Source: an uncultured Prevotellaceae bacterium
Lineage (GTDB): Bacteria > Bacteroidota > Bacteroidia > Bacteroidales > Bacteroidaceae
Length of the DNA stretch: 64,000 nucleotides
NCBI GenBank assembly: GCA_902778535.1
Contig: CACYYG010000003.1
Span: 13,345-77,344 of the forward strand
Direction: 5' to 3'
How positions within the stretch are numbered: the first letter of the stretch is position 1; every line of letters begins with the position of its first letter. Under the pieces are notes generated by a model. That model did no database searches. It was not told the origin of the DNA and saw only the letters and a list, made by a program, of their open reading frames with translations. The position numbers and the translations under genes are program-made. Positions 1 through 64,000 of the stretch are shown here, in pieces.

Positions 1-3000
1 ACCACAAGTGTCAGTAGGGTGGTGTCATCGAAGTCATATTCCTTTATCTTGGAGAACTTTCCACTGCTCAGGAACTTGAAGAATCCGATTGGCTCAACAT
101 AATTTTCGGGATCTTCCCATTCCGACAGTACATTCTTTCTGATTCTGCTTGTCTTAATTGCATCTTCTTTCGATGTTACAAGAGGGGCATTTACAGCAAC
201 AATTTCTTGATTGGGGATAGGAATGGCCTCCTGGACTTCTTCAACAACAGGAACAGCTTGCAGTTTACGGCTTACTCTCTGGTACTCATTGAACTGTATT
301 TCGTTGAGTCTTCTCTTCGTGCCTGCCTTGCGGACATACCACTCATTCTTGTAAGGCAGTCCCGATTGTATAGGTAGGATTTCTAAAATTAGGACATCCT
401 TATCCGTGTTATCTTCATCGAAGCAGATTCTCTTTATGTATGTTGTGGCAATACTGTTATCCCATTCCAGAGCGACCGCATCGACTATCGACCTAACATA
501 TTTTTCTTTATCGCCGTAATAAAGCGACGTATTCAAGTCATCTTCCACGCCTATACCATATCCGAAGTTGTTTACTCCAATGTAAAGTGTACCACCTCTG
601 GTGTTGAAGAAAGAATCAATCACCTTCAGTATCTCATCTTTTTGCTTCTCTGGATTGGGTAGACCACTATTATCATCAGCTGCAAACACGAAACTTGTTT
701 TGTACTCCGTTTCCTCAGTCTCTTCTCCTGTGCCATAGAGCTTCAACCCTGTCTCATATCCCTTCAGATTCAGTAATTGGATTATTTTGTTGTGGATATT
801 TGTGGCACTGCTTTCCAATCTGTTTGCCTTGGTGATATTATATGCCAAAACAAGGGATGCCAGGTTTTTCAATGACATATTTGTATTAGCGAGAGTTACT
901 AAATCCATGTTATGCTCTTCCCTGCCAATGAAGCTGACTGTTTGGAGTTGCATGAATCTATCCCTCAATACTACATTATTACTGAAAAGCTCAGCATTAG
1001 CATTTGCGAGTTGTGTCAGTTTATCTTCATCAACCTTTGAATTCTGGGCGAAATCATGGAGCATGGTTATGATATCCATCCTGCCCTTATAGTAAGCTGC
1101 CTGAGATTCCCAACCAATCAAAAGGCATAGGAGTCTTGCAAAGCCTAGATAATTGTATGACTTGACGTACTCCGAATCTATCAGGGCCATCCTGTCAATC
1201 ATGTAGATAACTTCTCTTACATACGATTCATCGATCAGTTTATCGCTCTCCAATATCTGATCTTCCTCCTCCTCCGAAATTTTCTCTGGTATTTTGCCGA
1301 CACTGGCATCTTCCATGAGATTTTTGAAAGCAGTGTTCAGGTCAAAATCAAACGATGTGAAATCCACGATGTCACAGGATATATGGAATGTGCCAGAACC
1401 TGAGCCTTTCAGTCTGCATCGGACTATACTGTTCTTGCCTATTCCTTCAAAATCACCTGCATTTCTGATACTTACGCTGACACCTTCTTTTGTGATCGCA
1501 GGAGCGTTTCCATACATGTTCGGAGTGTTACCTACAGAACAAATGATATCTTCATCATCTGAATAATAGTCGTTGCCAAAATAGTTCTTCAAATCATCGA
1601 GCATGGAGAAATGGAACAGATCATCTTCCACGTCGATAATCTGTGCTTGGAAAACGTAACGGCTACCGTCTGAGGCATAGAAGTGGCGGAGTGAAGTAGT
1701 AATGGAGTACCCTACGATGTCGTTTATATAGATGAAACCATTGCCACCAATCTCGTCCTCTATCTGACAGTAGTATTTACTCCTGTCATCAATATCTTGC
1801 CCGGTAAAGGTAATCTTTACAGTATCATCTAATCGGTGCTGCTTTTTGTTTTTCTTTGCAACAACCAAAGGTTTCTTGTTACTATTGAAGAATTCTGATT
1901 CTATCTCTTGCCAAACGGACTGGTATGGGCTTATATCATTAGACTTGACGGACGATAAACTCGTTTCAGTCTTTGTAGGTAAGAATACCTGTAGGTTTTT
2001 CCATAGCCCCAAATCACTTGGAAACACAGGACGGAGGCTCTCTTTATCACCTGCTGTTTGCAGATGAATTCCATTACCTGAGATAACAAGTCTTCCGTTG
2101 CCCTGGGAGAAGGAGTTTATCGTGTCTATGTTAGCACAAGGAGAACTGTAGATGTAATGGGGCAGCATCTTCACTGCATCTAGCGAATACACTGGAAGCT
2201 TTGCAGACGAATGGAATAAGTTATAATATGCCGCGTTAACATGTTTTTCAGAACTAGATGGATAAAGGTAAGATGACAGCACGCACAATCTTGCGGCGTT
2301 AAGCCGATAATCTGCAACACCAGACATATTTGAATCCTTGATGAGTAGCAGTTGGATAGCCAATGCCAACATATTGGTGTCAATTAACGCCTGGTTATCT
2401 TTGGTTTTGTCAATCCTACCGTCACATTCTCTTATATAGAGTTCAAGCAATTTTATCAAAGCACTGCTAAATGGCTCTCTTTCCCATATTTTGATGTCTT
2501 TGTTGCTGATGATGTCTAACAGCTCTTTTATCCGACTGTTCATCAGGTCTGGCCTGCGTAGGAATAGGGCAGATAGAATATTAAAGTTCTTTGTTGGATG
2601 ATAAACAAAACCAGATACCTTTAGTTTATTGAAAATGTTGTCGATAAATTGAGTAGGTGTATCTTGTTCCGTCGTTTCATTTCCGATAAGTTCAGCAGCC
2701 CTTATGTAATAGCCGATTTGCTCAATGAGGGAAGTAAGCCTCTCTTGATAGAAGTCCCTTTCATTATAGCTGCAAATATTTAGAAGATCAGACAGCTCTA
2801 ATAAGTCAGAGCAATCTCGTCTTACTGTTTGTAAATCCATTTTTTTGTTTAATAAGCTTTGGATCCATCGATGGCATTGGGATTCATAGGATTTTTCTTT
2901 TTCTTCGGTAAGTAATAACTTAACAAACTCTTTTGTATTCCAAGATATTTCTCTGGATTCAAGTAATTCGGTTAGTTTGCCTTCAGTCAGGTTGTCATTG

Positions 3001-3245
3001 CTTTGCTCAAACTCGCTTATGTCTACAAGTTCAATTTTAGGATGCTTTTCGCTAACTGCTAACACCCGACATTTCACTGTTTGTCCCTTAAACAGTATAA
3101 GTTTTGCCGTACCTTGGAGATATGACGTTATTCCTGTTTTCTCATCGATTAATTCACAATAGTTATTGAACAGTGATTTTACTTTGTAATCAATTATGTC
3201 ACCTATTTTATAGGCTTGGCGTGGGGTTTGTTTCTCTTGCTCCAT
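1..3245 (-). CDS. Large (>1080 aa, 3'-truncated by the window edge) protein with S1/OB-like domains and an AlbA_2 (Schlafen-like) domain
   Basis: Manual translation of the minus strand gives one open frame from ATG 3245 (alternative ATG 3293) to position 1; it is absent from the ORF track because its stop lies outside the window. N-terminus YKIGDIIDYKVKSL...GQTVKCRVLAV is S1-like; ~725-320 reads ETEYKTSFVF...ILKVIDSFFNTRGGTLYIGVNNFGYGIGV, the AlbA_2 signature. Confidence 0.85.
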   Translation of the reverse strand, partial: MEQEKQTPRQAYKIGDIIDYKVKSLFNNYCELIDEKTGITSYLQGTAKLILFKGQTVKCRVLAVSEKHPKIELVDISEFEQSNDNLTEGKLTELLESREISWNTKEFVKLLLTEEKEKSYESQCHRWIQSLLNKKMDLQTVRRDCSDLLELSDLLNICSYNERDFYQERLTSLIEQIGYYIRAAELIGNETTEQDTPTQFIDNIFNKLKVSGFVYHPTKNFNILSALFLRRPDLMNSRIKELLDIISNKDIKIWEREPFSSALIKLLELYIRECDGRIDKTKDNQALIDTNMLALAIQLLLIKDSNMSGVADYRLNAARLCVLSSYLYPSSSEKHVNAAYYNLFHSSAKLPVYSLDAVKMLPHYIYSSPCANIDTINSFSQGNGRLVISGNGIHLQTAGDKESLRPVFPSDLGLWKNLQVFLPTKTETSLSSVKSNDISPYQSVWQEIESEFFNSNKKPLVVAKKNKKQHRLDDTVKITFTGQDIDDRSKYYCQIEDEIGGNGFIYINDIVGYSITTSLRHFYASDGSRYVFQAQIIDVEDDLFHFSMLDDLKNYFGNDYYSDDEDIICSVGNTPNMYGNAPAITKEGVSVSIRNAGDFEGIGKNSIVRCRLKGSGSGTFHISCDIVDFTSFDFDLNTAFKNLMEDASVGKIPEKISEEEEDQILESDKLIDESYVREVIYMIDRMALIDSEYVKSYNYLGFARLLCLLIGWESQAAYYKGRMDIITMLHDFAQNSKVDEDKLTQLANANAELFSNNVVLRDRFMQLQTVSFIGREEHNMDLVTLANTNMSLKNLASLVLAYNITKANRLESSATNIHNKIIQLLNLKGYETGLKLYGTGEETEETEYKTSFVFAADDNSGLPNPEKQKDEILKVIDSFFNTRGGTLYIGVNNFGYGIGVEDDLNTSLYYGDKEKYVRSIVDAVALEWDNSIATTYIKRICFDEDNTDKDVLILEILPIQSGLPYKNEWYVRKAGTKRRLNEIQFNEYQRVSRKLQAVPVVEEVQEAIPIPNQEIVAVNAPLVTSKEDAIKTSRIRKNVLSEWEDPENYVEPIGFFKFLSSGKFSKIKEYDFDDTTLLTLV

Positions 3246-3349
3246 AGGGTTTAGCTCATTTTTCTGGTTTATTGTTTGATAAGATATTACCATCAATATA
3301 CAATTATTCTTTATCACTCAGAATCAAAGGTTCATCAATGGATATTAAG

Positions 3350-3550
3350 CTATTCGGTAATTAAATCTCTTTTTTCACACTCTAGTAACTCTGCAATCTT
3401 GTCTATCGTCGGTAGTGTAGGTTGAGTTATATTACTACACCACTTCGATACTGTAACAGCAGTTACGCCCAACTGTTCAGCAAGCCATACACCAGTCTTG
3501 TCTTTCTCAACCAATACAAGTTTTAGACGATTTAATTTCTTCTTATTCAT
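3350..3550 (-). CDS. XRE/Cro-C1 family HTH transcriptional regulator (66 aa)
   Basis: MNKKKLNRLKLVLVEKDKTGVWLAEQLGVTAVTVSKWCSNITQP is a typical Bacteroidetes HTH_3 protein. True start is ATG 3550, not the track's 3715. Confidence 0.9.
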   Translation of the reverse strand: MNKKKLNRLKLVLVEKDKTGVWLAEQLGVTAVTVSKWCSNITQPTLPTIDKIAELLECEKRDLITE

Positions 3551-3573
3551 ATTTAATTCCTTAAATTTCGATG

Positions 3574-3581
3574 CAAATATA
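3574..3581 (-). promoter_or_regulatory. Bacteroidetes sigmaA -7 box (TATATTTG) for the XRE gene
   Basis: Matches TAnnTTTG on the minus strand, 24 bp upstream of ATG 3550. Confidence 0.6.
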
Positions 3582-3724
3582 ACTATAAAAGTTGAGAACA
3601 GAGAGCATGGCTTATTAAAACTTATTAAAAAGAGTTCTTGTGGGCTTGTTTTGGAGCCAAAATGGAGACAATCTGATTTTTTTTTTCTAATTTTGTACCC
3701 AATAGAAATAAACAATTAGCAAAA

Positions 3725-4696
3725 ATGGAAAAAGCTTGTTTTACGAATATAAGTAGTGAGATAATTTCATTACTTAATAATGCAAAAAGTGAGGTATTGG
3801 TTGCAATGGCATGGTTTACCAGTGCAGAATTATTTGAAGCATTACAATCCTGTATAAGTAGAAAAGTACATGTTGAACTCATTCTGTTAGATAGTCCAAC
3901 AAACTTTATGTATTATGCTCCTGATTTCAATAGACTTCTAACTCCTCATAGCTGTTTAAGAATAGCAAAGCAAGATGTTGGAATTATGCATCATAAATTT
4001 TGTATAATAGACAGCAAGTTGGTAATTACAGGCTCATATAATTGGACATACAGAGCAGAAACCTATAATATCGAAAACGTGTTAATTACAGATGTTTCTT
4101 CCATAGTTTATTCTTATAGACAAGAATTTGACCAGTTGGCTTCAAACATTGAAATTTCAACTTATAGTCCTAGATTAACTTGGAATGAGATTCAACAACG
4201 GGATGATGTGGATGTTCGTGAGATTAATTATGAGATAAAACATATTTGCAAAACTCGAAATCTTCCAGTCATGAATGTTATCAAAGCGAGCACTGTTGTG
4301 CAGGTTGTAGAAACAAAACGTATACCGTATGCAAATAGGTATATTGGTATAGAAGTTATTGATAACAACAAGAATTATTTTGATTCGTTTATTGAACCCA
4401 GGGAGCAGCTTCCAATCAAAACTAAAACTCACAATTTATATTTTGACAGCATGAATGAGACTGTGTTTCCCTGTACATTCATCTGTGGAACTACAAACAA
4501 CAGGGATTCAGCTCAACTTATCAAGGAAGTCAATTTGATTGACCTAACAAAGGGAATTTCAGATCTAAATCTATTGATTCAATTTTCTATGTCGCTAGAT
4601 GTAAATGGAAGTTTACGAATTGACATTACTTGTCCGGCTACTGGCAAAAAAATGATGATAAGTGATATCAACTCTAATTATGTAAAATATGAGTAA
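3725..4696 (+). CDS. Phospholipase D-family (single HKD, Nuc-like) protein fused to a C-terminal Hsp70 substrate-binding-domain-like region
   Basis: HHKFCIID...TGSYNWT HKD motif at ~3989-4050. C-terminus IGIEV...IEPREQLPIK...FSMSLDVNGSLRIDITCPATGKKMMI aligns by eye with DnaK LGIET...IAKNTTIPTK...[26 protein letters not shown]. Confidence 0.8.
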   Translation: MEKACFTNISSEIISLLNNAKSEVLVAMAWFTSAELFEALQSCISRKVHVELILLDSPTNFMYYAPDFNRLLTPHSCLRIAKQDVGIMHHKFCIIDSKLVITGSYNWTYRAETYNIENVLITDVSSIVYSYRQEFDQLASNIEISTYSPRLTWNEIQQRDDVDVREINYEIKHICKTRNLPVMNVIKASTVVQVVETKRIPYANRYIGIEVIDNNKNYFDSFIEPREQLPIKTKTHNLYFDSMNETVFPCTFICGTTNNRDSAQLIKEVNLIDLTKGISDLNLLIQFSMSLDVNGSLRIDITCPATGKKMMISDINSNYVKYE

Positions 4697-7334
4697 AGTA
4701 GTTAGCAAATACAGGTCTATTGTTAGGGAAATAAATAGAGCATTCTATCTATTTCAAGAGCTTTCAAATGATGAATTGAGACATGAGATGATTATGATAG
4801 AGCAGGCTGTCGAGCAAAGTAATTATAAAGCAGACTGCTTAGAGGAAAATCTCGTAAAAGTGTTTGCTATCGTAAAAGAAACTGCAAGACGCTTTTCAGA
4901 AGGGAATATTATCGTTTTAGCAAATGACTACGACAAGTACCTTTCAGAGACGTATGATTTTGTTGTTATAGAAAACGACAAGGCAATATATAAAAACAGG
5001 TGGGATGCTGGCGGAGTACCATTTGAGTGGAACATGGTACACTATGATGAACAGCTATTGGGTGGTATATTACTTCACAATGGTTATGCGGTTGAAATGC
5101 TGACGGGAGAGGGGAAAACTCTTGTCGCCACCCTACCTGTTATGTTGAATGCTCTTACGCATGATGGAGTGCACATGATGACCGTGAATAGCTATTTGTC
5201 AAAGCGAGATTTTGAACTCACACGTCCTTTGTATATGTTCTATGGGCTTACGGCAGACTGTATTGAGTATTATCCTAATGGAAGCGTTAGGCGCAAGAAA
5301 GCCTACAAAGCAGATATTACGTTTGGAACTAATTCTTCATTTACTTTTGATTATTTGTATGATCACCTTGCTATGGACCCTTCAGAATGTGTTCAACAGA
5401 AACACACATTCGCAATCATCGATGAGTTGGATTCAATACTGATTGATGATGCAGGAACTCCACATGTCATAGGCGGTGGCAACTATTATAATCATGGCAA
5501 ATATTATGAGGAGAATCTTCCAATAATAAAAGAACTTTTGGAATCAGGGAACGCTCTTTCTCTCTACGAATCGGATTCTTTGCATAAAAAGGCTGAATTC
5601 ACAAAGGATGGAAAGGCATGGCTTGCTGCAAAAAAACAGATTCCGGATTTATTTGCTGTTGAGAAAACCTATGAAATTGATGATTTTGACGAGCTTATTC
5701 CAACAGAAAAGAATGAATTATTAGAAAAAATGTTCATTCAAAATGTCCTTTATCAGTTGCTCGTTGCTTTTACAGTTTATGAGAAGGATATAGACTATGT
5801 CGTAGATAATGGTAAGATTAAAATAATTGACCAAAATACAGGGCGCATTAAAGAAAGTAACAGGTGGGAACATGGATTGCATTCTGCCATAGAAGTGAAG
5901 GAAGGGGTTAAGGTTCAGGATGATTTTGACGGTATGGCCGTCATATCGTTAAAGAACTATTTCAAGCTATATCACAAAGTCGCAGGTATGTCAGGAACGA
6001 TCATGGCTGTGAAAGACGAGTTGGAAGATGTCTATGGCTTGAAGTGTGAATCATTACCCACCCACAAACCTCTTATCCGCTTAGACATGCCATTACGGGT
6101 TTATAGGACAGAGGAACAAAAAGAAAAAGCTATTATTGATCTCATCATAGAAAACAAGAAAAATGGTCGGCCAACATTGTTAGGATGCATCAACATAAAA
6201 CGTTGTGAAAATATTGCTTGTCTGCTTGAAGTACAAAATATACCATTCAATCGTTTAGATGCTAAAACCATCAAAGGAGAAGCAGTCACCATTGCAAAAG
6301 CCGGAATCGGGAATACTATTACAGTAGCTACAAGCGTTGCAGGACGTGGAACCGACATCAAGCCATCGCAAGATGCGCTCGACAATGGTGGACTGATGGT
6401 CATTGGTACCGATTTGTTTGACTCAGTCAGAATAGACAATCAGTTGAAAGGAAGGACGGGAAGACAAGGCAATCCTGGCTCTTCCGTGTTTTTTGCATCT
6501 TTAGAAGATTCTATACTACAATACCTTAGCAAAGAAGATCAAATCCAATTAGAAATGATTTTTAATAACAAACAGGCCAACGAACTCAATGATACTCAGG
6601 TCTTGTCTTTCTTCGCAAAAGCCCAGTCTAACAGAGAGTCCTTGTCATATCAAAGTAGAGTAAGCACGGCGCGAAAGGATGATGTTGTTGCTCCACGCAG
6701 GTTGAGATTCTATAGCCAGCGTAATGAATTGCTCTTTAATCCAAATAGTGCTATTACGTTAGTTGAACAAATTGCCAAAGCCAACAACGTTCCCATTGAA
6801 ACTATAGACAAACATTTGAACGAATTATACCAGACCACCAAAGAATTACTTAATAGAAGTCTTAGAAATAATCCATACGCTTTACGAGCCTTAGTGGCTT
6901 TCTCTAACAACAGACATTCATTTGCCATCCATTTAAATATTCATTCTGTTATTAATAGTTGTGTTGACTTTGAGACAGAGTTTAAGAGGCAAGTATTACT
7001 GCAAGTCTCAGATAAGGAATGGAAAAAATTTGTCATCTATATGATGGGGGATTTGGATAACCATGAAATCGATTTGCTAGATGAAAGATATGAGAAGATG
7101 ATGGATAAAATAAAAGCCATTGTCCTTAGTAGGCTTACAAATTCCACAATCATTTTCGATGAAAAAAAGCAAGAAGATTACATTTATAGAAAAGAGGAAC
7201 CTTCTTCCGAGCCAGTAAAATCTCATAACACCATTGCCCCCGATGATCCCTGCCCATGTGGCAGCCAAAAAAAATACCGTGAATGTCATGGTCGAGGCAT
7301 TCACGGCACTCCTATGAAGAGACGTAGACGTTAG
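4689..7334 (+). CDS. secA: Divergent SecA paralogue (881 aa) with C-terminal SEC-C motif
   Basis: MVHYDEQLLGG, MLTGEGKT, IIDELDSILIDDA, YFKLYHKVAGMSGT, VATSVAGRGTDIK, DNQLKGRTGRQG and PCPCGSQKKYRECHG. Start overlaps the PLD gene by 8 nt. Confidence 0.9.
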   Translation: MSKVVSKYRSIVREINRAFYLFQELSNDELRHEMIMIEQAVEQSNYKADCLEENLVKVFAIVKETARRFSEGNIIVLANDYDKYLSETYDFVVIENDKAIYKNRWDAGGVPFEWNMVHYDEQLLGGILLHNGYAVEMLTGEGKTLVATLPVMLNALTHDGVHMMTVNSYLSKRDFELTRPLYMFYGLTADCIEYYPNGSVRRKKAYKADITFGTNSSFTFDYLYDHLAMDPSECVQQKHTFAIIDELDSILIDDAGTPHVIGGGNYYNHGKYYEENLPIIKELLESGNALSLYESDSLHKKAEFTKDGKAWLAAKKQIPDLFAVEKTYEIDDFDELIPTEKNELLEKMFIQNVLYQLLVAFTVYEKDIDYVVDNGKIKIIDQNTGRIKESNRWEHGLHSAIEVKEGVKVQDDFDGMAVISLKNYFKLYHKVAGMSGTIMAVKDELEDVYGLKCESLPTHKPLIRLDMPLRVYRTEEQKEKAIIDLIIENKKNGRPTLLGCINIKRCENIACLLEVQNIPFNRLDAKTIKGEAVTIAKAGIGNTITVATSVAGRGTDIKPSQDALDNGGLMVIGTDLFDSVRIDNQLKGRTGRQGNPGSSVFFASLEDSILQYLSKEDQIQLEMIFNNKQANELNDTQVLSFFAKAQSNRESLSYQSRVSTARKDDVVAPRRLRFYSQRNELLFNPNSAITLVEQIAKANNVPIETIDKHLNELYQTTKELLNRSLRNNPYALRALVAFSNNRHSFAIHLNIHSVINSCVDFETEFKRQVLLQVSDKEWKKFVIYMMGDLDNHEIDLLDERYEKMMDKIKAIVLSRLTNSTIIFDEKKQEDYIYRKEEPSSEPVKSHNTIAPDDPCPCGSQKKYRECHGRGIHGTPMKRRRR

Positions 7335-9802
7335 TTTTCCTTTACGAAAGGAACCAAGAAATCGTTGATATACAAGAAGAAAGAAATTGATCTGTCGGGA
7401 TTTTTAACAGCCAGCATTGGATTACAGGTATTTATGGACTCATCTGCGGCCTTTTTGGCTATAAGTTCCATTGATGCAGGTGTATATGTACCAGCTTTTT
7501 CTGTCGAATATGTATAGTCGCCTATATAGTCAATAATACCCTTTGAAGTTCTGAAAGCATCCTCTAATAGAGGCTTTGCGTTAATAGCATCTATCATGTG
7601 CGTAACCATAATAAGTTGGCCATCCCTGCTATAGCTTCCAAGTAAATATCCTATTGGCCCGTCAGTAATGTCATCCATATCTTCTCCGTCAAATATTGTT
7701 TCTGAACTAATAGCCATTCGAATGCCATAACCATCGAGTTTATAAGTTTCTAAACGATCAGCAACCACGCCTCTATTATCATGTGACCATATTGTGCTAT
7801 GTAGGTGCTCTCCTTGTCCTATTTTAATATTTAATTCACGTACAAAGAGATTTACAAGCGAAGCTATGTCACTATTTGTAGCGAGGAAAGTTGGTGAATA
7901 GCAGCCGCTCCCTTCAAGATAGAAGTTCTTGGTATCTTGTTCTATACGTGATAAGTACGCTTTACGTAACTCAAAAGGATTACCGTCTTTTGAAGAAATA
8001 CATAATAGATTTGATGAATGGTTTGTAATACATAAACTGACGATATCCGTTTCGGGAACGGCATAGCTAATGAAATGAAGCATTTCGTTACTTCCTGTGC
8101 AATCAATTATCAAATCGTAATCCTTTATCTGTTTTATGCTATCCTCTTGGTTACAGTAATTGATATTTCCATAGAAGGAGCCGCCTTCATAAGTGTAGTC
8201 ATTGACATTGTCATGTTGATGCCAGTAACCATTATCTTTGATTTCCTTTGTTTTTATAAATGGGTTTATTGAGAGTAGTCTTTTTTTAAGAGCATCAACC
8301 TTACTTGTCCCCAAATCAGATAGTAGATATATGCTTCTGCAAATATTCCCAGGTTCTACAATGTCACTATCCCATAGTCCCATAATAGTAACTCCACTTC
8401 TTGCTAATGATTCGGCAATCATGGAACCCAATGCCCCAAGACCAACTAGTGCAATTCTCTTGTTTTGGAGTTGTTGCGAAAATAATCCTCTGCCAAAGAA
8501 CAAATTGTTATCAATAATCTGTGGGAGTTGAAGCTGCAATGGGAAAGATATAGGTTTTCTCAGGTTTATGTCCCTCAAATTCAGATTAAAAGACATTTCA
8601 TCGTATTGACCTGCTTGTCTGTTTGTATAGCATAAAAGCCAAGTGGTTTTTTCTGAATCTCTTATGCCCAATGCAAAACAGTGGTATTCATAAGGGTAAA
8701 CATATATGGCATAGTCCTCCTCAGCTTGTCTTGCATATTCTTCTTCCAACTCTTCTTCTGTCATTTCGTCAAGGTCTTTGGCTGGTCCGGAAAGTGAAGC
8801 GAAAGGTCTATAACCGTTATATTTCTTTATTTCTTCTTCAAGTCTAACAAGACATTCGTTTAGCAGTGTCTTTTGTTGAGGCAACACCTTTGTTTGGACA
8901 TAATCAGGATTTTTATTTATACGTGCTGGGAGGTATGACTCTTCTTTTGCCAGTTCTTCCTTTATCCCAGTTAAGATAATGTTAGCTTCTTCAAAAGAAT
9001 AGTTGTTAAAACTGATTCTATAAGAGCCACCTTCAGCCCATGACTTGCTTAGATTAAAACCATGTAATAAATGCTCACACGTTTTCTCATCCCAGTCATA
9101 CTGATTCTTAAGGAGTATAAAATCTCTATAAGTATCAATATTCTTGGGGGCTTCATCAACTATTATATATGGTAACTCATAATTTGCCAATTCTTTGTTT
9201 TGGAGAGCATAAAAACGTTTATCTGGTGTCTTGATGCAATGGATAGTACCCATTTTTTCTTTAAAATAATCCATGTCATTGGAGAAATCTCCAACAAAAG
9301 TCAAAATAGCATCACCATGATATTCACTTAACTCATCACTGTTCTCCCAACTATAAGCACTCTCGAAAGCTAGTGCATTTCTTACGTTTTCGTCTTCGAT
9401 AACAGCTTCTAAGTCTGGCCGCATTTGACGACCTATCCATTCTTTAAGACGGAGAACTTCTATCTCTAATTGGTTCTCGGCGGTTTCAGCAAAGGGTGTA
9501 TTCAAGCAAAACCATCCACCATATTTCTCAGCCTTTGGATCCTTTCTCGGATTGTAAATCAAATGAGGATACCCAAACAGTGATTTAGTTCGAAACATCA
9601 ACTTCTGATGTGGAAAGGACATTGGGATTTCCACTCTCAGTTCAAGTGGGTGAATTGTATTGAGAACTTCAATACGACCCACATAACATTTTTTTTCTTC
9701 CTTGTCTTCTGATTCCTTGAATTCCTCAATGACACTAAAGCCTGGATGATTCTGGAAGAATGAAGTGTAGAAAGAAGCGTCTTTATACTCGAACATAGCC
9801 AT
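7331..9802 (-). CDS. E2-like + ThiF/E1 + degenerate JAB fusion (823 aa), Cap2-like conjugating enzyme
   Basis: N-terminal E2-like YPHL...WFCLN (C99); ThiF motifs VGLGALGS and DSDIVEPGNICRS; E1 catalytic-type GSGCYSPTF (C634); C-terminal GYLLG...YIGDYTYST...NPMLAV is JAB/MPN-like but lacks HxH. Confidence 0.85.
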   Translation of the reverse strand: MAMFEYKDASFYTSFFQNHPGFSVIEEFKESEDKEEKKCYVGRIEVLNTIHPLELRVEIPMSFPHQKLMFRTKSLFGYPHLIYNPRKDPKAEKYGGWFCLNTPFAETAENQLEIEVLRLKEWIGRQMRPDLEAVIEDENVRNALAFESAYSWENSDELSEYHGDAILTFVGDFSNDMDYFKEKMGTIHCIKTPDKRFYALQNKELANYELPYIIVDEAPKNIDTYRDFILLKNQYDWDEKTCEHLLHGFNLSKSWAEGGSYRISFNNYSFEEANIILTGIKEELAKEESYLPARINKNPDYVQTKVLPQQKTLLNECLVRLEEEIKKYNGYRPFASLSGPAKDLDEMTEEELEEEYARQAEEDYAIYVYPYEYHCFALGIRDSEKTTWLLCYTNRQAGQYDEMSFNLNLRDINLRKPISFPLQLQLPQIIDNNLFFGRGLFSQQLQNKRIALVGLGALGSMIAESLARSGVTIMGLWDSDIVEPGNICRSIYLLSDLGTSKVDALKKRLLSINPFIKTKEIKDNGYWHQHDNVNDYTYEGGSFYGNINYCNQEDSIKQIKDYDLIIDCTGSNEMLHFISYAVPETDIVSLCITNHSSNLLCISSKDGNPFELRKAYLSRIEQDTKNFYLEGSGCYSPTFLATNSDIASLVNLFVRELNIKIGQGEHLHSTIWSHDNRGVVADRLETYKLDGYGIRMAISSETIFDGEDMDDITDGPIGYLLGSYSRDGQLIMVTHMIDAINAKPLLEDAFRTSKGIIDYIGDYTYSTEKAGTYTPASMELIAKKAADESINTCNPMLAVKNPDRSISFFLYINDFLVPFVKEN

Positions 9803-9808
9803 CTCTAT

Positions 9809-9946
9809 TTATGCGTGACCTCTTGGAGAAGGTGTTGAGGTCGGTGGATTCTGTGTTGATACTCTCGCCTCAGGTTCTTTACGAGTAGTTCTGAGGACAG
9901 TCCGATTTGACGGGCCAATACCATTGTATGAAGGATTGTTATTCAT
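9809..9946 (-). CDS. Unannotated 45-aa low-complexity peptide MNNNPSYNGIGPSNRTVLRTTRKEPEARVSTQNPPTSTPSPRGHA, candidate E1 substrate/modifier
   Basis: ATG 9946 to TAA 9809; the stop is 6 nt before the E2-E1 ATG; a -7 box lies just upstream. Below the ORF-track size cut-off. Confidence 0.7.
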   Translation of the reverse strand: MNNNPSYNGIGPSNRTVLRTTRKEPEARVSTQNPPTSTPSPRGHA

Positions 9947-9976
9947 AAGTAATATTCATTTGATTATATGATTTTG

Positions 9977-9984
9977 CAAAAGTA
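9977..9984 (-). promoter_or_regulatory. -7 box (TACTTTTG) of the peptide/E2-E1-JAB operon
   Basis: Perfect TAnnTTTG on the minus strand ~30 bp upstream of ATG 9946. Confidence 0.65.
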
Positions 9985-10192
9985 CAAAAAAAGAGGGAAT
10001 TACTTGTCAATTAAGATATAAAAAAGAATAAAATGGCGTTTTGAGTATGTAATTATGGCAAAATGAATATTTTTTTCCAGATACGTATTAAACTAACATG
10101 TCAGTAAACAGTTGTTACATGTTAGAAGGGGGAAAAGAGTCAGTCTGTGTGTAAGCTTCTTTTGACAGTTTTTTTATTCATTATTTCAAACC

Positions 10193-10297
10193 AAACTCTT
10201 GATTTAAGCCGTTTACGACTTCCTCGGTCGTAAAAGTGTTAAATCAAGAGTTTGTGCCTCTGAAATTCTTTTCCCCATCATAATTGCCTTTACTTTG
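10193..10297 (+). promoter_or_regulatory. tra operon promoter: nested inverted repeat (10193-10253) containing the motif TCGTAAAAGTGTTAAATCA (10228-10246), plus -7 box TTACTTTG (10290-10297)
   Basis: 15-bp perfect outer arms AAACTCTTGATTTAA/TTAAATCAAGAGTTT and 8-bp inner arms TTTACGAC/GTCGTAAA; the same motif recurs at 28125 and 52886. Confidence 0.7.
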
Positions 10298-10324
10298 CAC
10301 CACGAAAATTCAAAGAAACGTATT

Positions 10325-10843
10325 ATGAGTATATTTGGCATTTATGCATTGATTTGTACTTTCCTGCTGCTGGTCTACTATATGGTTCTCATCTGGTTTG
10401 ACCTTCACGGCAGCAAGGGAAGCAAGAAAGAAGAGGCAGAGACCATCTTCACCGATGACATGGTCGATACCGAGGCATCCACCACTGTTGAGGAACTGGC
10501 CGGTGGCGGCTATCGTCTTGGCTATTCCGATGACGGAGAGCTTCAGGATGAAGAGGCGCAGGATGAAGAGGCGCAGGATGAAGAGGTGACTGTCATACCC
10601 GATGATCAGCTGGAGCCAGCCCCTGGTGATTCTTCTGATGTCTCTTCAGGTGACAACGGTGAGGGAAATGACGCTTCTGAGGACGGTCCTTCGTATGACC
10701 AGGCCATGAAGGTACATAACGAGTCGATGAACGAGGTCACCCACAGCCACCAGATGCGTTGTGAGGGTGCTGAGATGATGGCCATGATGACGGCTCCCAT
10801 CCAGCAGAAGAATCGGTTGCAGAGAACACGAACCACCTGTTAA
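10325..10843 (+). CDS. Single-TM, acidic protein at the head of the tra operon (TraD-like position)
   Basis: N-terminal hydrophobic segment followed by an Asp/Glu-rich tail; first gene after the promoter. ATG 10325 preferred over the track's TTG 10295. Confidence 0.6.
   Translation: MSIFGIYALICTFLLLVYYMVLIWFDLHGSKGSKKEEAETIFTDDMVDTEASTTVEELAGGGYRLGYSDDGELQDEEAQDEEAQDEEVTVIPDDQLEPAPGDSSDVSSGDNGEGNDASEDGPSYDQAMKVHNESMNEVTHSHQMRCEGAEMMAMMTAPIQQKNRLQRTRTTC
10544..10588 (+). repeat. 15-bp tandem repeat x3 (CAGGATGAAGAGGCG), encoding QDEEA x3
   Basis: Directly visible; the third copy ends GTG. Confidence 0.9.
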
Positions 10844-10844
10844 A

Positions 10845-11192
10845 GTGAAAGCTATGAGACGTGTCAAGACAAGAATACTGCTAGCCCTGCTGTCTGTCCT
10901 CCCGCTGGCACAGCCGTCCTATGCCCGTGGTGGTGGCGTCGACTACAGCCAGTCGGCTCAGGCTCTTCATGAGATGAATGTATATATTCTTCTCATTATG
11001 GGCTATGTCACTGAGATCTGCTTTGCCATTGCTGCTCTGCTCTCGACCTACAGTGCCTTGGTGCTGTATCAGAAGGTCTCTTCCGGTGAACAGGGCTTCA
11101 CGAAGGGAGTCCTTGTCCTCATCGGTGGTATTCTCTTCATGATTGCCTCCACGTATGTCATGCCCGCCTTCTTTGGAATCAGGAACATGTGA
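10845..11192 (+). CDS. traE: DUF4134/TraE-like pilin (VirB2-like), copy 1
   Basis: Signal peptide plus two hydrophobic helices ending MPAFFG; upstream of TraF/TraG. Confidence 0.7.
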   Translation: MKAMRRVKTRILLALLSVLPLAQPSYARGGGVDYSQSAQALHEMNVYILLIMGYVTEICFAIAALLSTYSALVLYQKVSSGEQGFTKGVLVLIGGILFMIASTYVMPAFFGIRNM

Positions 11193-11241
11193 TTTTTCAT
11201 TTCGATATGCTTTAGGTTAAATTTTAAAAAAGTAAAACAAC

Positions 11242-11631
11242 ATGAAGAAGTTCGTTAAGAACGTTGCCTCCAACCTCGGAGGCTGTCTGCTCCGTAAGGG
11301 AAAGCAGATTGTGAGAAGTTCCCGTGCCCTCGTCACGGTAGTCATGGCCCTCGTTGCCGGAACGGTGTTCGCCCAGAGCGGTGATGTCAGTGCCGGTGCC
11401 AGTGCCCTTCAGGGTGTCACTAGTGACATTGCGGCTTACCTGCCCTATGTCCAGGCCCTCATCTACATCATCGCTGCCGTGCTGACCGCCCCCAACGCCA
11501 TCGGCGTGTTCCACGAGTGGCAGAACGGTGACCAGGAGGCCAAGAAGCACACTATCGCCCTCGTCGGCGGTGCCATCTTCCTCGTCGTGGCCGTGCAGAG
11601 CCTGCCTCTGTTCTTCGGTGCCGGTGACTAA
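11242..11631 (+). CDS. traE: DUF4134/TraE-like pilin (VirB2-like), copy 2
   Basis: GDVSAGASAL...YLPYV...NGDQEAKK...SLPLFFG family pattern. Confidence 0.8.
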   Translation: MKKFVKNVASNLGGCLLRKGKQIVRSSRALVTVVMALVAGTVFAQSGDVSAGASALQGVTSDIAAYLPYVQALIYIIAAVLTAPNAIGVFHEWQNGDQEAKKHTIALVGGAIFLVVAVQSLPLFFGAGD

Positions 11632-11649
11632 TCCTAATCATCACTGAGC

Positions 11650-11940
11650 ATGGAGAGCAATGAACATCCCGGCTATGTCACCTCCAAGGGGCTTCAGCGC
11701 CCCCTGGAGGTCTTCGGGCTGCGCGGAAGGTACATCTATTGGGCCGTCGGCACAGTCGTGGCTACCTTCCTGCTGTTCGTTGTCGGGTTCATCTTCTCAG
11801 GGTTCACCGTCGGTCTCATCATGAGTACAGCCGTGCTGGGTGCCGGCGGTGGACTTACCTTTATCAAGCAGAGCAAGGGGCTGTACAGTAAAAAAGACGA
11901 CAATGGAGTCTTCATTTTCGCCCGCAGCATCGGCGAGTAA
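11650..11940 (+). CDS. traF: DUF4133/TraF (VirB3-like)
   Basis: KGLQRPLEVFGLRGRYIYW motif, two TM segments, directly upstream of the VirB4 gene. Confidence 0.85.
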   Translation: MESNEHPGYVTSKGLQRPLEVFGLRGRYIYWAVGTVVATFLLFVVGFIFSGFTVGLIMSTAVLGAGGGLTFIKQSKGLYSKKDDNGVFIFARSIGE

Positions 11941-11951
11941 TAAGATATGTT

Positions 11952-14894
11952 ATGATATCATTGATTTGCATATTGGTTTTCGTTTCCGTTCTCATCGGCA
12001 TGGGTATCTCCGTCAAGGCCTTCGGCACTGGCGGCAAGCGTGCCCGTATCTTCCAGGACATCTATTTCAGCATCGAGGATGTTGATGGTATCGGCATCAT
12101 CTATACCAAGACGGGAGAGTATTCCGCCATCATTAAGATGGATAATCCCGTCCTGAAGTTCTCCGCTGACGAGGACAGCTACTATGGCTTCGTGAACCTG
12201 ATGACCTCCGTTGTCACCACGCTTGGCGAGGGCTATGCCCTGCACAAGCAAGACATCTTCGTCCACAAGACTTTCGAGCGTCCCGCCGACGAACCTGTGG
12301 ACAACGGCAAGCGTTTCCTCTCCGAGTCCTATTTCCGTTTCTTCAAGGGCCGTCCCTATACGGCCAGCAGCACCTATCTTGTCATCACCCAGGAGAGCAA
12401 GAAGGGAGGTCTCTTCACTTTTGAGAGCAAGAAATGGGGTGACTTCCAGATGAAGATCCAGAAAGTCTATTCGCTGCTTTCCGACAGCGGCATCACCTGT
12501 TCCTTCCTCAGTATGAAGGAAGCCCGTGAGTATGCCGACCGTTTCTTCGCCGTCAACTTCAACGACAAGGTCTTTTCCATGACCGACTTCAAGGTTGACA
12601 GCGAAGGAATCCGCATGGGCAACAGGCAGTGCAAGGTCTTCAGCCTGATAGACCTCGACAGCGTAGGACTCCCCAATGTCCTCCGTCCCTATACCGAGCT
12701 TCATGTCGATAACGCCACCATGCCCGCCGATCTCATGGGCGACATCGACCATGTGCCTGATGTGGACACCCTTGTCTACAACCAGGTTCTGTTCATCCCC
12801 AACCAGAAGAAGGAGCAGAACAACCTGGAGAAGAAGCAGAACAAGCACCGTGCCATGGCCAACCCCGCCAACATGATTGCCGCCAAGGACATCGAGGAGG
12901 CCCAGGAGGTCATGGCCCGTGAGAACCGCCAGCTTGTCTATTCCCATTTCAACATGCTTGTCAGCATCGGTGCCGACAAGGACATGGACAAGGTCACCAA
13001 CCATCTGGAGAATATCTTCTCCAAACAAAATATCCGTATCAGCCGCCGGGCGTACAACCAGCTGGAGCTTTTCGTGGCCAGCTTCCCCGGTAACTGTTTT
13101 TCTTTGTCGCCCAAGTACGACCGTTTCCTCACGTTCTGTGAGGCCGCCATCTGCCTGATGTACAAGGAGCGTCAGACGCAGGGTGACATCACCCCGCTGC
13201 GCTGCTACTATACCGACCGTCAGGGCGTGCCCATGGCCGTTGACATCACCGGCAAGGAGGGCAAGAAGAAATACACCAATAACAGTAATTTCTTCGTGCT
13301 GGGTCCGAGCGGCAGCGGAAAAAGTTTCTTTATGAATACCGTTGTCCGCCAGTATTACGAGCAGGACACCGATGTCGTCATCGTCGATACCGGCGACAGC
13401 TATGAGGGTATCTGCGGCTATTTCGGCGGTGTCTATATCAGCTACAGCAAGGAACGTCCCATCTCCATGAACCCCTTCAAGGTCACGGAGGAGGAGTACA
13501 CCCAGAACTTCGGAGAGAAAAAGAACTTCCTCAAGAGCCTTATCTTCCTCATCTTCAAGGGCACCGAGAAGCCCACGAAGATTGAAGAGACCATCATCAA
13601 CCAGACCATCGTCGAGTACTACCGTGAGTATTTCACGCCTTTCAGGGGCTACAGCGACACCGAGCGTCAAGAGCTTGCTGACCGTCTCGTTCTCCAGTAC
13701 AAGAAGGACGGCACTTTCGACACCTTTGAGAAGGACTTCGAGAAAGCCTATATGGAGAAGCATGGTGTCAGTCTCACCGAGGAGGAACAGGAGCGTCAGG
13801 ACAGGCTGATGAACAAGGAGCGTAAGCTTGACAACCTTATCAATGACGATGCCGCTACTGAGGGAGAAAAGCACTCCGCCAGGGTGCGTCGTGAGGAGGT
13901 GCACCATGAGCTGATGAAGCTCACCGAGCTTACCGCCAGCAGTTTCGATGACAAGATCAGCCGTGATATCATCAAGATGGAGATGCAGCGCAGCAAGCTC
14001 CGTGTTTCCGAGCTGAGTTTCAATACTTACTATGAGTTTGCCGTGGAGCGCATCCCCCAGATACTGAAGGAGCAGCATGTGGACTTCGCCATCCATGACT
14101 TCGCCACCATCCTGCAGCCGTTCTACAAGGGTGGTGAGCTGGAGTACACGCTGAACAACGATATGGACAGCACCCTTTTCGATGAAAAGTTCATTGTCTT
14201 CGAGATTGACAAGGTGAAGGACGACCCCATCCTTTTCCCCATCATCGTGCTCATCATCATGGATGTGTTCACCCAGAAGATGCGCATCAAGAAAGGCCGC
14301 AAGTGCCTGGTCATCGAAGAGGCGTGGAAGGCCATTGCCACCCCCGTCATGGCAGAGTACATCAAGTACCTCTATAAGACCGCCCGCAAGCATTGGGCGA
14401 TGGTCGGTGTGGTGACGCAGGAGATCCAGGACATCACCAGCAGTGAGATTGTCAAGGAGGCCATCATCAACAACTCCGACGTCTTTATGCTTTTGGACCA
14501 AAGCAAGTTCAAGGACAAGTTCGATGACATCAAGGCCACGCTGGCCTTGACGGACATCGACTGTAAGAAGATCTTTACGATTAACCGTCTTGACAACAAG
14601 GAGGGTCGCAGTCCCTTCAAGGAGGTCTTCATCAAGCGCGGCACAGAGGGAGATGTCTTCGGTGTCGAGGAGCCGAGGGAGTGCTATATCAGCTATACCA
14701 CGGAGAAGGCCGAGAAGGAAGCCCTGAAAGTCTATGTCCGCCATTACGGTGGTGACTACCAGAAGGCCATCGTTGCCTTCATCCATGATTGGGAACGCAG
14801 CGGCATCGGCAAGTCTCTGGAGTTCGCCCGCAAGGTGTTGAAGGAAGGCGTTCTCAACCTCCCCGCAAGGAGTGTGAGGATGATACAAGCATAG
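11952..14894 (+). CDS. traG: TraG / VirB4-family T4SS ATPase
   Basis: Walker A GPSGSGKS, VIVDTGDSY, Walker B LVIEEAW, TARKH...VTQ. Confidence 0.95.
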   Translation: MISLICILVFVSVLIGMGISVKAFGTGGKRARIFQDIYFSIEDVDGIGIIYTKTGEYSAIIKMDNPVLKFSADEDSYYGFVNLMTSVVTTLGEGYALHKQDIFVHKTFERPADEPVDNGKRFLSESYFRFFKGRPYTASSTYLVITQESKKGGLFTFESKKWGDFQMKIQKVYSLLSDSGITCSFLSMKEAREYADRFFAVNFNDKVFSMTDFKVDSEGIRMGNRQCKVFSLIDLDSVGLPNVLRPYTELHVDNATMPADLMGDIDHVPDVDTLVYNQVLFIPNQKKEQNNLEKKQNKHRAMANPANMIAAKDIEEAQEVMARENRQLVYSHFNMLVSIGADKDMDKVTNHLENIFSKQNIRISRRAYNQLELFVASFPGNCFSLSPKYDRFLTFCEAAICLMYKERQTQGDITPLRCYYTDRQGVPMAVDITGKEGKKKYTNNSNFFVLGPSGSGKSFFMNTVVRQYYEQDTDVVIVDTGDSYEGICGYFGGVYISYSKERPISMNPFKVTEEEYTQNFGEKKNFLKSLIFLIFKGTEKPTKIEETIINQTIVEYYREYFTPFRGYSDTERQELADRLVLQYKKDGTFDTFEKDFEKAYMEKHGVSLTEEEQERQDRLMNKERKLDNLINDDAATEGEKHSARVRREEVHHELMKLTELTASSFDDKISRDIIKMEMQRSKLRVSELSFNTYYEFAVERIPQILKEQHVDFAIHDFATILQPFYKGGELEYTLNNDMDSTLFDEKFIVFEIDKVKDDPILFPIIVLIIMDVFTQKMRIKKGRKCLVIEEAWKAIATPVMAEYIKYLYKTARKHWAMVGVVTQEIQDITSSEIVKEAIINNSDVFMLLDQSKFKDKFDDIKATLALTDIDCKKIFTINRLDNKEGRSPFKEVFIKRGTEGDVFGVEEPRECYISYTTEKAEKEALKVYVRHYGGDYQKAIVAFIHDWERSGIGKSLEFARKVLKEGVLNLPARSVRMIQA

Positions 14895-14972
14895 CACCTT
14901 CAGGAGGTTGGAATTACAAACAGTTATATAAATATTAAATTATTTGTTTCAATAATAAAATAAACGAAAGAT

Positions 14973-17600
14973 ATGGTTCGGATACTGTTCATCGTCCTTC
15001 TCGTTGCCCTTGGCGTCGACAGCCATGCCGCCACGTACTATTCGGTCAATTTCGACCGCAAGACGGAGGCTGCCATGGCCTCCACCTATGCCTTGGAGGT
15101 AGCCACAGAGGCCCTGAACAACGAGTCCGTCCAGAAAATCCTCGACCATTACACCAGTGCCGAGGTCGCCACGGCCGGCATCTTCGCCTCCAAGTGGTTT
15201 GACCGCAAGGCGCTCACCAACGTAGGGCCTTTCGGCACGTCCCAGGAGAACTACTACTATGCCCGCATCCGTCGTCTCGTGGTGGACTGCATCCGTCCGA
15301 AGATTTGGAGTGTCGGCAGTCTGATGGTCAAGCACCCCGACAAGGCTCTCTATTGGGGGCCGTACCTCTATAAGACCTGTAACGAGGTCGTCCAGCTGTG
15401 CATGCAGTTCGAGACCATCGTCACCAACGGCAGGCTCACTTTTGAGGACATCGCCGCACAGGGAGCGTTCCTTGTCATCGGTGACGACCTGAAAGTCCTC
15501 TTCGACCTTGCCAAGCTCGGCGAGGTGGACTGGTCAGCTGTCTGGGACCATCTAGTGGACTTCGGTAGCGGTCTGACGAAGGAAGACCTGAAGGAAGACC
15601 TCGACAACCTCCTCAATGCCGGTACTGCCATAGCGGGAGCTGGTGCAGCCGTCCTCGACTCCACCTGGACGAATGCCAGCAAGATAGGCACGGTGTTCCA
15701 CCAGAAGCCGCGTGAGATTATCCGACTGTACTATGAGTTCCGTGACCTCTATGAGACCTTCTCTGACCCCAATGCCATCAAGGACCTCGTGATGGCCCAG
15801 CTCCTCTCCACTGACAGCACGGGTGTTGCCCGTCTGTTTACTACAGACGGCTATCATGTCACGAGCTACGTCAGTGACTATATCAAGGAGATGCAGGGGC
15901 AGTACTATACCCAGCGGTGGTATATCTACTCCCGTGACAGCGGCAGCCGGAAGCTCTGCGACTACAACCCCACGCCACAGTCCGACTATGATGACAGTTG
16001 GCCTGAGTGGAGCCATTTCATCAGTCCACGGGATAACGAGTATTGCCACAAAATGTCAAGGTCCGAAATAGAGACGTGCAGAGCACGCTCCGAGTCGTAT
16101 GCCGGTTGGAGTCAGGCACGTGTCAATGAGTATAACGCATCCAACGGCCACAATGCCTATATCAGCTACCAGCTGAAGCATGAAGACCGCCGTGAGAGCT
16201 ATAAGAACAGTGTATTCGGCAGCAGACATCACAAGCGCCACTGCTTCTATGCCTATGCCATCCAGGTCTGGGATGTCTGGGACTTGCAGGATGTTGTCTA
16301 TGAAGAGGTCTTTGACAGCCAGACGATGGATCCGAATGCTTTCCGCAAGATGATGGAGGCAAAGCTGCTGGAGTACAACAGCCGTGGTGAGGATGATGCA
16401 AATCCCAAGACCTACTATATCGGCATGGACGAAAAGCGTTACTACCAGGCTGCTGATGAGAAGAAGCTCAACGGCTGTGTCAGCGTCAGCTTCACGCTGA
16501 ACTGCCATGACGGAGCCAAGCTCGGCGAAGGCTGCTTTCAGTGGAAGGAGAACGGTGACCAGTACCACTGCCTCAATGAAGACTCTAAGCGTTTCGCTAT
16601 GCAGTCCTCCCTCTCCAGTGGCCCTGACACTGGTGACATCGACGCAGAGATCAGCACGTGGGCAAGCACCGTCACCGACCTTCAGAACCAGATCAATGTG
16701 TTGGAGGCCGAGAACCGTGAGCTGCTGGCAGAGATCAGCAGGGTCAGCGTCGAGGAAGCCGTGGAGCTGCGGGCACGGTATAATGAGAACCTGTCACGTA
16801 TCAACACGCTGCGCACACAGCTCACCACTGCCCAGCGGGAGCTGAACCGTCTGCAGCAGGGCAAGAGTGACATGCTCAACGACTACTACGACGAGGAGGA
16901 CGGCTCCTACCGTATTCCTGCCCTGATGCATGACCTGGAGGGAGCGTACAGCATCGAGTGGTCTGATGCAGGCTCCTGGGACGGCTATACCTTCACCCGG
17001 AAGGGCTATGTGCGTGGCATGAACGGCTCCGTCACCCTGACATGCCGTCTGAAAAAGGTGCGCGGCGAGTCTTGGCTCATCAATTTCTGGGGAGTCCGTC
17101 TCATCCGTATCCACCGTGCCATCCTCGGTGTCGATTGGGAGCTGACAGCCGAGTATTCCTCCTCCGATGTCGTGGACATCATGGAGCTTGCCCCGAACCT
17201 TTCTGACAGTGAGAAGGCCGATGCCGTCAACCGGCGTATGCAGGAGATTCTTCAGGAATATCCCTCGTGCAGCGTTGATGTGGACTATGCCTATTCCGTC
17301 CCTCCCGAGACGGCCGATGATGATGACTCCTATCACCTGCTTTGGGTGTCCGACCGTTTGCGCATTGCCCGTCAGGTGGACTACCGACTGTCGCGCATCT
17401 ATGCCGAGCTGCTCCTGCTGGAGAAGTTCATGTACAGCCGTCAGTCCCTGCTGGACTACCTGAAAGCTGAGGTGTTTGGCGGTCTTGCCGGTGATGTCCG
17501 TAATGTCACCCTCCGTAACAGCTTACGTCACTGGCGTAACAGTGGCCGTCGTGCCTGGAGCGGTGACGGTGCCTATCTGGAGGAAGATGAAACCCCGTAA
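14973..17600 (+). CDS. Secreted 875-aa conjugation-associated protein with a coiled-coil segment
   Basis: Signal peptide (…DSHA), heptad-rich region near 16640-16870, position between traG and traJ. Confidence 0.7.
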   Translation: MVRILFIVLLVALGVDSHAATYYSVNFDRKTEAAMASTYALEVATEALNNESVQKILDHYTSAEVATAGIFASKWFDRKALTNVGPFGTSQENYYYARIRRLVVDCIRPKIWSVGSLMVKHPDKALYWGPYLYKTCNEVVQLCMQFETIVTNGRLTFEDIAAQGAFLVIGDDLKVLFDLAKLGEVDWSAVWDHLVDFGSGLTKEDLKEDLDNLLNAGTAIAGAGAAVLDSTWTNASKIGTVFHQKPREIIRLYYEFRDLYETFSDPNAIKDLVMAQLLSTDSTGVARLFTTDGYHVTSYVSDYIKEMQGQYYTQRWYIYSRDSGSRKLCDYNPTPQSDYDDSWPEWSHFISPRDNEYCHKMSRSEIETCRARSESYAGWSQARVNEYNASNGHNAYISYQLKHEDRRESYKNSVFGSRHHKRHCFYAYAIQVWDVWDLQDVVYEEVFDSQTMDPNAFRKMMEAKLLEYNSRGEDDANPKTYYIGMDEKRYYQAADEKKLNGCVSVSFTLNCHDGAKLGEGCFQWKENGDQYHCLNEDSKRFAMQSSLSSGPDTGDIDAEISTWASTVTDLQNQINVLEAENRELLAEISRVSVEEAVELRARYNENLSRINTLRTQLTTAQRELNRLQQGKSDMLNDYYDEEDGSYRIPALMHDLEGAYSIEWSDAGSWDGYTFTRKGYVRGMNGSVTLTCRLKKVRGESWLINFWGVRLIRIHRAILGVDWELTAEYSSSDVVDIMELAPNLSDSEKADAVNRRMQEILQEYPSCSVDVDYAYSVPPETADDDDSYHLLWVSDRLRIARQVDYRLSRIYAELLLLEKFMYSRQSLLDYLKAEVFGGLAGDVRNVTLRNSLRHWRNSGRRAWSGDGAYLEEDETP

Positions 17601-17605
17601 ATGTA

Positions 17606-18367
17606 ATGATGATGAATAACAGATATATGATTTTCAAGCGGTTGATGGCTTTTCTGCTGTTGCTTGTGCCCGAGGTGGCCCAGGCGCAGTGGGCCTTTGA
17701 TGTCGGCACGGTCGAGGCGATGGTCGCCGACCACAAGCGTATCCGTTCCGTCCTTATCGCCCGCAGCACCGTGGAGCAGGCCAACCAGTTGCTCCATGAT
17801 GCCAGCAAGGATGCGAATGTAGGATACAAGGAACTGAATGTCGACCTTGACAAGTACACCCGCTGCTTCGACCTCATCGACCTCATCCTACAGGGCACGT
17901 CCACTGTCTTCGCCGTCAGGAACACCATCTCTGACGTGTCCGACAAGGTTGGCAAGTACCGGGACTTGCTGCAGACCTATAGTGACAAGTGCCTGCTCAA
18001 GGGTGATGTCGTGTCCAGCGACACCATTATCATCGGTATCAGCCAGCGGACGATAGCGCGTATCGTCGACGATGCAGATGACCTCGTGGACTCGTTCCAG
18101 GACCTCCTGGCCATCTATGCCGTCGGAGCTGCCACCGACGCCCCGGAGAGCAAGACCGTGATGATGATTGGTGTGCTGCGGGCCATCAACGGCAGCCTGG
18201 AAGACATACGGCTGTCTGTCAATGCCGCCTATATCGACCTCTGGAAGTATATCCGTGTCCGTACCACCTACTGGAAGGATGCCATCTACCAGGCCAGGAG
18301 TCTCACGGAGATTGCCAATGATGCCTTCAGCCGCTGGAAGGTGGCTGCTGATGTTTTTGACTATTAG
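17606..18367 (+). CDS. Secreted helical conjugation protein (TraI/VirB5-like position)
   Basis: Signal peptide (AQA-Q), predicted all-helical, within the tra operon. Confidence 0.6.
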   Translation: MMMNNRYMIFKRLMAFLLLLVPEVAQAQWAFDVGTVEAMVADHKRIRSVLIARSTVEQANQLLHDASKDANVGYKELNVDLDKYTRCFDLIDLILQGTSTVFAVRNTISDVSDKVGKYRDLLQTYSDKCLLKGDVVSSDTIIIGISQRTIARIVDDADDLVDSFQDLLAIYAVGAATDAPESKTVMMIGVLRAINGSLEDIRLSVNAAYIDLWKYIRVRTTYWKDAIYQARSLTEIANDAFSRWKVAADVFDY

Positions 18368-18383
18368 AGAAAGGAGAACGACT

Positions 18384-19109
18384 ATGAATACTATATCCAA
18401 GATGATGGCTGCCCTGCTGCTGATGGCCGTGACGGTGCCTGTCACTGCCCAGACGTACAACCATGACGCATCCGTCTACAACCAGTTCCTCGTCGGTGAG
18501 ACCGGCGGCGGCTCCCTCACGCCCCAGCTTTATTATGATGCCACCCACAACAGTTACCAGAAGTGGGCCTACATGGAGAACAAGAATTTGTTCCGTGGCC
18601 AGCTCACCCTTGTCCTGGAGCGCGAGAAGCCGATGGCCGAGCAGATAGACTCCGCCCTGACGTACCGTGCGAAGATCGAGGCCATGAATGTCACCGACCG
18701 CACGCCCAAGGCCCTCGACTTGGCATGGCAGGCAGAGAAGGGTAAGATTGAGAAGAAGTTCCAGTTGTTCCGCGAGAACATCAACAAGATCACGATGAAG
18801 GGCGGGACGTCGCAGGACTATCGTGACTGGCTGGAGATATACAACTGCCTCCAGACGGCGCTGCAGGCCGTCCGTGATGCCTACATGCCGCTCAATGAGC
18901 GTAAGAAGCAGTATCTGGAGATCTACCATGACATCGTGCTGCGTAACAACCAGCTCGTCCAGTTCATCACTTCCCGTTCCTACGGCAAGGAGGCCGATGA
19001 GTTGCTGCGCAGTAAGGTCAGTCCCCGTTATGTGCGTCTCAGCGGCTACACCTCCGATGCCATGGGGCGCTGGAAGGTGGCGATGGCTGCCGGTGTCGTT
19101 GGAGAATAG
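18384..19109 (+). CDS. Secreted conjugation protein (DUF5045-like)
   Basis: True start MNTISK at 18384; signal peptide (VTA-Q); directly upstream of traJ. Family label is from recall only. Confidence 0.6.
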   Translation: MNTISKMMAALLLMAVTVPVTAQTYNHDASVYNQFLVGETGGGSLTPQLYYDATHNSYQKWAYMENKNLFRGQLTLVLEREKPMAEQIDSALTYRAKIEAMNVTDRTPKALDLAWQAEKGKIEKKFQLFRENINKITMKGGTSQDYRDWLEIYNCLQTALQAVRDAYMPLNERKKQYLEIYHDIVLRNNQLVQFITSRSYGKEADELLRSKVSPRYVRLSGYTSDAMGRWKVAMAAGVVGE

Positions 19110-19130
19110 TAACGAATAAACGATTTACAT

Positions 19131-20264
19131 ATGTCAGTATCAGGATTACTACTACAGGCCGGTGGCGGCCTTGTCGATGCCCTTGACAGCATCAGCAGCA
19201 ACGTGGGTGTTGAGCTGTTCGAGGAGGAGATCGATGACGTCATCTTCCAGACTAATGAGTTCCTCACCGATGCCACCTTCACGGGTGACAACGGCCCGTT
19301 CTGGTGGATATTACAGATGAGCATGTGCCTCGGTGCCCTCTTTGCCATCATCATGGCGGCCGGCATGGCCTACAAGATGATGGTGAAGGGCGAGACCTTC
19401 GACCCCCTGAAGATCGTCAGGGTGTTGGGTATCGCCTTGGTCATGACACTATGGTATGGTGACTTTAGCGTCCTCGACGGTCTCGCCTATATCCCCAACT
19501 GCATCGGTTCCTACACCCATGACCTCTATGAAGCGGAGGCGGCGCAGGTGCAGGACAGGTATGCCCAGCTCATGCCTCTCATCGTGCAGCGTGACTCCCT
19601 GACGCGTAATGCCCAGGGCGAGATCAATGCCGCCGCCAACAGCGTCAGCGGCAATGGTGTCCAGGAGTCCGTCAGCGAGGGCATGGGGCTGGAGGCTGCC
19701 ACCAGCTCCACCGTGTCGGCAGAGAAGGCCAAGACGATGACGCTCTATGCGGGCCTGATGGTCTTCTTGGACAAGATCATCATGTTCATTGCCCTTGTCG
19801 CCTTCCGTATCGGCTGGTGGGGCACCATCTACTGCCAGCAGATACTGCTGGGTATGCTCACCATCTTCGGTCCCATCCAGTGGGCCTTCTCACTGCTCCC
19901 GAAGTGGGAGGGTGCCTGGGCGAAGTGGATAACGAGGTATCTCACCGTGCATTTCTACGGCGCGATGCTTTACTTCGTGGGGTTCTATGTCCTGCTGCTC
20001 TTCGACATCGTGCTCAGCGTGCAGTATGAGAACCTCACCGCTATCTTAGAGACCCAGCAGACCTTCAACGGCTATCTGCAGAACACCATCATGACGGCAG
20101 GCTACCTCCTCGTGGCGAGCATTGTAGCCCTGAAGTGCCTGAACCTCGTCCCCGACCTTGCCGCGTGGATGATTCCCGAGGGTGACACCGCCTTCTCCAC
20201 CCGTAATTTCGGTGAGGGTGTTGCCAGTCAGGCAAAGGCCAGTGCCACCTCCATTATACGATAA
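19131..20264 (+). CDS. traJ: TraJ (VirB6-like polytopic membrane protein)
   Basis: Multiple TM helices; LTIFGPIQWAFSLLPKWEGAWAKWITRY is TraJ-like; upstream of traK. Confidence 0.85.
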   Translation: MSVSGLLLQAGGGLVDALDSISSNVGVELFEEEIDDVIFQTNEFLTDATFTGDNGPFWWILQMSMCLGALFAIIMAAGMAYKMMVKGETFDPLKIVRVLGIALVMTLWYGDFSVLDGLAYIPNCIGSYTHDLYEAEAAQVQDRYAQLMPLIVQRDSLTRNAQGEINAAANSVSGNGVQESVSEGMGLEAATSSTVSAEKAKTMTLYAGLMVFLDKIIMFIALVAFRIGWWGTIYCQQILLGMLTIFGPIQWAFSLLPKWEGAWAKWITRYLTVHFYGAMLYFVGFYVLLLFDIVLSVQYENLTAILETQQTFNGYLQNTIMTAGYLLVASIVALKCLNLVPDLAAWMIPEGDTAFSTRNFGEGVASQAKASATSIIR

Positions 20265-20281
20265 TCAAACAATATTTCGAT

Positions 20282-20896
20282 ATGGTAATCAAGAATCTGG
20301 AAAACAAAATCAAGCTGGTGCTTATCATTTGCTGCCTGTTCCTTACCGGCTGCGTTGTCATCAGCGTGTCGAGTCTCTTTGTCGCCAAGGGCATGGTCGA
20401 TGATGCTCAGAAGAAGATCTACGTCCTTGACGGCACCGTCCCCGTTCTCGTGCAGCGCACGACGATGGATGAGACGCTGGACGTCGAGGCGAAGAGCCAT
20501 GTGGAGCTGTTCCACCATCTCTTCTTCACCCTCGCCCCTGATGACAAGTACATCAATTACACGATGGAGAAGGCCATGTACCTCGTCGACGAGTCCGGTC
20601 TGGCGCAGTACAACACCCTGAAGGAACGCGGTCTGTTCCAGAACATCATCGGCACGAGCAGTGTCTTCAGTATCTTCTGTGACAGCATCGCCCTGAACAC
20701 GGAGGAGATGACCTTCACCTACTATGGCCGGCAGCGCATAGAGCGCAGGACGAACATCCTCTACCGTGAGATTGTCACCACGGGCGGCCTGAAGCGTGTC
20801 CCCAGGACAGAGAATAACCCTCACGGTCTGATGATTGTCAACTGGCGCACCATCCTCAACAAGGACATCGAGCAGCGCAAGAAGAGTGATTTCTAA
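20282..20896 (+). CDS. traK: TraK (VirB8-like)
   Basis: HVELFHHLFFTLAPD and RTENNPHGLMI motifs. Confidence 0.95.
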   Translation: MVIKNLENKIKLVLIICCLFLTGCVVISVSSLFVAKGMVDDAQKKIYVLDGTVPVLVQRTTMDETLDVEAKSHVELFHHLFFTLAPDDKYINYTMEKAMYLVDESGLAQYNTLKERGLFQNIIGTSSVFSIFCDSIALNTEEMTFTYYGRQRIERRTNILYREIVTTGGLKRVPRTENNPHGLMIVNWRTILNKDIEQRKKSDF

Positions 20897-20913
20897 TGAT
20901 GGAGGAGTGAGCT

Positions 20914-21243
20914 ATGGGATTCAAGAAGTTTTTCCTGGGTGAGCCGATGCCCGACAAGAACGATCCGAAGTACCGGGAGCGCTATGAGCGTGAGGTGGCT
21001 GCCGGCCGCCGGTTCGCCGATGCCGTCGGCATCAGCTGGCTGGCGCGTAAGATACATACGGCCGCCTGTCATAACAAGACCCTGTTCCTTGTCGTCGCCT
21101 TCGGCATCGTCCTCGCCTGTTTCACCTTCAATGTCGTCACGATGGTGAAGGTGTTCAACCGCAGCAACAGCAAGGGCAGCAATGCCGTTGAGCAGGTGGA
21201 CAGGGCCATGCAGCACCGTAACGGTGATGCTCCAGTACAATAA
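20914..21243 (+). CDS. traL: TraL-like small membrane protein
   Basis: Single TM, located between traK and traM. Confidence 0.6.
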   Translation: MGFKKFFLGEPMPDKNDPKYRERYEREVAAGRRFADAVGISWLARKIHTAACHNKTLFLVVAFGIVLACFTFNVVTMVKVFNRSNSKGSNAVEQVDRAMQHRNGDAPVQ

Positions 21244-21265
21244 TGGAAATAAAACAACTAACGAT

Positions 21266-22489
21266 ATGAAAAAGATTAATTTCAAGCAGAGCAAGTATAT
21301 ACTGCCTATAGGCGTATACCTCCTTGCGTTGTTCATCGGCTATCAGGTCATCCGTCTCTTCACCATCGAGGTTGAGGACAAGGGTGACGCCAGTCTTGTC
21401 ACCACCGACTATCTCAATGGTGAGCTTCCTTCCGCCAATGTCAGTGACCGTCTGGGCAGCAAGCGTGAGAACATGCAGCACAGCTTCGGCTATATCACCG
21501 ACAACAGTGCAGTAGAGAATATCGTCGATGATACCGACAGTCTACGTCGCAAGGAAGACTACAGCACGCAGTATACCGATGAGGAGCGGGCCGCCTTGGA
21601 GCGTCAGGCTAAGGAGGCTGAGGATCGCAAGCGTTACGAGGAGCTGCAGGCTCGTCTTCAGGGGGGTGACCGTCAAGGGCCTCCCATGGGAGCCGGTGAC
21701 TTCGTGCTGCCGATGAGTGATGAGGAGCGTGAGCATGCCCTCCAGAGCCGTCGCAGCCGTGAGATGGAGGAAATGGAGGCTGCCTTGGGTCTCGCCCGTT
21801 CGCAGGGTCGTGGCCGTCTTGCCAGTCCGGATGATGTCCTGCCCGCAGACACCGTGACGGACGATGACGATGATGTTGTCGGTCAGGCCGATGCCGTCGC
21901 CGTCCTCGATGACGATGCTGAGAGCCAGACCGTCGTCAAGAAGCGTGCCGACACCAGTGACTATTTCAACACCCTCAGTGAGAACGCTCCTGAGTCACAT
22001 CTCATCAAGGCCATCATTGATGAGGAGGTGAAGGCTACCGAAGGCAGTCGTGTGCGCCTACGTCTGCTCGATGATATTGAGGTCGGTGACATCCCCATGA
22101 AGAAAGGCAGCTACCTCTATGCCACGATGAGCGGCTTCAGCAAGCAGCGTGCCAAGGGCAAGGTGGAGAGCATCATGGTCGGTGACGAGCTGTTTAAGGT
22201 TGGCCTGACCATCTTCGACACCGATGGTCTCGAAGGTCTTTATGTCCCTGGCTCTCAGTTTATGGAAACCGTCAAGGACGTGGGCGGTTCTGCCATGCAG
22301 ACCAATATGAATCTCAATGACGGCGGCAGCAACGGCAACAATGTCGAGCAGTGGGCGATGCAGGGCCTCCAGAATGCCTATCGGCGCACCTCCAATGCCA
22401 TCAGCAAGGCCATCAAGAAGAACCGTGTCCGTCTGAAATACGGCACACAGGTCTATCTTGTTAATAGTAAGGACAAGAAGAAGCGTTAG
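21266..22489 (+). CDS. traM: TraM (VirB10-like)
   Basis: IKAIIDEE...GSRVRLRLL...FDTDGLEGLYVP; start MKKINF at 21266. Confidence 0.9.
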   Translation: MKKINFKQSKYILPIGVYLLALFIGYQVIRLFTIEVEDKGDASLVTTDYLNGELPSANVSDRLGSKRENMQHSFGYITDNSAVENIVDDTDSLRRKEDYSTQYTDEERAALERQAKEAEDRKRYEELQARLQGGDRQGPPMGAGDFVLPMSDEEREHALQSRRSREMEEMEAALGLARSQGRGRLASPDDVLPADTVTDDDDDVVGQADAVAVLDDDAESQTVVKKRADTSDYFNTLSENAPESHLIKAIIDEEVKATEGSRVRLRLLDDIEVGDIPMKKGSYLYATMSGFSKQRAKGKVESIMVGDELFKVGLTIFDTDGLEGLYVPGSQFMETVKDVGGSAMQTNMNLNDGGSNGNNVEQWAMQGLQNAYRRTSNAISKAIKKNRVRLKYGTQVYLVNSKDKKKR

Positions 22490-22542
22490 CTATTTTTCCA
22501 TATACCGATATAATTAAATAATTCAATAATAAAATAATTATT

Positions 22543-23397
22543 ATGCGAGTCAAGAGAACAACCTTTTGTGGCGCGATGCTCCTGTGCGCCCTGCTGGTGT
22601 CAGGCACGCTGTCTGCCCAGCAAACCTACAATGAGATGGAGCAGCTCACTGTCAATGAGCATGTCACCACCGTCATCACCTCCCCAGAGCCTGTGCGTCT
22701 GGTGGACATCTCCACCGGCCTCGTGGCGGGTGACAAGCCCATCGAGAATGTCATCCGTCTGAAGCCCAAGGAGGGCGGCCATGAGGATGGTGAGGTGCTG
22801 GCCATCGTTACCGTCGTCGGTGAGCGCTACCGTGCGCAGTATGCCCTTGTCTATACGACGCGCCTGGAGGAAGCCGTCACCGACAAGGAGGTGCTTCTTA
22901 CCGAGCAGACCGCCTTCCATAACCCTGCCGTCAGCATGAGTACCGAGGAGATGGTACGTTTCGCCCGCCGTATCTGGAACAGCCCTGCCAAGTACCGTAA
23001 TGTCTGTTCCAGGCACCGTAAGATGGTGATGCGCCTGAACAACATCTATTCCGTGGGTGAGTATTTCTTCATCGATTTCAGCGTGGAGAACAAGACCAGC
23101 CTTCGCTTCGACATTGACGAGCTGCGCTTCAAGCTCGCCGACAAGAAGCAGCAGAAGGCCACCAATGTGCAGATGGTCGAGCTGGAGCCGGTCCTGCTCC
23201 TCGACAGGAGTGCCAGCTTCCGTCATGGCTACCGCAATGTCGCCGTCCTGAAGAAGATGACATTCCCCGGTGACAAGGTGCTGAGTATCGAGCTGAATGA
23301 GAAACAGATCAGCGGCCGCACCATCACGATGACCATCGACTATGAGGATGTCCTTGCTGCTGACAGTTTCGATGCCTTGCTTTTAAAGGAAGAGTAA
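22543..23397 (+). CDS. traN: TraN (DUF4138, VirB9-like)
   Basis: Signal peptide; TTVITSPEPVRLVDIS...NVIRLKP; KMTFPGDKVLSIELNEKQISGR. Confidence 0.9.
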   Translation: MRVKRTTFCGAMLLCALLVSGTLSAQQTYNEMEQLTVNEHVTTVITSPEPVRLVDISTGLVAGDKPIENVIRLKPKEGGHEDGEVLAIVTVVGERYRAQYALVYTTRLEEAVTDKEVLLTEQTAFHNPAVSMSTEEMVRFARRIWNSPAKYRNVCSRHRKMVMRLNNIYSVGEYFFIDFSVENKTSLRFDIDELRFKLADKKQQKATNVQMVELEPVLLLDRSASFRHGYRNVAVLKKMTFPGDKVLSIELNEKQISGRTITMTIDYEDVLAADSFDALLLKEE

Positions 23398-23413
23398 CCA
23401 AAATCTGTGAGCC

Positions 23414-23941
23414 ATGAACAAAGTATATCATCAAGTGTTCTTCGGATTGGCACTGCTTGTCCTTTCCGTCTGTTCCGTCCTGCCCGTGCGTGCCCAGGGC
23501 AGTAACCAGGACCGTCTGATGCTCAGTGTCGGTGCCCTCTATGAGCGTGGCTTCGATGCCACCGTCGCGTGGGAGCATGAGACCAAGTACCACCATGCCT
23601 GGGAGTATTTCGCCACTGGCTACCTGAAGTACTGTGACGACCCCGATGCGGGTCATGTCACCACGAAGTCCTTCTGGGACAGCTATAACACCTGGCATGT
23701 CGGCATCGCCTACAAGCCCTGTGTCAGCCGCGGCCGCAACCACCACGGCAATGCCCGTCTTGGCATCAGCGGCGGCAGTGACCGCCACCGTTTCGTCGGC
23801 GGCATCCATGTCGGCTATGAGCACAGCTATGCGCTGAAGCAGGGCTGGCAGCTCTTCTTTCAGGTGAAGGAGGATGTCATCATCAAGGGTGACGACCTCT
23901 TCCGTACCGGCGTTGCCGTCGGTGTCAAAGTACCTCTGTAA
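23414..23941 (+). CDS. traO: TraO-like outer-membrane beta-barrel
   Basis: Signal peptide, alternating aromatic beta-strands, follows traN. Confidence 0.65.
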   Translation: MNKVYHQVFFGLALLVLSVCSVLPVRAQGSNQDRLMLSVGALYERGFDATVAWEHETKYHHAWEYFATGYLKYCDDPDAGHVTTKSFWDSYNTWHVGIAYKPCVSRGRNHHGNARLGISGGSDRHRFVGGIHVGYEHSYALKQGWQLFFQVKEDVIIKGDDLFRTGVAVGVKVPL

Positions 23942-23965
23942 TCACACATTTACATTATTATACCT

Positions 23966-24643
23966 ATGAAAAAGATGTTTATAATACCATTGATGGCGCC
24001 CCTGTGCCTGTTGTCTGCCTCTTGTGATGAGCATGAGGCCATAGACCTTGACGTGCATACGGGCTATATCCTCTGTGATGACGGTCAGGTTCTTGATGAG
24101 GATACCTATTTCGCCCAGGATAAGCGAAAGGCCGTCGCCGTCGTCTTCGCTCCACAGACGGAGGAGCATCCCGTGCTCGCCGTCCTGCTGGACGAGATCT
24201 CACCCGTCGCCTTCTGTGACACGCTGGGCATGGAGCAGGGTACCAGCTGTGACGAGTCCGCCTTTGACGGCTATGCGAACACCACGGCCATGCAGAACAG
24301 CCGTGACCAGCGTACCGGCAAAGGCTCCCCTCTGGCTGATGAAGCCTTCACCTATCATTATTTCTGGCAGAGCGACTATATCCCGAGTGTCGCGGAGATG
24401 GGGCTGCTGTTCATTGCCAAGGAGCATGTCAATCCCATCATCGTGCGTTGTGGCGGTACCCCGCTCAGCATCGATGCCGACGGTGGCGGCTGCTGGTACT
24501 GGACAAGTACTGAGGTGGAGCCGAACAAGGACAACCAGGCATGGCTCTTCTCCATGAGTGACGGCAGCCGCCATAAGACTCCCAAGACTAATACTTACCG
24601 TGCGCGTGCCATTGTCGAGTATAATCCGTTGAACATATATTGA
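23966..24643 (+). CDS. Lipoprotein with DUF1566/Lcl-like C-terminal domain
   Basis: Lipobox LSAS-C followed by acidic DEHE; YIPSVAEM and WYWTSTE motifs. Confidence 0.7.
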   Translation: MKKMFIIPLMAPLCLLSASCDEHEAIDLDVHTGYILCDDGQVLDEDTYFAQDKRKAVAVVFAPQTEEHPVLAVLLDEISPVAFCDTLGMEQGTSCDESAFDGYANTTAMQNSRDQRTGKGSPLADEAFTYHYFWQSDYIPSVAEMGLLFIAKEHVNPIIVRCGGTPLSIDADGGGCWYWTSTEVEPNKDNQAWLFSMSDGSRHKTPKTNTYRARAIVEYNPLNIY

Positions 24644-24658
24644 AGAAAGGATATTGCC

Positions 24659-25273
24659 ATGGGTTGGGGAAAGACATTGGGAAAGAACCTCGTCCGGGGC
24701 ACCGGCTTCGGGCTGAGGCACACCAAGGGCGCCTTGGTCGTCGGAGGTGTCGGCTACGGCATCTATTCGGGACAGGGCGCGTTGAACACCTGGGGCGACT
24801 GGGCCTTGGGAAAGGACAGGATGGACCAGCTGAAGAAGGACGGCGTGGCTCCTGTCATCGGTGATGCCCTCCTGGGTGAGGGCGGTACGGACAAGGCCGT
24901 CGAGAAGGGCAAGGACCTCATCAGCGGTGTCGGTGATGCCCTCGGAGGTGTCAGGGAGGGAGCGTCAGGCCTTTTCGGCGGTCTCGGCAACCTCGTCAGT
25001 GGCATCTTTGGCGGCGGCACCAGCAGCCTTGTCGGCCTTATCGCTGCGGGGATGATGCTCTTCGGCAATTTCGGCTGGATGGGTAAGATTGTCTGCGGCC
25101 TTATCGCTGCCATGTCCTTCGGGCTCTTCGGCGGTCAGCAGTCATCACAGGCCCAGCAGCTTGCCGCTGCTCCCCTGCGGGGGCAGGACGGTGGCCGTCA
25201 GCAGTCTTTGCTGCCTGAGACGGAAGGAGATGATGAAGAAAACGGACAAGTAATCTACAGACCAAGGAGATGA
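24659..25273 (+). CDS. Gly-rich membrane protein of unknown function
   Basis: ORF with backbone codon bias; hydrophobic Gly-rich helices. Confidence 0.65.
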   Translation: MGWGKTLGKNLVRGTGFGLRHTKGALVVGGVGYGIYSGQGALNTWGDWALGKDRMDQLKKDGVAPVIGDALLGEGGTDKAVEKGKDLISGVGDALGGVREGASGLFGGLGNLVSGIFGGGTSSLVGLIAAGMMLFGNFGWMGKIVCGLIAAMSFGLFGGQQSSQAQQLAAAPLRGQDGGRQQSLLPETEGDDEENGQVIYRPRR

Positions 25274-26118
25274 ACTATTCAAAGGATATGCTCTTGGAGT
25301 CACAGAGTGGCTTCATGATGCCGTTTGCCTCGGCAGACGATGAGGAGATACAGGTAACCCTGGGTTATGGTGAGCAGAGGCATCCCGTCACGGGTCAGCC
25401 ATTCCATCACAGGGGTGTGGACTTCGTGTGCAGCGACAAGCCGCTGTTCGCCCTGGCTACGGGCACTGTTGTCGGTGCCGGCACCGATGCCGTCCATGGG
25501 AACTATATCATCACCAAGTATGGCAAGTACGAGGTGAAGTACGGTCATCTGAGCGAGGCCTATGTCGGCTATGGCAAGGGCGTAGTTGCCGGTCAGGAGA
25601 TTGCCCGCAGCGGTGACTTCCTCCATTTTGAGGTGTCCTTCTCCGGTCAGGAGATGGAGCCGATGGAGTTCCTTGGCATGATTTACGGCAACATCCTGCA
25701 GCTCCAGTCCATGGGGATGAAGGGCGGCAACATCTTTGCCAGCATGGGGGTGAAGGTCAGGACGGACTATGACAAGGACCAGGAGGAGATCGAGCAGATG
25801 ATGCAGCGGTGGCTCGGCAGCTATATGTATGACATCATGCGGGGCACCTATGTCCCGCCGAAGCGCATGGAGTCATCCCTGCGGAATATCTTCGCTCAGT
25901 CTGCTGACAAGAACTATTTCTATGAGGCCATGCCATCAGTCGGCAATCCCTTGGGCCTGAGCAGTCGCGGTGCCCCTCTTGCAGCCCGTTTCCAGAACCT
26001 CCTTATCAGTGACTTCCTTAACTATATGGCTGTGTGCCATGACACCTACCTGTCCACTTGGGACGATGCTCAAAAAAAAAAGCTTCTGAGCAGGCAGCCG
26101 CCGACGGCTACTATGTAG
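25270..26118 (+). CDS. M23 family peptidase
   Basis: HRGVD, YGHL and LHFEV zinc motifs; ATGA overlap with the upstream gene. Confidence 0.85.
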   Translation: MNYSKDMLLESQSGFMMPFASADDEEIQVTLGYGEQRHPVTGQPFHHRGVDFVCSDKPLFALATGTVVGAGTDAVHGNYIITKYGKYEVKYGHLSEAYVGYGKGVVAGQEIARSGDFLHFEVSFSGQEMEPMEFLGMIYGNILQLQSMGMKGGNIFASMGVKVRTDYDKDQEEIEQMMQRWLGSYMYDIMRGTYVPPKRMESSLRNIFAQSADKNYFYEAMPSVGNPLGLSSRGAPLAARFQNLLISDFLNYMAVCHDTYLSTWDDAQKKKLLSRQPPTATM

Positions 26119-26399
26119 ACCCGCTCGCCAGCCTCCAGATCCTCGATGCCCAGAGCTATGACGTCAGCCGTACCGCCTCCGTCTTCGCTGACAGTAGCGG
26201 TCATCGCTGGTGGACGAAGGCGTGGTTCAATGGCCGTGAGAAAGGCGAGAAGGCCGTAGAGATACCACGTGCCATGGCTGTCAAGTTCGTCAATGACGAG
26301 ATTGGCAAGGATGCATGGCTGACACGTTTCTATCCGAAGCAGATGAGCGTGCTCAGCAATGCCATCGCCCAGACCAGACAGCAGCTGTTAGGACTATAA
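26058..26399 (+). CDS. Hypothetical protein in the -1 frame of the M23 gene (possibly its frameshifted C-terminus)
   Basis: Only a TTG start before the A10 run; backbone-like codon usage after 26082. Confidence 0.6.
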   Translation: MGRCSKKKASEQAAADGYYVDPLASLQILDAQSYDVSRTASVFADSSGHRWWTKAWFNGREKGEKAVEIPRAMAVKFVNDEIGKDAWLTRFYPKQMSVLSNAIAQTRQQLLGL

Positions 26400-26410
26400 A
26401 TGTTACTGCT

Positions 26411-28105
26411 ATGGAAGAGAAACAGATTGAAAAGATGTTCATTGACTCCGAGTATTGTGTCAATGAGTATTTCAGGCAGCATATCCTCCCGAGGCTCGAA
26501 CAGCATCTGTCGTGCCGTGAGAACAGCCGTCTGGGCACGATGGCTACGGGCTTCGGTGTCAGGAGTACCTTCTTTCCCGGTGAGGAATATGCCACCGATG
26601 TCACCCTCAGCTGTCCTGCCAATGACATTGACAAGACCATGCAGGACTTGAACCGTGACGCGGCATTCTCCCATGACCTGGAAGTGATGGCTGCAGGCTG
26701 GCGTACGGCAGCCGTGGCGAAGGTTGGCGAGGAAAGATACCGTCAGCTCTGTAACGAAGCCGGTGGTGACATCGCCTCCAGCTATATCAACTACCGCTTG
26801 ATGATGAAGATGGTGGATTATGAGGTGGAGAGGAACCCCATCAAGGGTTCTGCCGACTATGTCTTCAGCGAGGCCCGCAAGTCGTCGCTCCTGGATCTCC
26901 TCAGTGCTCCCACCTCCGAGCTCCAGAAGTTCATTGACAGGAAGTGTGTCGAGAAATACGACCCAGGGCTGTTGGAGCAAGGTGCCGGAAAGGCCCTCGG
27001 TGCCGTCACCGACCTCGTGCTCCTTGCCCCCATCGCTCCTGCCTCTGGCGGTGCTGCCAGCTGGGGACGCCTTGGCAAGTTCATCGCCGTTGACATGGGC
27101 TTCTCCGCCATTGAAGATGTCTGTGAGTGTAACGACTATGACCAGAATGTCAGCCAGCTCGTCAGTCTCGGCATCTTCGGCAGGCGAAGGGATGTCTTTG
27201 CTGGTTTCGCCAGCCAGAGCACCGCTGTCAGTCCCTACGGCAATGACTATGTAGAGACGGCCAATGAGCAGATGACCAATAAGATTATCAGGCGTTCTTC
27301 CAACAATCCTTTCCTGTTGTGCGGCGACAGTCTTGTCTCGCCCTTAGGTGCCAATGCCATCCAGGGATATATGCAGATGCCGGAAGTACCAGATTATACG
27401 GCGCAGCTCCGTCAGGCTGGCGAGCTGCATTTTGCCATACGTAAGAAGTTCGGCGCCCGTGAACATGTCCCTGCATCAGAGGTGGAGCAGCAGGAAGAAC
27501 AGGTGTCCGAACGGCGGCAGGAACAGTCTGTCAGTGGATGGGGTACAGCCCTCGACAGCCTCGGCCTGAGTGGTTTCGGTGATGTCGGCAAGAACCTCGG
27601 CTATGTCATCGCCATGCTTCCAGACCTGCTCATCGGAATGTTCACCGGCCAGACCAAGCGGCTCAATATCTCCGACAATCTCATGCCCATTGCCGCCATC
27701 TTCGGTGGTATGTTCGTCAGCAACCCCATGCTGAAAATGCTGCTCATCGGTCTCGGTGGTGCGAACCTGCTGAACAAGGCAGGTCATGAGGCCCTTGACC
27801 ATGCCGACATTGTGGGTGACATGCCACGGCAGTACAAGGCCTATCAGGATGAAGTTCTCGACCGTCGCATCCAGCATCCCGTCATGCAGGGCAACACCCT
27901 TGTCGCCGACATCGACGGCGTGCCGATGGTGCTCACCGTCTCTGATGTTGCCGTCGATGCCTACTGTAAGGGGGCACTCCCGCTGAACACCTTCTGCAAT
28001 GCTGTCCTTCGTGCCTGGGACCATAGGCAGGAACTGGCCTCACAGCATTATGAGGAAGGTGTAGGCGAGGAGCAGGAAATCGTCCGTTCACGGGGCCTTC
28101 AATAG
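26411..28105 (+). CDS. Conserved-looking hypothetical membrane-associated protein (564 aa)
   Basis: Start MEEKQ at 26411; hydrophobic segments; last gene before the next promoter. Confidence 0.7.
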   Translation: MEEKQIEKMFIDSEYCVNEYFRQHILPRLEQHLSCRENSRLGTMATGFGVRSTFFPGEEYATDVTLSCPANDIDKTMQDLNRDAAFSHDLEVMAAGWRTAAVAKVGEERYRQLCNEAGGDIASSYINYRLMMKMVDYEVERNPIKGSADYVFSEARKSSLLDLLSAPTSELQKFIDRKCVEKYDPGLLEQGAGKALGAVTDLVLLAPIAPASGGAASWGRLGKFIAVDMGFSAIEDVCECNDYDQNVSQLVSLGIFGRRRDVFAGFASQSTAVSPYGNDYVETANEQMTNKIIRRSSNNPFLLCGDSLVSPLGANAIQGYMQMPEVPDYTAQLRQAGELHFAIRKKFGAREHVPASEVEQQEEQVSERRQEQSVSGWGTALDSLGLSGFGDVGKNLGYVIAMLPDLLIGMFTGQTKRLNISDNLMPIAAIFGGMFVSNPMLKMLLIGLGGANLLNKAGHEALDHADIVGDMPRQYKAYQDEVLDRRIQHPVMQGNTLVADIDGVPMVLTVSDVAVDAYCKGALPLNTFCNAVLRAWDHRQELASQHYEEGVGEEQEIVRSRGLQ

Positions 28106-28124
28106 CTTTTTCCCGCTGTTTCTG

Positions 28125-28194
28125 TCATCAAAGTGTTAAATCAAGAGTTTGTGCCCTCCAGATTCCGCTGTTGGGCAGAATCTTCTTTATTTTG
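28125..28194 (+). promoter_or_regulatory. Promoter of the DUF1896/polyvalent-protein operon: motif copy (28125-28143) plus -7 box TTATTTTG (28187-28194)
   Basis: 26-bp identity (28130-28155) with 10233-10258 and the same spacing to the -7 box. Confidence 0.7.
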
Positions 28195-28221
28195 TGCCTT
28201 GAAATCTATCATTCACCCATA

Positions 28222-28431
28222 ATGACCAAAGAAGAAATGACCTATTACCGTCTCTATCTGAAGGACTACCTCCGTCAGCAGCATGACCCTCGTGCCGACG
28301 ATGAGGAGTTCCTCCGTGCCCGTTCTGACAGGGCAGAGGAAGCCTATGAGCAGGGCCGTCGTGAGGGCCTTGCCGTCTGGCAGGCCCAGGAGCGTGCCAT
28401 CAGGTCGCTGACGGCAGAACTGGACAGTTAG
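28222..28431 (+). CDS. DUF1896 family protein
   Basis: [14 protein letters not shown]...[13 protein letters not shown]; usual position upstream of the MTase-helicase in Bacteroidetes elements. Confidence 0.8.
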
Positions 28432-28435
28432 GACT

Positions 28436-31400
28436 ATGGCATACAACAAGTCAGAGAAGCTGAGAGATAATATCGCGGCCATCAGGACGGCCTTTGATAT
28501 TGAGCGTTCCGGGCGAGAGGCAACGGAGCAGGAGAAGGCCGTGCTCAGGAAGTACAGTGGTTTCGGAGGCTTGAAGTTCATTCTCAACCCTTGTGCCGAT
28601 GATGGTGACATTGAGAAGTGGAGCCGCTCCGACCGTCCTTTCTTCACCGCCACCCGTGAGCTGTATGGCGTGCTCAGCGACTATGCCCGTGATGGCTACG
28701 AATACCGTGACTTCGTGCGTAGCATCCGCAACAGCATCCTTTCCGCCTTCTACACGCCAGTCCCCGTCGTGCAGGCCATCGCCGGTGTCCTAAAGGACAA
28801 GGGTCTGGAGGTCAAGCGCTATCTCGATCCCTCTGCAGGCAAGGGCACTTTTGTAGAAGCGTTCAAACAGGCATACCCTGATGTCTCTGCCACGGCCTTT
28901 GAGAAAGACCTCATCACGGGTAAGGTGCTGAAAGCCCTCTATCCCCATGACCAGGTGCATGTCGATGGCTTTGAGACCATCGATGCCTCCCGCCGTGGGA
29001 CATACGATGTGGTGTCCTCGAACATCCCCTTCGGCGACATCTCCGTCTTCGATGACGGCTTTGCCCGTTCCGGCAATGCTGTCAGGGCGGCAGCCACGAA
29101 GACCATTCACAACTATTTTTTCCTGAAGGCCCTCGACCAGCTCCGTGAGGGCGGTTTTGTTGTCTTCATCACCTCGCGTGGCTTCATGGACTCGCCTTCC
29201 AACAATGCCATCCGTGAGGAGATTATCAGGAATGCCCGCCTTGTAGGTGCTTTCCGCCTTCCCGATGGCCTGTTCGCCGACGAGGCAGGGACGGAGGTCG
29301 GCAGCGACCTCGTCATCCTCCAGAAATACACGGGCTACGACTCCTCCCTGGATCCTGACAGCCTCGCTTTCTGTAAGGTGGAGAAAGGCTTTAAGGCCAT
29401 GAGCGGCGAAGACTACACAGGCATATCCCTCAACAGTCACTGGTGGCAGTCTATGATGGCCCCGGACTCCGAGGCTTTCATCTCCACCAGGATGGAGCGA
29501 GGCACTGACCCTTACGGCAAGCCGACCCTCGTGTTCACCCATGATGGTGACATGCAGGCCATCGCCAGCCTCCTGACGCAATATATGTCCCGTGACCTCT
29601 ATCGTGAATATGTTGACTATTACAAGCTCCATGCTCCGAAGCCCAGGCAGGAGGAGCAGGTCACGGTGTTGTCACAGCCCAAGCCGCAGCAGTCGCGTCC
29701 TGTGCAGCAGGAGCAGCCGGTGCAGCTCAGCCTCTTTGACCTCTGGGCCGAGGAGGTGACGAGCCAGGAGAAACAGCCGTCCATGGAGCCGCGTCCCTTT
29801 GCAGGTGACATCCTCCCTCACTACCGTAACGGCATCCTCGTCGAGGACGGTGGGCAGATGGGCTATCTCACGGGTGTAGGCTATGAGAATACTTTTACCC
29901 CGACTGAGCTGTCTGACGACCAGTCTGGCCGCCTGAGGCTCTATGTGAAGGTCAGGGATGCCTACGAACAATTGTACAAGAAAGAGTCCGAGCAGAAGGT
30001 GGAGCAGCCGTTGCTGCGTGAGGAGCTTAACCGTCACTATGACAATTTCCTCATTCGCTACGGGTTCCTCAACGACCGTAGGAATGCCCGGCTGCTGCTG
30101 ATGGACGTGCAGGGCCGTGATGTGCTGTCGTTGGAGAACAGTGAGGACGGCAGGTTCGTCAAGTCCGACATCTTCCTCCGTCCCGTGTCCTTCAATATCC
30201 ATTTGGATGGCCATGTAGAGACGGCTGTCGATGCCCTGTCTGCCTCCCTCAACCGGGGTGGCGGTGTTGACCTGGAGTATATGGCCTCTATCAGCGACTA
30301 CACCGAGGAGGAACTGCGTGACCAGCTGAAGGAGCGCATTTACTTCAATCCCCTGGCTGGCGGCTATGAGATTGGCGACAAGTTCCTCGCTGGCAATGTC
30401 GTGGAGAAGCTTGATGCGCTGAGAAGCTGGCCGTTGAATGATGACTTGAAGCCCGAATTCAAGGAGGAGCTGGAGCGTTCAATCACTGCTCTGGAGGGTG
30501 TCGTGCCTACGCCCATCACCTATAGTGAGCTGGACTTCAACTTCGGCGAGCGTTGGATGCCCAAGGCCTATTTCTCAGCGTTCGCCACCGAGTTCTTTGA
30601 GACGGATATAAAGATTGACTATGCCCCGCAGCTCGATGAGTTCGTTGTCGATGTGTCGGGCTACAGTGCCAAGCTCAGCCAGGAATTCGCCGTGACGGGT
30701 GAGACGAAGACCTACGATGGTGAAGACATGCTTCGCCATGCCCTGTACAACACCGTTCCAGTGATACAGAAATGTGTCGGTTACAAGCCCAATGGTGACC
30801 CCATCATGGGGCCTGACCATGAGAAGATACAGCTGGCTGCCAGCAAGGTCGACCAGATACGTGATGGTTTCACGGAGTGGATTGACCGTCATCCTGACGA
30901 GTGGAAGAAGGCTCTTGCCGACTTGTACAACAGGAAATACAACTGTTTCGTCAAGGCCAGCTATGACGGCTCCCACCAGACCTTCCCCGGTCTCGACCTG
31001 AAGGGCCTTGGCGTCAGCAAGTATCAGATAAAAGACATCTACAAGTCGCAGAAGGACTGTGTGTGGATGCTCCTTCAGAACGGCGGCGGCGTGTGCGACC
31101 ATGAGGTCGGCACGGGCAAGACGCTCACCATGTGCATCGCTGCCCATGAGATGAAGCGTCTCGGCCTTGCGCATAAGCCCATCATTATCGGCATGAAGGC
31201 CAATGTCGCCGAGATTGCCGCCACCTATCAGGCCGCCTATCCTGGTGACCGCCTCCTCTATGCCACGCAGAAGGACTTCTCCGACCGCCAGAACTTCTTC
31301 AACAGGATGAAGAACAACGACTACGACTGTATCATCATGAGCCATGACCAGTTCACGATGATACCGCAGTCCGCCGACATCCAGCAGAAGGTCATCCAGG

Positions 31401-34400
31401 AGGAGATCGATGCCATCGACGAGGCGCTGGAGGTCTATGCGCGTCAGGGGCACAGCGTCAGTGGTCGTATGCGCTCAGGCCTGGAGAAGCGCAAGCAGAA
31501 CCTTGAGACCCAGCTGCTGACCCTCAATGCCGCCCTTGCCAGCCGTGCCGATGATGTCGTCGACTTCAAGACGATGGGCATCGACCATATCTTCATCGAC
31601 GAGAGCCAGGCCTTCAAGAACCTCGCCTTCTCCACCCGCGACAGCCGTGTGGCCGGTCTCGGCGACCCCAAGGGCAGCCAGCGTGCCCGTAACCTCCAGT
31701 ATGCCATACGTACTATCCAGGAGCGCACGGGGCGTGACCTCGGTGCGACGTTCCTCTCCGGCACCACCATCAGCAACAGCCTCACGGAGCTGTACCTGCT
31801 GTTCAAGTACCTCCGTCCGAAGGCCATGTCCATGCAGGACATCAACAGCTTCGATGCCTGGGCAGCCGTCTTCGCCCGCAAGAGCCGTGACTATGAGATC
31901 AATGTCGCGGGCAGCATCGTGATGAAGGAGCGTTTCAGGCAGTTCATCAAGGTGCCTGAGCTGGGCGCCTTCTATAACGAGATTACCGACTATAAGACTG
32001 CCGCCGACGTGGGCCTGCAGCGTCCTGACATGGACGTGCAGCTGGTGAACATCCAGCCCACCGAGGACCAGCAGGACTTCCAGCGGCGTCTGTTGCAGTT
32101 CGCCGAGAGCGGTGACGGTGACCTTGTCTTCCGTCCTCAGCTCAGTGACAGCGAGCAGAAGGCCAAGATGCTCCTGGTGACGAACATGGGCAAGAAATGC
32201 TCGCTCAGTCCCAGGCTTGTCAATCCCGGCTACCATGAGGGTGATGGCACCAAGATTGGTGTCGCTGCAAGGAATATCAGTGAAATCTATTATCAGTATA
32301 ATAAGCAGCGGGGCACACAGTTCGTTTTCTGTGACCTCTCCACGCCGAAGAAAGGAGAGTGGAGTGTCTATCAGGAGCTGAAAGACCGGCTTGTCAACGA
32401 GCACCATATCCCTGCCGACCAGATACAGTTCATCCAGGATGCCGGCACGGAGAAGAAGAAGAAGGAGTTCATCGACAGGATGAACCGTGGTGACATCCGT
32501 GTGATGATCGGCTCCACCACCATGCTCGGCACCGGTGTCAATGCCCAGCAGCGTGCCGTCGCCGTCCATCACCTCGACCTGCCGTGGCGTCCCAGTGACA
32601 TGGAGCAGCGCAACGGGCGTGCGCGGAGAAAAGGCAATGAGGTGGCCCGTGACTATGCGGGGAACACCGTGAAGTGCTTCGTCTATGCCGTCGAGCGCAG
32701 TCTTGACAGCTATAACTTCTATCTCCTGCAGGCCAAGAGCGAGTTCATCCGCCAGATGAAGACGGGCGCCTTGGCCAAGCGCAGCTTCGACCAGGGCGGC
32801 GAGGATGAGGACAACGGCATGCCGTTTGCCGAGTATGTCGCCATCACCAGTGGCAACAACGACCTGCTGGAGCGTGCCAAGCTGGAGAAGCGCATCCTTG
32901 GCTTGGAGGCTGAGCGCAAGGCCTTCTACAAGCAGCAGCAGGTGACGCAGCAGCGGCTGAACTTCTCCCGGGAACAGGTTGCCCATTTCGATGCCGTCAT
33001 CGGAAAGCTCAATGCCGACAAGAACGCCTTGGAACAGGCCCTGAGAGGTGCTTACCCGGACAGTTCCGATGTCTTTGAGGAGCTGCGCACGCCTCCCTCC
33101 GTCTTTGCTTTTCGTCCTGTCGAAGACCCTCAGCTGCACAGGGTGCGTCTTGACATGGCGCTTCCCAATCCCTATGGTGACTACCTGCAGCAGGCCGCAC
33201 GTCAGGAGGTGAATGGCGAGGTCGTGGTGGCCCGTCTCACCGTGGATGGCCTGGACTGGCCGATAGCCATGTCCTCCAAGACCGAGTACAACCCCAATAC
33301 AGGTGTCAGTCGCTGGGTTGGGAACAAAGTCTCTGTTGTCGGTGGCAGCGGTCTTCACTATACCTATAACAACGGTAAGGTACCGCTCTCTGACAAGGCC
33401 CTCGCCTCCAGGTATCCCTTGGAAGCTCTCTCCCGCATCCCTGAGATCATCAGGGACCAGCAGCGGCAGCAGGAGTCTTATGCGAAGCAGATCCCCGAGC
33501 TGGAGCGCATCGCTGGCAAGGTGTGGGAGAAGACCGGGCAACTGAAGGAGCTGAAAGAGCAGCTGCAGGCCCTTGACCGCAAGATCCAGCAGGACATGGA
33601 CGGCAGGGTGGCACAGGCCGCACAGGCTGCGAAGCCCGAGGAGCTGCCCTTCACCATCACCCACAAGCAGTGGGGCCGTGACCCGTGGGAATTACAGTTC
33701 AAGGTGGCAGACTATCCCTTCCTTAACCATGCCGACCGTGACGGCATGGCGGAGAAATACCATGGCTACTTCCGTATCTATGACGGTATCGTTACTGGCA
33801 ATTTCCGTCATCAGTTCGGTGCTGAGGAGGCCATGAAGGAGCTTTCGAAGCTCAATCTGGAGCACAAGGATGATGTGGAATGGCTGAAGACCGCCGTCAA
33901 GGATGTCCGTGATGCCTCCTGCATCCCCTCCGTACATCGTCTGCGCGAGCTGGGCTATGACCGTTTCGGCAGGTCGTTGACGGGGGGTAATGCCAGGTCG
34001 CTGCGTGCCGTCAGCCTCGGTCCTTATCAGGATGAACGTGTCAGGGCACTTGCCCATGGTGTCAAGGACGGCCATGGCGTGGCCCTCGACGTGGCGGCTG
34101 CTGCCATGGCGAAGGCTTTGGAAGGCACGCCAGTGTCGAAGAATGCCGTTCTCGTGGGCATGCCAGGGCATAAGGGCTATGGCGGCTCCGCCCAGCGTCT
34201 TGCCAAACGTCTCTCCGAGCTATCTGGCATCCCGTATGCCGACGTCCTCGCCAGTGGTGAGCATGAGAGCCTCTATGAATGGAAGAAAGAGCATCCCGGT
34301 GAGGAACTGCCCGAGCTGTTCTTCACCGAGGATGAGCGCACTCCCGTCCCCAAGGGCAGGACGCCCATCATCATCGACAATGTCATTGATACGGGTCATA

Positions 34401-37400
34401 CCGCCTGGGCCGCCGTCGAGGCGCTGGAGGCTGAACCGCTCCTCTTTACTGTCGGCAGCACCGGCCATGAGGACAGCGAGGGTCATGACATCAGGCTGTC
34501 GGTGCTTCCAAAGGGTGTTGACCTCATCGTGGGTGCCATGCCCGATGGTGTGGGACTGACAGGACTCTCAAAGGAAGAATTCGAAGCCTTGCTGAAAAAG
34601 GCACAGGCTGATGCCGACCCGGAAGCCCGCCGTGACCTCCGCAGGCGTGGCGTGGACTGGTACACCGGCCAGCCCGCCTATCTCGTCGCCCATATCGTGG
34701 ACAAGTATGAGAAGGTCTTCTCCAACGAGATAGAAGGTCCCGTCAGGGAGCTGACGGACAAGGGAGCGTCTGCACAAATCTTCCAGAGAGAAGAGCTGCG
34801 TCATCTGACAGACAGTGAAAAGACATCCTTTGATGAGCTCATCGAGAAAGTGAAGGACAATCCCAAGAGTGGCTACAGCTACCAGCAGCTGTATGACAAG
34901 CGCCGTCTGTTGGTTGTCCATGACTATTTGAAGGAGAAGGCTGCCCGTGCCATCGAGCAGGAGGCCCAGCGGAAAGAGCAGGGCACGCTGCGCTATGACG
35001 TGGCCAACAACCAGTGGAGCGGCATTCCCTCTGACGTGACGGTCTACTGTAATGGTGAGCCGGACAGGATTCATGAGGTTTACGGCTATACGCCCAACAA
35101 TGACATCGACCTTGTCTATTTCAAGGCTGAGACGGAGGAGGCCAGCTTCGCCTTTGTCCGTGTCTGGGTGGACGACCACCAGGCCGAGACCCCTGCACAG
35201 CTTGTCATCCGCCTGGAGAAGGAGGGCTATGATGTGGGCCTTCATGGTGAGCGTGGCCGTTATGTGGACTTCGACACCTGGGATGAAGCTGTGCAGTTCG
35301 AGCAGCATGTGCGTGACATCGAGCGTGAGGTACATGCGCCCAAGGCTGCAAGTGAGCGAGTGCAGAGTGATGCTCGCATCAACTCTGCCGAGCGTGGGCA
35401 GGCTCGACCGAAGGTCAAGGCTGAGGTGAAGGAGCTTGAAAGCCCTATCATGCGGCAGTTCCATGACCTGAAGGCCAAGCACCCCGACGCGCTCCTCCTA
35501 TTCCGCGTCGGCGACTTCTACGAGACCTATGAGAACGATGCCGTTGAAGCCTCCCGCATCCTCGGCATCACCCTTACCCACCGTCATCCCACTGCCAGTT
35601 TCCGTTCCCCGAAGGAAGCCATGGCAGGTTTTCCGTTCCATGCCCTTGACACGTTTTTGCCCAAGCTGATCCGTGGCGGCAAGCGCGTGGCCATCTGTGA
35701 CCAGCTCGAAGCGCCCAAGGCCACGGCCAAAAGATCTGTCACGGAGATGGTACAGCCCGGCTTCCGTCCCCGCCTGCAGATGGTGGAGTCAGTGGAGGAC
35801 ATGAAGAATGTCCTTCCCCGCGATGCCCTTCTCCGTGACGCCCTCATTGAACGTATGCGTGAGGCCGGTATCAGGGTGACTACCGATGTAGCCGCTGCCG
35901 AGCGTGTCCTTGCCCAAGAGACCGTGCGTCAGCATGCCGGATCCGCTGCTCCTGTCTTTGTCAGCAATGCCCGCCGTGCTGTGGAGCGCATCCTTCAGGA
36001 CAGGGCCACTCCTGACCAGTGGCTGCGCATGATAGAACGGGCAGGAGGCATCAAGGCCGGTGAAGACCGTTGGATGGGCCTGTCCCTGTGGCTGATGGAC
36101 TCCAAGGAGCGCACCCTGACGAAGCGGCAGGTGCTGGAGTTTATCGATGACCATCAGATACGGGTGGAGGAAGTGCGCTACCGTGAGCCGTCCCCCGTGA
36201 CGGACAGCCTGCGCCTCGACATGATGAACGAGGAGTTCTGGGAGCTGATGGCCGACGGCGAGGAAGCCACCGGCTCGCTCTATGTCGATGACCATGCCCG
36301 ATGGGCTTGGGATCGGTTGGTCGAGCGCTATGGTGATGACTTCCGCAAAAACACCCAGTTTGAGAACGACCCAGTGAAAGGCTGGCATCTGAAGCCTTTC
36401 GAGTGGTACGAGGGCAAGGGGCCGTCAGCGAAGGCTGCCGACTACTACGGCATTGACAGGACTATCAACGACACCCGTCTGGAGTATACCACGGGCGGGC
36501 TGGAGAACAAACGTGAGATAGCCCTTGTCGTGCCGGGCATCGAGAGCTGGCGTGACACGGACGATGTCCATTTCGGTGATGCCGGTGACGGGCGTGCCGT
36601 GGCCTGGGTGCGCTTTGGTGATGCCGTCAGCCAGCAGGAGCGCAGCGAGGAAGAGATACAGGCCATCATCCAGTCCATGCCTTCCGCCGACCAGTGGAAA
36701 GAAGTGAACTATTTCCATGCCGTGCCAGGGTACAGGAACTTCTACAACCTGAACCGCAACAGTGTCTCTTATGCCGACTGTATTCTCGAGAAGGACGGGC
36801 AGTATTCCATCCTGCTCAGCCAAGAAAGCACGAAGTCGTTGATGGACGGTGAACGGAATGTCGCTGCTGCGAAGCGTGTCGGCGGCATCTTCAGCAGTCT
36901 GGCAGACGCCGTTGATACCTACAATGAGTTTGTCGCCCGTCGTGACCGCTTCATCGAGGAGAAGACGCTGGTCATCGACGAGATACAGAGCCAGCGCCAT
37001 CAGGAGGGCCGTGAGAGGGGTTACAACCCCAAGGTGGACATCCGTGGCTATGCGGTGCAGACAGACGAAGACGGTAACTATCTGGTCACCCATCCCGATG
37101 GTGTCAGCGAGGACGGGCTGGAGCGTATCGCCTCACGTACCATCCGTTTCTACGATGCCGGCAGCCCTGAGAGGGCCATCCTCCTTGCAGCCCGCCTAGA
37201 CCAGAATATCTATCCGTCCTCGCGTGTCCCCGCCGCCCCCTTTGAGAAGAACTGGCATGAGCTGGCCATGAAGCGGATGCTTCGCTATGCTGCAGAGAAC
37301 GGCTATGACCGGGTGGCATGGACAACCGGCAACCAGCAGGCAGAGCGCTACAGCCTCGGTGAGCATATCGACTTTGTGAGTGCCGAGCCTTACGAGGCGC

Positions 37401-40400
37401 AGCTCCCGTCGGAGTCCAGTGGCTTCGATGTGACGCTGCACACCCGTGGCATGGCCACCGTTGACCTCTTCGTCACCCGTGATGGCATCATACAGAGCGG
37501 CTATTATGGCGACAAGGAAGACTATTTCGCCGGCCAGCCGCTCGCCAAGGTCGTCGGCAAGAGCCTCACGGAAAAGATTCTTGCCGTTCAGGACTGGCAG
37601 CGTTTTGACAGTGAAGACCTTCATATCGGGGCAGAGGGCATGAACACGTTCTATGACACGATGCTTGTGAACTTCGTGGACAAGTATGGTCGGCAATGGG
37701 ACGTGAAGACCGAGGATGTGGAGATGCGCCACCTTGACATCACGGGCAGGATGCACTCCGTCGCTGTCACGCCGCAGATGCGTGACGATGTGAGGAAGGG
37801 CCAGCCGATGTTCTTCCTGGACGGCAGCCGTCAGGCTTATGGCTTCACCTATGACGGGGAGGTCTATGTCGACAGGCGTGTCGCCACTGCTGAGACTCCC
37901 ATCCATGAGTACACCCACCTGTGGGCTGAGGTACTGCGCCAGCGCAACCCGAAGGAATGGGAGAACATCGTCTCGCTGATGAAGGGGTGCCCGGAGCTGT
38001 GGAAAGAAGTCACTGGGCGTTACGCCCATCTGCATGATGAGAGTGACATCGCCGAGGAAGTTCTTGCCCACTATAGCGGGCAGCGGGGCTACCAGCGGCT
38101 GATGGCTGACTATGGTCGCCGTCAGGACGTGACGGGCCATGCCATCCTCGACATTCTCTCGGAAGCCCTTGCAAGGCTCTGGAAGACTGTTGCCGATTTC
38201 CTGCATATCCACTATACCACCAAGGAACAAGTCGCCGACCAGGTGCTGAGTGACCTGCTGAACCGTGTCAATCCCTTGGACTACAAGACAGAGGTCATTT
38301 CTGCCGGAGCGGTCCTCTCAGGCCGTATAACGGAAGATGTCGTGCGTGCCATGTCTGAGCAAGGCACACGGTTCGAGACCCTTCATTCCCTCCATGACCG
38401 TGCGGACTATCTCACCTTTGGCGAAGTCAAGGACTATGGTGGAAAGCCTTTTGTTGATGTCATCAGCCATTACCCCAATGGCAGGGCGGCCCGTCTTAGT
38501 TCACCTCTGGACAGCGAGATGCGCTACCTGAACGATGAAGTCATCAAGATGACCGTGAAGGACGACCTCATCCTGCGGCTGCCGCCCTCGGGTGCATACC
38601 GCGAGAGCCAGGAAGAACAGGTCGAAAGCGCGTATTTCAAGGAGTGGTTCGGTGACTGGCAGCATGACCCTGAGAAAGCCTCCAAGGTTGTGGATGCTGA
38701 CGGGCGTCCGCTTGTCGTGGAGCATGGCACCCATGCCTCGTTCACAGAGTTTGACATCAGCCGCCTGGGTCAGAACAGCGGTGATGCCGGGCATTACGGT
38801 GCAGGCTTCTACTTCGGCACCAAGGCACCCGGATGGCTGGAAGCTCCTGTCACCATGAAGGCCTATCTTGACATGAAGCATCCATTCGAGATCGATGCTG
38901 GCATTCAGAGGAATATCTATGACTATCTGAAGGAGCATTTTGACCAGCCGGCCCTGCGCAAGCTGGTGCTTACCGAGAATGGCAAGGAGCTGACCCTTGG
39001 CGACTACATTGACCATATCAAGGCTGTTGACAACCTTATCAGTGGCAATATGCCATATGTCGAAGAGCAGATGTCGAAGGATGCCGAGCTTCAGTATTAT
39101 AAGCCCGATGTCCGTCTGGATGTATGGCGTGAGCATGAGCTTTCGCGCCGTACCGGCTTCATCATCCCCGGTTCCCTTCCATACGTCATAGGTGAGATGA
39201 TCGGCTCCGAGAACTTCACTATAGGCTTGAAGGAAGATGGCTATGACGGTGTCATTGCCACTCACCACTATGATGATGGTCACGAATACAAGGATTACGT
39301 CGTATTCGAGCCAGGCCAGATTAAGTCCGCCACGGACAATGTGGGGCTGTTCAGCAAGAAGTCCAATGACATCCGCTATCATCTTTCAGGTGAAGAGGTA
39401 TACACCACAGTAATGAAGGAAGGAACGCAGCCCAGTGTCTCTTCCCGCCATCTGACACCCCAGGACCGTGAGGCCGGAGGTGCCCTTGTGGACCATCTGG
39501 CCAGGATGGGCATCACTGTCCATACCGACAATAATGAGAACCGCCGCATCCTGAAGGCTGCCCGACTAGACAACAGCGAGGCTGGCAAGGTACGCCATTT
39601 CAAGACCCAGGACGGCAATACCTATGGCTTCGCCTATAAGGGACAGCTGCACCTCGACCTGCGGAAGATTGATGCGGAGCTGCCTCTCCATGAATATGCC
39701 CACCTCTGGTGTGAGGCCCTGCGCCGCATCAATCCTGAGAACTGGAACCGTGTCGTGTCCATGCTCAGGGACGATGCCGCTTCCTGGCAGTTCGTCCGTG
39801 CCGCCTATCCCGAGCTCCAAGACGCCGATGATGTCGCCGAGGAGGTCATCGCCCATTACAGTGGCCGGCATGGCGCTGAGAAGCTGCGTGACGAGCTGGC
39901 ACGGATGACCCCTCGTGATGCCAACTATGGCAGCCGTTGGGGCAATATCTTCCAGAATGTCAGCAAGGCCATCCAGGACTTCTGGAAGCATGTCGGCGAC
40001 TCCCTGAACATCCAGTACGTCAGTGCCGAGGATGTCTACGACCAGATCCTTAATGACTTTGCCAAGAAGGTCAATCCCGTGGCAAAAGTTGAGAAATACC
40101 TCAAGGAGCGTGACAGAATTTATGAGCAGTGCGTCGAGGGCGGTGACCTCGACACGGCAGCGGCCATGTTCGAGGAAGCCCTTCAGGAGCACGTCGGGGG
40201 TGGTGTGACGCCATTCATGGCCGTTGACGGCTATCGTGGCAAGCTCGACCGTCTAGCGCGTGATGTCAAGGGCGGCTCTGACGATGCCATCCGTCGTGCC
40301 GCCGCCCTCATGGCACCTCTCGTCCCCGTCTATTCCGTGCTGGTGCCTGCTCCCGGCCATGAGGGCTATGCCACTGACATGCTGGCTCTTGCCAATGCCA

Positions 40401-43400
40401 TCTCCCAAGAGACGGGTGCCCCTGTCGCCGATGTCCTGAAAGGGGATCCCAGGGAACGCCAGTATGACGTGAAGAAGGCCACCGGCAAGCCGATGACCGC
40501 CGATGCCATGGGCATCCGCATGGAAGGCGTGTTGCCTCAGGGCTATATGCCTGTTGTCATCGACAATGTGGTGCACAGCGGTAATACCGCCGAAGCCTGT
40601 GTCAGGGCCTTGGGAAAGGGTGTCGTGCTCTCACTGGCCAGTGCCGTCAGCCAGGAGCGCCATGTATCTTCGCTGATGAGCCTGGAGCCTGTCGTCTATG
40701 ACAAGGAAGGTGTGCTCATACCCCTCAGCGAGCGTTTCAACCTGAAAAGCAGATACCTCGGCAGGGCGATGGAGTACCGTCCTCTGGATGAGGGATTGCA
40801 TGTGGCCGAGCCGTTGACCATAGACATCCGCACGGGAAACAGTCATAGCCCGCTTGACAGCTATCTCGGTTCCAAAGCCGTCTATGACGCCGTTCTCTCC
40901 TTGTCAGGAAGCCGAGACAAGCTGGTGGCAGGCTATGAAGATCCTGACAGCGGCGACTATGTGTTTGTCGGCACCCATGCCCATGTCATGCGGTCGTATG
41001 ACAAGGAGCATCTTGGCAGCTTCTCGCAACATGACGGCCATGATGCCGTGTATCGTATCCACCTGTCAGATGGCAGCTTGTATTCTGTCTCTATCCTCTC
41101 TGCAAGCCTGGTCCATGACGGGTATAACCTTGCTGTCATAGGCAAGGAAAAGGTTCGGGAGCTGATGGACTCGAAAGGTCATGCGACGCTTCAGAGCCTA
41201 TCGCGCCCTGTCGTCCGCAGTGCCGTGCAGCTCGACCTATTCAGGGATGCACCTGCCATGGAAGAATCTACGGAAGCTGCCGCTGTCCATGCCAGTCAGG
41301 GAAGTACTGAAGACACCTCCCTCGACCTCACCGCCCTCCACCTGCGCGACCTTGCAGATGGTGAGCAGTGCTTCGTGGAACGCCGCTACCGTGAGAACGG
41401 CTTCTTCAGTTTTGTCGGTGGCGAGTCAATAGATTCCGCCGAGGATGTGGCTTTCATCTTCAGAAGTCTTGAAGACCAGAGCGTGGAGAACAGCTTCCTT
41501 GCCATGGTGAAGGACGGCAAGCCGTTGGTCATCCATCTGGGCATAGGTACCTATAATGAGGTGCCTGCTCCCATCGAGAAGGCTCTTGTCGCCTTCAATG
41601 AGCTGAAACCGGATAAGGTATGGTTCGTCCATAACCATCCCAGCGGGTCGCTGAAGGCCAGCTTCCTTGACATGAAGATGCATCAGCGCATGCAGGAGGT
41701 CTTCGGTGCTGCCGTGCAGCCGAGTATCATCATTGACACCACGTCAGGAAAATACGGGGAATACACTGATGTGTACAGTGTTGACCTTCCGCTCTCGGGT
41801 AATGACGAAAGCCACATGGTATCTGTGCCTACCTTCCAGTTCGACCGCCAGGTCTTTTCCAAGGGATGGAACCCAGAGCATTCCATGATGGCATCATCGG
41901 CAGCCTCCATCGCCGGTTTTGTCAGCAGCCAACGCCTTGGTGAGCGTGACAAGCTCAGCCTTATCGTGCTTGACCAGGCACAGCATATCACGGGGAATGT
42001 CTTCATTCCCTGGAACACTACCAAGGCTATTGTCAAGGGTGGCCATGCCGGTGAGCTTGCCGGCTATGTCCACCAGATGGGCGGCAACCGCTGCATCATC
42101 TATGGCAGTGAGGACGGTGTGCGCATGACAGATACGGAAACGATGACCATGCTCTCCAAGCAGCTGAAGTCCTTTGGAGTGCGCCTTGAAGACATCATGT
42201 CCGTCAGCAGGAGTGCTTTCCAGGAAGGCATCTTCTATGCCAAGGAGGAAGACAGGGGTTATAGTATGGCCGGTGAAGCCGTCATCGACGAGACGGTAAG
42301 GCCCATCCAGGGGCTGGAGAACTATTCAGAGGCTGAGATACAGGACTCTGTCAGGGAATATTTCGGTTCCATGCTGGAAGGAACGGATGTTGATGTTGAG
42401 ATTGTCGGAATGAAAGTCATCGGCAGCCGTATGGAAGGTACAGGCACGGCAGACAGCGACCTTGACGTTCTCTTGGAGTACAAGGGCGATTTCAGCGAGG
42501 ACAGTCTCTTCAACATCCTCAATGATGCCGATGACCGCCTGTATATTGAGGGCATCCCTGTTGACATCAATCCCATCACGGAAGGCAAGAGCGGTACCAT
42601 CCGCGAGTTTCTGGAGCGTAATGCGGGCTACAGGAAGGCGGAACCTGTTGATAACGATACAGCGAAGAAGTCTATGAACCATGATGAGAACGACATGTAT
42701 GTGGAGCCAAAAAAGTCTTCACATCGAGATTTAGACGCTACTGTCAGGCAGTTGTTGTCCCGTGATGACTCTTTCCGCTATCAGATGCTTGATCGTCTGC
42801 GTGTTGACTGTAACTATTTCCTTGGTCATGGCGGAAGGTATGAGGGCAGCCTCTGGGCCGGAAATGTCAATGACCATATAGCTGTCATGAAGGAGCTGTG
42901 GAAGTCCCTTCCCGAGAAGCCGGAATGGCTGACGATGGAGCAGATTGACGCATATGCCAGGGACATGGGGGCAGGGCTGGACTCTGCCGTCGAGCATTAC
43001 TCGGATGAGCAGTCTGCCATTGTCAAGGATGCCGTCTGTGATTACCTTCAGGGTGTTCGTGATGACTATTACCCCCATGCGATGATGGAAAGGGCTGAAA
43101 TCGACATGGCCGTCCATCATGAAGATGTGCGTTCCACCGAGGATGCGGCCCGTGTCGCCCATGAGGTCAGCGTGGAGATGCTCCTTCGTGCGGAGTCCGT
43201 GGAGCCGGGTATCGTGGAGCGATATACAGGAGAGTCCTTGGGCATGGAGGCAAGACGTATGGCTTCTGATGCCACTGCATACGCCAGTACTGTGCTGTAT
43301 AACAGGGAGAATGACATGGAGCGTAAGCTGGAAGAAAAAGTGTCTGTCCTTAATATAGCCCTGAAGACGGCACGGCCATCTGACTTACGTGCCATGGGCA

Positions 43401-46400
43401 TGAATGCTACATTGTATTCGATAGAGAAAAAGGATGATGCCCATTTCGCCCTGATAGAGCATGACGGTGATGATACCCGTTTCGCCACCAGCTGGATTTC
43501 AGCCGTGGCCGTCGAGGGACATATGGATGTCATCCTAGGTGCAGTCACCGAAAACCAGCAGAAAGAAATAGCCGCTGACGAGTATATCCGTCAGGAGTTT
43601 CAGGAACATCTTGACAGCCTTCGTGACATCCTTGGCGAGGCAAGGGACATGATTGCGGACAAGATTGTCATCCGTCCCGTGACGATTGAGTTGGGAGGAG
43701 AGTCCGCGACTGTTGAACAGATAGAAGAGATTAACGGCAAGTACCTTGCGGGCAACAGCCAGGACTTGTTGTCAGACCTTTGCAGCTACCGTGACGTAAC
43801 GGAACTGGCCACTGCCGTCCGTGAGGCCCAGATGGCACATCTGTTAGGCAACGGACAGATAGACTTCGTGAAGCGTACTGGCTCACCCCAGAAGTTCGTC
43901 AATGACACCCTCACGAATGAGATGGCATATATCAGGGACATCAGCTGCCATGAAGGGCGTGTCAGCATCAACGGAGCCATAGACATGGACGGAACACCCG
44001 GCTATGTTGTCGGGCTGAAGGACTTGCAGCCTGACGGCATCCGTCATCTGTTGGAGGAGGTCAGGAAGGTAGTGGAGTGGAAGCCGGAGCTGAACCTCAC
44101 CGCAGACCAGGCCCTGATGGTGGCCGAAGCTCATCACCTCTATGATGAGGTGGAACAGGACATCAAGGGCGGCCTGGAGCCGGAGCTGGCATTGCAGAAA
44201 TACCATATCATGCCGGATGAGGAACGTCTGGCCGAGATCATTCAGATGAACGACCCTACGCAGCTGCCGCCTGTCGATGCCGTCAGGCTTCTGCTTGACA
44301 AGGCTATCCCCAATGACGGCGATGTGCTGCACCTCGACGGGAGCGGTGCCCCCATTGACCTGCAGTACCAGTCCTTCGGATGGCAGCAGCTGGACGACGT
44401 AAAGTATATCAGGCATATCGGTGACGGCTATGTCGCTGGTAACGGCGAGATGTCTATTGATGTCAGCCGTCTTGCCTCCGGTCCCGATGGTGACTATTTG
44501 GTGAAAATCATTAACGACAATATTAAACTCATGGAGGACAAAACTATGGAAGAAAAGAAACAAGAAGTGGCACAGGTGCAGCAGGAGCAGCAGCCTGAGC
44601 AGAAGAAGAAAGGCTGGAATATCGACTACACGAAGTATTCCATGCCGGAGGGAGTCAGCGTCGAGAAAGCCCAGGTGTTCAAGCTGACTCGCGGTGAGAA
44701 CGAAGGACGATGGGCCGTCACTGCCGTCGTTGACGGGCAGCGCAAGACCCAGGTCATGTTCAAGAACGATGTAGACGCTTTCTTCGAGAAGGATGAGCAG
44801 GGACAGCTTAAGCCAACCAACCCTACTGCCGAGCAGCTGGTGGCCAAGTATTTCGCGCCGAAGGCTCAGGAGCAGGCTGCCGCTGTCCAGGAAGAACAGG
44901 GACAGCAGGCTCAGCAACAGGAGCCTGAGCAGCAGGAGGTCCAGGCCACGCAGGATGCCGGAAAGCGCAAAGGCTGGAATATTGACTATACGAAGTATTC
45001 CATGCCGGAGGGCGTGAATGTCGAGAAAGCCCAGGTGTTCAAGATGGATCAGGGTGACAATGCCGGCAAGTATGCCATTTCTGCCGTCATCGACGGACAG
45101 CGCAAGACCCAGGTCATGTTCAAGAATGACGTCGATGCCTATTTCAGTAAAGATGAACAAGGCAACCGCAAGGCTACTGCCGAGCAGCTAGTAGCCAAGT
45201 ATTTCTCTCCTAACACGCAGAAGCAGCCCATCCCCGTCAAGGAGGAACAGCAAGAGCAGCGGGCTGGGGAAAAGCAGGAGGCCCAGGCCAAGCAGGATGA
45301 TGGCAAGCGGAAAGGCTGGAATATCGACTATTCCAAGTATTCCATGCCCGAGGGTGCGGTCGTTTCCAACTCCTTTGTCAAGAAGGATGACAAAAGCGGC
45401 AAGTACCGTCTCTTTGCCACCATCAACGGTGAGTTCCGCTCTGCCGACCTGTACCCCAACGACCGTCAGGCTTTCTTCGAGAAGAACGAGGCCGGTGAGC
45501 GTAAGGCCACCACGGAGCAGCTTGTGGCTAAGTATTTCTCCAAGTCCACGGCTGAGAAGATGGGGCTTGCTTCCGTGGCAGAACAGCCACGGCAAGAGAC
45601 AAAGCATCTCGGTACCTATGATGTGCCCGTCTGGGCGGTGGCCGCCTTGCAGAACGGCACCGATGCCTATGATGGTCTGCAGGAGGATGAGATTTCGGAG
45701 ATAGAGCATTTCCAGGAGCAGTTCGACGGCCCGCTCTCCTTCGATGTCCATATGGAAGACCGTAACGAGTTCAATCCCTCGCCCGCCTTCGGTGCTGCCT
45801 GTGAGACTGTCAAGGTCGATGTGTACACCTTCGTGGAGAAGGTGAGCCGTGCACAGGCCGAGGTGCGTGAGAACCTCGAAGAAGATAAGGTCGCCGAGGA
45901 CATCAATAAGGAGCATGAGGAGAAGAAGCAAGAGGAGCAGAAGAAGGAGGGCAAGCAAGATGTGTCCGCCGGTCTGGCTCTCCAGACCGCCCTCTTGGTC
46001 GGTGCCCTCCATGCAGCTGCAGAGAAGGATGGCATCTGGATGAACAGGCTGTGCAAGCAGGCTCCCGCTTTCATGGGCAAGGACACGAAAATCACTCCGT
46101 TTAACAGCATGGTGATGGCTTTGCACTCCGATGCCAATGGCTACAAGAGCAATCTCTATACCACCTTCGCCGCTGCCAAGAATGACGGTGTCAGCGTCCG
46201 TGGCAAGGAAAAGGGACTGCCTTATAACTGGTATGATTGGGACAAGTACGTCAACAAGTACGTCAATAATGATGTCATCGACCGTGCCGCCTACCAGGCT
46301 CTGCCGCAGGAAGAGCGTGAGCTGTACCGTGTCCAGGGCAAGAAGGAGATGAAGCCCATCTTCAATATCGACCAGACGACGCTGCCGATGGAGAAAAAGG

Positions 46401-48220
46401 AGGAGTACAAGACCCTCGTGGGTGCTGTTGACCAAGAGACGCAGGAAGAAATGTCGCCAGCAGAGAAACAGGCTGCCCGTCAGGAGCGTTTTGCGGAGAT
46501 GACCGAGAAATATCCCGACAGCGTCAAGCTCTTCCGCGTCGATGACGGCTATGAGATCTATGGCGAGGATGCTGAGAAGGCTGCGGACATCCTTAGCCTT
46601 CCTCTCGTCAAGGAAAAGGATGGCGATGCCAATGTCCTTTCTACCTCCGTCAGTTTCCCGATGGAAGACCTCGATGCCTATATTCCAATTCTTGTCCATG
46701 AAGGCACAAAGATAGCCATCTGTGATGACCTGGAGGATGCTGACCTACGCCGTCACACCCCGGAGGCTGAGCTGTATGCCGCCTCCGACAAGCTGGTGGA
46801 AGCTATCCGCCTGACGGGTGTTGACATCGACAGCAATGGTGTCACCCGTTATGATGCTGGAAAGAACACACTCTATGTCGCTGACCGCACGCAGACGAAG
46901 CCAGGTCAGGAGATGACCCTTGCCATCGACCGTGCCTGTGATGTCTACCGTGCCGCCGTCGCCTACACGGGTACTGAGGACAGGCTGAATCGCGGACAGC
47001 GCGAGCGGATGCTTCCTGAGGACCGTGACAAGTATGACCGTCTCGTCCAGGAGCTGACGGCAGGTGTGATGATGACCCGTCAGGGCCTTCCCGCCACTAT
47101 CAGCGAGAAGAACCGCGAGTTGGTTCCCTATTGGGAGCGTGAGCTGAAGGAAGACCCGAAGCTCCTTGACAGCGTGGAGCGTGACGTGAACAATGCCGTG
47201 CAGGTGCTAGACAAGGTTGCTGCAGGACAGCAGGTGGACTATGCCGCCATGCGTGGTGAGCGTCCTGCGGTCATGACACGCCCTAGGATGTATACCATTG
47301 CCAGCGAGCTGGCCACCATTCCGAGCACTGAGCATAAGCAGGCAGTTATCGTGAAGGATGAGAAAGCAAAGGCTGCTTCCGTTATACTTCCCTCCGGGGC
47401 TTCGTCGGAGATGAACAACGAGATCCCGGGCATGAACAAGAACCGCTATGTCGTTGCGCTGAAGCGTGAGGGCTTTGACGATGTGAAGTTCTACAATGCC
47501 GGTGGTGCTCTCGGCCTTAACCAGCCCAATGAGTTCTTTGCTGACAAGCAGGTGGAGGTGGCTCACCTGAAGCAGTACGAGCTGATTACGGACGAGCGCA
47601 TCGACTTGTCGGCAGAGCTGGCAAGAACCAGCCAGGTGGAGATAGAGAAGGTCACTGCCATCAGGAATGACAAGGAGGATTGGGTGTTCTATGTGAAGCC
47701 TACCGAGGGTGAGGCTGTCACCATTATGCCGGATGCTGCCGACCTCCATCGCTTCTTCAATGCCGTCAAGGATGAGAATTTCGATGACGTGCGTCAGGAA
47801 ATGGGTAGGAAATACTATGCCCTTGCCCAGCAATTCCCTCATCTGAAACAGGACTTCATCATGCCCAAGGTGGAGAATGTGGACCTGTCACGAATCAGCT
47901 ACGCCACAATGTTCAAGTCCAAGTTCCATGAGGGCAAGGCTTGTGTCACGTGTGTCTATGATGACGGCAAGAAGCTGGCTACGGAGATTGACCGTGGCAG
48001 CAAGGAGTGGCAGCGTCTCTGGCTCGTCGATGACCAGAAGGGCTATAAGATTGCCGTGGCTGCGAAGCTCTTTGAGAATGAGCTGAACAAGGGCCAGGAG
48101 AAGAATGTCGTTCAGGCCCAGGACGAGCCGGTCAAGGAAACAGAGATGGTCACCGTCGATGACGACCAGGAAGAGGTTGAGGAAGAGCAGCAGGTAACAC
48201 GTCCTTCTTTCCACAGATAA
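28436..48220 (+). CDS. Giant (6594 aa) polyvalent protein: N6-adenine MTase + SNF2 helicase (DarB-like) followed by PRTase, MutS-I, zincin, ART-like, RadC/JAB, nucleotidyltransferase, LPD11-like, repeat and ArdC-like domains
   Basis: LDPSAGKG (~28820), NIPF (~29021), DHEVGTGKT (~31097), IDESQAFKN (~31595), MEQRNGR (~32600); downstream motifs are itemised in the findings. Confidence 0.92.
44600..45545 (+). repeat. Three ~350-nt coding repeats beginning K-G-W-N-I-D-Y-[TS]-K-Y-S-M-P-E-G
   Basis: Copies start at ~44602, ~44965 and ~45305, each ending in EQLVAKYF and separated by Q/E-rich linkers. Confidence 0.9.
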
Positions 48221-48227
48221 TTTTTCC

Positions 48228-48270
48228 GCTCATGGGTATGCCTGGAAGGTGTACCCATGAGCATTTTCCT
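48228..48270 (+). terminator. Intrinsic terminator after the giant gene
   Basis: Perfect 11-bp arms GCTCATGGGTA (48228-48238) / TACCCATGAGC (48252-48262), extendable with G-U pairs, followed by ATTTTCCTT. Confidence 0.65.
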
Positions 48271-48277
48271 TTACGAT

Positions 48278-49750
48278 ATGGAGAAACAGGCATTTTTCGA
48301 GAAATACGCTCCCTGGGCGATGGAGCAGCAGCAGAAATATGGCATTCCCGCCTCCGTCACGCTGGCACAGGCAGCTATAGAATCCTCCTGGGGTGAGAGT
48401 TCCCTTTCCAGGGAGGATAAGAATATGTTCGGCATCCATGCCACCCGGGGCTGGGTCAACAGCGGCAAGCCCTATGTTGAGCGTAATGACATGGGGATGG
48501 TGAAGTTCTGCAAGTACGGCAGCGAGGCAGAGAGCTTTGAGCATCATTCCCGCTTCCTGATGGAGAACCAGCGTTATTCCCGCTGCTTCACCTACGCCAG
48601 CGATGACCATGCCCACTGGGCACAGGGTATCTGTGATGCGGGCTATGCCTACCGTCCCCCTGACAATCCTGACCGTTATGCCAAGACCATTGAGGCCATC
48701 ATCAACGGCAACCATCTGGAGCGTTATGACCAGATGGCCATTGCCGATGCCCGGCAGAAGGGTCTTGACATTGGGTATATGAGAGGGCAAACGACAGACT
48801 TCCTGGTCAGTGCGGCGCAGCAGGAACATGCGGGTGCTGCCGTGTCCGGCAACTATGCCTTCCCATTGTCAGGGGAGCTTGTGATGACCGACGGTTTCGG
48901 CAAGAGTCCCACTAGCTACAGAGGCCATACCCATAATGGCATTGACCTCCGTGCCAATCATGTCGATGTCTTCGCTACTGAGGATGACGGCAAGGTGGTC
49001 GGTGTCGGCAGCGATGCCGTTAGCGGCAAGTATGTCATCGTTGTCTATGACCGTCCTGATGGGTCGAAGTGGCGTGTATCCTATTGTCACCTCTCTGAGC
49101 AGGATGTCTCAGTGGGAGATACTGTTACGGCTGGCATGAAGGTCGGTGTATCTGGCAATACCGGCAACAGCACGGCACCGCATCTGCACCTGACCGTCAA
49201 GCGGCAGGAGGCGGGTGAGGACTCTTTCAAGGCCGTTGATCCCTTGGGCTACCTCGCCGAGATTGCCGTGGCCGGTCGGCTGGAGGGAACCGTTACTAAA
49301 AAGGGCACGGGTGAAGACCTGCTTGCCGACTTGAAGCAGAACATCCGTATTGACGATGCCGGACGTCGGCAGGCTGAAGCCGTCATGGATGACGACAGTC
49401 TTCTCGCCAGTCGGAGCCAGTCTTCAGACCCCAAGGACTGGCTTGGCCTGCTTTTGGCCAGTCAGGGAGGCGAGGGCGCCAGCCAGAGCGCTGGCATCAG
49501 CGGTCTCATCTCCACCTTGTTCATGGGTGTCATAGCCCTGGCCATGCAGCTCGACCATGGAGAAAGCCAACAGCAAGAAGACAGCCAGCACAGGATGACA
49601 GCCCTCTCTGACAGTCAAGAAGACCGTGCCACCGTCATCGAGCGCAGGCGCAACTGTGCCGACGTGAATGCCCTGCGGCAGAACGCCTCCCTTAATTTCG
49701 ATATAGACTATCCAGAAGAACAGCAGGCCAACAATGTGCGCCTGGCTTAA
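48278..49750 (+). CDS. Glucosaminidase (GH73/FlgJ-like) + M23 peptidase
   Basis: IPASVTLAQAAIESSWG...NMFGI; HNGIDL, YCHL and HLHL motifs. Start 48278 preferred because ATG 48257 lies in the terminator stem. Confidence 0.88.
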   Translation: MEKQAFFEKYAPWAMEQQQKYGIPASVTLAQAAIESSWGESSLSREDKNMFGIHATRGWVNSGKPYVERNDMGMVKFCKYGSEAESFEHHSRFLMENQRYSRCFTYASDDHAHWAQGICDAGYAYRPPDNPDRYAKTIEAIINGNHLERYDQMAIADARQKGLDIGYMRGQTTDFLVSAAQQEHAGAAVSGNYAFPLSGELVMTDGFGKSPTSYRGHTHNGIDLRANHVDVFATEDDGKVVGVGSDAVSGKYVIVVYDRPDGSKWRVSYCHLSEQDVSVGDTVTAGMKVGVSGNTGNSTAPHLHLTVKRQEAGEDSFKAVDPLGYLAEIAVAGRLEGTVTKKGTGEDLLADLKQNIRIDDAGRRQAEAVMDDDSLLASRSQSSDPKDWLGLLLASQGGEGASQSAGISGLISTLFMGVIALAMQLDHGESQQQEDSQHRMTALSDSQEDRATVIERRRNCADVNALRQNASLNFDIDYPEEQQANNVRLA

Positions 49751-49774
49751 TTTCATTAACAAACCTTTTTCGAT

Positions 49775-50416
49775 ATGATTAAATGTGAAGTAACCAAGCT
49801 CTGTGCCGTCATCGACCGTCAGGCACAGGTCAAGCAGGGAAAGGACGGTCATTCGTTTCTGTCTTTCGTTGTGAAGCTGACCATCACCGGACGTGACGGA
49901 AGCAAGGCAGTTATCTCTGTCACCGTGTCTGTCAATGGGGACGAGAGTCAGGCTGGTCTCTACTACACGGGAAGGCGTGTGTTGATGAGCGGCACACTCA
50001 TCCCTCGCAAGAAGGGTGACACCGTATTCTTCAACCTACGTGCGGAACAAGTAGAGTTCGTCAGCAATGCTGAGGATGATACCATCGAGGGTGACATGCA
50101 CTTCCAGGGGAAGACCGGCAAGGATCGTCCTGGCAAGCCGGCCGTCGAGCAGCGTACCGACAAGAAAGGCAACACTTTCCTTACCTTCCCGGCTTATTCG
50201 TCAGAGCGTGACGGTGAAGGCCGTGAGTACCTCTGGGTGCGTTTCCTTGACTTCTCTCCCGAGAACAGTGATTTTGTACAGGCAGGAACCTTCATCGACG
50301 TGAAGGGGACGCTGCAGATAGGAGTCTATAACAACAAGCCAGACTTCGGTTGTATCGTCAGGGAGATTCAGCCGTGGGTAGTCAAAAAGGAGGAAAGCAA
50401 TGAGACAGAACAATAA
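49775..50416 (+). CDS. ssb: Single-stranded DNA-binding protein with two tandem OB folds
   Basis: Two SSB-like halves (…SFLSFVV…GRRVLMSGTL and …TFLTFPAY…GTFIDVKGTL) and an acidic tail. Confidence 0.7.
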   Translation: MIKCEVTKLCAVIDRQAQVKQGKDGHSFLSFVVKLTITGRDGSKAVISVTVSVNGDESQAGLYYTGRRVLMSGTLIPRKKGDTVFFNLRAEQVEFVSNAEDDTIEGDMHFQGKTGKDRPGKPAVEQRTDKKGNTFLTFPAYSSERDGEGREYLWVRFLDFSPENSDFVQAGTFIDVKGTLQIGVYNNKPDFGCIVREIQPWVVKKEESNETEQ

Positions 50417-51698
50417 TCAAACTGGCTCCGGCGAGTCCAGACGTGGCCACTGGCAGAAGCCGGACAACACCCCTAACAGTGAGGAACGGGCCTTGCAGCG
50501 CTTCGCCCAGATGATGATTGAGAAAATATCATCATTCCAGGGCGACTGGAAGAAGCCGTGGTTTACCGAGGGGGCTCTTACCTGGCCGAAGAACCTCTCC
50601 GGCAGGGAGTATAACGGCATGAACGCGATGATGCTGATGATGCACTGTGAGAAGGAGGGCTTCAAGCTTCCCGTCTTCTGTACCTTTGACCGTGTTACCA
50701 GTCTGAACTACGGAAAGGACAAGGAGGGTGGCCGTGTCGCTGCTGCCGATGCACAGGGCAACGAGCTTCCGCGTGTCTCGGTGAACAAAGGGAGCAAGTC
50801 CATCCCTGTCTTCATCACCACCTTCACCTGCGTGGACAAAGAGACGAAGGAGAAAATCAAGTATGACGATTACAAGCGCCTGTCTGCTGAAGAACAGAAA
50901 GGATATAATGTATATCCGAAGCTCTCTGTATATAACGTCTTCAATGTCGACCAGACCAATATCAAGGAGGCACGTCCAGAACTCTATCGTAAGCTGGAAG
51001 AGCAGAATCAGTTGGTACGTCCTGAGGTGAAAGAGGGAGAGATGTATTCCTTCGAGCCGGTAGACCACATGATCGAGCACAACGAATGGATCTGTCCCAT
51101 CAAGCCTACCCATGGTGACAATGCCTATTACAGCATCTCGAAGAATGAGATTGTCATCCCTGAGAAGAGCCAGTTCAAGGACGGTGAGTCTTTCCTGGGT
51201 AACCTGTATCATGAAATGAGCCATTCAACTGGTGCCGAGGGTGTCCTGAACAGACTGAAGCCTTCTGCCTTCGGCAGTAAGGAATACGGCATCGAGGAGC
51301 TTACTGCAGAGATGACGGCGGCCCTCGTCTGCCAGCGCTATGGCATGACCAAGCACCTGAAGGAAGACTCTGTCGCCTATCTGAAAGGATGGCTGGACAC
51401 CCTCAAGGAAGAACCGACCTTCATCAAGACCGTATTGAATGACGTGAAGAAGTCCTCCAGCATGATTATTGACCGGATAGAGACCGTCAAGCGTGACATG
51501 GAGGTCAAGCTCGATGTCAGGGAAGACGAGACACAGACTGTCGCCATCGATGAGTCTGGTGATGCACAGCTGGTCGAGGGTGAGAGCCTTGGAGCTGACA
51601 GGAAGCAAGGTGACAATGAGGAAAACTCCGAGGATGAGGAAGAGGAGCAGGAGGAGGAAACGAAGCGTGTTGCCCGCAGCCTCGGACGTGGACGCTAA
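50400..51698 (+). CDS. ardC: ArdC-family antirestriction protein (ssDNA-binding N-domain + zincin metallopeptidase)
   Basis: WKKPW...PKNLSGREYNGMN; HEMSHSTG; YGIEELTAE. Confidence 0.9.
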   Translation: MRQNNNQTGSGESRRGHWQKPDNTPNSEERALQRFAQMMIEKISSFQGDWKKPWFTEGALTWPKNLSGREYNGMNAMMLMMHCEKEGFKLPVFCTFDRVTSLNYGKDKEGGRVAAADAQGNELPRVSVNKGSKSIPVFITTFTCVDKETKEKIKYDDYKRLSAEEQKGYNVYPKLSVYNVFNVDQTNIKEARPELYRKLEEQNQLVRPEVKEGEMYSFEPVDHMIEHNEWICPIKPTHGDNAYYSISKNEIVIPEKSQFKDGESFLGNLYHEMSHSTGAEGVLNRLKPSAFGSKEYGIEELTAEMTAALVCQRYGMTKHLKEDSVAYLKGWLDTLKEEPTFIKTVLNDVKKSSSMIIDRIETVKRDMEVKLDVREDETQTVAIDESGDAQLVEGESLGADRKQGDNEENSEDEEEEQEEETKRVARSLGRGR

Positions 51699-51701
51699 TT
51701 G

Positions 51702-51750
51702 AAAAACCACCGTACTACTTTCACAAGCAATACGGTGGGTGCTAACAAAA
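51702..51750. terminator. Probable bidirectional terminator between convergent genes
   Basis: CCACCGTA (51707-51714) / TACGGTGG (51731-51738) stem preceded by an A-run, which is a U-tract for the minus strand. Confidence 0.65.
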
Positions 51751-51782
51751 AAATCACAAGAGGAAATGATGCAAAGACAATC

Positions 51783-52004
51783 TTATATCTCTGAATTTTG
51801 TTCTATCATCAATTGCTCTTCGGCAAACAGCTCTGCAGCTTCTTCATCTTGTTGGAGGTTATTCTCATTACAGAAATCTACGAACTGCTGCCGACGTTCC
51901 GGGGAGAGGTGGCATATCAGCTGACAGCGGGAAATCTTTCCCTCCTGGAAGAGTCCTATCAGGATGTCTTCCCTATAATATCCTTTGAGGTCAATTCTTT
52001 CCAT
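51783..52004 (-). CDS. Small hypothetical protein (73 aa)
   Basis: ATG 17 nt downstream of the DUF4099 stop, on the same strand. Confidence 0.55.
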   Translation of the reverse strand: MERIDLKGYYREDILIGLFQEGKISRCQLICHLSPERRQQFVDFCNENNLQQDEEAAELFAEEQLMIEQNSEI

Positions 52005-52021
52005 AGTTCTTGTTTTTATGG

Positions 52022-52786
52022 TTATCTGTGCTGTGCCATGCTGCCCATCTGCGCAGCGGCGGCACGCTGTCTTCCTGCACGGAGCTGTTCGGCTCCCATC
52101 TCATCCGTATATTCCTCTTCTGGCACGTATGACAGGTTTCCGAGGTCGTCAGACAGCCAGCAGCCGTAAAGCCCGAAGTTGTAATGTGGAAGCTTCTCCA
52201 CTTCCGTTTCTTCCTTCCATGCCATCATGCTTCCCTTGCTGATACGGATGCCCATATTGTCGTTCAAGTCGATGCCGATGGAGAATGTCTCTTTCTTGCC
52301 TCCCAACTGTACGACCTCTCCGTTCATCAGCTTGGTATAGTTTGCACGACTGAGTGAAATCTCTGAGGCGAGGATGTTCAGGTTCTGCCTGATGATGTCC
52401 TTTGGGATGGAGATGACCTGCTGGATGGCATCGTCAAACTGGATGTAGTTGTTGTCCTTGACCATCACCATGCCGCTCTTCAGCATTTTTTGCTGTTCCG
52501 GGGTGTATTCGCTGAGGTCATTGGACTCCCATCTAGGAATGAACACTGCGTTCACGGAACCGTCTGATGTACGGATGAGGGAGATACGTGCAAAAGAGAT
52601 CACGTCATCACCATCCACCGTCTTCGTCTTCAGGGGAAGAAGAGGAGTCTCTCGGGAGGACAGCAGACGAATCATCACACTCTGCGGGAGGTCATCAATC
52701 ATTTCCTGAGTGAGACCGAATTTTGCCAGGTCATCATAGGGGATGTCCTGCTCTTTGAATCTTTCCAATCTAGGCATATTCTTCAC
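52022..52786 (-). CDS. DUF4099-family protein
   Basis: FKEQDIPYDDLAKFGLTQEMI...ARISLIR pattern typical of Bacteroidetes conjugative elements. Confidence 0.75.
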   Translation of the reverse strand: MKNMPRLERFKEQDIPYDDLAKFGLTQEMIDDLPQSVMIRLLSSRETPLLPLKTKTVDGDDVISFARISLIRTSDGSVNAVFIPRWESNDLSEYTPEQQKMLKSGMVMVKDNNYIQFDDAIQQVISIPKDIIRQNLNILASEISLSRANYTKLMNGEVVQLGGKKETFSIGIDLNDNMGIRISKGSMMAWKEETEVEKLPHYNFGLYGCWLSDDLGNLSYVPEEEYTDEMGAEQLRAGRQRAAAAQMGSMAQHR

Positions 52787-52806
52787 GTTTTAAATATTTC
52801 TTGATG

Positions 52807-52955
52807 CAAAATTACGAGAATCTGTATGAACGGCTGAAAAATAAAGGCTATAAGTCTTGATTTAACACTTTTACGACCGTTTGGCTCGTAAAAGTGTTAA
52901 ATCAGGAGGTTTATAGTCCCATTTTCGTATGCAAAAAGGAGGATGCTTATTTTTG
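52807..52955. promoter_or_regulatory. Divergent promoter pair sharing a 19-bp perfect inverted repeat (52858-52876 / 52886-52904)
   Basis: -7 boxes TAATTTTG (minus, 52814-52807) and TATTTTTG (plus, 52948-52955), each 62 bp from a motif start. Confidence 0.75.
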
Positions 52956-52976
52956 CAATGAATATATTTTTTGTTT

Positions 52977-53996
52977 ATGAAGAATTATTATCTATTGCTG
53001 GCCACCATGGTAATTGTTTCATTATTTCCATCTGTGACGCATGGCCAAGAAAGTAAAGAGGGAAGGTCATACTGGATAGACCGCTACCTGAGTGTCAGCT
53101 ATCCGTTGGCAAATATTGAGGTCACATCGCCCTTTGGCGAGCGCAATGATCCCTTCACGGGTCAGCGTACGAGCCATTCCGGTCTTGACCTGCGTGCTAG
53201 TTATGAGCAGGTCATGGCCATGTTTGACGGTCGCGTCGAGCGTATAGGTAATGATGACCGCTCAGGAAACTTCGTTATACTACAACATGGGGAGTATACC
53301 GTATGTTATTGTCATCTGTCAAAGGTGCTTGTCTATAAGGATGATTCCGTCTACGCAGGTTTGCCTGTAGCAGTGAGCGGAAGTACAGGACGCAGCTCTG
53401 GCCCGCATCTTCATATCACCGCAAGGAGAAATGGAAAACTGGTCAATCCATATAGCCTGTTATTATATATTAGAAATACACGTGAGGAATGTGTCAAGGC
53501 TTTACAGCCGGTTACAGCAGTACCAAAAGACAAGAAGACTTTCTTCCAGCAATATGCCACAGTTGCGATGGAGCATCAGCGTCGATATGGCATCCCTGCC
53601 TCTGTGACCCTTGCACAGATGGCCCTGGAGAGTGGCTACGGCGAGTCCGAGCTGGCACGCAAGGGTAACAATTTCTTCGGTATTAAGGTGGGCAGCTCAT
53701 GGAAAGGAGCGAGGAGCTGGCATGATGATGATGTTCCTGGGTATTTCAGGAACTATGATTCTGTGTGGGAAAGCATTGAAGACCATTCTCGTCTTTTGAT
53801 GACAGACAGGTACAAGCGTTGTCGATACTACGATAGTACCGACTACCATAATTGGTTAGTAGAGATAAAACGTGCAGGCTATGCCAGTGCCAAGGATTAT
53901 GTAGAAAGTTGCGAAAGTGTTATCAAAAAATACAAGTTATACAACTACGACAGGGAAGCAGCGTCTTATGCCTTTTTTCATCCCTCAGAGCTATAA
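52977..53996 (+). CDS. M23 peptidase + glucosaminidase (GH73)
   Basis: HSGLDL, YCHL, HLHI; then IPASVTLAQMALESGYG...NFFGIK. Confidence 0.88.
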   Translation: MKNYYLLLATMVIVSLFPSVTHGQESKEGRSYWIDRYLSVSYPLANIEVTSPFGERNDPFTGQRTSHSGLDLRASYEQVMAMFDGRVERIGNDDRSGNFVILQHGEYTVCYCHLSKVLVYKDDSVYAGLPVAVSGSTGRSSGPHLHITARRNGKLVNPYSLLLYIRNTREECVKALQPVTAVPKDKKTFFQQYATVAMEHQRRYGIPASVTLAQMALESGYGESELARKGNNFFGIKVGSSWKGARSWHDDDVPGYFRNYDSVWESIEDHSRLLMTDRYKRCRYYDSTDYHNWLVEIKRAGYASAKDYVESCESVIKKYKLYNYDREAASYAFFHPSEL

Positions 53997-54423
53997 CGAC
54001 TTATCCAGTCGGCTAGCGTAGAACGAGGCCACAATGGCTTCCGGAAGAACAAGTCGATGTAGAAGCAGAAGAGGATCCGCTGGAGTACCGCATCGACGGG
54101 ACGAATGCTTTCGATACGTTGTAAATAGGCTGTGAAAAATTCCTGCATTATGATATCTACCCTGACACAATAGGCGGCATCTTGCAGTCTTCTACTCAAA
54201 CAGGTCTAATTATCTAAGAGAATTTGTACTCTTGCCCCAAAAACTGATAGTTATGAGTAAAGAAAGTCAGACAATTTCGACGAGTAAATATCATCTCTCG
54301 CATACGACATTGATGAAGCATTTCTTGAAACACTCAAGAAACATGGTGATTTTGTGATATCGATGTTATGCGCGTACATATTAAAAAAAATAAAAAATAT
54401 TTCATTTTTTGCTTCAAATTTGC

Positions 54424-54600
54424 TAACTTTGTAGCCAATTAGCAGTTTTGGCGTAAGCCTTCACCGCTACCCGACAAAGACCAATAAGGCTAAAAGCCTA
54501 AAACATAGAAATATAGAACTCCCTTATAGCGAATTAAAAGGTTTGGTCACCTGTCGAGTCGCTATTTGGGAGTTTCTACGTTTAAAGAGTTTAATATCAA
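54424..54600 (+). promoter_or_regulatory. -7 box TAACTTTG (54424-54431) and a ~180-nt structured 5' leader
   Basis: Perfect -7 box; several complementary segments before ATG 54619 (see findings). Confidence 0.55.
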
Positions 54601-54618
54601 CTACTAAATAATTAAATC

Positions 54619-55251
54619 ATGAGTAAACTTAAAGATTTAGCATTTTCACTAAACTTATCAGCAGGAATACCTGGTATGAATATACAATCTAAGACTGCTG
54701 ACAAATTTCAGGAGTATGCAGATGCTTTATACGACTATACAACAAAAAATCTAGAAGATTTTTTATCAATAAGTGATAATGATGGTTATCACGTAGGAAT
54801 GGCATTTAGCCACATCTTAGAACATACTTCTTACAAAGAATCTGACAATGTTTTCAATGAAGAAAACAACAAATTTAACATGTCTCTTCACTGTACAGTT
54901 ATAGGTCTGTGGAGAGGTATACAAATGGGAACGATGCAATCAGTCATTGCTGCGCAAAGGTTAATTTATCTTCTAGAAAAGTATAAAACCCATTTCGACA
55001 TTATGTATGCCAAATTGACAGGAATGTCATTAAATGATCTAATGGAATCTGATAAAGAAGATGTAGAAGCGAAGAAAGAGAACATATGCAAGTGCATCCT
55101 GTATTATTTGATACAAATTACAAAGGCACAAGACGCTTTCAAAGATGCTAACATGAAAGCTTGTGAAATAGGAAAGAAATACCTAGACGTGATGCATGAT
55201 GAATATTGTGAAGATTTAAAAGGCTTTTCTTTGTTTGGCATCATAATGTAA
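54619..55251 (+). CDS. Hypothetical helical protein (210 aa)
   Basis: Long ORF in AT-rich DNA; first gene after the leader; no recognised motif. Confidence 0.7.
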   Translation: MSKLKDLAFSLNLSAGIPGMNIQSKTADKFQEYADALYDYTTKNLEDFLSISDNDGYHVGMAFSHILEHTSYKESDNVFNEENNKFNMSLHCTVIGLWRGIQMGTMQSVIAAQRLIYLLEKYKTHFDIMYAKLTGMSLNDLMESDKEDVEAKKENICKCILYYLIQITKAQDAFKDANMKACEIGKKYLDVMHDEYCEDLKGFSLFGIIM

Positions 55252-55263
55252 AAATTATATAAT

Positions 55264-55590
55264 ATGCAAATTAACGCAAACAACATAAGTCCTATCGTTT
55301 TCGAAAAGGCAAAAAAATATCTCCCAGTAAGACTGTCAACAACATCTTTTGATGGTATCGGTGAATGTATGTGCATTGTTGCTAACAGAGCTGATGGCAT
55401 GACAACAGAAATAGTTGAGAACATAAATTCAGAAGTATTTATCACACTGATGAATTCAGCGCTATACGAGGATATAAAACGTCGAGTTTTGAATATGGAC
55501 TATTGGGTTCCCAATAAATGGTATAACACGATTATTGGCTTCGCTGATGGTATAGAACGTAAAATTCATTTAGATTGTGACGTTTTCTAA
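55264..55590 (+). CDS. Hypothetical protein (108 aa)
   Basis: Tight operon spacing (12 nt before, 21 nt after). Confidence 0.6.
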   Translation: MQINANNISPIVFEKAKKYLPVRLSTTSFDGIGECMCIVANRADGMTTEIVENINSEVFITLMNSALYEDIKRRVLNMDYWVPNKWYNTIIGFADGIERKIHLDCDVF

Positions 55591-55611
55591 AGTTCTCAAA
55601 TACAAATAGAA

Positions 55612-56676
55612 ATGGCATCTTGGCAACACAGAGATATAAAAGTTAATGGTGTGCCTGTTAAAGCGCAGGCTCCTATTATCGTTTCTGCAAGCAGAAGTAC
55701 TGACATTCCTGCTTTTTATGCAGATTGGTTCTTCGATAGGTTAGGAAAAGGGTACTCAGCATGGACAAACCCTTTCAACGGCGTAAAGTCATATATATCA
55801 TACGACCTAACACGCTTCATTGTATTCTGGTCTAAAAATCCTGAGCCTTTAATACCCTATTTGCACATACTAAAAGAGAAGAATATAAAGTGCTATATTC
55901 AATACACGTTGAATGACTACGAGGAAGAAAAACTTGAAAAGGTTCCACTTCTCGTAAAACGAATTGAAACATTCAAGTCACTTGTTAAGATATTAGGTAA
56001 AGGTGCTGTTATTTGGCGTTTTGACCCAATGATTCTTACAGATAATATTAGTGTAGAACTACTTCTTGAAAAAGTTAAGAATATAGGTGACCAATTGAAA
56101 GGATATACTGAGAAACTTGTTTTCAGTTATGCTGACATCGCTATGTATTCAAAAGTAAAGCGAAATCTCAAGACAAATGGAATACCTTATCATGAGTGGG
56201 AAGCCTCTCAAATGGAAGAATTTGCAGAGAAACTATCTGCAATGAATGAAGAAAGAGGATGGAACTACAATCTTGCTACATGTGGCGAGAAAATTAATAT
56301 TGAAAAATATAAAATTCTTCATAACCGATGTGTTGATGGCGACTTAATTACCCGTCTAGCCTGGGAAGACAAAGAACTAATGAAGTTCATGGGAGTGAAG
56401 ATTGAAAATGTTCCGCAACCTTCTCTTTTCGGAAGCATCGAATTACCAGAAGGCGCAATTCTTCTTCCTCAGAATCACTATTTCATAAGCACTCATAAGA
56501 AAGATCCAGGGCAACGCCAGTTCTGTGAATGCATGGCATCGAAAGATATAGGTGAATATAACACATGTCCTCACCTTTGCGAGTATTGTTATGCCAATGC
56601 GACTAAAGAACTAGCACTAGACAATTGGAAAAAGCATCAAGAAAACAAATACAGTGATACGATAACAGGAAAATAA
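55612..56676 (+). CDS. DUF1848 family protein (radical-SAM/SPL-like)
   Basis: IVSASRSTDIPAFY, IVFWSKNP, IWRFDP, DIGEYNTCPHLCEYCYAN (CxxxCxxC). Confidence 0.88.
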   Translation: MASWQHRDIKVNGVPVKAQAPIIVSASRSTDIPAFYADWFFDRLGKGYSAWTNPFNGVKSYISYDLTRFIVFWSKNPEPLIPYLHILKEKNIKCYIQYTLNDYEEEKLEKVPLLVKRIETFKSLVKILGKGAVIWRFDPMILTDNISVELLLEKVKNIGDQLKGYTEKLVFSYADIAMYSKVKRNLKTNGIPYHEWEASQMEEFAEKLSAMNEERGWNYNLATCGEKINIEKYKILHNRCVDGDLITRLAWEDKELMKFMGVKIENVPQPSLFGSIELPEGAILLPQNHYFISTHKKDPGQRQFCECMASKDIGEYNTCPHLCEYCYANATKELALDNWKKHQENKYSDTITGK

Positions 56677-56678
56677 TT

Positions 56679-59600
56679 ATGCCCGGCTTCATAGAAACAT
56701 TCATAAGTAGAGGAGATTTCTCATTTAAGGGAATGAGAAATACTGCTATTGCACTACTTCCGAGAAGCAGGATGGAGCGCGACAAGCTCTATAATGACTT
56801 GAAACGAGGTATAGGCATACTAGATGACGATGATCACTTGAATATGTATCTAAATAGTTTTGGCAAAATGCACAAAGCAAAACTTGATACAGCATTCAAT
56901 TGTATTCAAAACCCCTCTGAGCTATTCAGAAATCCTGTAGATGTATATGATTGGGGATGCGGACAAGGTACTGCTACAATTTGCCTTCTTGATTTTTTAA
57001 AGGAAAAATCAATTAACGCTAACATCAGGTCAATAAACCTTATTGATCCTTCTTTGGCGGCTGTTGAAAGGGCAACAGATGTTATCGGATGCTACAGTGA
57101 CTACCAAATTAACCAAGTCACAAAGGTATTTGATGATTTACAATCAGAAGATCTTTCACATTCTGAAAATCTAAAAATACATCTATTCAGTAACATTCTC
57201 GACGTATACATGTTCGACCTTGCACAATTCATCCATCTTTTTCAAGAATCGTTCAAGGGCGACAACTATTTCATTTGTGTTGGACCGTACTATGCAAACA
57301 ATAACCGTGTAGATGAGTTTATTGCCGCAACCGACCCTGACACCATGTTTGCAATAGCGAATAGGGAAAGAGGAAAGTGGTTGAATGAATGGACTATATC
57401 ATTAAGAGTATTCTGCAAAACATTTGCTCAGACAGAAACTGTTCAGAATATTAGAAAGCGTATCGAGGAATCTCAAAAGAAACAACAATTTTTTGCTGGC
57501 TATATCCTGGACGCAGTTGCTGAAGAATATAAAGGCACCGACATAGAAGAGATTACTGAGGAACTGTTTAACTCTCTTTCGGCCTTTGACGTTAAATCGA
57601 ATTTGCCACTTGATACGAATAGTGAATGTAACTCAAAACTTGCTATTATAGCAAACATAATATCAAGAGGCTTACCAACTAAAGCCCCAATATATTTAGA
57701 AAATCTTTTTTCAGAAATCTATGGTATTTCGAAGAAACCCGAGGAAGGATCTATTTTAGAATTTCCATCTACCCACAAGATCAATGCAACAAATATTAAT
57801 GATGCATTGCATATAATAGACCCACGCTTTGATGTAGAAACGTATGATGGTGATATGCTGGAAAGTAGTTTCGAAAAATCATTTATCGAAAACTACCTCA
57901 AAAACTCAGATAGTCAATATCTGATTCAATTATTGGAACCGCAGCGTCCACTTTCTACCATTGTGGATATTCCTGACCGAAAGTTTAGCAAAGACCAAAG
58001 GGTTGACTTTGCTTTAGAAATACCCTATGGGGATTCGGATACTGGCTTTATCATAGAAGTAGATGGTAGACACTATCATTCTAATATTTTCCAACGCTTA
58101 AGAGATGAGCGAAGAGATCGGATGTCTTTAAATAGAGGTTGGGACACTTACCGTATCGACCAGATACAAAATACCGCGTTCATAGATAATTGGGAAAAAG
58201 AAGCGTCAACCTCTCAATATCTGTCTAAGATAAAGACAAATAACTCCAAGTCAATAACTGGTGCTTGGAAAGACACCTTACAAATTGTCTTGGCGCCTAT
58301 TGCTATAGCGCGAATAGAAAGAATGCTTGTTGAAGCAATGATGTCAGGTGCTTTAGATCTAAATTCTGAAACATGGAATATCGTAGTGGTTGAAAGAGAC
58401 GTACCTTGTGCAGCCATTGCTTTATATGACCTCCAAGAAAGGTATAACATGCTTAGCGGTCTTGCTGGTGACTTTGACAAACTGCCACGGATTAACCTAT
58501 CCATTGTCTCTACAAACGAGTTTTGTGATTCAAAGTTGCACTTGGATTTTAAGGCATCAACAGACATGCCAAAGGCACATTTTGACCTGTGCATTGATAT
58601 TTCCATGCTGCTTCGAGACAATATAGATGCACTACCTTTGCATATAGATGCAGACGCTTTTTATCTTGTGCGTTCATCTCACTACAAGAAACGCGAAAGA
58701 ATTATCTGTTCAGCAGAGAACATACAGTATCCTGCTCTTGTTACAAGAGATGAAGCAGGAGCCTACAAGAATATAAAAGAACGTGAAGGCTTCCTAACAT
58801 ATTTTCTTCGTGATATATTCCGTAAGCCTTCATTTAGGCCTGGTCAACTCCCAATACTTAGCCATGCACTTGCAGATAAGACAACAATTGGTTTACTTCC
58901 TACAGGAGGTGGAAAATCTCTGACTTACCAGTTATCATGTATCTTGCAACCTGGCGTTTCCATCATTGTGGACCCATTGGTTTCTCTGATGGTAGACCAA
59001 GTAAGAGGGCTGCAAGATATTCGCATAGATGCTTGTGGTTGTGTACATAGTGGCATGAATGGGATGGAGAAAGCGAAAAAGCTAAACCTTTTACAGAAAG
59101 GGGCTGCCTTCTTGATGCTTCTGTCGCCAGAGCGCTTTATGATGGAAAACTTTAGGGATAGCCTTTTAACTATGACTGAAAAGAACCATATCTATTTCTC
59201 CTATGGAGTAATAGATGAAGTCCATTGCGTTTCAGAATGGGGGCATGATTTCCGAACATCATACCTACATTTAGGACGAAATATGATTAACTTCATGCAC
59301 ACTAAATCTGAAAGGCCTCTTTCAGTTATAGGCTTGACAGCTACTGCTTCCTTCGACGTTCTTGCAGACGTAGAAAGAGAGTTAACACTTGGGGGAAATC
59401 TGGCTATAGATAGCGAAGCTGTTGTTAGACCCGAAAATGATGCAAGGCCCGAGCTGACATATCGCATTATTAATATACATGCAGACTACGAGACCTTAAG
59501 GGATTCTACAGAGCCATATATACTTAACATAAATAATGACTGGGACCTAAAAGATGTAGTTGCAGAAGCAAAGAAAAAGGAATTGGAACAAATCTTCAAA

Positions 59601-61886
59601 ATTGTTCCTGAAGATATTGACTCTCTCAATTCGACTAATGAGTCTTGCAGGGTGCCAAATTACGCTTCATCAGCTTTCTTCACTCCTACAAGTCAGCATA
59701 AATACACAAATGCCGGCATTGTTTTCTGCCCTCATGCAAGAGGAACATTTGGTGTTCAAACAAATGAATGGGGTACGAGAATTGGCATCTCAGAAACTCT
59801 TTCAGAAGAAAATGATTTCTTGAAGGTCGGAAAATTCGTAGGTGGTGACAAACCATCTGGAGACATGAAATCCTTTAACGAAAACGACCAGAATTTGATG
59901 GTTGCCACAAAAGCCTTTGGAATGGGTATTGACAAACCCAATATTCGATATACAGTTCATATCAACCATCCTGCTTCTATAGAAAGTTACGTACAAGAGG
60001 CAGGCCGTGGTGGACGTGATAGAAAAAATGCCATTTCATATGTGCTTTTCGAAAATACAGAATATGTCCATTTTACTGTTGACAAGATAAACGACATACG
60101 TTATTATATGGGGGCTGCTGACCCAGTCTGGCTAGAGAGATACATTAACAAATTTGTTTTACTGAACGATATTCCTGAATTGTGTGCAAGAAACGGAGCA
60201 AATGCGGAACAAACGACATCGCTCATCAATATATTACATACATATAATTATCTTGAGAATGTTGACAAGAATATCGACCTGTGGTTTCATAACGAATCAT
60301 TCCGAGGACTTTTCAAAGAAAAAGTGATTCTGACTGAAATGACAGACCGCATTTTGAATGTCAAGCCTTCATATATATTAGAAGTTCAAGGTATGCTTCG
60401 GGAACTGACAGGTAACAACGATGTTAGTCTCAGAGTTGATAGGAACCGAAACAGTGTCATTCTATTTTCTGAAGAAGACAACCACAACCAATACGGATAC
60501 TTATTCTTAGACCGATTGTATCCAATATACAGAAACGTGAATTTCGACTATGCCACTTGCCAATATGTTACTAACAGCTTAATATCAATCTTACAGAGAT
60601 ACGAAGATCATTCAGCAACTTTTCTTCTCCGTCCATTGGAAGGTGAAGACAATCTTGCTGAAGGCATTTATAGTGCGATGGCTCAAGCCGATGAAGATGG
60701 GTATGTTTATGTAACCGTTTCTTGGGAAAACCAAATTCAACAGGCCCCAGAAGATTTTGAACGTAGCATAAGAGAAGAAATAAAAAGAATTGCAGATTCA
60801 CAACAATGGCAGAATATCGATGAAGCAAGATATGGTAGACTCAACCTCAGAAAAGTTGGAGACTTTGATGAATTGATTGCCCAAATTGCTAGATGTTCAA
60901 ATGATTCACGTTGGTTAAGAAACCATGGTAACGAGCAATTGTATAGACAACTTAATCTCTGTTTTTGCAAGAAAAGAGACAAAAATGATACCGATAAGGC
61001 TATATACCGAATGTGCTGTATCGGATTGGTAGAAGACGTCACTATCGATTATTTGTCACAAACATACGAGCTTAAAATTAAAAAACGGACAGACGAAGAG
61101 TTCAGGCAATACATGCTTGATTTCTTTAGAAAGTATTATTCTCTTGAACAGGCTCAAACAAGAGTTAATCAAATAGACCAGCAAAGAGGTCGTAACTATC
61201 TCGACAAATGCCTTGGATATTTAACAGCATTTGTATATGAAAACCTAGAAAAGAAACGCTACCGTGCAATCGAAGACATGAGGATTGCTTGTGAAGATAG
61301 CATCACAGAAAGAGAGAAAACAAATAGTGACGAATGGTTGAAAGAATTTATTCACCTATATTTCAACTCTAAATACGCAAGAACGGGGTATCAGGTAAAT
61401 GGAGCCGACTATTCTCTTACTGATGACACGGATGAGAGAGGAGAAGATACTTATGATGTTGTAAAAAAATATATAGACATCATACCAAATGATGGTTCTG
61501 GAAGCGAGATTGATAATGTGAAACACCTATATGGTGCCACTTTGTTATGTCTTAGAGCGCACCCCGATAATCCCGCATTGCAACTCCTTCTAACTTACTG
61601 TATTACATTCTTAGGTGCAGGAACTAACGAGACTTTGAAAGCCAATGCCTTCAATGGTTATATGGATGGTTTTATGACACTATATAAAAAGGACAAATCT
61701 AATTTCTGGAACAACATGAGCCATTTTAATTCTTGTTTGGCTGCAAAAGTTCATAATGATGATGATTATATTAGAGAGAACATAATTGAGAAAGGTAAAG
61801 AAACGGTAACCCTATTCATTCATGAAGAGAGATTAAATGAAATTTCATCTTCATACCTTCAATTTCCTGAAGAAACCGATAATTAA
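56679..61886 (+). CDS. 1735-aa RecQ-family helicase with N-terminal SAM-MTase-like and DUF559/Vsr-like nuclease domains
   Basis: DWGCGQG (~56949); RVDFALE...IEVDGRHYH (~58000-58080); LPTGGGKS (~58895); DEVHCVSEWGHDFR (~59215); ATKAFGMGIDKPN (~59905); YVQEAGRGGRD. Confidence 0.9.
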   Translation: MPGFIETFISRGDFSFKGMRNTAIALLPRSRMERDKLYNDLKRGIGILDDDDHLNMYLNSFGKMHKAKLDTAFNCIQNPSELFRNPVDVYDWGCGQGTATICLLDFLKEKSINANIRSINLIDPSLAAVERATDVIGCYSDYQINQVTKVFDDLQSEDLSHSENLKIHLFSNILDVYMFDLAQFIHLFQESFKGDNYFICVGPYYANNNRVDEFIAATDPDTMFAIANRERGKWLNEWTISLRVFCKTFAQTETVQNIRKRIEESQKKQQFFAGYILDAVAEEYKGTDIEEITEELFNSLSAFDVKSNLPLDTNSECNSKLAIIANIISRGLPTKAPIYLENLFSEIYGISKKPEEGSILEFPSTHKINATNINDALHIIDPRFDVETYDGDMLESSFEKSFIENYLKNSDSQYLIQLLEPQRPLSTIVDIPDRKFSKDQRVDFALEIPYGDSDTGFIIEVDGRHYHSNIFQRLRDERRDRMSLNRGWDTYRIDQIQNTAFIDNWEKEASTSQYLSKIKTNNSKSITGAWKDTLQIVLAPIAIARIERMLVEAMMSGALDLNSETWNIVVVERDVPCAAIALYDLQERYNMLSGLAGDFDKLPRINLSIVSTNEFCDSKLHLDFKASTDMPKAHFDLCIDISMLLRDNIDALPLHIDADAFYLVRSSHYKKRERIICSAENIQYPALVTRDEAGAYKNIKEREGFLTYFLRDIFRKPSFRPGQLPILSHALADKTTIGLLPTGGGKSLTYQLSCILQPGVSIIVDPLVSLMVDQVRGLQDIRIDACGCVHSGMNGMEKAKKLNLLQKGAAFLMLLSPERFMMENFRDSLLTMTEKNHIYFSYGVIDEVHCVSEWGHDFRTSYLHLGRNMINFMHTKSERPLSVIGLTATASFDVLADVERELTLGGNLAIDSEAVVRPENDARPELTYRIINIHADYETLRDSTEPYILNINNDWDLKDVVAEAKKKELEQIFKIVPEDIDSLNSTNESCRVPNYASSAFFTPTSQHKYTNAGIVFCPHARGTFGVQTNEWGTRIGISETLSEENDFLKVGKFVGGDKPSGDMKSFNENDQNLMVATKAFGMGIDKPNIRYTVHINHPASIESYVQEAGRGGRDRKNAISYVLFENTEYVHFTVDKINDIRYYMGAADPVWLERYINKFVLLNDIPELCARNGANAEQTTSLINILHTYNYLENVDKNIDLWFHNESFRGLFKEKVILTEMTDRILNVKPSYILEVQGMLRELTGNNDVSLRVDRNRNSVILFSEEDNHNQYGYLFLDRLYPIYRNVNFDYATCQYVTNSLISILQRYEDHSATFLLRPLEGEDNLAEGIYSAMAQADEDGYVYVTVSWENQIQQAPEDFERSIREEIKRIADSQQWQNIDEARYGRLNLRKVGDFDELIAQIARCSNDSRWLRNHGNEQLYRQLNLCFCKKRDKNDTDKAIYRMCCIGLVEDVTIDYLSQTYELKIKKRTDEEFRQYMLDFFRKYYSLEQAQTRVNQIDQQRGRNYLDKCLGYLTAFVYENLEKKRYRAIEDMRIACEDSITEREKTNSDEWLKEFIHLYFNSKYARTGYQVNGADYSLTDDTDERGEDTYDVVKKYIDIIPNDGSGSEIDNVKHLYGATLLCLRAHPDNPALQLLLTYCITFLGAGTNETLKANAFNGYMDGFMTLYKKDKSNFWNNMSHFNSCLAAKVHNDDDYIRENIIEKGKETVTLFIHEERLNEISSSYLQFPEETDN

Positions 61887-61898
61887 AATCAATAAAAT

Positions 61899-62882
61899 AT
61901 GCCACACGACATTAATTCTGCATTAGAGAGACTTGAGCAGAATCTCGAAAATCTTGATTCTGCAAGGGAACAGGTATTAAACACTGTCAACGCCAGTAAT
62001 AAACTTACGGATATCGTTGGTATTTACGTTACTTCCGTACAAAAGTTAGTAAATAATCTTCAAGCATGGTCAGAAGATCTTTCCGCACGTGAAGCATCAT
62101 TGAAAGCAGAAACAAAATCTTCAATCGATGAAATTAAGAATTCATGCAATTTGGTTATTAACTCTTTTAGCACTAAAGCTGCTAGTCTTTCTGATAGTTT
62201 CAAAACAAAAACAGAAGAAACTATCAAATCTTTTTCGGACGAAAATACAAATCTCAAGCAAAGCATCGAGAATTTAAATGGCCTCCAAGCTAAAATACAA
62301 GCATCAGTTGAGGAGATTACTTCTATAAAAGTATCTATAGATCAAATATTGAAAGACCTAAATGATTCTCAATCTAAACAAGATGAAGACCTGAGAGTTA
62401 TCAAGGAGGATATTTCTAATTTGCCAACAACAATAAAAAATGCAGAAACTACCATTACTCAGAGTATTAGTAATACTGAAAAAACACTTTCATCTGTTTT
62501 ATCCCAAATAAAAACAGACGTTAATGCTTGCATCAACAAAGGAAATGAGATTACTAGAGATATTTCATCTTTGCAAGAAACTGCTGGCGCCATTCAATCT
62601 GCTATAGCAGATCTTTCATCTACCCAATCCCAGATAATAACCTCGGCAAAAGATGAAATCATAACCAGTATTTCAGAAAAAAGCAGTAGCTTAAATGCTA
62701 GCATTGAAAGCCTGAAGGCTACCTGTCAAACAATATCATCCTCTATTACCAATCATGCGAAAGAATTAAAGGATGAAATAGTAGCAGCAAGAAACGAATC
62801 TGCTAAAGCATCTAAAATCAACCGAATAATATTGATAATAGGAATTATTGTATTAGCCATACTTCAATTACTAATAAAGTAA
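61899..62882 (+). CDS. Coiled-coil protein with C-terminal TM anchor
   Basis: Heptad-rich S/I/L/E/K/T sequence ending RIILIIGIIVLAILQLLIK. Confidence 0.8.
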   Translation: MPHDINSALERLEQNLENLDSAREQVLNTVNASNKLTDIVGIYVTSVQKLVNNLQAWSEDLSAREASLKAETKSSIDEIKNSCNLVINSFSTKAASLSDSFKTKTEETIKSFSDENTNLKQSIENLNGLQAKIQASVEEITSIKVSIDQILKDLNDSQSKQDEDLRVIKEDISNLPTTIKNAETTITQSISNTEKTLSSVLSQIKTDVNACINKGNEITRDISSLQETAGAIQSAIADLSSTQSQIITSAKDEIITSISEKSSSLNASIESLKATCQTISSSITNHAKELKDEIVAARNESAKASKINRIILIIGIIVLAILQLLIK

Positions 62883-63008
62883 ATGCAAGAGTCGCGAAAC
62901 TCTCCTTTTGCATAAAGGCGTGAATGCATTGCTATATTCTGCAGTTTTGTTCCGATAGAATTTCTGCAAGGCTTTGTACGTCGAATAATTAGCGAATACT
63001 TTAATATG

Positions 63009-63040
63009 AAACGGCAGACCGTGAGGCCCGCCGTTTTTTA
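63009..63040 (+). terminator. Possible terminator for the right-island operon
   Basis: AAACGGC/GCCGTTT stem followed by a T-run. Confidence 0.45.
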
Positions 63041-63090
63041 TATCAAATACCAGTGATAGCCCCATTCAAGCTATCATATCATATTTGTTA

Positions 63091-64000
63091 TTATTTTTTG
63101 AACTCCATTTGTATTTCCAATATCATGTCTTTCACATCTTGGTTTACACGCTCAAAATTTGCATAAAGTATGCGCTCCCGTGCATCCACAGACGGGAATG
63201 TGTAGAACTTAGGCAGAGGATGGTTAGCGTAATCCGCTTCCTCTGCCTTTATCTCATTCATGTCAAAGTTAGTCTTGCAGTAGAATTTGGAGGTACGGAA
63301 CTCCTCCGCTTTCTGGATGTCCATTGAGCCGTTATGTCCCGTCTTGGTGACCACGAAGTCGCGTGCCACCTGTCCTGCTATCCATCCCGTAGGCATGTCC
63401 GAGATCTTTGATGCCGGAACGAGGTTGTCCATATTCTCGTTCAGGTTGATGGAAGTGCGGTCACGGTCAATGGTAATGCCCTTCTTCAGTTGCACCACCT
63501 TTCCGAAGATGTCCCCTGACAGCCACTCCAGCGTCTCTTTGGCGCGTGCTGAGCCGCTGACAACGTTACCGACGGTCGTGATAATCTTCTGCATACCCAC
63601 CTTGCCATAGTCAGCCTCCAGCTGCGGCAGCTCCTGGAATCCCAGCGCCACCGACACCTTGTTCGAGCGTGCCGTACCTATCAGGCGGTCAATCTTATAG
63701 AAGAACAGCGTCGGCAGCTCATCGACGATGATTGAGACAGGCACGTTCTTTCCCTGCCCACTGTTGACGCGGGTCACGAGGCGGTTCAGGATTAGGGCGT
63801 TGAGAGCACCGATGATGCTCTCCATCTCCGGGTCATTGGCGATAAGAAGGTAGGAAGGATGCTTCGGATCGCTGACCTTCAGGTCGAAGTCATCGCCGTC
63901 GCGGTGGAAAATCCAGTACGACTCCTTTGTGGATAGTCGTGATGTCTGTACGCGCAGGGTGCCAATCATGCCTTCCAGCTGTTCCATGGCCTTGTTCTCA
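63091..64000 (-). CDS. mobC: Type IV coupling protein (VirD4/TraG-family, Bacteroidetes MobC), 3' part only
   Basis: IIVDELPTL, TARSNKVSVALGFQELPQL; the frame is open to the window edge. Confidence 0.9.
   Translation of the reverse strand, partial: ENKAMEQLEGMIGTLRVQTSRLSTKESYWIFHRDGDDFDLKVSDPKHPSYLLIANDPEMESIIGALNALILNRLVTRVNSGQGKNVPVSIIVDELPTLFFYKIDRLIGTARSNKVSVALGFQELPQLEADYGKVGMQKIITTVGNVVSGSARAKETLEWLSGDIFGKVVQLKKGITIDRDRTSINLNENMDNLVPASKISDMPTGWIAGQVARDFVVTKTGHNGSMDIQKAEEFRTSKFYCKTNFDMNEIKAEEADYANHPLPKFYTFPSVDARERILYANFERVNQDVKDMILEIQMEFKK

Follow-up and report, generated by a model that had tools for sequence, protein, structure and literature searches.

Does the short open reading frame (ORF) that lies directly 5' of a Cap2-type E2-E1 gene, in a stretch of 64,000 nucleotides from an uncultured Prevotellaceae bacterium (hereafter, the window), encode a substrate of that enzyme? 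The substrates known so far for Cap2-type enzymes are the tails of folded signalling enzymes, i.e., CD-NTases and, more recently, TIR proteins. A reading of the window from its letters alone (the sequence-only reading) had proposed that the 45-residue product of the ORF is a disordered, tail-only modifier comparable to Pup, and that peptide and enzyme together make up a minimal conjugation pathway. Based on an analysis of related loci, protein models and profile searches, we consider it probable that the peptide is indeed the substrate of the adjacent E2-E1 enzyme (taking the 'ubiquitin position'), and that it would serve the tethering or priming of a nuclease, together with a SecA-like ATPase, in a defence process.

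The ORF starts with an ATG at 9946-9944 and stops with a TAA at 9811-9809, and its conceptual product is MNNNPSYNGIGPSNRTVLRTTRKEPEARVSTQNPPTSTPSPRGHA. The 823-aa ORF begins with an ATG at 9802, six bases (ATAGAG) after this stop codon (Table 1). A longer form of the peptide is impossible because of an in-frame stop three codons 5' of the ATG. The sequence TACTTTTG (9984-9977) fits the TAnnTTTG consensus and is a putative promoter box. A TAnnTTTG box is found 20-35 nt 5' of the peptide ATG in most loci, for instance with similar spacing in L001, L004, L005, L007, L008, L010 and L011. The peptide is rich in Pro (n = 7), Asn (n = 6), Thr (n = 6), Ser (n = 5) and Arg (n = 5), contains a single Lys and only eight hydrophobic residues out of 45, and ends in G-H-A. 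All elements of the earlier description (the ORF, the six-nucleotide gap, the -7 box, the composition, the single Lys and the G-H-A end) are present in the sequence. The ORF had also been called unannotated, which agrees with the absence of the exact peptide from the called proteins of a collection of 5.8 billion proteins, in which the 57 clusters that are related to it are all nameless.

Table 1. Features of the peptide gene, the adjacent enzyme gene and the two neighbouring genes (positions are those of the window).
Feature	Position	Strand	Remarks
Bacteroidetes-type -7 box (TAnnTTTG), TACTTTTG	9977..9984	(-)	About 30 nt 5' of the peptide ATG; putative, read from sequence
Peptide gene	9809..9946	(-)	45 codons + TAA; product low-complexity and probably disordered (from translation)
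N-terminal motif NPSYNGIG	9914..9937	(-)	Residues 4-11; family consensus [NKDT]-P-S-x-x-G
C-terminal tail module VSTQNPPTSTPSPRGHA	9812..9862	(-)	Residues 29-45; common to peptides and type B nuclease C-termini
Cap2-type enzyme P0002, 823 aa	7331..9802	(-)	E2-linker-E1 + JAB-like C-terminal domain
E2 domain	9802-9413	(-)	Cys99 codon 9508-9506
E2-E1 linker	9412-8513	(-)	
ThiF/E1 domain	8512-7790	(-)	GLGALGS 8443-8423; Cys634 codon 7903-7901
JAB-like C-terminal domain of P0002	7789-7334	(-)	Residues 672-823
SecA-like ATPase, 881 aa	4689..7334	(+)	3' end overlaps the 3' end of the E2-E1 gene by 4 nt
PLD-family nuclease + Hsp70/DnaK SBD-like beta domain	3725..4696	(+)	HKD at residue 89, from 3989
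Hsp70/DnaK SBD-like beta domain of the PLD protein	4322-4693	(+)	About residues 200-323

The relatives of this locus (11 from species genomes and 80 from metagenomes, with enzymes that are 37-100% identical to that of the window) confirm that the ORF is a genuine gene, far beyond chance. The sequence-only reading had suggested a search for short ORFs upstream of enzyme homologues, with attention to the conservation of their last residues. Where a locus has the full-length start of E2-E1 and extends at least 200 nt upstream of it, a tail-bearing ORF that ends in [RK][GA][HY]A-stop lies directly 5' of the E2-E1 gene in every case (85 out of 85), and its stop codon is found at -2 to +14 nt from the E2-E1 start in 82 of these. 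The C-terminal pattern of these ORFs reads P-[SA]-[PSG]-[RK]-[GA]-[HY]-Ala-stop. The last eight codons come in 46 distinct versions, all of which specify a terminal Ala, although all four of its codons (GCA, GCC, GCT and GCG) are in use; the Pro, Arg and Gly of this stretch behave likewise. The penultimate residue is either His or Tyr and position -4 is either Arg or Lys. Over the whole peptide gene, the median pairwise dN/dS is 0.18, while the ratio of mean dN to mean dS amounts to 0.15 for the tail, 0.29 for the N-terminal dozen codons and 0.37 for the middle. These values support the view that the exact C-terminus is the most constrained part of the peptide. A constraint on a terminal Ala, preceded by His or Tyr and with Arg or Lys at -4, is what an enzyme that acts on the C-terminal carboxylate would impose. 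The chance that the ORF is non-functional (a random ORF, a regulatory upstream ORF or an RNA element) is practically negligible. It is short, of low complexity and not called in the window's genome, as would suit a spurious ORF, but the amino acids are conserved while codons change synonymously, and dN/dS has the low value given above. An RNA element or leader was rejected as well: between 9700 and 10300, no Rfam family scores beyond noise and the RNA fold is no better than that of shuffled sequences (z = -0.30).

The 51 distinct peptides, mostly 39-75 aa long, share two conserved ends. A few residues past the Met, nearly all of them carry the motif [NKDT]-P-S-x-x-G, of which P5, S6 and G9 are invariant (alignment A2). 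This motif is absent from the fused tails of a sister architecture (type B; the window is of type A). The two ends are connected by a polar spacer of very variable length with insertions and deletions. At the other end, the tail follows the family consensus [VI][ST]T[QN]..P..TPS[PS][RK][GA][HY]A-COOH. The combination of two conserved ends with an elastic linker is more suggestive of a bivalent adaptor than of a folded domain, and the 45-residue product is, judged from its composition and variable spacer, probably intrinsically disordered. That it does not adopt a beta-grasp fold, as had been stated before, is in line with its low complexity, the indels in its middle part and the lack of any Pfam, NCBIfam or PADLOC match. 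The designation tail-only had to be abandoned, as the N-terminus of the peptide holds a second conserved motif (NPSYNG).

The neighbouring gene product, P0002, was correctly recognized as an E1-E2 enzyme from the sequence, and its family can now be given as Cap2-type. It matches the PADLOC E1-E2 model PDLC00827 (2.4e-70), Pfam ThiF (3.4e-20) and the Cap2 E1 domain of E. cloacae in the PDB (7tsq; 7e-15), and its EGSGCYSPTF segment aligns with EGIGAWHPVF of Cap2, which carries the C548A site. The AlphaFold2 (AF2) model (pLDDT 84) has full-length Cap2 as its best fold match (7to3_A; 3.5e-17). Against the cap2_3 model of the NCBIfam 6A-MBL set, the enzyme scores 84.9 bits with a cut-off of 320, and this match covers the E1 part only. 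Both Cys99 (in YPH...WFCLN) and Cys634 are invariant in 58 type A sequences, and remain so in a set of 14 sequences (A6) that includes type B enzymes. In the 58 sequences, G454, G456, G459, D478, R489, K501 and D567 are invariant alongside C634, the adenylation-site residues likewise stay unchanged upon inclusion of the type B enzymes, and the loop that bears C634 is modelled by AF2 as flexible, like the crossover loops of E1 enzymes. On paper, P0002 would be a competent Cap2-type enzyme with intact catalytic residues. Its residues 672-823 have no Pfam or PDB sequence match; in hhalign comparisons with Cap3 and Prok-JAB, the probability is 57% and 66%, with Tyr-x-Tyr in place of HxH. This C-terminal domain is probably JAB-like and inactive, which we state with moderate confidence. 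PF14464 has no match anywhere in the genome. The enzyme belongs structurally to the Cap2 family, and the system as a whole is not CBASS because neither a CD-NTase nor an active Cap3 is present. The split of E2-E1 and JAB parts in L009 is an artefact of a gap of 10 N.

Type B loci present the same tail in another context. In L009, a tail that ends in ...TPSSRGYA closes a 526-aa protein. This protein belongs to a family of nucleases (346-585 aa) with a DUF559/Vsr-like PD-(D/E)xK core, some of which have an N-terminal TM helix and a coiled coil. Around 50 protein clusters of this family end in ...[IV][ST]TQ.KPK.TPSSRGYA, and more distant homologues of the nuclease core occur without the tail. In all type B loci (nine out of nine), the nuclease gene is followed by an E2-E1 gene (product 37-41% identical to P0002) and then by a SecA-like gene on the same strand, and none of the nine contains a PLD gene or a free peptide. 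When the tail profile was compared with 1.84 billion representative proteins, only such peptides and type B nucleases were retrieved, repeat artefacts aside. Since the same tail occurs on the peptides of type A and on the C-termini of type B nucleases, and, repeat artefacts aside, on no other of these representative proteins, it qualifies at the sequence level as a portable module that appears tied to the Cap2-type enzyme family of these loci. The constant parts of both architectures are the tail, the E2-E1 enzyme, the SecA-like protein and a nuclease. The complementarity of type A and type B suggests that the peptide of the window is a detached version of the type B handle. Note that the profile of tail and N-terminal motif also drew ORFs that run through CRISPR-like arrays (with repeated LNPSFNGIWSRT) and satellite-like repeats; we take these matches to result from chance and summed repeat scores. 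A link with CRISPR was dismissed: L102 has no repeat array beside its peptide gene, and the window gives no CRISPR-DR match.

The same data bear on the relation to modified peptide natural products. The ThiF domain might modify the C-terminus of the peptide as MccB does with MccA, yielding a peptidyl-nucleotide or another small product (a RiPP-type precursor). The E1 domain counts MccB and PaaA among its relatives in structure and sequence, and the peptide is short and encoded ahead of the enzyme. Precursors of the MccA type end in Asn, which the chemistry requires. The terminal residue here is an invariant Ala, not Asn, and neither the invariant E2 cysteine nor the Cap2 architecture would have a role in MccA chemistry. 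Moreover, the same tail is carried by nucleases of 350-580 aa, and the conserved module contains no exporter or immunity gene. We rejected this explanation as highly improbable.

In type A loci, peptide and enzyme are accompanied by two further genes. The SecA-like protein comprises, according to Pfam, a DEAD motor, a preprotein cross-linking domain, a wing/scaffold, a SEC-C knuckle and an Arg-rich end, and it remains under every NCBIfam SecA cut-off. The PLD protein matches Pfam PLDc_2 (1e-25) and its AF2 model has a pLDDT of 81. In Foldseek, its N-terminal half matches Zucchini/NucT/Nuc (1e-10), and the fold search with the whole chain also lists DnaK, BiP and Hsp70 chains (DnaK SBD 4ezp_B: 1.4e-6 over 121 columns). 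Hsp70 substrate-binding domains (SBDs) additionally give a weak sequence match on residues 207-315. The C-terminal half of the PLD protein appears from its model to have the fold of an Hsp70/DnaK substrate-binding domain. Both genes are present in all type A loci with at least 3.7 kb of downstream sequence (52 out of 52). The E2-E1 gene converges on the SecA-like gene, which is preceded by the PLD gene, and the 3' ends mostly nearly abut or overlap; in L094 the four genes are colinear. No CD-NTase or other nucleotidyltransferase was found in the module, of which the conserved neighbours are only the SecA-like and PLD genes or, in type B, the PD-(D/E)xK nuclease. Among 401 genomes of the order, the full-length PLD/SBD fusion is found in that of the window only. 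The notion of a minimal pathway could not be upheld, as peptide and enzyme always share their module with two others, a SecA-like ATPase and a nuclease (52/52).

The strictness of this association also weighs on the idea of a free modifier, i.e., a disordered tag that the E2-E1 enzyme places on phage or host proteins for direct interference as in Bil, with the PLD and SecA-like proteins forming a separate system. [quoted passage not shown] Nonetheless, the co-occurrence of the four genes in 52 out of 52 loci with mostly near-abutting or overlapping 3' ends, the colinear order in L094 and the SecA-like gene that follows E2-E1 in type B, with its tail-bearing nuclease, make the independence of these neighbours unlikely, and with it this explanation.

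Another question is which protein reads the tail. Since the tail is accompanied just as strictly by the SecA-like protein as by the E2-E1 enzyme, co-occurrence alone cannot tell the two apart. The tail might be a C-terminal recognition or export signal for the SecA-like motor instead of the E1, with the E2-E1 enzyme acting on something else: the SecA-like protein accompanies the tail in both architectures and keeps a preprotein cross-linking domain, and some tail-bearing proteins have an N-terminal TM helix. The tail gene, however, invariably lies directly before E2-E1 and not before the gene of the SecA-like protein. The final position is also under the strongest constraint, and the end of the tail is like that of a known Cap2 substrate. 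In addition, the SecA family, to our knowledge, reads N-terminal signal peptides and not a C-terminal Ala. We therefore regard an export signal as very unlikely.

The preferred reading, that the peptide is a substrate of the E2-E1 enzyme, builds on the constraint that peaks at the C-terminus, the invariable position of the gene immediately 5' of that of the enzyme, and the resemblance of its ending to that of the CdnD tail. The tail of E. cloacae CdnD (KPAEPQKTGRFA; ...GRFA) was seen as an AMP conjugate in the E1 site of Cap2 (bioRxiv 10.1101/2022.03.31.486616). The tail of a Bacteroidota CBASS CD-NTase ends in ...NERFG. By analogy, the ThiF/E1 domain would adenylate the carboxylate of Ala45, the acyl group would pass to Cys634 of the E1 and from there to Cys99 of the E2, and the peptide would finally be joined to an amine of a target. 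The portable conjugation handle would consist of the last ~20 residues ([VI][ST]TQ..P..TPSPRG[HY]A). In type B, this handle would be the C-terminus of the PD-(D/E)xK nuclease itself, and in the type of the window it would have become detached, as a free peptide. The PLD protein may grip the NPSYNG motif of the peptide with its peptide-binding domain and in this way re-attach the handle non-covalently. In either type, the outcome would be a covalent tethering or priming of a nuclease effector that is driven by E1-E2, in which the SecA-like ATPase would cooperate. The purpose may be to defend the host or its mobile element from invading DNA. Neither an E3 nor a target is evident. Of the proposal that the peptide is a Cap2-type substrate, the core persists, given the conserved partner, the constrained His/Tyr-Ala end and the fusion of the tail to a nuclease in sister operons, while its tail-only and two-gene aspects fall away.

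The peptide and a PLD protein with the binding domain occur together in 52 out of 52 type A loci, and neither occurs in type B (0/9). This association of the SBD-like domain with the N-terminal motif comes down to one split between types A and B, effectively a single event and not 52 independent ones. A peptide-binding domain on the PLD nuclease would also suit a pseudo-substrate or regulator that is never transferred and silences the enzyme or the nuclease like an antitoxin, until infection displaces or destroys it. The peptide is short, looks labile and comes first in the operon, and there is no isopeptidase to recycle conjugates. An inhibitor would, however, not need both cysteines and the whole adenylation site to be invariant over 37-100% identity, and the fusion of the type B tail to the effector itself is a better fit to a substrate than to an inhibitor. 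We consider such a regulatory role quite unlikely.

A further possibility, which we put forward tentatively and hold to be rather doubtful, is a tag-and-recruit mechanism. The E1-E2 enzyme would ligate the Ala of the peptide to proteins of the invader or to sentinel proteins, the SBD-like domain of the PLD protein would read the NPSYNG motif, and the SecA-derived motor would engage the tagged polypeptide and bring a nuclease to the marked target. The operons with a fused nuclease and tail would be the one-piece version of this machine. If true, the peptide would be the first modifier conjugated by E1/E2 that does not have a beta-grasp fold, and parts of a chaperone and a translocase (Hsp70 SBD, SecA) would be reused for the first time as readers of a protein tag.

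If the preferred substrate reading is true, a tail that is a stand-alone gene product would be the smallest substrate of an E1-E2 cascade and the only one that is not a beta-grasp protein. It would be a counterpart to Pup that has arisen on ubiquitin-type chemistry. A modified lysine would be expected to carry a tryptic remnant of Gly-His-Ala (+265.117 Da). Cap2-type conjugation would have a direct tie with nuclease effectors instead of second-messenger synthesis, and mobile elements of gut and rumen Bacteroidales would harbor an apparently uncharacterised module with two architectures that reuses SecA and Hsp70 substrate-binding parts.

The closest known system is type II CBASS, in which Cap2, an E2-E1 fusion, acts on the C-terminal tail of the CD-NTase (Ledvina et al. 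2023; Jenson et al. 2023). Both systems share the E2-linker-E1 architecture with both catalytic cysteines, Cap2 being the best match in sequence and fold, and both have a disordered tail with a small last residue after an aromatic residue or His (...GRFA in CdnD versus ...RGHA/RGYA here). Both also occur on mobile or defence loci. In contrast, the loci described here have no CD-NTase and no cyclic-nucleotide effector, and the putative substrate is a free peptide of 39-75 aa (or a nuclease in the sister type). The enzyme here includes a fused JAB-like domain without the metal-binding motif, and its obligate companions are a nuclease and a SecA-like ATPase. Similarly, in Thoeris operons with Cap2/Cap3, the TIR protein carries the tail (bioRxiv 10.64898/2025.12.03.692087). 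These operons show that a Cap2-type tail can be carried by an immune protein that is not a CD-NTase, and the type B nucleases are a parallel. The Thoeris tail, however, ends in Gly, sits on a folded signalling enzyme and comes with an active Cap3, whereas the tail described here can be a separate gene product.

The comparison with Pup of actinobacteria is valid as an analogy only. Pup is a small, disordered, genetically encoded tag with two functional ends, one of which is ligated while the other is read by a machine (its N-terminus engages the Mpa ATPase). The peptide would resemble it in this, and its composition (8/45 hydrophobic residues, rich in P/T/S/N/R) and variable spacer are consistent with a disordered tag. 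The chemistry and the enzymes are different. In Pup, the side chain of a C-terminal Glu is ligated by the glutamine-synthetase-like PafA after deamidation by Dop, with no E1, E2 or thioesters involved. The C-terminus of Pup is GGQ/GGE as opposed to RG[HY]A here, without any sequence relation, and PafA, Dop and a proteasome are missing from these loci, in which the partners are E2-E1, the SecA-like protein and PLD. Bil, Bub and 6A-MBL also employ E1/E2 chemistry in bacterial defence or defence-like operons, and 6A-MBL has a fused E2-E1-JAB protein ('cap2_3') as well. Yet, the modifiers of Bil, Bub, 6A-E and 6A-MBL are Ubls with a beta-grasp fold and not low-complexity peptides of 39-75 aa with indels in the middle region. 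In the MccB/MccA and PaaA systems, a ThiF-type enzyme also adenylates the C-terminus of a short ribosomal peptide that is encoded alongside, but the MccA precursor ends in Asn, the pathway has neither an E2 domain nor a transfer step to proteins, and it yields an antibiotic.

The four-gene module is apparently undescribed. No description of it was found in the full texts searched, among which subscription journals are thinly covered, PADLOC 2.0 has no model for the partner genes beyond weak SEC-C matches, and the names of related entries in the source databases are uninformative. Among phages and plasmids, IMG/VR contains no relative of the peptide and PLSDB no relative of the E2-E1 enzyme. 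The genomic surroundings of the module consist of defence islands and mobile elements, which supports a role in defence by association. In loci of the P0014 type, for instance, the module is flanked by a type III-A csm operon on one side and an integrase on the other and adjoins AlbA_2 and R-M genes. In L020, it adjoins a relaxase and integrases, and CTn tra genes are found beside it both in the window and in Phocaeicola barnesiae DSM 18169 (L005). The family is rare, occurring in one out of 401 sampled Bacteroidota genomes, and appears to be largely confined to Bacteroidales-like contigs from gut, rumen and bioreactors.

In both architectures, namely type A (the window's own module of peptide, Cap2-type E2-E1, SecA-like ATPase and PLD nuclease) and type B (in which the tail is the C-terminus of a PD-(D/E)xK nuclease), a SecA-like gene constantly accompanies the E2-E1. 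The window's SecA-like protein falls under every NCBIfam SecA cut-off. The type B operon is found at the three loci of the table and at further loci (L092, L096-L098, L100 and L101), all of which are without a PLD nuclease and without a peptide gene. Its genes lie on one strand in the order tail-bearing nuclease, E2-E1 and SecA-like, and its E2-E1 shares 37-41% identity with that of the window. Long forms of the type B nuclease carry an N-terminal transmembrane helix and a coiled coil. The long peptide variant of locus L084 would be a membrane-anchored tail carrier.

Features of the module, its relatives and its surroundings
Feature	Location	Strand	Remarks
Schlafen/AlbA_2-domain frame, >1100 aa	window 3-3317	-	open at window edge; adjoins module
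PLD/Zucchini-NucT-type nuclease fused to Hsp70/DnaK substrate-binding-domain-like beta domain	window 3725-4696	+	fold search
SecA paralogue	window 4689-7334	+	domain set complete; SEC-C knuckle; Arg-rich C-terminal extension (...MKRRRR)
Strong palindrome	window 10181-10272		between peptide promoter and divergent tra operon
Type B nuclease genes	L009:2408-3988; L020:7001-8098; L021:600-2324		DUF559/Vsr-like PD-(D/E)xK proteins ending ...TPSSRGYA
Long peptide variant, ~110 aa	L084:~560-890		N-terminal transmembrane helix, then PSYRG motif; end ...PSGRGYA
Four-gene module, widespread variant	L102:4783-9200 + flanks

For the PLD fusion, the Hsp70/DnaK-like nature of the predicted beta domain is supported by fold search. 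The full-length fusion occurs in one of 401 genomes of the order, that of the window.

Three representative-library matches (P0297, P0303 and P0305) are spurious ORFs through CRISPR-like arrays, encoding repeated units LNPSFNGIWSRT or FNPSYRGIGFWR that are similar to the peptide's N-terminal motif. A CRISPR link of this motif was rejected and the likeness is treated as chance, because neither an array nor a CRISPR-DR match is present near the peptide gene.

The protein of the widespread L102-type variant is present in 268 index blocks of the collection, and 24 contigs were read. This module adjoins a csm operon of type III-A that comes with Cas6b; its other neighbours are an integrase, a gene for AlbA_2/HATPase_c_4 and a methylase-nuclease resembling Eco57I. 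Its surroundings are a defence island. AlbA_2 genes near the module were also seen in L102-L104 and L009. Finally, the window's palindrome gives several spurious miRNA-type Rfam matches; it probably serves the CTn backbone as an operator or a terminator.

Follow-up and report, generated by a model that had tools for sequence, protein, structure and literature searches.

Each backbone operon of a conjugative element carried by an uncultured Prevotellaceae bacterium is preceded by one and the same short motif, which we read as a directional upstream promoter element that would put all the backbone operons of this ICE under one trans-acting DNA-binding factor, putatively an activator. We put the probability of this reading at roughly 0.55. 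The window, that is, the whole stretch of DNA that was analysed, comprises 64,000 nt of contig CACYYG010000003.1 in assembly GCA_902778535.1 (C3:13345-77344, C3 being our name for the contig; positions given without a contig name are those of the window). It represents a Bacteroidota conjugative element with a type-B T4SS, two glucosaminidase/M23 hydrolases and a coupling protein at the window end. The G+C content of the backbone, from 10 to 53 kb, is ~55%, and that of the stretches at 1-10 kb and 54-62 kb, which are cargo, is 36-40%.

The motif, TCGTAAAAGTGTTAAATCA (AGAGTTTG), has nine copies genome-wide, on contigs C3 and C9 only. Five matches with three mismatches at most are found in the window, versus 0.02 expected from shuffles: exact ones at 10228(+), 52886(+) and 52876(-), one with two mismatches at 28125(+) and one with three at 10200-10218(-). 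The initial annotation had placed a 19-bp motif at the first four of these positions, counting 28125(+) as a 17/19 copy; motif search bears out all four, but the fifth, degenerate copy had been overlooked. It had also described a -7 box 62 bp from each of its four motifs, and these boxes are confirmed by sequence reading: TTACTTTG at 10290-10297, TTATTTTG at 28187-28194, TATTTTTG at 52948-52955 and TAATTTTG at 52814-52807(-). The same relation holds outside the window, where four further promoter-facing copies, at C3:84174(-), C3:90399(-), C9:235900(+) and C9:235890(-), have a box at +62 in four out of four cases (TAATTTCG, TACCTTTG, CACCTTTG and TTCCTTTG). Altogether, a box of the form TAnnTTTG, or a one-base variant of it, begins 62 nt from the motif start at all eight gene-facing copies. 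Since the background rate of such a loose box is ~0.003 per position, eight boxes out of eight at one exact offset are not due to chance. Measured from GTTAA, the distances to the box in the window cluster at 52 nt only. Each site stands ahead of the first gene of an operon, with a box-to-ATG distance of 28-50 nt. The degenerate copy at 10218(-) is the only one lacking a -7 box at +62, and it is probably the relic of a lost divergent promoter beside the AT-rich cargo insertion.

The sites (A, B and C+/C- in the window, D and E for the two further sites on C3, F+/F- for the pair on C9), their boxes and the genes that they face are the following.

10192..10218, minus strand: degenerate left half-site TCGTAAACGGCTTAAATCAAGAGTTTG, with core CTTAA instead of GTTAA
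10228..10254, plus strand: site A, TCGTAAAAGTGTTAAATCAAGAGTTTG, ahead of the T4SS (tra) operon; found by motif search
10290..10297, plus strand: tra -7 box TTACTTTG, 62 nt from the motif start and 52 nt from GTTAA; ATG at 10325
10325..28105, plus strand: tra operon, with DUF4134 twice, DUF4133, TraG P-loop ATPase, TraJ-like, TraK, TraM, TraN/DUF4138, M23 peptidase and a 596-aa protein
28125..28151, plus strand: site B, lone half-site TCATCAAAGTGTTAAATCAAGAGTTTG, beginning 20 nt past the stop codon of the tra operon
28187..28194, plus strand: -7 box TTATTTTG, 62 nt from the motif start; DUF1896 ATG at 28222
28222..51698, plus strand: operon of DUF1896, the 6594-aa polyvalent giant, a glucosaminidase/M23 hydrolase, a 213-aa protein and an ArdC-type protein
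51783..52777, minus strand: DUF4099 (52022-52777) and a 73-aa acidic protein (51783-52004), a two-gene unit kept in relatives
52807..52814, minus strand: -7 box TAATTTTG, 62 nt from the motif start
52854..52876, minus strand: site C-, half-site TCGTAAAAGTGTTAAATCAAGAC facing DUF4099; found by motif search
52886..52908, plus strand: site C+, half-site TCGTAAAAGTGTTAAATCAGGAG facing the hydrolase gene; its TCG begins 9 nt past the end of site C-
52948..52955, plus strand: -7 box TATTTTTG, 62 nt from the motif start; ATG at 52977
52977..53996, plus strand: M23 peptidase / glucosaminidase cell-wall hydrolase, the first gene of the OmpA-like...T4CP operon in cargo-free relatives
C3:84174, minus strand: copy upstream of the OmpA-like gene heading an operon that ends with the coupling protein
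C3:90399, minus strand: copy upstream of an operon of six to seven genes, among them a Mob_Pre relaxase
C9:235890, minus strand, and C9:235900, plus strand: inverted pair between a small uncharacterised gene and a TopoIII-ParA-121-aa unit

The ATG of DUF4099 was placed at 52777 on the basis of homologues starting with MPRLERF. From the genes that it precedes, the motif appears to be the cis-regulatory site defining a backbone regulon that comprises the T4SS, the anti-defence giant, DUF4099, the hydrolase, the relaxase and coupling-protein operons and TopoIII-ParA. A backbone regulon of the T4SS, the giant and the wall hydrolases had been proposed in the initial annotation; the motif does mark co-ordinately built promoters, but that listing was incomplete, and it has to be extended by the OmpA-like...T4CP operon, the operon with the Mob_Pre relaxase, DUF4099, TopoIII-ParA and a further divergent unit. 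Regarding the boxes, TAnnTTTG is exact at C+, C- and E, whereas TTnnTTTG is found at A, B and F+, TAnnTTCG at D and CAnnTTTG at F-. The non-consensus TTnnTTTG boxes of the two long-operon promoters, pointed out in the initial annotation, are not peculiar to this genome: the tra and DUF1896/giant promoters keep this weaker box in four out of four complete or near-complete elements.

While the motif is real, the 19-bp box originally taken as the unit does not describe it fully. The conserved block measures 23-27 nt and reads TCGTAAAAGTGTTAAATCAAGAG, followed usually but not always by TTTG. The 39 nt separating the AGAG of the motif from the box have no similarity among sites, and therefore distance, not sequence, is under constraint there. 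Two regions, 10192-10254 and 52854-52908, are inverted half-site pairs with arms of 22-28 nt, so that sites A and C, as well as F, form inverted repeats of 22-28 nt with loops of 7-9 nt; B, D and E are lone half-sites without an inverted partner. Across lineages, the separation of the half-sites within a pair varies from 18 to 65 nt, while each of them stays 52-53 nt from its own box. Because of this, we take the working unit to be a directional half-site together with its own promoter, rather than a 19-bp box. The apparent palindromes are two half-sites placed back to back, one per divergent promoter, and, with each half-site tied to its own box, the palindrome is a by-product of divergent transcription.

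Relatives were collected through the DUF4099 protein, since the exact motif is rare. The 14-mer motif core gave lone matches at chance level only in 150 genomes of the same family, and a palindrome pattern search of the genome contig collection gave no match. The DUF4099 protein had three distant matches only in 400 genomes of the same order, and a metagenome scan with the 596-aa protein returned near-identical loci only, plus one uninformative locus. Extending the motif scan from the genome to the relatives obtained, the core GTTAAWT is found 52 nt, or rarely 53 nt, before a -7 box at 37 sites in at least ten elements (32 sites at 52 nt and five at 53 nt). A reversed-pattern control gave 0-2 matches per genome, versus 5-8 observed. 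In relatives with DUF4099 identities of 85, 62 and 59%, the hydrolase/DUF4099 intergenic region retains both half-sites, with 52/53 nt from the G of GTTAA to the box, and the remainder has diverged. At identities of 49-43% (L027, L029, L038-L041 and Segatella copri) the flanks are altered, and GTTAAWT with its 52/53 nt is kept. The spacing between motif and box thus appears to be functionally constrained, being kept at 52-53 nt with DUF4099 43-85% identical and the spacer free.

The complete arrangement recurs in several of these elements. S. copri HDE04 (NZ_CP152346) has six copies of cTTTTGCAAtTGTTAATTTCAAAGGTATAT, a 31-nt version of the motif, within 38 kb, and the box is 52 nt from GTTAA in all six; these sites precede DUF4099, the hydrolase...T4CP operon, DUF1896/giant, the tra operon, traJ and a lipoprotein operon. 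The Prevotella MAG G555 has six sites aATCGTAAATGTGTTAAATCAAGA, all at 52 nt and at the same six promoters as in the studied genome, and the MAG G551 has four sites. The flanks of the motif are near-identical within an element and lineage-specific between elements. In the L027 lineage only the core GTTAAWAT is common to its sites, and therefore recognition of the whole 23-31 nt block is less well supported. Relatives in Bacteroides/Phocaeicola, with DUF4099 identity of 41% or less, have a different inverted pair at the same intergenic position, ...AGTATGAT-N12-ATCATACT..., and copies of the AGTATGAT/ATCATACT type cluster in a B. finegoldii element. In the literature, we found no paper with the motif strings and none describing such a motif in Bacteroidales ICEs.

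The position of the site relative to the promoter is the other important issue. The consensus of Bacteroidota sigma-ABfr promoters is -33 TTTG / -7 TAnnTTTG, as cited in PMC7366714. In host promoters of the studied genome, TTTG starts 24 nt before the box and an A-tract lies ~40 nt before it. At the ICE promoters the -33 TTTG was not found, and an ATTTTC/ATTC-like sequence occupies that position instead; its lack is not diagnostic, because the -33 TTTG is weak or absent in many Bacteroidota promoters (PMC7366714). The layout of the ICE promoters is GTTAAWT, 45 nt and then the -7 box. If the G of the box is near -7, the site would span about -76 to -50, with its centre near -63. The site stops ~35 nt short of the -7 box and ~9 nt short of the -33 region.

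In the mechanism that we propose, the unit would be formed by a 23-27 nt site with core GTTAAAT, a free spacer of 35-39 nt with a weak -33-like ATTTTC, and a -7 box of the sigma-ABfr type, at which transcription would begin. A factor bound to the site near -63 would contact RNA polymerase from one helix face and, as class I activators do, would activate promoters that are weak without it. At divergent operons, two such units would stand back to back, giving a palindrome-like appearance. The protein that determines specificity would be encoded by the element itself, which we infer because the flanks are alike within an element and different between lineages and between related hosts. Positive control is favoured because a site near -63 is clear of the core promoter, and it is only from the position of the site (about -76 to -50) and from its strict orientation and phasing that we infer the activator role. 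A fixed distance to a Bacteroidota -7 box kept across deep divergence, combined with directionality, looks like the signature of a cis element working with RNA polymerase.

A static pattern of this kind could also arise from a repressor or from a host factor. The motif might be the operator of a global repressor encoded by the element, with negative feedback in the style of KorA/KorB/TrbA in RK2 or ArdK/StbA/KorA in R388, which we consider unlikely but worth serious attention. The backbone promoters would then be constitutive, shut off once the element is established, and would be released in a burst on entry into a recipient that lacks the repressor. Such an entry burst would suit the anti-defence operon, and one and the same site is present at all backbone promoters, including that of the ArdC/giant operon, which is needed early in a new host, ahead of any activator made by the element. 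Moreover, the -7 boxes are close to consensus, lineage-specific variants of the motif are to be expected from an immunity-like specificity, and at the putative far end of the element there is an XRE-like gene, oriented divergently to an HTH/Xis/primase operon, that S. copri shares. However, a protein bound to the site, which stays ~35 nt clear of the -7 box and ~9 nt clear of the -33 region, would not occlude the core promoter. Distance and orientation that do not vary by a single base over deep divergence are what one would rather expect of a factor touching RNA polymerase, and the long operons have weakened TTnnTTTG boxes in four lineages. That the core (GTTAAAT or the IHF-like AATCAAGAGTTTG) is the target of a host protein, IHF/HU-like or a factor of stable-RNA and r-protein promoters, seems quite unlikely to us; the element would be borrowing an upstream element of the host, and the flanks would hitch-hike or serve a second factor. 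It is true that all lineages have in common only the core GTTAAWT and its 52-nt distance, that the host itself has GTTAAA 64/65 nt (also 54 and 42 nt) before tRNA and r-protein -7 boxes, and that a DNA-binding protein encoded by the backbones of all lineages was not found. Besides, AATCAAGAGTTTG matches the E. coli IHF consensus, WATCAANNNNTTR. This consensus fits via AATCAAGAGTTTG at A, B, D, E, F+ and the degenerate 10218(-), and it has no fit at C+, C- and F-, and the match is also lost in S. copri, L029, L038 and L041. Against a host protein, 23-31 nt are near-identical at 6-8 sites per element with flanks that differ in related Prevotella/Segatella hosts, which a host factor would not select; in addition, the 52 nt of the ICE are out of phase with the 54 and 64/65 nt host classes, and the N5-TTAA half of the host element is missing from the ICE motif.

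The inverted repeats themselves could be taken for hairpins, such as an oriT/nic repeat, a single-strand promoter of the Frpo type serving early expression in the recipient, or a bidirectional terminator, or for functionless remains of a duplicated promoter, and to these options we give hardly any credence. Arms of 22-28 nt with loops of 7-9 nt at A, C and F would be suitable for folding, but the single half-sites B, D and E cannot fold, and the half-site separation is variable in relatives. An element has 6-8 sites versus a single oriT, the palindromes lie between divergent gene starts and not at gene ends, and an Rfam search of the sites gave no family match. Neutral duplication is excluded by the exact box spacing, which is kept while the spacer diverges. 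More of a long shot than either a repressor or a host protein, in our opinion, is that these promoters form a distinct Prevotella/Segatella class, in which an element factor of a new family, bound near -63, would recruit RNA polymerase to -33-less promoters. The flanks would then be private, mutually orthogonal circuits, an 'immunity group' for activation, and the GTTAA core would have been borrowed from the upstream element of host tRNA/r-protein promoters; if so, the expression of transfer genes would also be tied to the growth state of the host.

For an element-encoded activator, which we prefer, comparison with known systems is helpful. SetCD of the SXT/R391 ICEs and AcaCD of the IncA/C plasmids are master activators of conjugative elements. 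As in those systems, one motif stands here ahead of many backbone operons (transfer, excision, accessory) in a fixed relation to the core promoter and defines a regulon (eight promoters here, six in S. copri HDE04 and six in G555), and it may reach a second locus, in this case TopoIII-ParA on C9. The SetCD/AcaCD boxes, however, are of class II, lying next to the -35 or taking its place, and FlhDC-like heteromers bind them, whereas the site here is near -63, upstream of the -33 region in a promoter of the Bacteroidota type; moreover, no FlhC/FlhD-like activator gene was seen by Pfam/NCBIfam among ~55 ORFs, a scan that covered part of the cargo regions. RK2 (KorB operators, KorA, TrbA) and R388 (ArdK, StbA, KorA, TrwA) have global repressor networks, which resemble the present case in the repetition of the same operator at most backbone promoters and in the joint control of transfer, maintenance and anti-restriction genes. 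Their operators lie over or beside the core promoter, or else work from varying distances, whereas here distance and orientation are fixed and the site is well upstream; a ParB/KorB homologue was not found here, the RHH-like ParA partner being only a candidate. The class I marbox of MarA/SoxS/Rob is an asymmetric site of ~20 nt, read by a monomer, for which orientation and distance are strictly required. The likeness to it is in logic only, namely an asymmetric ~20 nt site in fixed orientation and distance: no AraC-family gene was found in the backbone here, and the sequences are unrelated.

RteC of CTnDOT acts on the promoter of the excision operon from a position 50-70 nt upstream, and Xis2c/Xis2d, together with Exc, act on Ptra from upstream (PMC3809561); a positively acting site at such a position therefore has a precedent in the phylum. 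The putative site described here, at about -76 to -50, would correspond in position to the 50-70 nt of RteC. CTnDOT belongs to the same phylum and has the same T4SS type, and its small Xis-like proteins double as transfer activators; a 67-aa HTH_17 Xis-like gene at the putative end of the present element may be a counterpart. There are also differences. CTnDOT employs different factors at different promoters in a cascade, whereas one motif serves all operons here, and the present ICE family is one with a DUF4099/DUF1896/giant backbone in Prevotella/Segatella hosts. An RteC homologue was not found in the genome (no match to PF09357, for which the positive control matched in B. thetaiotaomicron). 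We know of no sequence similarity between the CTnDOT sites and the motif. The motif is of the same functional kind as the SetCD/AcaCD boxes, the KorB/R388 operators and the RteC/Xis2d sites of CTnDOT, with no homology to them and with a geometry of its own.

The initial annotation had stated that the regulator is not evident in the window, in agreement with Pfam/NCBIfam scans of the backbone ORFs, which gave no DNA-binding family. DUF4099 always stands divergent from the hydrolase across the paired sites. As a regulator it was discarded, being acidic and having a model (pLDDT 92.6) with no PDB fold match at E < 0.02. The 73-aa protein and DUF1896 were discarded together with it as DNA binders, all three being acidic with pI 4.4-5, and PDB sequence searches with the three proteins gave no match.

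The element probably spans two contigs, C3 and C9. The 3' half of tRNA-Ser is duplicated at C9:155853-155906 and C3:94448-94501, and in S. copri the ParA/121-aa pair is located ~11 kb past the tra operon. Beside the putative far end, at C9:158-166 kb, there are an XRE-like protein, a 102-aa HTH protein, the 67-aa HTH_17 Xis-like protein (C9:159090-159293) and a Toprim primase; this contig end would belong to the same element. The candidates for the regulator are thus outside the window, at C9:158-159.3 kb, namely the 102-aa HTH, the 67-aa HTH_17 Xis-like and the XRE-like proteins. S. copri has homologues of the XRE-like, 102-aa HTH and primase genes at 836-842 kb, with 35-41% identity, and a 92-aa HTH-like ORF in the place of the HTH_17 gene, which BLAST did not match to the 67-aa protein. 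A Mor-like match of the 102-aa protein is sub-threshold (E 0.02), and the HTH of this protein is invariant in 13 homologues. Its model (pLDDT 76) gives HTH-type fold matches, none of them significant, among which are the ArdK-DNA structures 7bca/7bcb. The protein was not found in six MAGs of the motif family, these MAGs being incomplete, and we regard it as a weak candidate. The 121-aa RHH-like partner of ParA (C9:239218-239583) was set aside; the ParA promoter of S. copri is without the motif.

CTnDOT is essentially the one system in Bacteroidota whose control of transfer has been worked out, and we think that the motif offers a handle on a different ICE family, found widely in Prevotella/Segatella of rumen and gut and equipped with large cargos for anti-defence and defence. 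The rigid layout can be used for annotating operon starts, for sorting elements into regulatory lineages and for fishing for the regulator. One carrier of the motif, S. copri HDE04, has been cultured and comes within the scope of the published genetic toolbox for P. copri (PMC8634118), which makes the hypothesis directly testable.

A side observation concerns the host genome. At tRNA and ribosomal-protein genes, GTTAAA recurs there at set distances from the -7 box, 64/65 nt ahead of it and also 54 and 42 nt, and this host element has a second half, N5-TTAA. Its presence at tRNA/r-protein promoters may be of interest for Bacteroidales promoter biology more widely.

The 3' half of tRNA-Ser is present twice, in the same orientation, on two contigs of the source genome: C9 (155853-155906) and C3, the contig that carries the window (94448-94501). 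Because of this repetition, we think that the region from 155.9 kb on C9 to the end of that contig, together with C3 from its start to 94.4 kb, may be occupied by the element or by several elements in a tandem array. This putative span covers at least 182 kb, for the most part low-G+C cargo. Immediately to the left of the C9 repeat, a further 21-nt tRNA fragment accompanies a sequence similar to an integrase-proximal end (C9:155700-155808), which suggests the remnant of another element.

The following module is found on C9:

C9:158026-160509 (3026-5509 of the fetched locus L160), XRE-like gene, divergent from genes for a 102-aa HTH protein, a 67-aa HTH_17 protein and a Toprim primase

The module is mostly common to this genome and Segatella copri HDE04 (836-842 kb), in which the XRE-like gene, the 102-aa HTH gene, the primase gene and two further genes are shared. 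The module's own promoter lacks the extended motif but carries GTTAAT, which precedes the -7 box by 54 nt (by 53 nt in S. copri).

At the tra promoter, the left half-site of the motif pair (window 10192-10218, minus strand) is degenerate, has no -7 box and adjoins the AT-rich cargo cassette of E1-E2/SecA-like genes. It appears to be the relic of a divergent promoter that was lost on cargo insertion. Within its tra operon, the S. copri HDE04 element has an additional motif site, complete with -7 box, upstream of the traJ-like gene (G548:C1:811747-811761, minus strand), whereas in the window element no motif site precedes the traJ-like gene.

In more distant relatives, the same intergenic position between the hydrolase and DUF4099 genes is occupied by a different inverted pair, ..AGTATGAT-N12-ATCATACT.., which starts about 78 nt upstream of the -7 box:

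L044, L047, L052, L063, L065, L072, L085 and L087, loci of Bacteroides/Phocaeicola genomes with the AGTATGAT-N12-ATCATACT pair

Copies similar to this pair are clustered in 54 kb of B. finegoldii JCM 13345. One motif per element lineage may be a principle across the wider ICE superfamily. The DUF4099 protein itself (window 52022-52777, minus strand) is acidic, and its gene always stands first in a unit of two, followed by the gene for a small acidic protein. Its AlphaFold model is very confident (pLDDT 92.6, pTM 0.78), and comparison with PDB folds gave no match with E < 0.02.

Two further features lie beyond the window end:

C3:91176-91278 (L015 15176-15278), plus strand, SAM-I/IV riboswitch (score of 56 bits, which exceeds the gathering threshold)
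C3:90832-91107, 276-bp block with 83% identity to C51:33136-33412 of the MAG G551

The riboswitch is placed within the element, past the last motif site and before the SSB/integrase end, immediately 5' of an N-formylglutamate-amidohydrolase-like gene. As to the block, proteins of these two elements are 50-80% identical. No convincing ORF is found in it, the best one across it being just 59% identical to G551 as protein, and this pattern suggests a conserved non-coding element, e.g., an sRNA or oriT.

Across the whole source genome, TAnnTTTG boxes are preceded by GTTAAA with its start at a distance of 64 nt (25 cases) or 65 nt (17 cases), against a background of about 3; lesser peaks lie at 54 and 42 nt. 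Examples of this host element are:

C8:61068, plus strand
C7:76189, plus strand
C5:68777, minus strand
C16:128804, plus strand
C17:14342, minus strand
C42:46657, plus strand

The genes 3' of such promoters are tRNA-Ser, tRNA-Leu and tRNA-Arg, as well as those of ribosomal proteins L28, L19, L21, S13 and L13, and GTTAAA may represent an upstream element, as yet undescribed, of promoters for stable RNAs and ribosomal proteins. Its frequent form is GTTAAA-N5-TTAA, and in many of these promoters four heptad repeats (TCAATTT-like) separate it from the box.

Follow-up and report, generated by a model that had tools for sequence, protein, structure and literature searches.

Downstream of the transfer genes of a rumen Bacteroidales element lies one open reading frame of 6594 codons, which raises the question of whether so large a gene is genuine, what its product is built from and what such a protein could do. 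The window analysed is the whole 64,000-nucleotide stretch of DNA around this frame; its features are collected in Table 1.

Table 1. Features of the giant protein gene and its surroundings (positions in the window; aa, residues of the giant protein).
Feature	Residues (aa)	Position	Strand	Basis or remark
Bacteroidota-type tra operon		10295..28105	+	DUF4134 x2, DUF4133, TraG ATPase, DUF5045, TraM
Promoter region		28125..28194	+	19-bp motif TCATCAAAGTGTTAAATCA, ~62 bp later a -7-like box TTATTTTG
DUF1896 gene, 69 aa		28222..28431	+	Pfam DUF1896, E 5e-16; stops 4 nt short of the giant ORF
Giant polyvalent protein gene	1-6594	28436..48220	+	Single ORF, ATG start, 6594 aa, 744 kDa
DarB-like head	1-1830	28436..33925	+	Pfam, phrog_10089, motif conservation
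N6_Mtase/Eco57I	104-299			Local Pfam
SNF2/ResIII	about 870-1150			Local Pfam
Helicase_C	1329-1400			Local Pfam
PRTase module 1	1868-2000	34037..34435	+	Pfam Pribosyltran aa 1919-1999, E 3.5e-7
MutS domain-I module 1	2330-2450	35423..35785	+	Pfam MutS_I aa 2337-2442, E 7.5e-30
~800-aa unit (A+B+HExxH)	2495-3284	35918..38287	+	Free homologues, alignment A2, AF2, BFVD
HExxH module 1	3117-3284	37784-38287	+	HEYTH at aa 3157
ART-PolyVal ADP-ribosyltransferase module	3390-3655	38603..39400	+	Pfam aa 3420-3639, E 1.7e-18
HExxH module 2 and PRTase module 2	3670-3884 and 3932-4120	39443..40795	+	
RadC-type JAB module	4300-4620	41333..42295	+	Pfam RadC/JAB aa 4333-4423, E 7.3e-6
Pol-beta-type nucleotidyltransferase (NTase) and LPD11	4624-4745 and 4765-4845	42305..42970	+	Pfam, conservation
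Unannotated ~80-aa domain, three in tandem	5394-5474, 5514-5591, 5628-5703	44615..45544	+	
DUF6926	5728-5796	45617..45823	+	Pfam, E 1e-7
ArdC-like tail	5830-6594	45923..48217	+	P0321 homology, phrog_7245
MutS_I module 2	6017-6105			Local Pfam
Conserved downstream backbone		48257..53996	.	Same order in relatives
Glucosaminidase+M23		48257-49750		First gene of the backbone, then a 213-aa ORF
Complete ArdC		50400-51698		ArdC-N+MPTase-PolyVal; two ORFs downstream of the giant gene
DUF4099		52022-52786	-	Downstream backbone
M23+glucosaminidase		52971-53996		Downstream backbone
Type IV coupling protein, C-terminal part		63091..64000	-	Runs to window end

Integrity and expression of the giant gene

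The giant gene is intact, selectively maintained and transcribed; metatranscriptome contigs match along the entire ORF at 97–99% identity, with a depth of 2–8 at which DNA carry-over is possible. As an earlier note made from the DNA letters had read it, the frame is real: the translation of 28436..48220 (+) contains no internal stop, and the start codon is supported because homologues align from residue 1. That note had named an assembly chimera as one outcome that would overturn its reading, which is contradicted by error-free unitigs, independent assemblies and alleles with in-frame indels only. Unitigs from run X1 tile the ORF without a mismatch and evenly, at a depth of ~95; five other contigs encode this protein at its full 6594 aa with 98% identity, and the architecture recurs in two independent assemblies (L018 and L019), also at 98% identity. 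Copies that are 97% identical occur in runs of other studies, and all of their indels preserve the frame. Third codon positions account for 27 of the 40 SNPs, and purifying selection is indicated for every module by dN/dS values of 0.02–0.44 across all 23 modules scored.

Within the gene, read depth spikes at 35351–35420, where many alternative flanks occur. A 75-nt polymorphic segment at 35342–35416 was considered as a genome repeat element and rejected, just one weak extra copy being found.

Element context

Gene content places the giant gene in a rumen Bacteroidales integrative conjugative element (ICE), at the far end of the transfer genes and downstream of its tra operon, which further holds TraN/DUF4138, an M23 peptidase and unknowns. 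A relaxase (Mob_Pre) and a tyrosine integrase are encoded on the same contig beyond the window. Together with the upstream tra operon, the type IV coupling protein, and the ArdC-N, ART-PolyVal and LPD11 domains, they bear out the earlier description of the product as polyvalent and encoded by a conjugative element. Synteny around the giant gene is identical in relatives. The DUF1896 gene and the giant gene form a two-gene unit, and the pair recurs in relatives (synteny in L017 and L053). The promoter motif before this unit is common to the tra operon and agrees in 17 of 19 positions with copies at 10228, 52886 and 52876-. The suggestion of a high-GC island in a low-GC host was rejected; because the genome has 52.7% GC, the backbone is host-like and it is the blocks of 36–40% GC that are foreign cargo. 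Candidate defence cargo flanks the ICE backbone on both sides.

Class, length and overall architecture

By its domains the giant protein is a member of the known polyvalent-protein class (Iyer et al. 2017, PMC5512222), whose members unite several unrelated domains, catalytic and nucleic-acid-binding, numbering from 2 to 15 or more, in one chain and are often longer than 2000 aa. As in that class, many domains form a single polypeptide encoded beside type IV secretion system (T4SS) genes. The shared repertoire includes the methylase-SNF2 dyad, ArdC-N, MutS-I, ART-PolyVal, RadC, pol-beta NTase, PRTase and LPD11, and the reported co-occurrence of MutS-I with ArdC-N is present here too. ArdC-N is often N-terminal in the published proteins, whereas in the giant protein it lies in the C-terminal tail. 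NTase was described mainly from Firmicutes and PRTase mainly from Proteobacteria and Verrucomicrobia, but both occur in this Bacteroidales protein. Its length, which the earlier note had called unusual, is not exceptional: at least 27 of 120 relatives among the matches listed have 6594 aa or more (longest listed, 7967 aa), and the literature contains a polyvalent protein of 12,242 aa (PMC5512222).

Sequence comparison divides the giant protein into three parts: a DarB-like head, a cassette-like middle of some twenty effector and DNA-binding modules, and an ArdC-like tail. The local Pfam search returned 13 domain instances from 10 families, with several more by weaker matches, and homology breakpoints delimit ~24 modules, in agreement with the dozen or more recognisable modules proposed earlier. 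Local Pfam leaves about three quarters of the residues unmatched. In a 98%-identical homologue (P0002), precomputed annotation adds WH_1, DUF8437, Helicase_dom and DUF8438. Because the modules are found elsewhere as free genes or in different orders, each is autonomous. The methylase, motor, JAB, NTase and HExxH modules all retain intact catalytic motifs. PDB searches with the sequences of aa 1400–2330, 2450–3420 and 3380–4340, and with profiles A1, A2 and A3, gave no match.

The DarB-like head

The head is arranged as an N6-adenine methylase, a WH_1/DUF8437 segment, an SNF2-type motor and a post-helicase region. Methylase motifs DPSAGxG and NIPF and motor motifs GTGKT, DESQ and QRxGRxxR are conserved in 96–99 relatives. 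The family phrog_10089 ('DarB-like antirestriction') covers aa 7–1735 (E 3e-173). Phage DarB-like proteins, such as those of Klebsiella phage LASTA and Burkholderia phage BcepMigl, share the fusion of an N6-adenine methylase to an SF2/SNF2 motor, and aa 1–1500 of the giant protein align with them over 85–100% of their length at 28–31% identity. P1 DarB has no full-length homology to the giant protein; by tblastn, darB matches aa 102–298 only, the methylase, at 31% identity (E 1e-18). The earlier label 'DarB-like' thus holds for the first ~1735 aa with respect to the PHROG family, and with respect to P1 DarB for the methylase only. Some 4800 further residues follow the head, in contrast to P1 DarB and the DarB-like proteins. 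DarB is a virion protein that is injected and guards DNA in cis from type I restriction, whereas the giant protein is carried by an ICE and has no phage gene context.

Stand-alone methylase-helicases of ~1650–2450 aa from Bacteroidales conjugative transposons (Muribaculaceae MF13079, Palleniella muris, Bacteroides neonati and others) are ~50% (39–55%) identical over aa 1–1720 and occupy the same element position as the giant gene. They end after the head, whereas the giant protein has an effector array and an ArdC-like tail fused on. DUF8438 (PF28556) could be placed indirectly only, after Helicase_C. It differs from the HExxH module described below, because headless relatives with three HExxH copies have no DUF8438.

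Annotated modules of the middle part

The middle part contains two PRTase modules, MutS-I, ART-PolyVal, RadC/JAB, pol-beta NTase, LPD11 and several unannotated modules. PRTase module 1 (Pribosyltran, 30.1 bits against a cut-off of 26.3) is self-similar to aa 3940–4059, and a second, weak Pribosyltran match covers aa 4021–4082. The motif of module 1, IDNVxxTGxT, has D-N and not the D-D described as catalytic (PMC5512222). The pattern I-D-N...TGxT is found in both copies and in more than 95% of ~130 aligned relatives; since both copies have D-N in place of D-D, PRTase activity is uncertain. ART-PolyVal reaches 68 bits (cut-off 31); this module is missing from the closest relative (P0003, 83% identical), which lacks aa 3285–3658. 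The JAB motif E...HNHPSGxxxxSxxD is intact and conserved among relatives. The NTase (Pfam NTP_transf_2, aa 4659–4725) shows the motif GS...DLD...D, and LPD11 (aa 4779–4844) scores 101 bits against a cut-off of 27.

HExxH modules and two newly recognised units

The giant protein has HExxH motifs at aa 3157 and aa 3752 (HEYAH) only, and HExxH module 2 is fused to PRTase module 2 as a conserved pair. Zincin domains had been proposed earlier, and two HExxH modules are indeed present: in 36 module copies the H, E and H and a Glu 47 residues downstream are invariant. The AF2 model has three strands preceding the HExxH helix. Every module terminates in VNP(L/V), precisely at a recombination junction, and the modules are widespread (3375 representative clusters). 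They match no Pfam or PDB family. PF18818 (MPTase-PolyVal) has no match in the giant protein at E<=1 and none among the 36 copies, and hhalign against the MPTase domain of the neighbouring protein gave a probability of 0.1%; the modules are thus not the MPTase family of PMC5512222 as modelled by PF18818. Foldseek of both models against the PDB returned no significant match and no zincin. Hints of SprT-like similarity exist but are weak.

HExxH module 1 ends a unit of ~800 aa (aa 2495–3284) that, judged by its homologues, also exists as free proteins and is newly recognised here. The free homologues have 860–1100 aa, none with any Pfam domain, and the unit itself has no Pfam and no PDB match. 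Its AF2 model has a pLDDT of 78.8, and phage proteins in BFVD match it with an E value of 7.6e-21.

Also newly recognised, by alignment, is the ~80-aa domain that is tripled in the giant protein and ends free effector-like proteins. It is homologous to the extreme C-terminus of many such proteins, in which the last copy ends 13–25 aa before the stop. Their N-terminal parts consist of A+B+HExxH, PRTase+MutS-I, MutS-I alone, MuF_C or NTase+MutS-I. The domain may be a delivery tag. DUF4099 and DUF6926 were rejected as identities for it, with no BLAST or hhalign signal.

The ArdC-like tail

The tail comprises ArdC-N (the ssDNA-binding domain of ArdC), MutS-I module 2, a metallopeptidase-like remnant without HExxH and a conserved C-terminal region. 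The Pfam ArdcN match at aa 5876–5939 is partial (profile 34–98 of 123), scores 25–26 bits against a cut-off of 22.6 and is not N-terminal. Residues 5866–6594 are 37% identical over 735 aa to residues 509–1229 of the 1249-aa ArdC-like protein P0321; such Prevotella proteins share ArdC-N, MutS-I, the MPTase-like stretch and the C-terminal region with the tail. The anti-restriction family phrog_7245 matches with profile positions 216–304. Of the MPTase, the tail matches only the portion beyond HExxH; the motif itself is lost, reading YRAAV here where the first ArdC unit of P0321 has HEMAH. Compared with ArdC of plasmid pSa/R388, the tail lacks the C-terminal HExxH metallopeptidase (MPTase-PolyVal); a complete ArdC is encoded by a separate gene (Table 1).

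Proposed function and alternatives

The giant protein is probably a polyvalent establishment and anti-defence protein of its ICE. It would be made in the donor alongside the T4SS and would enter the recipient with the transferred strand, or act on that strand immediately. The tail and the MutS-I modules would keep it on DNA, and the head would methylate the incoming DNA in cis, leading to escape from restriction. Recipient defences or signalling nucleotides would be the targets that the ART, NTase, PRTase and JAB units disable. The modules could act as beads on a string, or the HExxH modules could release them. Self-processing, co-transfer and expression on entry, all raised in the earlier note, are hypothetical. 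Delivery into the recipient during invasion, a trait of the polyvalent class, is hinted at indirectly by the tra-type promoter motif and the ArdC-like tail.

That a multi-domain protein of 744 kDa passes through the T4SS is putative, and its size makes passage demanding. This favours a doubtful alternative in which the protein has the same role and is never translocated, being expressed only in the cell that holds the element (the recipient, early after second-strand synthesis, or the donor, where it would prepare the DNA), and in which module fusion serves co-expression and stoichiometry only. Physical linkage is indeed not essential, because many relatives have the same modules split into separate genes, and expression of plasmid leading-region anti-defence genes is documented (PMC11541004). 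However, the promoter motif is the one common to the tra operon and not an obvious ssDNA promoter, ArdC-type proteins are reported as transferred (PMC5512222), and a leading-region position is not evident because the giant gene lies ~24 kb from the relaxase gene.

Another possibility, an unlikely one, is that the giant protein is a self-dismantling 'effector train' built from free effector genes. The ~80-aa domain would tag the protein, delivering or anchoring it to the Bacteroidales T4SS or to the transferred strand, and the HExxH modules would be cis-acting proteases that free neighbouring enzymes (PRTase, ART) after entry.

It is very improbable that the protein instead serves in defence or exclusion, shielding the host or the ICE from phages and competing elements, with the methylase-SNF2 part marking self (as in BREX or DISARM) and the effectors being abortive-infection toxins. 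NCBIfam matches to DISARM DrmD, BREX PglX and the MADS methylase exist, but at 14–35 bits against cut-offs of 500–1500 they span generic helicase or methylase cores only. Defence cargo may flank the backbone, yet the giant gene sits in the conserved transfer backbone and not in variable low-GC cargo. ArdC-N, ART-PolyVal and LPD11 are hallmarks of offensive polyvalent proteins, and no partner nuclease or immunity gene adjoins the giant gene. Finally, although the source is a metagenome-assembled genome (bovine gut metagenome runs hold the gene) and the internal depth spike with its alternative flanks could be cited, it is scarcely credible that the gene is a chimeric assembly, or a decaying pseudogene fusion not made as one protein, given the unitigs, the independent copies, the in-frame alleles, the selection on every module and dozens of 6000–8000-aa relatives among the matches listed.

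Significance

Because the polyvalent class is already described, the giant protein is a useful catalogue entry and not a surprise. Conjugative elements of Bacteroidales move genes among gut and rumen bacteria, and polyvalent proteins are thought to be the main route of conjugative elements in general past recipient immunity. In this locus the class is well resolved: the modules are mapped, catalytic motifs are intact, selection is indicated on every part and free-standing versions of the modules exist. It offers three experimental handles: the ~800-aa unit shared with phages, the HExxH module and the candidate C-terminal tag domain.

The polyvalent protein is encoded by one intact reading frame

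The gene for the giant polyvalent protein (28436-48220, +) is a single ORF of 6594 codons with an ATG start and no internal stop in the ORF listing and translation, just as the earlier note had read it. The start codon appears correct because homologues align from residue 1. The product has a computed mass of 744 kDa and a pI of 5.1, and the gene is single-copy in the 3.9-Mb genome of its host, an uncultured bacterium of the rumen (52.7% GC, 100% complete).

An assembly chimera and a pseudogene were both rejected on read, independent-contig, SNP, dN/dS and metatranscriptome support. Unitigs from sequencing run X1, a bovine gut metagenome that is probably the source sample, tile the whole ORF without mismatches at an even depth of ∼95. 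Copies of ∼97% identity are present in runs X2, X20 and X18 from other studies (X18 is a sheep run), whose alleles keep the frame where they differ (by 6, 3 and 75 nt and by +1/−1 pairs a few bases apart), and 27 of the 40 listed SNPs fall at third codon positions. The identical architecture recurs at 98% identity on metagenome contigs L018 and L019. Nei-Gojobori comparison with L019 and two further contigs (L020 and L022) gave a dN/dS of 0.02–0.44 in each of 23 modules, all unannotated ones included, and metatranscriptome contigs (97–99% identical) are spread over the full ORF at low depth.

A 75-nt in-frame indel polymorphism is located at 35342-35416 (aa 2303-2327), in the linker before the first MutS-I module. 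The window has the segment, and the ∼97% alleles in X2, X20 and X25 lack it. A fivefold depth spike with many alternative left and right flanks covers the ∼70 nt around it in four metagenomes; the host genome holds only one weak further copy (C23:354-418, 74% identity).

A search with residues 1-5000 found 149 relatives, 120 of them listed. The listed relatives reach 7967 aa, with 60 of the 120 at least 6000 aa and 27 at least 6594 aa long, and a polyvalent protein of 12,242 aa has already been cited (Iyer et al. 2017, PMC5512222). The giant, previously described as unusually long, is therefore of ordinary length for its family. Named genome matches are all gut or rumen Bacteroidales (Bacteroidaceae, Prevotella, Muribaculaceae, Porphyromonadaceae and Dysgonomonadaceae).

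A constant head and tail enclose a cassette-like middle

Coverage and HSP-end statistics against relatives divide the giant into a constant head (aa 1-∼2170), a constant tail (∼aa 5830-6594) and a middle that varies by gain, loss and reordering of modules. The modules absent from the closest relative (83% identical) are precisely ART (aa 3285-3658) and LPD11. Internal paralogues comprise two PRTase, two MutS-I and two HExxH modules and three tandem ∼80-aa repeats. Local Pfam matches cover only 22% of the residues.

Features of the giant protein and of its genomic surroundings
Feature	Residues of giant	Nucleotide position	Remarks
N6_Mtase/Eco57I	104-299		local Pfam
SNF2/ResIII + Helicase_C	∼870-1400		local Pfam
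Pribosyltran	1919-1999; 4021-4082		local Pfam; second match weak
MutS_I	2337-2442; 6017-6105		local Pfam
ART-PolyVal	3420-3639		local Pfam; full profile matched, well over cut-off
RadC/JAB	4333-4423		local Pfam
NTP_transf_2	4659-4725		local Pfam
LPD11	4779-4844		local Pfam
DUF6926	5728-5796		local Pfam
ArdcN	5876-5939		local Pfam
Left low-GC block		3725-9984	PLD nuclease, SecA-like protein, ThiF/E1-like protein
tra operon, Bacteroidota-type		upstream of giant	DUF4134 x2, DUF4133, TraG ATPase, DUF5045, TraM, TraN/DUF4138, M23 peptidase
Genes downstream, in order		downstream of giant	glucosaminidase+M23, complete ArdC (ArdC-N+MPTase-PolyVal), DUF4099 (-), M23+glucosaminidase
Right low-GC block (cargo)		54619-62882	DUF1848, 1735-aa DEAD helicase protein; after M23+glucosaminidase gene, before coupling protein
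Coupling protein		window end	
Mob_Pre relaxase + tyrosine integrase		past window end	
665-aa and 306-aa ORFs (-)		C3:80596-82593; C3:84192-85112	past window; L057 3597-5594 and 7193-8113

The DarB-like assignment of the head is supported. The phage family phrog_10089 ("DarB-like antirestriction") covers aa 7-1735, and phage DarB-like proteins align at 28–31% identity with 85–100% coverage of the first 1500 aa, whereas P1 DarB itself aligns over the methylase only. Methylase motifs DPSAGxG and NIPF and motor motifs GTGKT, DESQ and QRxGRxxR are conserved in 96–99 relatives. In database protein P0002 (98% identical, equal length), the head also holds the newer families WH_1, DUF8437, Helicase_dom and DUF8438. 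The head is a free gene of 1650–2450 aa in most species representatives and is entirely missing from some relatives.

The tail (aa 5866-6594) is 37% identical over 735 aa to residues 509-1229, the second half, of the abundant 1249-aa Prevotella "ArdC-like" proteins, whose first half is a complete ArdC. It retains ArdC-N and MutS-I; of the metallopeptidase it has the portion after HExxH but lacks HExxH. In locus L017 (73% identical), a 721-aa ORF of its own (19989-22154) encodes the ArdC-like tail and has a 4-nt overlap with a 4962-aa gene, an arrangement that could reflect either a natural split of the same protein or a frameshift in it.

Conserved enzymes and unannotated modules of the middle

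The JAB motif (E...HNHPSGxxxxSxxD) and the NTase motif (GS...DLD...D) are intact and conserved. Both PRTase copies read I-D-N...TGxT, with D-N at aa 1979-1981 and 4042-4044 (nt ∼34370 and ∼40559), as do more than 95% of ∼130 aligned related copies. Classical type I PRTases and ComFC, in contrast, have D-D in the PRPP loop, a pair described as catalytic (PMC5512222). The D-N PRTases may be a clade whose chemistry has changed or whose role is limited to binding.

Each of HEYTH (aa 3157) and HEYAH (aa 3752) belongs to a ∼170-aa module, and the two modules are 38% identical. All 36 aligned copies of this module share the H, E and H, a Glu located 47 residues downstream, an SG and two Trp, and all terminate in VNP(L/V). 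The two module ends are the strongest homology breakpoints of the giant, with 110 HSP ends falling at aa 3283 and 69 at aa 3884. Of 171 relatives, 123 carry the module, for a total of 217 copies; the domain after it is most often PRTase (83 cases) or ART (38 cases). The module is present in 3375 representative protein clusters. It matched no Pfam family, PDB sequence or PDB fold, gave only weak SprT-like hints, and showed no link to the MPTase-PolyVal of the neighbouring gene. The AlphaFold2 model places three strands ahead of the HExxH helix and is compatible with a minimal zincin. The zincin domains proposed in the earlier note are two modules with invariant H, E, H and Glu and no Pfam or PDB counterpart; hypothetically, they could process the giant itself.

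The first HExxH module closes an 800-aa unit (aa 2495-3284, regions A + B + HExxH) that recurs as free proteins of 860–1100 aa, often in paralogue arrays beside ArdC-type genes; these homologues have no Pfam matches. An alignment of 46 sequences contains 61 invariant columns. By Foldseek, the fairly confident AlphaFold2 model (pLDDT 78.8) had no PDB match; BFVD yielded proteins of uncultured Caudovirales (E 7.6e-21) as well as polyvalent/LPD proteins from phages.

The three tandem repeats at aa 5394-5703 are homologous to the final ∼70 residues of the free 860–1100-aa proteins (hhalign probability 95.8%, E 8e-9). By HMM, this ∼80-aa domain lies 13–25 aa ahead of the stop in free ORFs with varied N-termini (A+B+HExxH, MuF_C or unknown); an NTase+MutS-I ORF of locus L003 has a weak match (E 0.004) 36 aa before its stop. 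In same-family genomes it ends PRTase+MutS-I+3x (624 aa), MutS-I+3x (429–445 aa) and 3x-only (379 aa) proteins. It was detected in 10 of 101 genomes of the host family, in none of 80 other genomes sampled evenly across the order, and has no match in Pfam or PDB. Because it is a C-terminal domain common to otherwise unrelated effector-like proteins, we infer that it might be a delivery or anchoring tag.

Weak repeat matches also lie ∼95–120 aa from the C-termini of two more ORFs of the element that have no Pfam match (665 and 306 aa), the longer having homologues of 44–47% identity in related genomes. Loci L054 (6675-18562) and L055 (5111-18946) contain arrays of 3–5 Pfam-less paralogous or unrelated genes, each ending in the ∼80-aa domain, adjoining ArdC-N/MPTase/MutS-I genes, an AbiEii gene or Mfa-like/Lcl_C genes. 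These arrays resemble the giant in "unbundled" form.

The gene lies within an integrative conjugative element

The giant gene is within an integrative conjugative element (ICE), and its identity together with the tra operon, coupling protein, relaxase and integrase bears out the earlier designation as a polyvalent protein of a conjugative element. Relatives have the same gene order minus the cargo block. Two low-GC blocks (36–40%) interrupt or flank a backbone of genome-like GC, and the right one is inserted cargo, since relatives have the coupling protein directly after the M23+glucosaminidase gene. The region is not a high-GC island: the 55% GC backbone fits the genome and the flanking blocks are the foreign part. 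Opposite the 980-aa TraG ATPase gene (11952-14894, +), the other strand has an open frame of 979 aa with nearly the same extent (11958-14897, -).

A 69-aa DUF1896 gene stops 4 nt upstream of the giant ORF, and the two share a promoter-like region of their own. The 19-bp motif TCGTAAAAGTGTTAAATCA, found at 10228, 28125 (17/19), 52886 (+) and 52876 (-), precedes TTTG-type -7 boxes of the tra operon, the DUF1896+giant pair and two divergent genes near 52.9 kb. It is likely a common regulator site of the ICE backbone. Its presence upstream of both the pair and the transfer genes suggests that they are expressed together.

Proposed role

The polyvalent-protein model of PMC5512222 is the best-supported one for the giant, whose identity and genomic context are shown; delivery, targets and processing we infer. 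The giant would be a multi-effector made along with the transfer machinery. Its ArdC-like tail and MutS-I modules would let it ride on, or immediately act upon, the incoming strand, the DarB-like head would methylate the incoming DNA, and the enzymes it carries would blunt recipient defences. The polyvalent class itself was already described; the giant adds to it a clean map of modules, together with three parts that lack annotation and can be tested.

Follow-up and report, generated by a model that had tools for sequence, protein, structure and literature searches.

In this study, we describe a conserved, pseudoknotted RNA of ~145 nt at positions 54437-54581 of the window, by which we mean the whole 64,000-nt stretch of DNA from an uncultured Prevotellaceae bacterium that was analysed. 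We estimate a probability of about 70% that this segment is the 5' leader of a new RNA family, which is transcribed from its own promoter and acts in cis on the mRNA of a defence operon. The leader belongs to a family of related sequences with a common fold that includes a pseudoknot, with a promoter box ahead of it and with an association with one class of genes behind it, and we regard the motif as a candidate for regulating bacterial immunity genes at the RNA level. Judging from its copies, it appears to be a portable, family-wide RNA motif rather than a peculiarity of the island in the window, a point that was overlooked when the region was first interpreted from the letters of the window (the sequence-only reading). 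The safe and timely control of mobile restriction-modification and further defence genes is known mainly from type II systems, and there from a small number that have controller proteins. To our knowledge such control is almost uncharacterised in Bacteroidales, a group that dominates gut and rumen communities and has unusual promoters and translation signals.

From ~10.5 to 54 kb, the window is occupied by a Bacteroidota conjugative element of 55-59% GC, whose genes include those for ArdC, DUF4099 and M23/glucosaminidase (52971-53996) proteins and a giant ORF of 6594 aa, the latter located at 28436-48220 in the high-GC core of the element. A low-GC island (35-40% GC) follows at 54.2-63 kb, and then a minus-strand gene for a MobC coupling protein. 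The leader precedes these genes of the island:

54619-55590, + strand: genes for proteins of 210 aa and 108 aa, the first behind the leader, a portable gene pair
55612-56676, + strand: DUF1848 protein (Pfam/PADLOC/NCBIfam)
56679-61886, + strand: RecQ/DpdF-like helicase of 1735 aa with an MTES_1575 nuclease-like domain (Pfam/PADLOC/NCBIfam)
61899-62882, + strand: coiled-coil protein of 327 aa

For the DUF1848 protein, PADLOC reported its model 'RTasDUF1848', which stands for a DRT accessory, with an E value of 3e-37, and there is no reverse transcriptase in the island. Pfam, PADLOC and NCBIfam gave no match for the 210-aa and 108-aa proteins, and the ESM Atlas provided weak leads, namely helical HlyE/HBL-like proteins for the former and small phage proteins for the latter. 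The 210-aa protein belongs to a small family. Relatives of the gene pair are present in other Bacteroidales contigs with ~75% DNA identity and with homology only within the pair; in one of them (L010) the pair is preceded by genes for an Eco57I-like methylase and for a BsuBI/PstI restriction enzyme. The leader occurs independently of the 210-aa gene: at eight loci with relatives of that gene (L005-L012) the upstream DNA is unrelated, and DNA homology is limited to 54609-55590, leaving the leader and the further genes outside. Since the homology is confined to the gene pair, the leader and the 210/108-aa pair are separate modules.

The leader RNA itself is a self-contained unit, and its parts and immediate surroundings are as follows:

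54376-54423, + strand: A/T-rich region 5' of the promoter box, with blastn homology to the copies in three other genomes (G580, G534 and G648) and conserved together with the RNA
54424-54431, + strand: Bacteroidota-type -7 promoter box TAACTTTG, a match to the consensus TAnnTTTG
54440-54469, + strand: P1 hairpin at the predicted 5' end, with a GUAA tetraloop at 54453-54456; variable and dispensable
54470-54484, + strand: J1/2 single strand with both pseudoknot 5' strands (CGACA of PK1 at 54472-54476 and GACCAA of PK2 at 54479-54484), in which CGACAAAGACC is nearly invariant
54487-54499, + strand: P2 hairpin AGGCU-AAA-AGCCU, supported by covariation and single-sequence folds
54500-54513, + strand: J2/3 joining strand, A-rich, AAAACAUAGAAAUA, with a semi-conserved 'ACAUA' in alignments
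54514-54578, + strand: P3 long hairpin, made up of an outer stem (54514-54523/54568-54578), P3a (54526-54532/54559-54565) and P3b (54539-54542/54549-54552)
54543-54548 and 54552-54556, + strand: 3' strands of PK2 (UUGGUC) and PK1 (UGUCG), respectively, in the apical loop region of P3
54579-54618, + strand: linker from P3 to the start codon, A/U-rich and unstructured

No ATG is present within the leader. The sequence-only reading had taken this region for a structured 5' leader with long-range pairings, and all the strings on which it built are found in the window where it had placed them. The long stem that it described consists of 54514-54523 with 54568-54578, in which the U at 54573 is bulged, and of 54526-54532 with 54559-54565, and the loop TTGGTC-acc-TGTCG (54543-54556) is indeed complementary to CGACA-aa-GACCAA (54472-54484). 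RNAfold gave an energy of -51.1 kcal/mol for 54424-54620, compared with -33.3 +/- 3.8 kcal/mol for 200 dinucleotide shuffles, none of which was as good (z -4.72). A similar value was obtained for the reverse strand (z -4.61), and because this strand folds about equally well, folding energy alone cannot assign the strand.

Relatives of the leader were sought with several methods. Blastn gave only weak, A/T-rich promoter-like matches in its own genome, 40 relatives, 400 genomes of the order, plasmids and phages, and the exact hairpin pattern had no match in IMG/VR. The leader alone is present in four of 300 genomes of the same genus, where it is located ahead of different genes and has 78-89% identity over 54432-54581. 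A covariance model was built from these genus copies (R1) and P1 was added in a second one (R2). With R2, copies were detected in eight other genera of the family (13 of 150 genomes searched) and, within the order but outside the family, in one of 149 genomes. Copies are also found on IMG/VR contigs, where two pattern scans based on the invariant loop gave further ones, and two genomes carry two copies each. The final alignment (A9) contains 29 distinct copies. Within its own genome, the window copy is the only convincing match; a second one (C1:45695-45835), with an E value of 0.18 for R1 over the whole genome and of 0.009 in a smaller search, has no conserved loops and was set aside. Blastn homology to the copies in G580, G534 and G648 begins at 54367-54379, within the A/T-rich promoter region, and homology with other copies stops at 54581-54586, just past P3. 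In the truncated copy of G648 (L051 9429-9547), the promoter, P1, J1/2 and P2 are present and P3 is absent; this copy adjoins clpB in apparently chromosomal DNA and lies ahead of a DUF4251 gene and a PIF1 helicase. At the locus of one copy with a type I HsdR gene behind it, a tRNA gene (L066 1164-1237) is found ~260 nt upstream of the motif, which is expected when an island has inserted beside a tRNA.

A cmscan with the 4227 models of Rfam 15 reported nothing overlapping the motif, either in 53000-56000 up to E = 10 or at eight loci with divergent copies up to E = 1. Our full-text literature search did not bring up any description of an RNA motif ahead of restriction genes in Bacteroidales, and a microbiome catalogue of 1,085 candidates could hold it (10.1101/2020.03.31.018887). 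The motif is therefore previously undescribed in Rfam 15 and in the literature that we found.

Covariation among homologous leaders, a check that the sequence-only reading had proposed, turned out to be strong on the 29 copies. With the whole structure placed on A9, 89.3% of the cells are paired, compared with 37-42% when the 3' partners are slid, and 33 of the 44 pairs have changed on both sides. None of 500 shuffles equalled the observed value on any of five whole-structure measures; the copies are related by descent and have partly spread on mobile elements, so that these shuffle statistics overstate independence, a kinship weakness from which the slid-partner control is free. Among the helices in the covariance model, P1 is 79-82% paired and all six of its modelled pairs vary on both sides, P2 is 81% paired (five of five pairs vary on both sides), the outer stem of P3 is 90.9% paired (eight of ten pairs covary) and P3a is 91.3% paired (seven of seven covary). 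PK1 and P3b lie outside the covariance model, which means that the alignment was not fitted to either of them. PK1, formed by CGAC with GUCG, is 88.9% paired and five of its six pairs vary on both sides; one of them, for example, is CG in 15 copies, UA in 7 and UG in 1. P3b is 100% paired (UG 20, CG 7, AU 1, UA 1), with two of its four pairs varying on both sides. These compensatory changes support a conserved secondary structure, and those in PK1 confirm that the structured leader contains a genuine long-range pseudoknot.

The second part of the pseudoknot has to be viewed differently. The PK2 core, GACC with GGUC, is invariant in 28 of 28 copies, and most of the P3b and loop sequence does not vary either, so that covariation lends no support to the pairing of these parts; the PK2 sequence is compatible with pairing and we treat it as a candidate helix only. 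This invariant PK2 and P3b-loop sequence could instead be recognised by a protein, or at the level of DNA. The two segments of J1/2 pair on either side of P3b and are bridged by two nucleotides, AA, and since the pseudoknot and P3b share only one base pair, the helices can coexist and are not mutually exclusive. P1, P2 and P3 formed in single-sequence folds of every copy tested, with P1 sequences that differ from each other. P1 is missing from a methylase-linked subtype, in which the -7 box is ~20 nt closer.

The sequence-only reading had also invoked a two-state switch, in which AAGGCT (54486-54491) would alternate between AGCCTT in P1 (54456-54461) and AGCCT in P2 (54495-54499). Both of these possible partners are present in the window. 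However, the complement in P1 is private to the window among the 29 copies, three others having unrelated 5-mer matches to the alternative site (4/29 in all), the methylase-linked subtype lacks P1 altogether, and the minimum-energy and centroid folds of the window both use the local P2 pairing. This part of the earlier proposal did not hold up, and we consider such a switch scarcely credible.

The known -7 promoter consensus of Bacteroides is TAnnTTTG, which TAACTTTG at 54424-54431 fits. It is the sole TAnnTTTG on the + strand in 53900-55000, 12 such boxes being present across the 64-kb window, and no sigma-70-type promoter-like site was found in 53900-54800. A TAnnTTTG box is present upstream of the PK1 strand in 25 of the 29 copies, at a distance of 40-46 nt in copies with P1 and of 19-23 nt in copies without it. 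Based on the Bacteroides promoter consensus, transcription is predicted to start at ~54437-54439, which would place the beginning of P1 1-3 nt 3' of the start. The sequence-only reading would have been contradicted by a transcript starting downstream of the paired segments; the predicted box lies 5' of them in these 25 copies, and the motif is situated between the match to the promoter-box consensus and a start codon on the same strand. The downstream gene is on the same strand as the motif in all copies. In the methylase-linked subtype without P1 (L085, L076, L084, L091, L092, L090 and L087), tandem -7 boxes are seen ~60 and ~20 nt before the pseudoknot strand, and these may represent two start sites that give rise to a long and a short leader. 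On the minus strand, the one consensus -7 box that we saw is at 54870, inside the 210-aa gene, from where an antisense transcript over the start codon and the leader could arise; this bears on the antisense-RNA target that the sequence-only reading had offered as a further possibility.

The upstream genes are unrelated among the copies and include those for Rce1-like, AbiEii, DUF805, SprT-like, AsnC and WecG proteins. The exception is a subgroup of conjugative elements, which has a conserved protein of ~580 aa and one or two WYL genes upstream. The ~580-aa protein is >91% conserved among related elements. In the window, 53862-54184 matches its C-terminus in shifted frames, past the ORF that ends at 53996, which suggests that a backbone gene may have been frameshifted or rearranged at the junction with the island. 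The WYL genes lie directly upstream of the motif in four elements (L048 10023-11733; L055 7175-8796; L052 5685-6419; L054 1419-2153) and encode WYL-domain regulators of ~244 aa and ~311 aa, the ~311-aa one with a WCX domain; they are absent in the window and in G534.

The presence of two WYL regulator genes directly upstream in four element copies would be consistent with the idea that the conserved segment is a signal at the DNA level, be it an operator, for example for a WYL protein, the recombination boundary of a cargo hotspot, or a hairpin of single-stranded DNA used in conjugation. In line with this, variable cargo starts right after P3, CGACA..GACC and GGUC..UGUCG, both invariant, amount to an imperfect inverted repeat, and the reverse strand folds equally well. 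However, compensatory changes are found in six helices and include wobbles that would be mismatched on the other strand (69 GU/UG cells vs 35 AC/CA cells), the arms of the repeat are 60 nt apart and interleaved with covarying stems, unlike those of operators, and most copies have neither a WYL gene nor a conjugative backbone nearby, nor do the copies share any one protein in their neighbourhood. In addition, the promoter box is outside the hairpins, unlike in Frpo-type single-strand promoters. A DNA site is thus a very improbable explanation. The pairing itself is 87.6% on the + strand and 83.5% on the opposite strand, a modest margin. An Frpo-type promoter in single-stranded DNA was rejected as a candidate, the -7 box being 5' of and outside all paired segments, and so was an invertible promoter (inverton): the promoter is 5' of both inverted segments (54472-54484 and 54543-54556), between which there are only 58 nt of covarying RNA stems, and all copies have one orientation to the gene.

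As the sequence-only reading had supposed for the window, a defence-type operon follows the leader, and the same holds for its relatives. The first downstream genes were compared by Pfam in 32 copies, that is the 29 aligned ones and three weaker or partial ones (L070, L072 and G648), and in 28 of the 32 this gene is a restriction, DNA-methylase or helicase/nuclease defence gene. It encodes a C5 cytosine methylase in 11 copies, one of which was called from its motif I sequence with no Pfam scan, and a D12 adenine methylase in one. Type I HsdR is found in four copies, a PLD and/or SNF2 helicase protein in six, T5orf172 in three (two of which continue with type III Mod/Res or with SNF2-DUF4391-methylase genes), a DUF1016/YhcG nuclease followed by type III Mod in one and a YgjP-like protein in one. 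The truncated G648 copy, with DUF4251 and then the PIF1 helicase, is counted among the 28, and four copies (L070, L072, L074 and the window) have a first gene without a family match. This link to one functional gene class spans nine genera. The first start codon is usually ~10-25 nt 3' of P3, and 40 nt in the window; there is no second promoter box in between, and cargo-specific sequence begins ~12 nt before the start codon. In part, the link between the motif and restriction genes could stem from co-transfer of a promoter-leader cassette.

If co-transfer accounted for the neighbouring restriction genes altogether, the motif might be a small RNA in its own right, ~145 nt long, with its 3' end at P3 and a function in trans. 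The motif has its own promoter box, homology stops sharply just past P3, the truncated G648 copy precedes unrelated genes, and a GUUUU run is seen 3-6 nt beyond P3 in some copies, all of which would suit such an RNA. However, no U tract follows the stem directly and a terminator scan found no intrinsic terminator after P3 on the + strand. Nearly all copies have a start codon on the same strand ~10-25 nt further on with no intervening promoter box, and the tie to one functional gene class holds across the nine genera. We therefore think it improbable that the RNA is released as a separate molecule, and favour the leader reading, according to which transcription would continue past P3 and the RNA would affect the genes downstream.

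For an RNA at the start of a transcript that runs into foreign genes, a role in processive antitermination or evasion of Rho, like that of put or EAR, has to be considered; the RNA would then modify RNA polymerase in such a way that long, AT-rich operons of foreign origin are read to their end. The motif is located at the start of long, AT-rich acquired operons (7.3 kb with 35-40% GC in the window), its pseudoknotted fold appears constitutive, and it serves many unrelated cargo operons. On the other hand, many copies precede a single methylase gene of ~1.2 kb, which would hardly need antitermination, and neither in sequence nor by model does the motif resemble put or EAR in Rfam. We regard this function as distinctly unlikely.

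A different possibility is that the core of the leader is a riboswitch-like sensor, which binds a small molecule such as SAM, its product or a nucleotide signal and thereby alters translation, stability or elongation. The core is aptamer-like in that the stems covary while the junctions and loops, namely CGACAAAGACC, AAAGGYUUGGUCGCCUGUC and ACAUA, are nearly invariant. The position directly before the first gene is consistent with this idea, and so is the finding that several unlinked operons of one genome carry the motif. Most of the controlled genes encode SAM-using methylases or SAM-dependent type I and III enzymes, which makes SAM the obvious candidate ligand. However, we found no element resembling a riboswitch expression platform, that is no conserved mutually exclusive structure, terminator or start-codon-sequestering helix, and the cargo sequence is variable from ~12 nt before the start codon. 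No known SAM or other riboswitch model matches the motif, and known riboswitches mostly govern the synthesis or transport of their ligand rather than its consumers. A riboswitch in this sense is unlikely, although it comes second in our ranking of possible modes of action, in which a trans factor or 5'-end protection is placed first and ligand binding is followed by antitermination, a free small RNA and, last, a DNA site.

Taken together, we favour the following model for the leader. Transcription would begin at its own Bacteroidota-type promoter (-7 box 54424-54431), and the leader would form the 5' untranslated end of an island mRNA that encodes the 210-aa and 108-aa proteins, the DUF1848 protein, the RecQ-like helicase-nuclease and the coiled-coil protein. 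The RNA folds into an optional 5'-terminal P1, a small P2 and a long P3 with a 4-bp apical P3b, and J1/2 would clamp P3b on both sides, with CGAC(A) pairing to the strand 3' of P3b (PK1) and GACC(AA) to the loop (PK2). The same RNA stands before type I, II and III restriction operons, helicase/nuclease operons and methylase genes throughout one family of Bacteroidales and its mobile elements. We infer that the leader acts in cis as a single stable folded platform, not as a two-state switch, and that it sets the amount of the first gene product. Most likely, this would be achieved either through a shared trans factor, which may be a protein of the host or of the element or a small ligand, or through protection of the 5' end. 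As a consequence, very different restriction and defence cassettes would be under one common expression control.

The occurrence of one RNA fold before type I, II and III, methylase and helicase-nuclease genes points to a shared control at the RNA level. A bolder proposal is that bacterial immunity genes have in this motif an RNA sensor of their own, which would be the first of its kind, either riboswitch-like or as a pseudoknot that recruits a protein, through which unrelated cassettes would receive a common cue; we put this forward tentatively and as something rather doubtful. If it is true, the cue might be, for example, the availability of SAM, an infection or the arrival in a new host, and any cassette placed behind the motif on a mobile element would be regulated at once. 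On conjugative elements, the motif also marks a slot into which defence cargo can be plugged. The natural compensatory variants of the pseudoknot should make reporter, probing and binding tests straightforward, and even a leader that does no more than tune stability or translation would be of use as an expression part in the genetics of Bacteroides and Prevotella.

The leader shows similarities to several known systems. As in the orphan leader motifs of the Weinberg type, which are candidate riboswitches (PMC2864571, PMC7266159), its stems covary, its junctions are invariant, a pseudoknot is present and the genes downstream belong to a consistent class, and these motifs were likewise found by homology and covariation. 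The genes are, however, restriction-modification and defence genes here, not metabolic or transport genes, and no expression platform is recognisable. With the H-type and kissing pseudoknot aptamers of SAM-II/SAM-V and preQ1 the leader shares the pairing of a hairpin loop to a single strand some distance away, the crossing of a helix by a short A-rich linker and A-rich strands that are available for groove contacts. In contrast to these aptamers, its upstream strand pairs with the loop and the 3' flank of a small stem; the leader is a much larger RNA of three hairpins and does not share any sequence or model similarity with them.

A structured, pseudoknotted RNA of ~150 nt in a defence locus of Bacteroidota is also reminiscent of the retron msr/msd, DRT2 and UG27 RNAs, and the island has a DUF1848 gene that matches a PADLOC model named for its association with reverse transcriptases. 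We considered the UG27 reverse-transcriptase-associated RNA arrays (10.64898/2026.09.22.753630) and rejected them as different, as we did a retron- or DRT-type ncRNA, since no reverse transcriptase domain is found in the island or beside other copies; moreover, the leader is present as a single copy, not as an array, and a start codon follows at once. Closer in position are HK022 put and the Bacillus EAR element, which are also structured, constitutively folded RNAs at the start of long operons and act in cis on their own transcript, but the leader does not resemble them in sequence or secondary structure and many of its copies stand before single short genes. Stem-loops at the 5' terminus are known to stabilise mRNAs by shielding them from 5'-end-dependent decay, for example in the ompA leader of E. 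coli, and P1, located 1-3 nt after the predicted start, is at such a shielding position. Unlike in the ompA leader, however, P1 is less conserved than any other part and one subtype lacks it, and the conserved core is the pseudoknot, which a simple stabiliser does not need.

Finally, the known controls of restriction-modification expression are C (controller) proteins and the antisense RNAs of type II systems (PMC3850674). The leader probably shares their purpose, which is to determine how strongly or when restriction and methylase genes are expressed, above all on mobile DNA. While each C protein, which binds DNA, or antisense RNA is specific to one system, the leader would be a cis RNA that is common to type I, II, III and helicase-nuclease systems.
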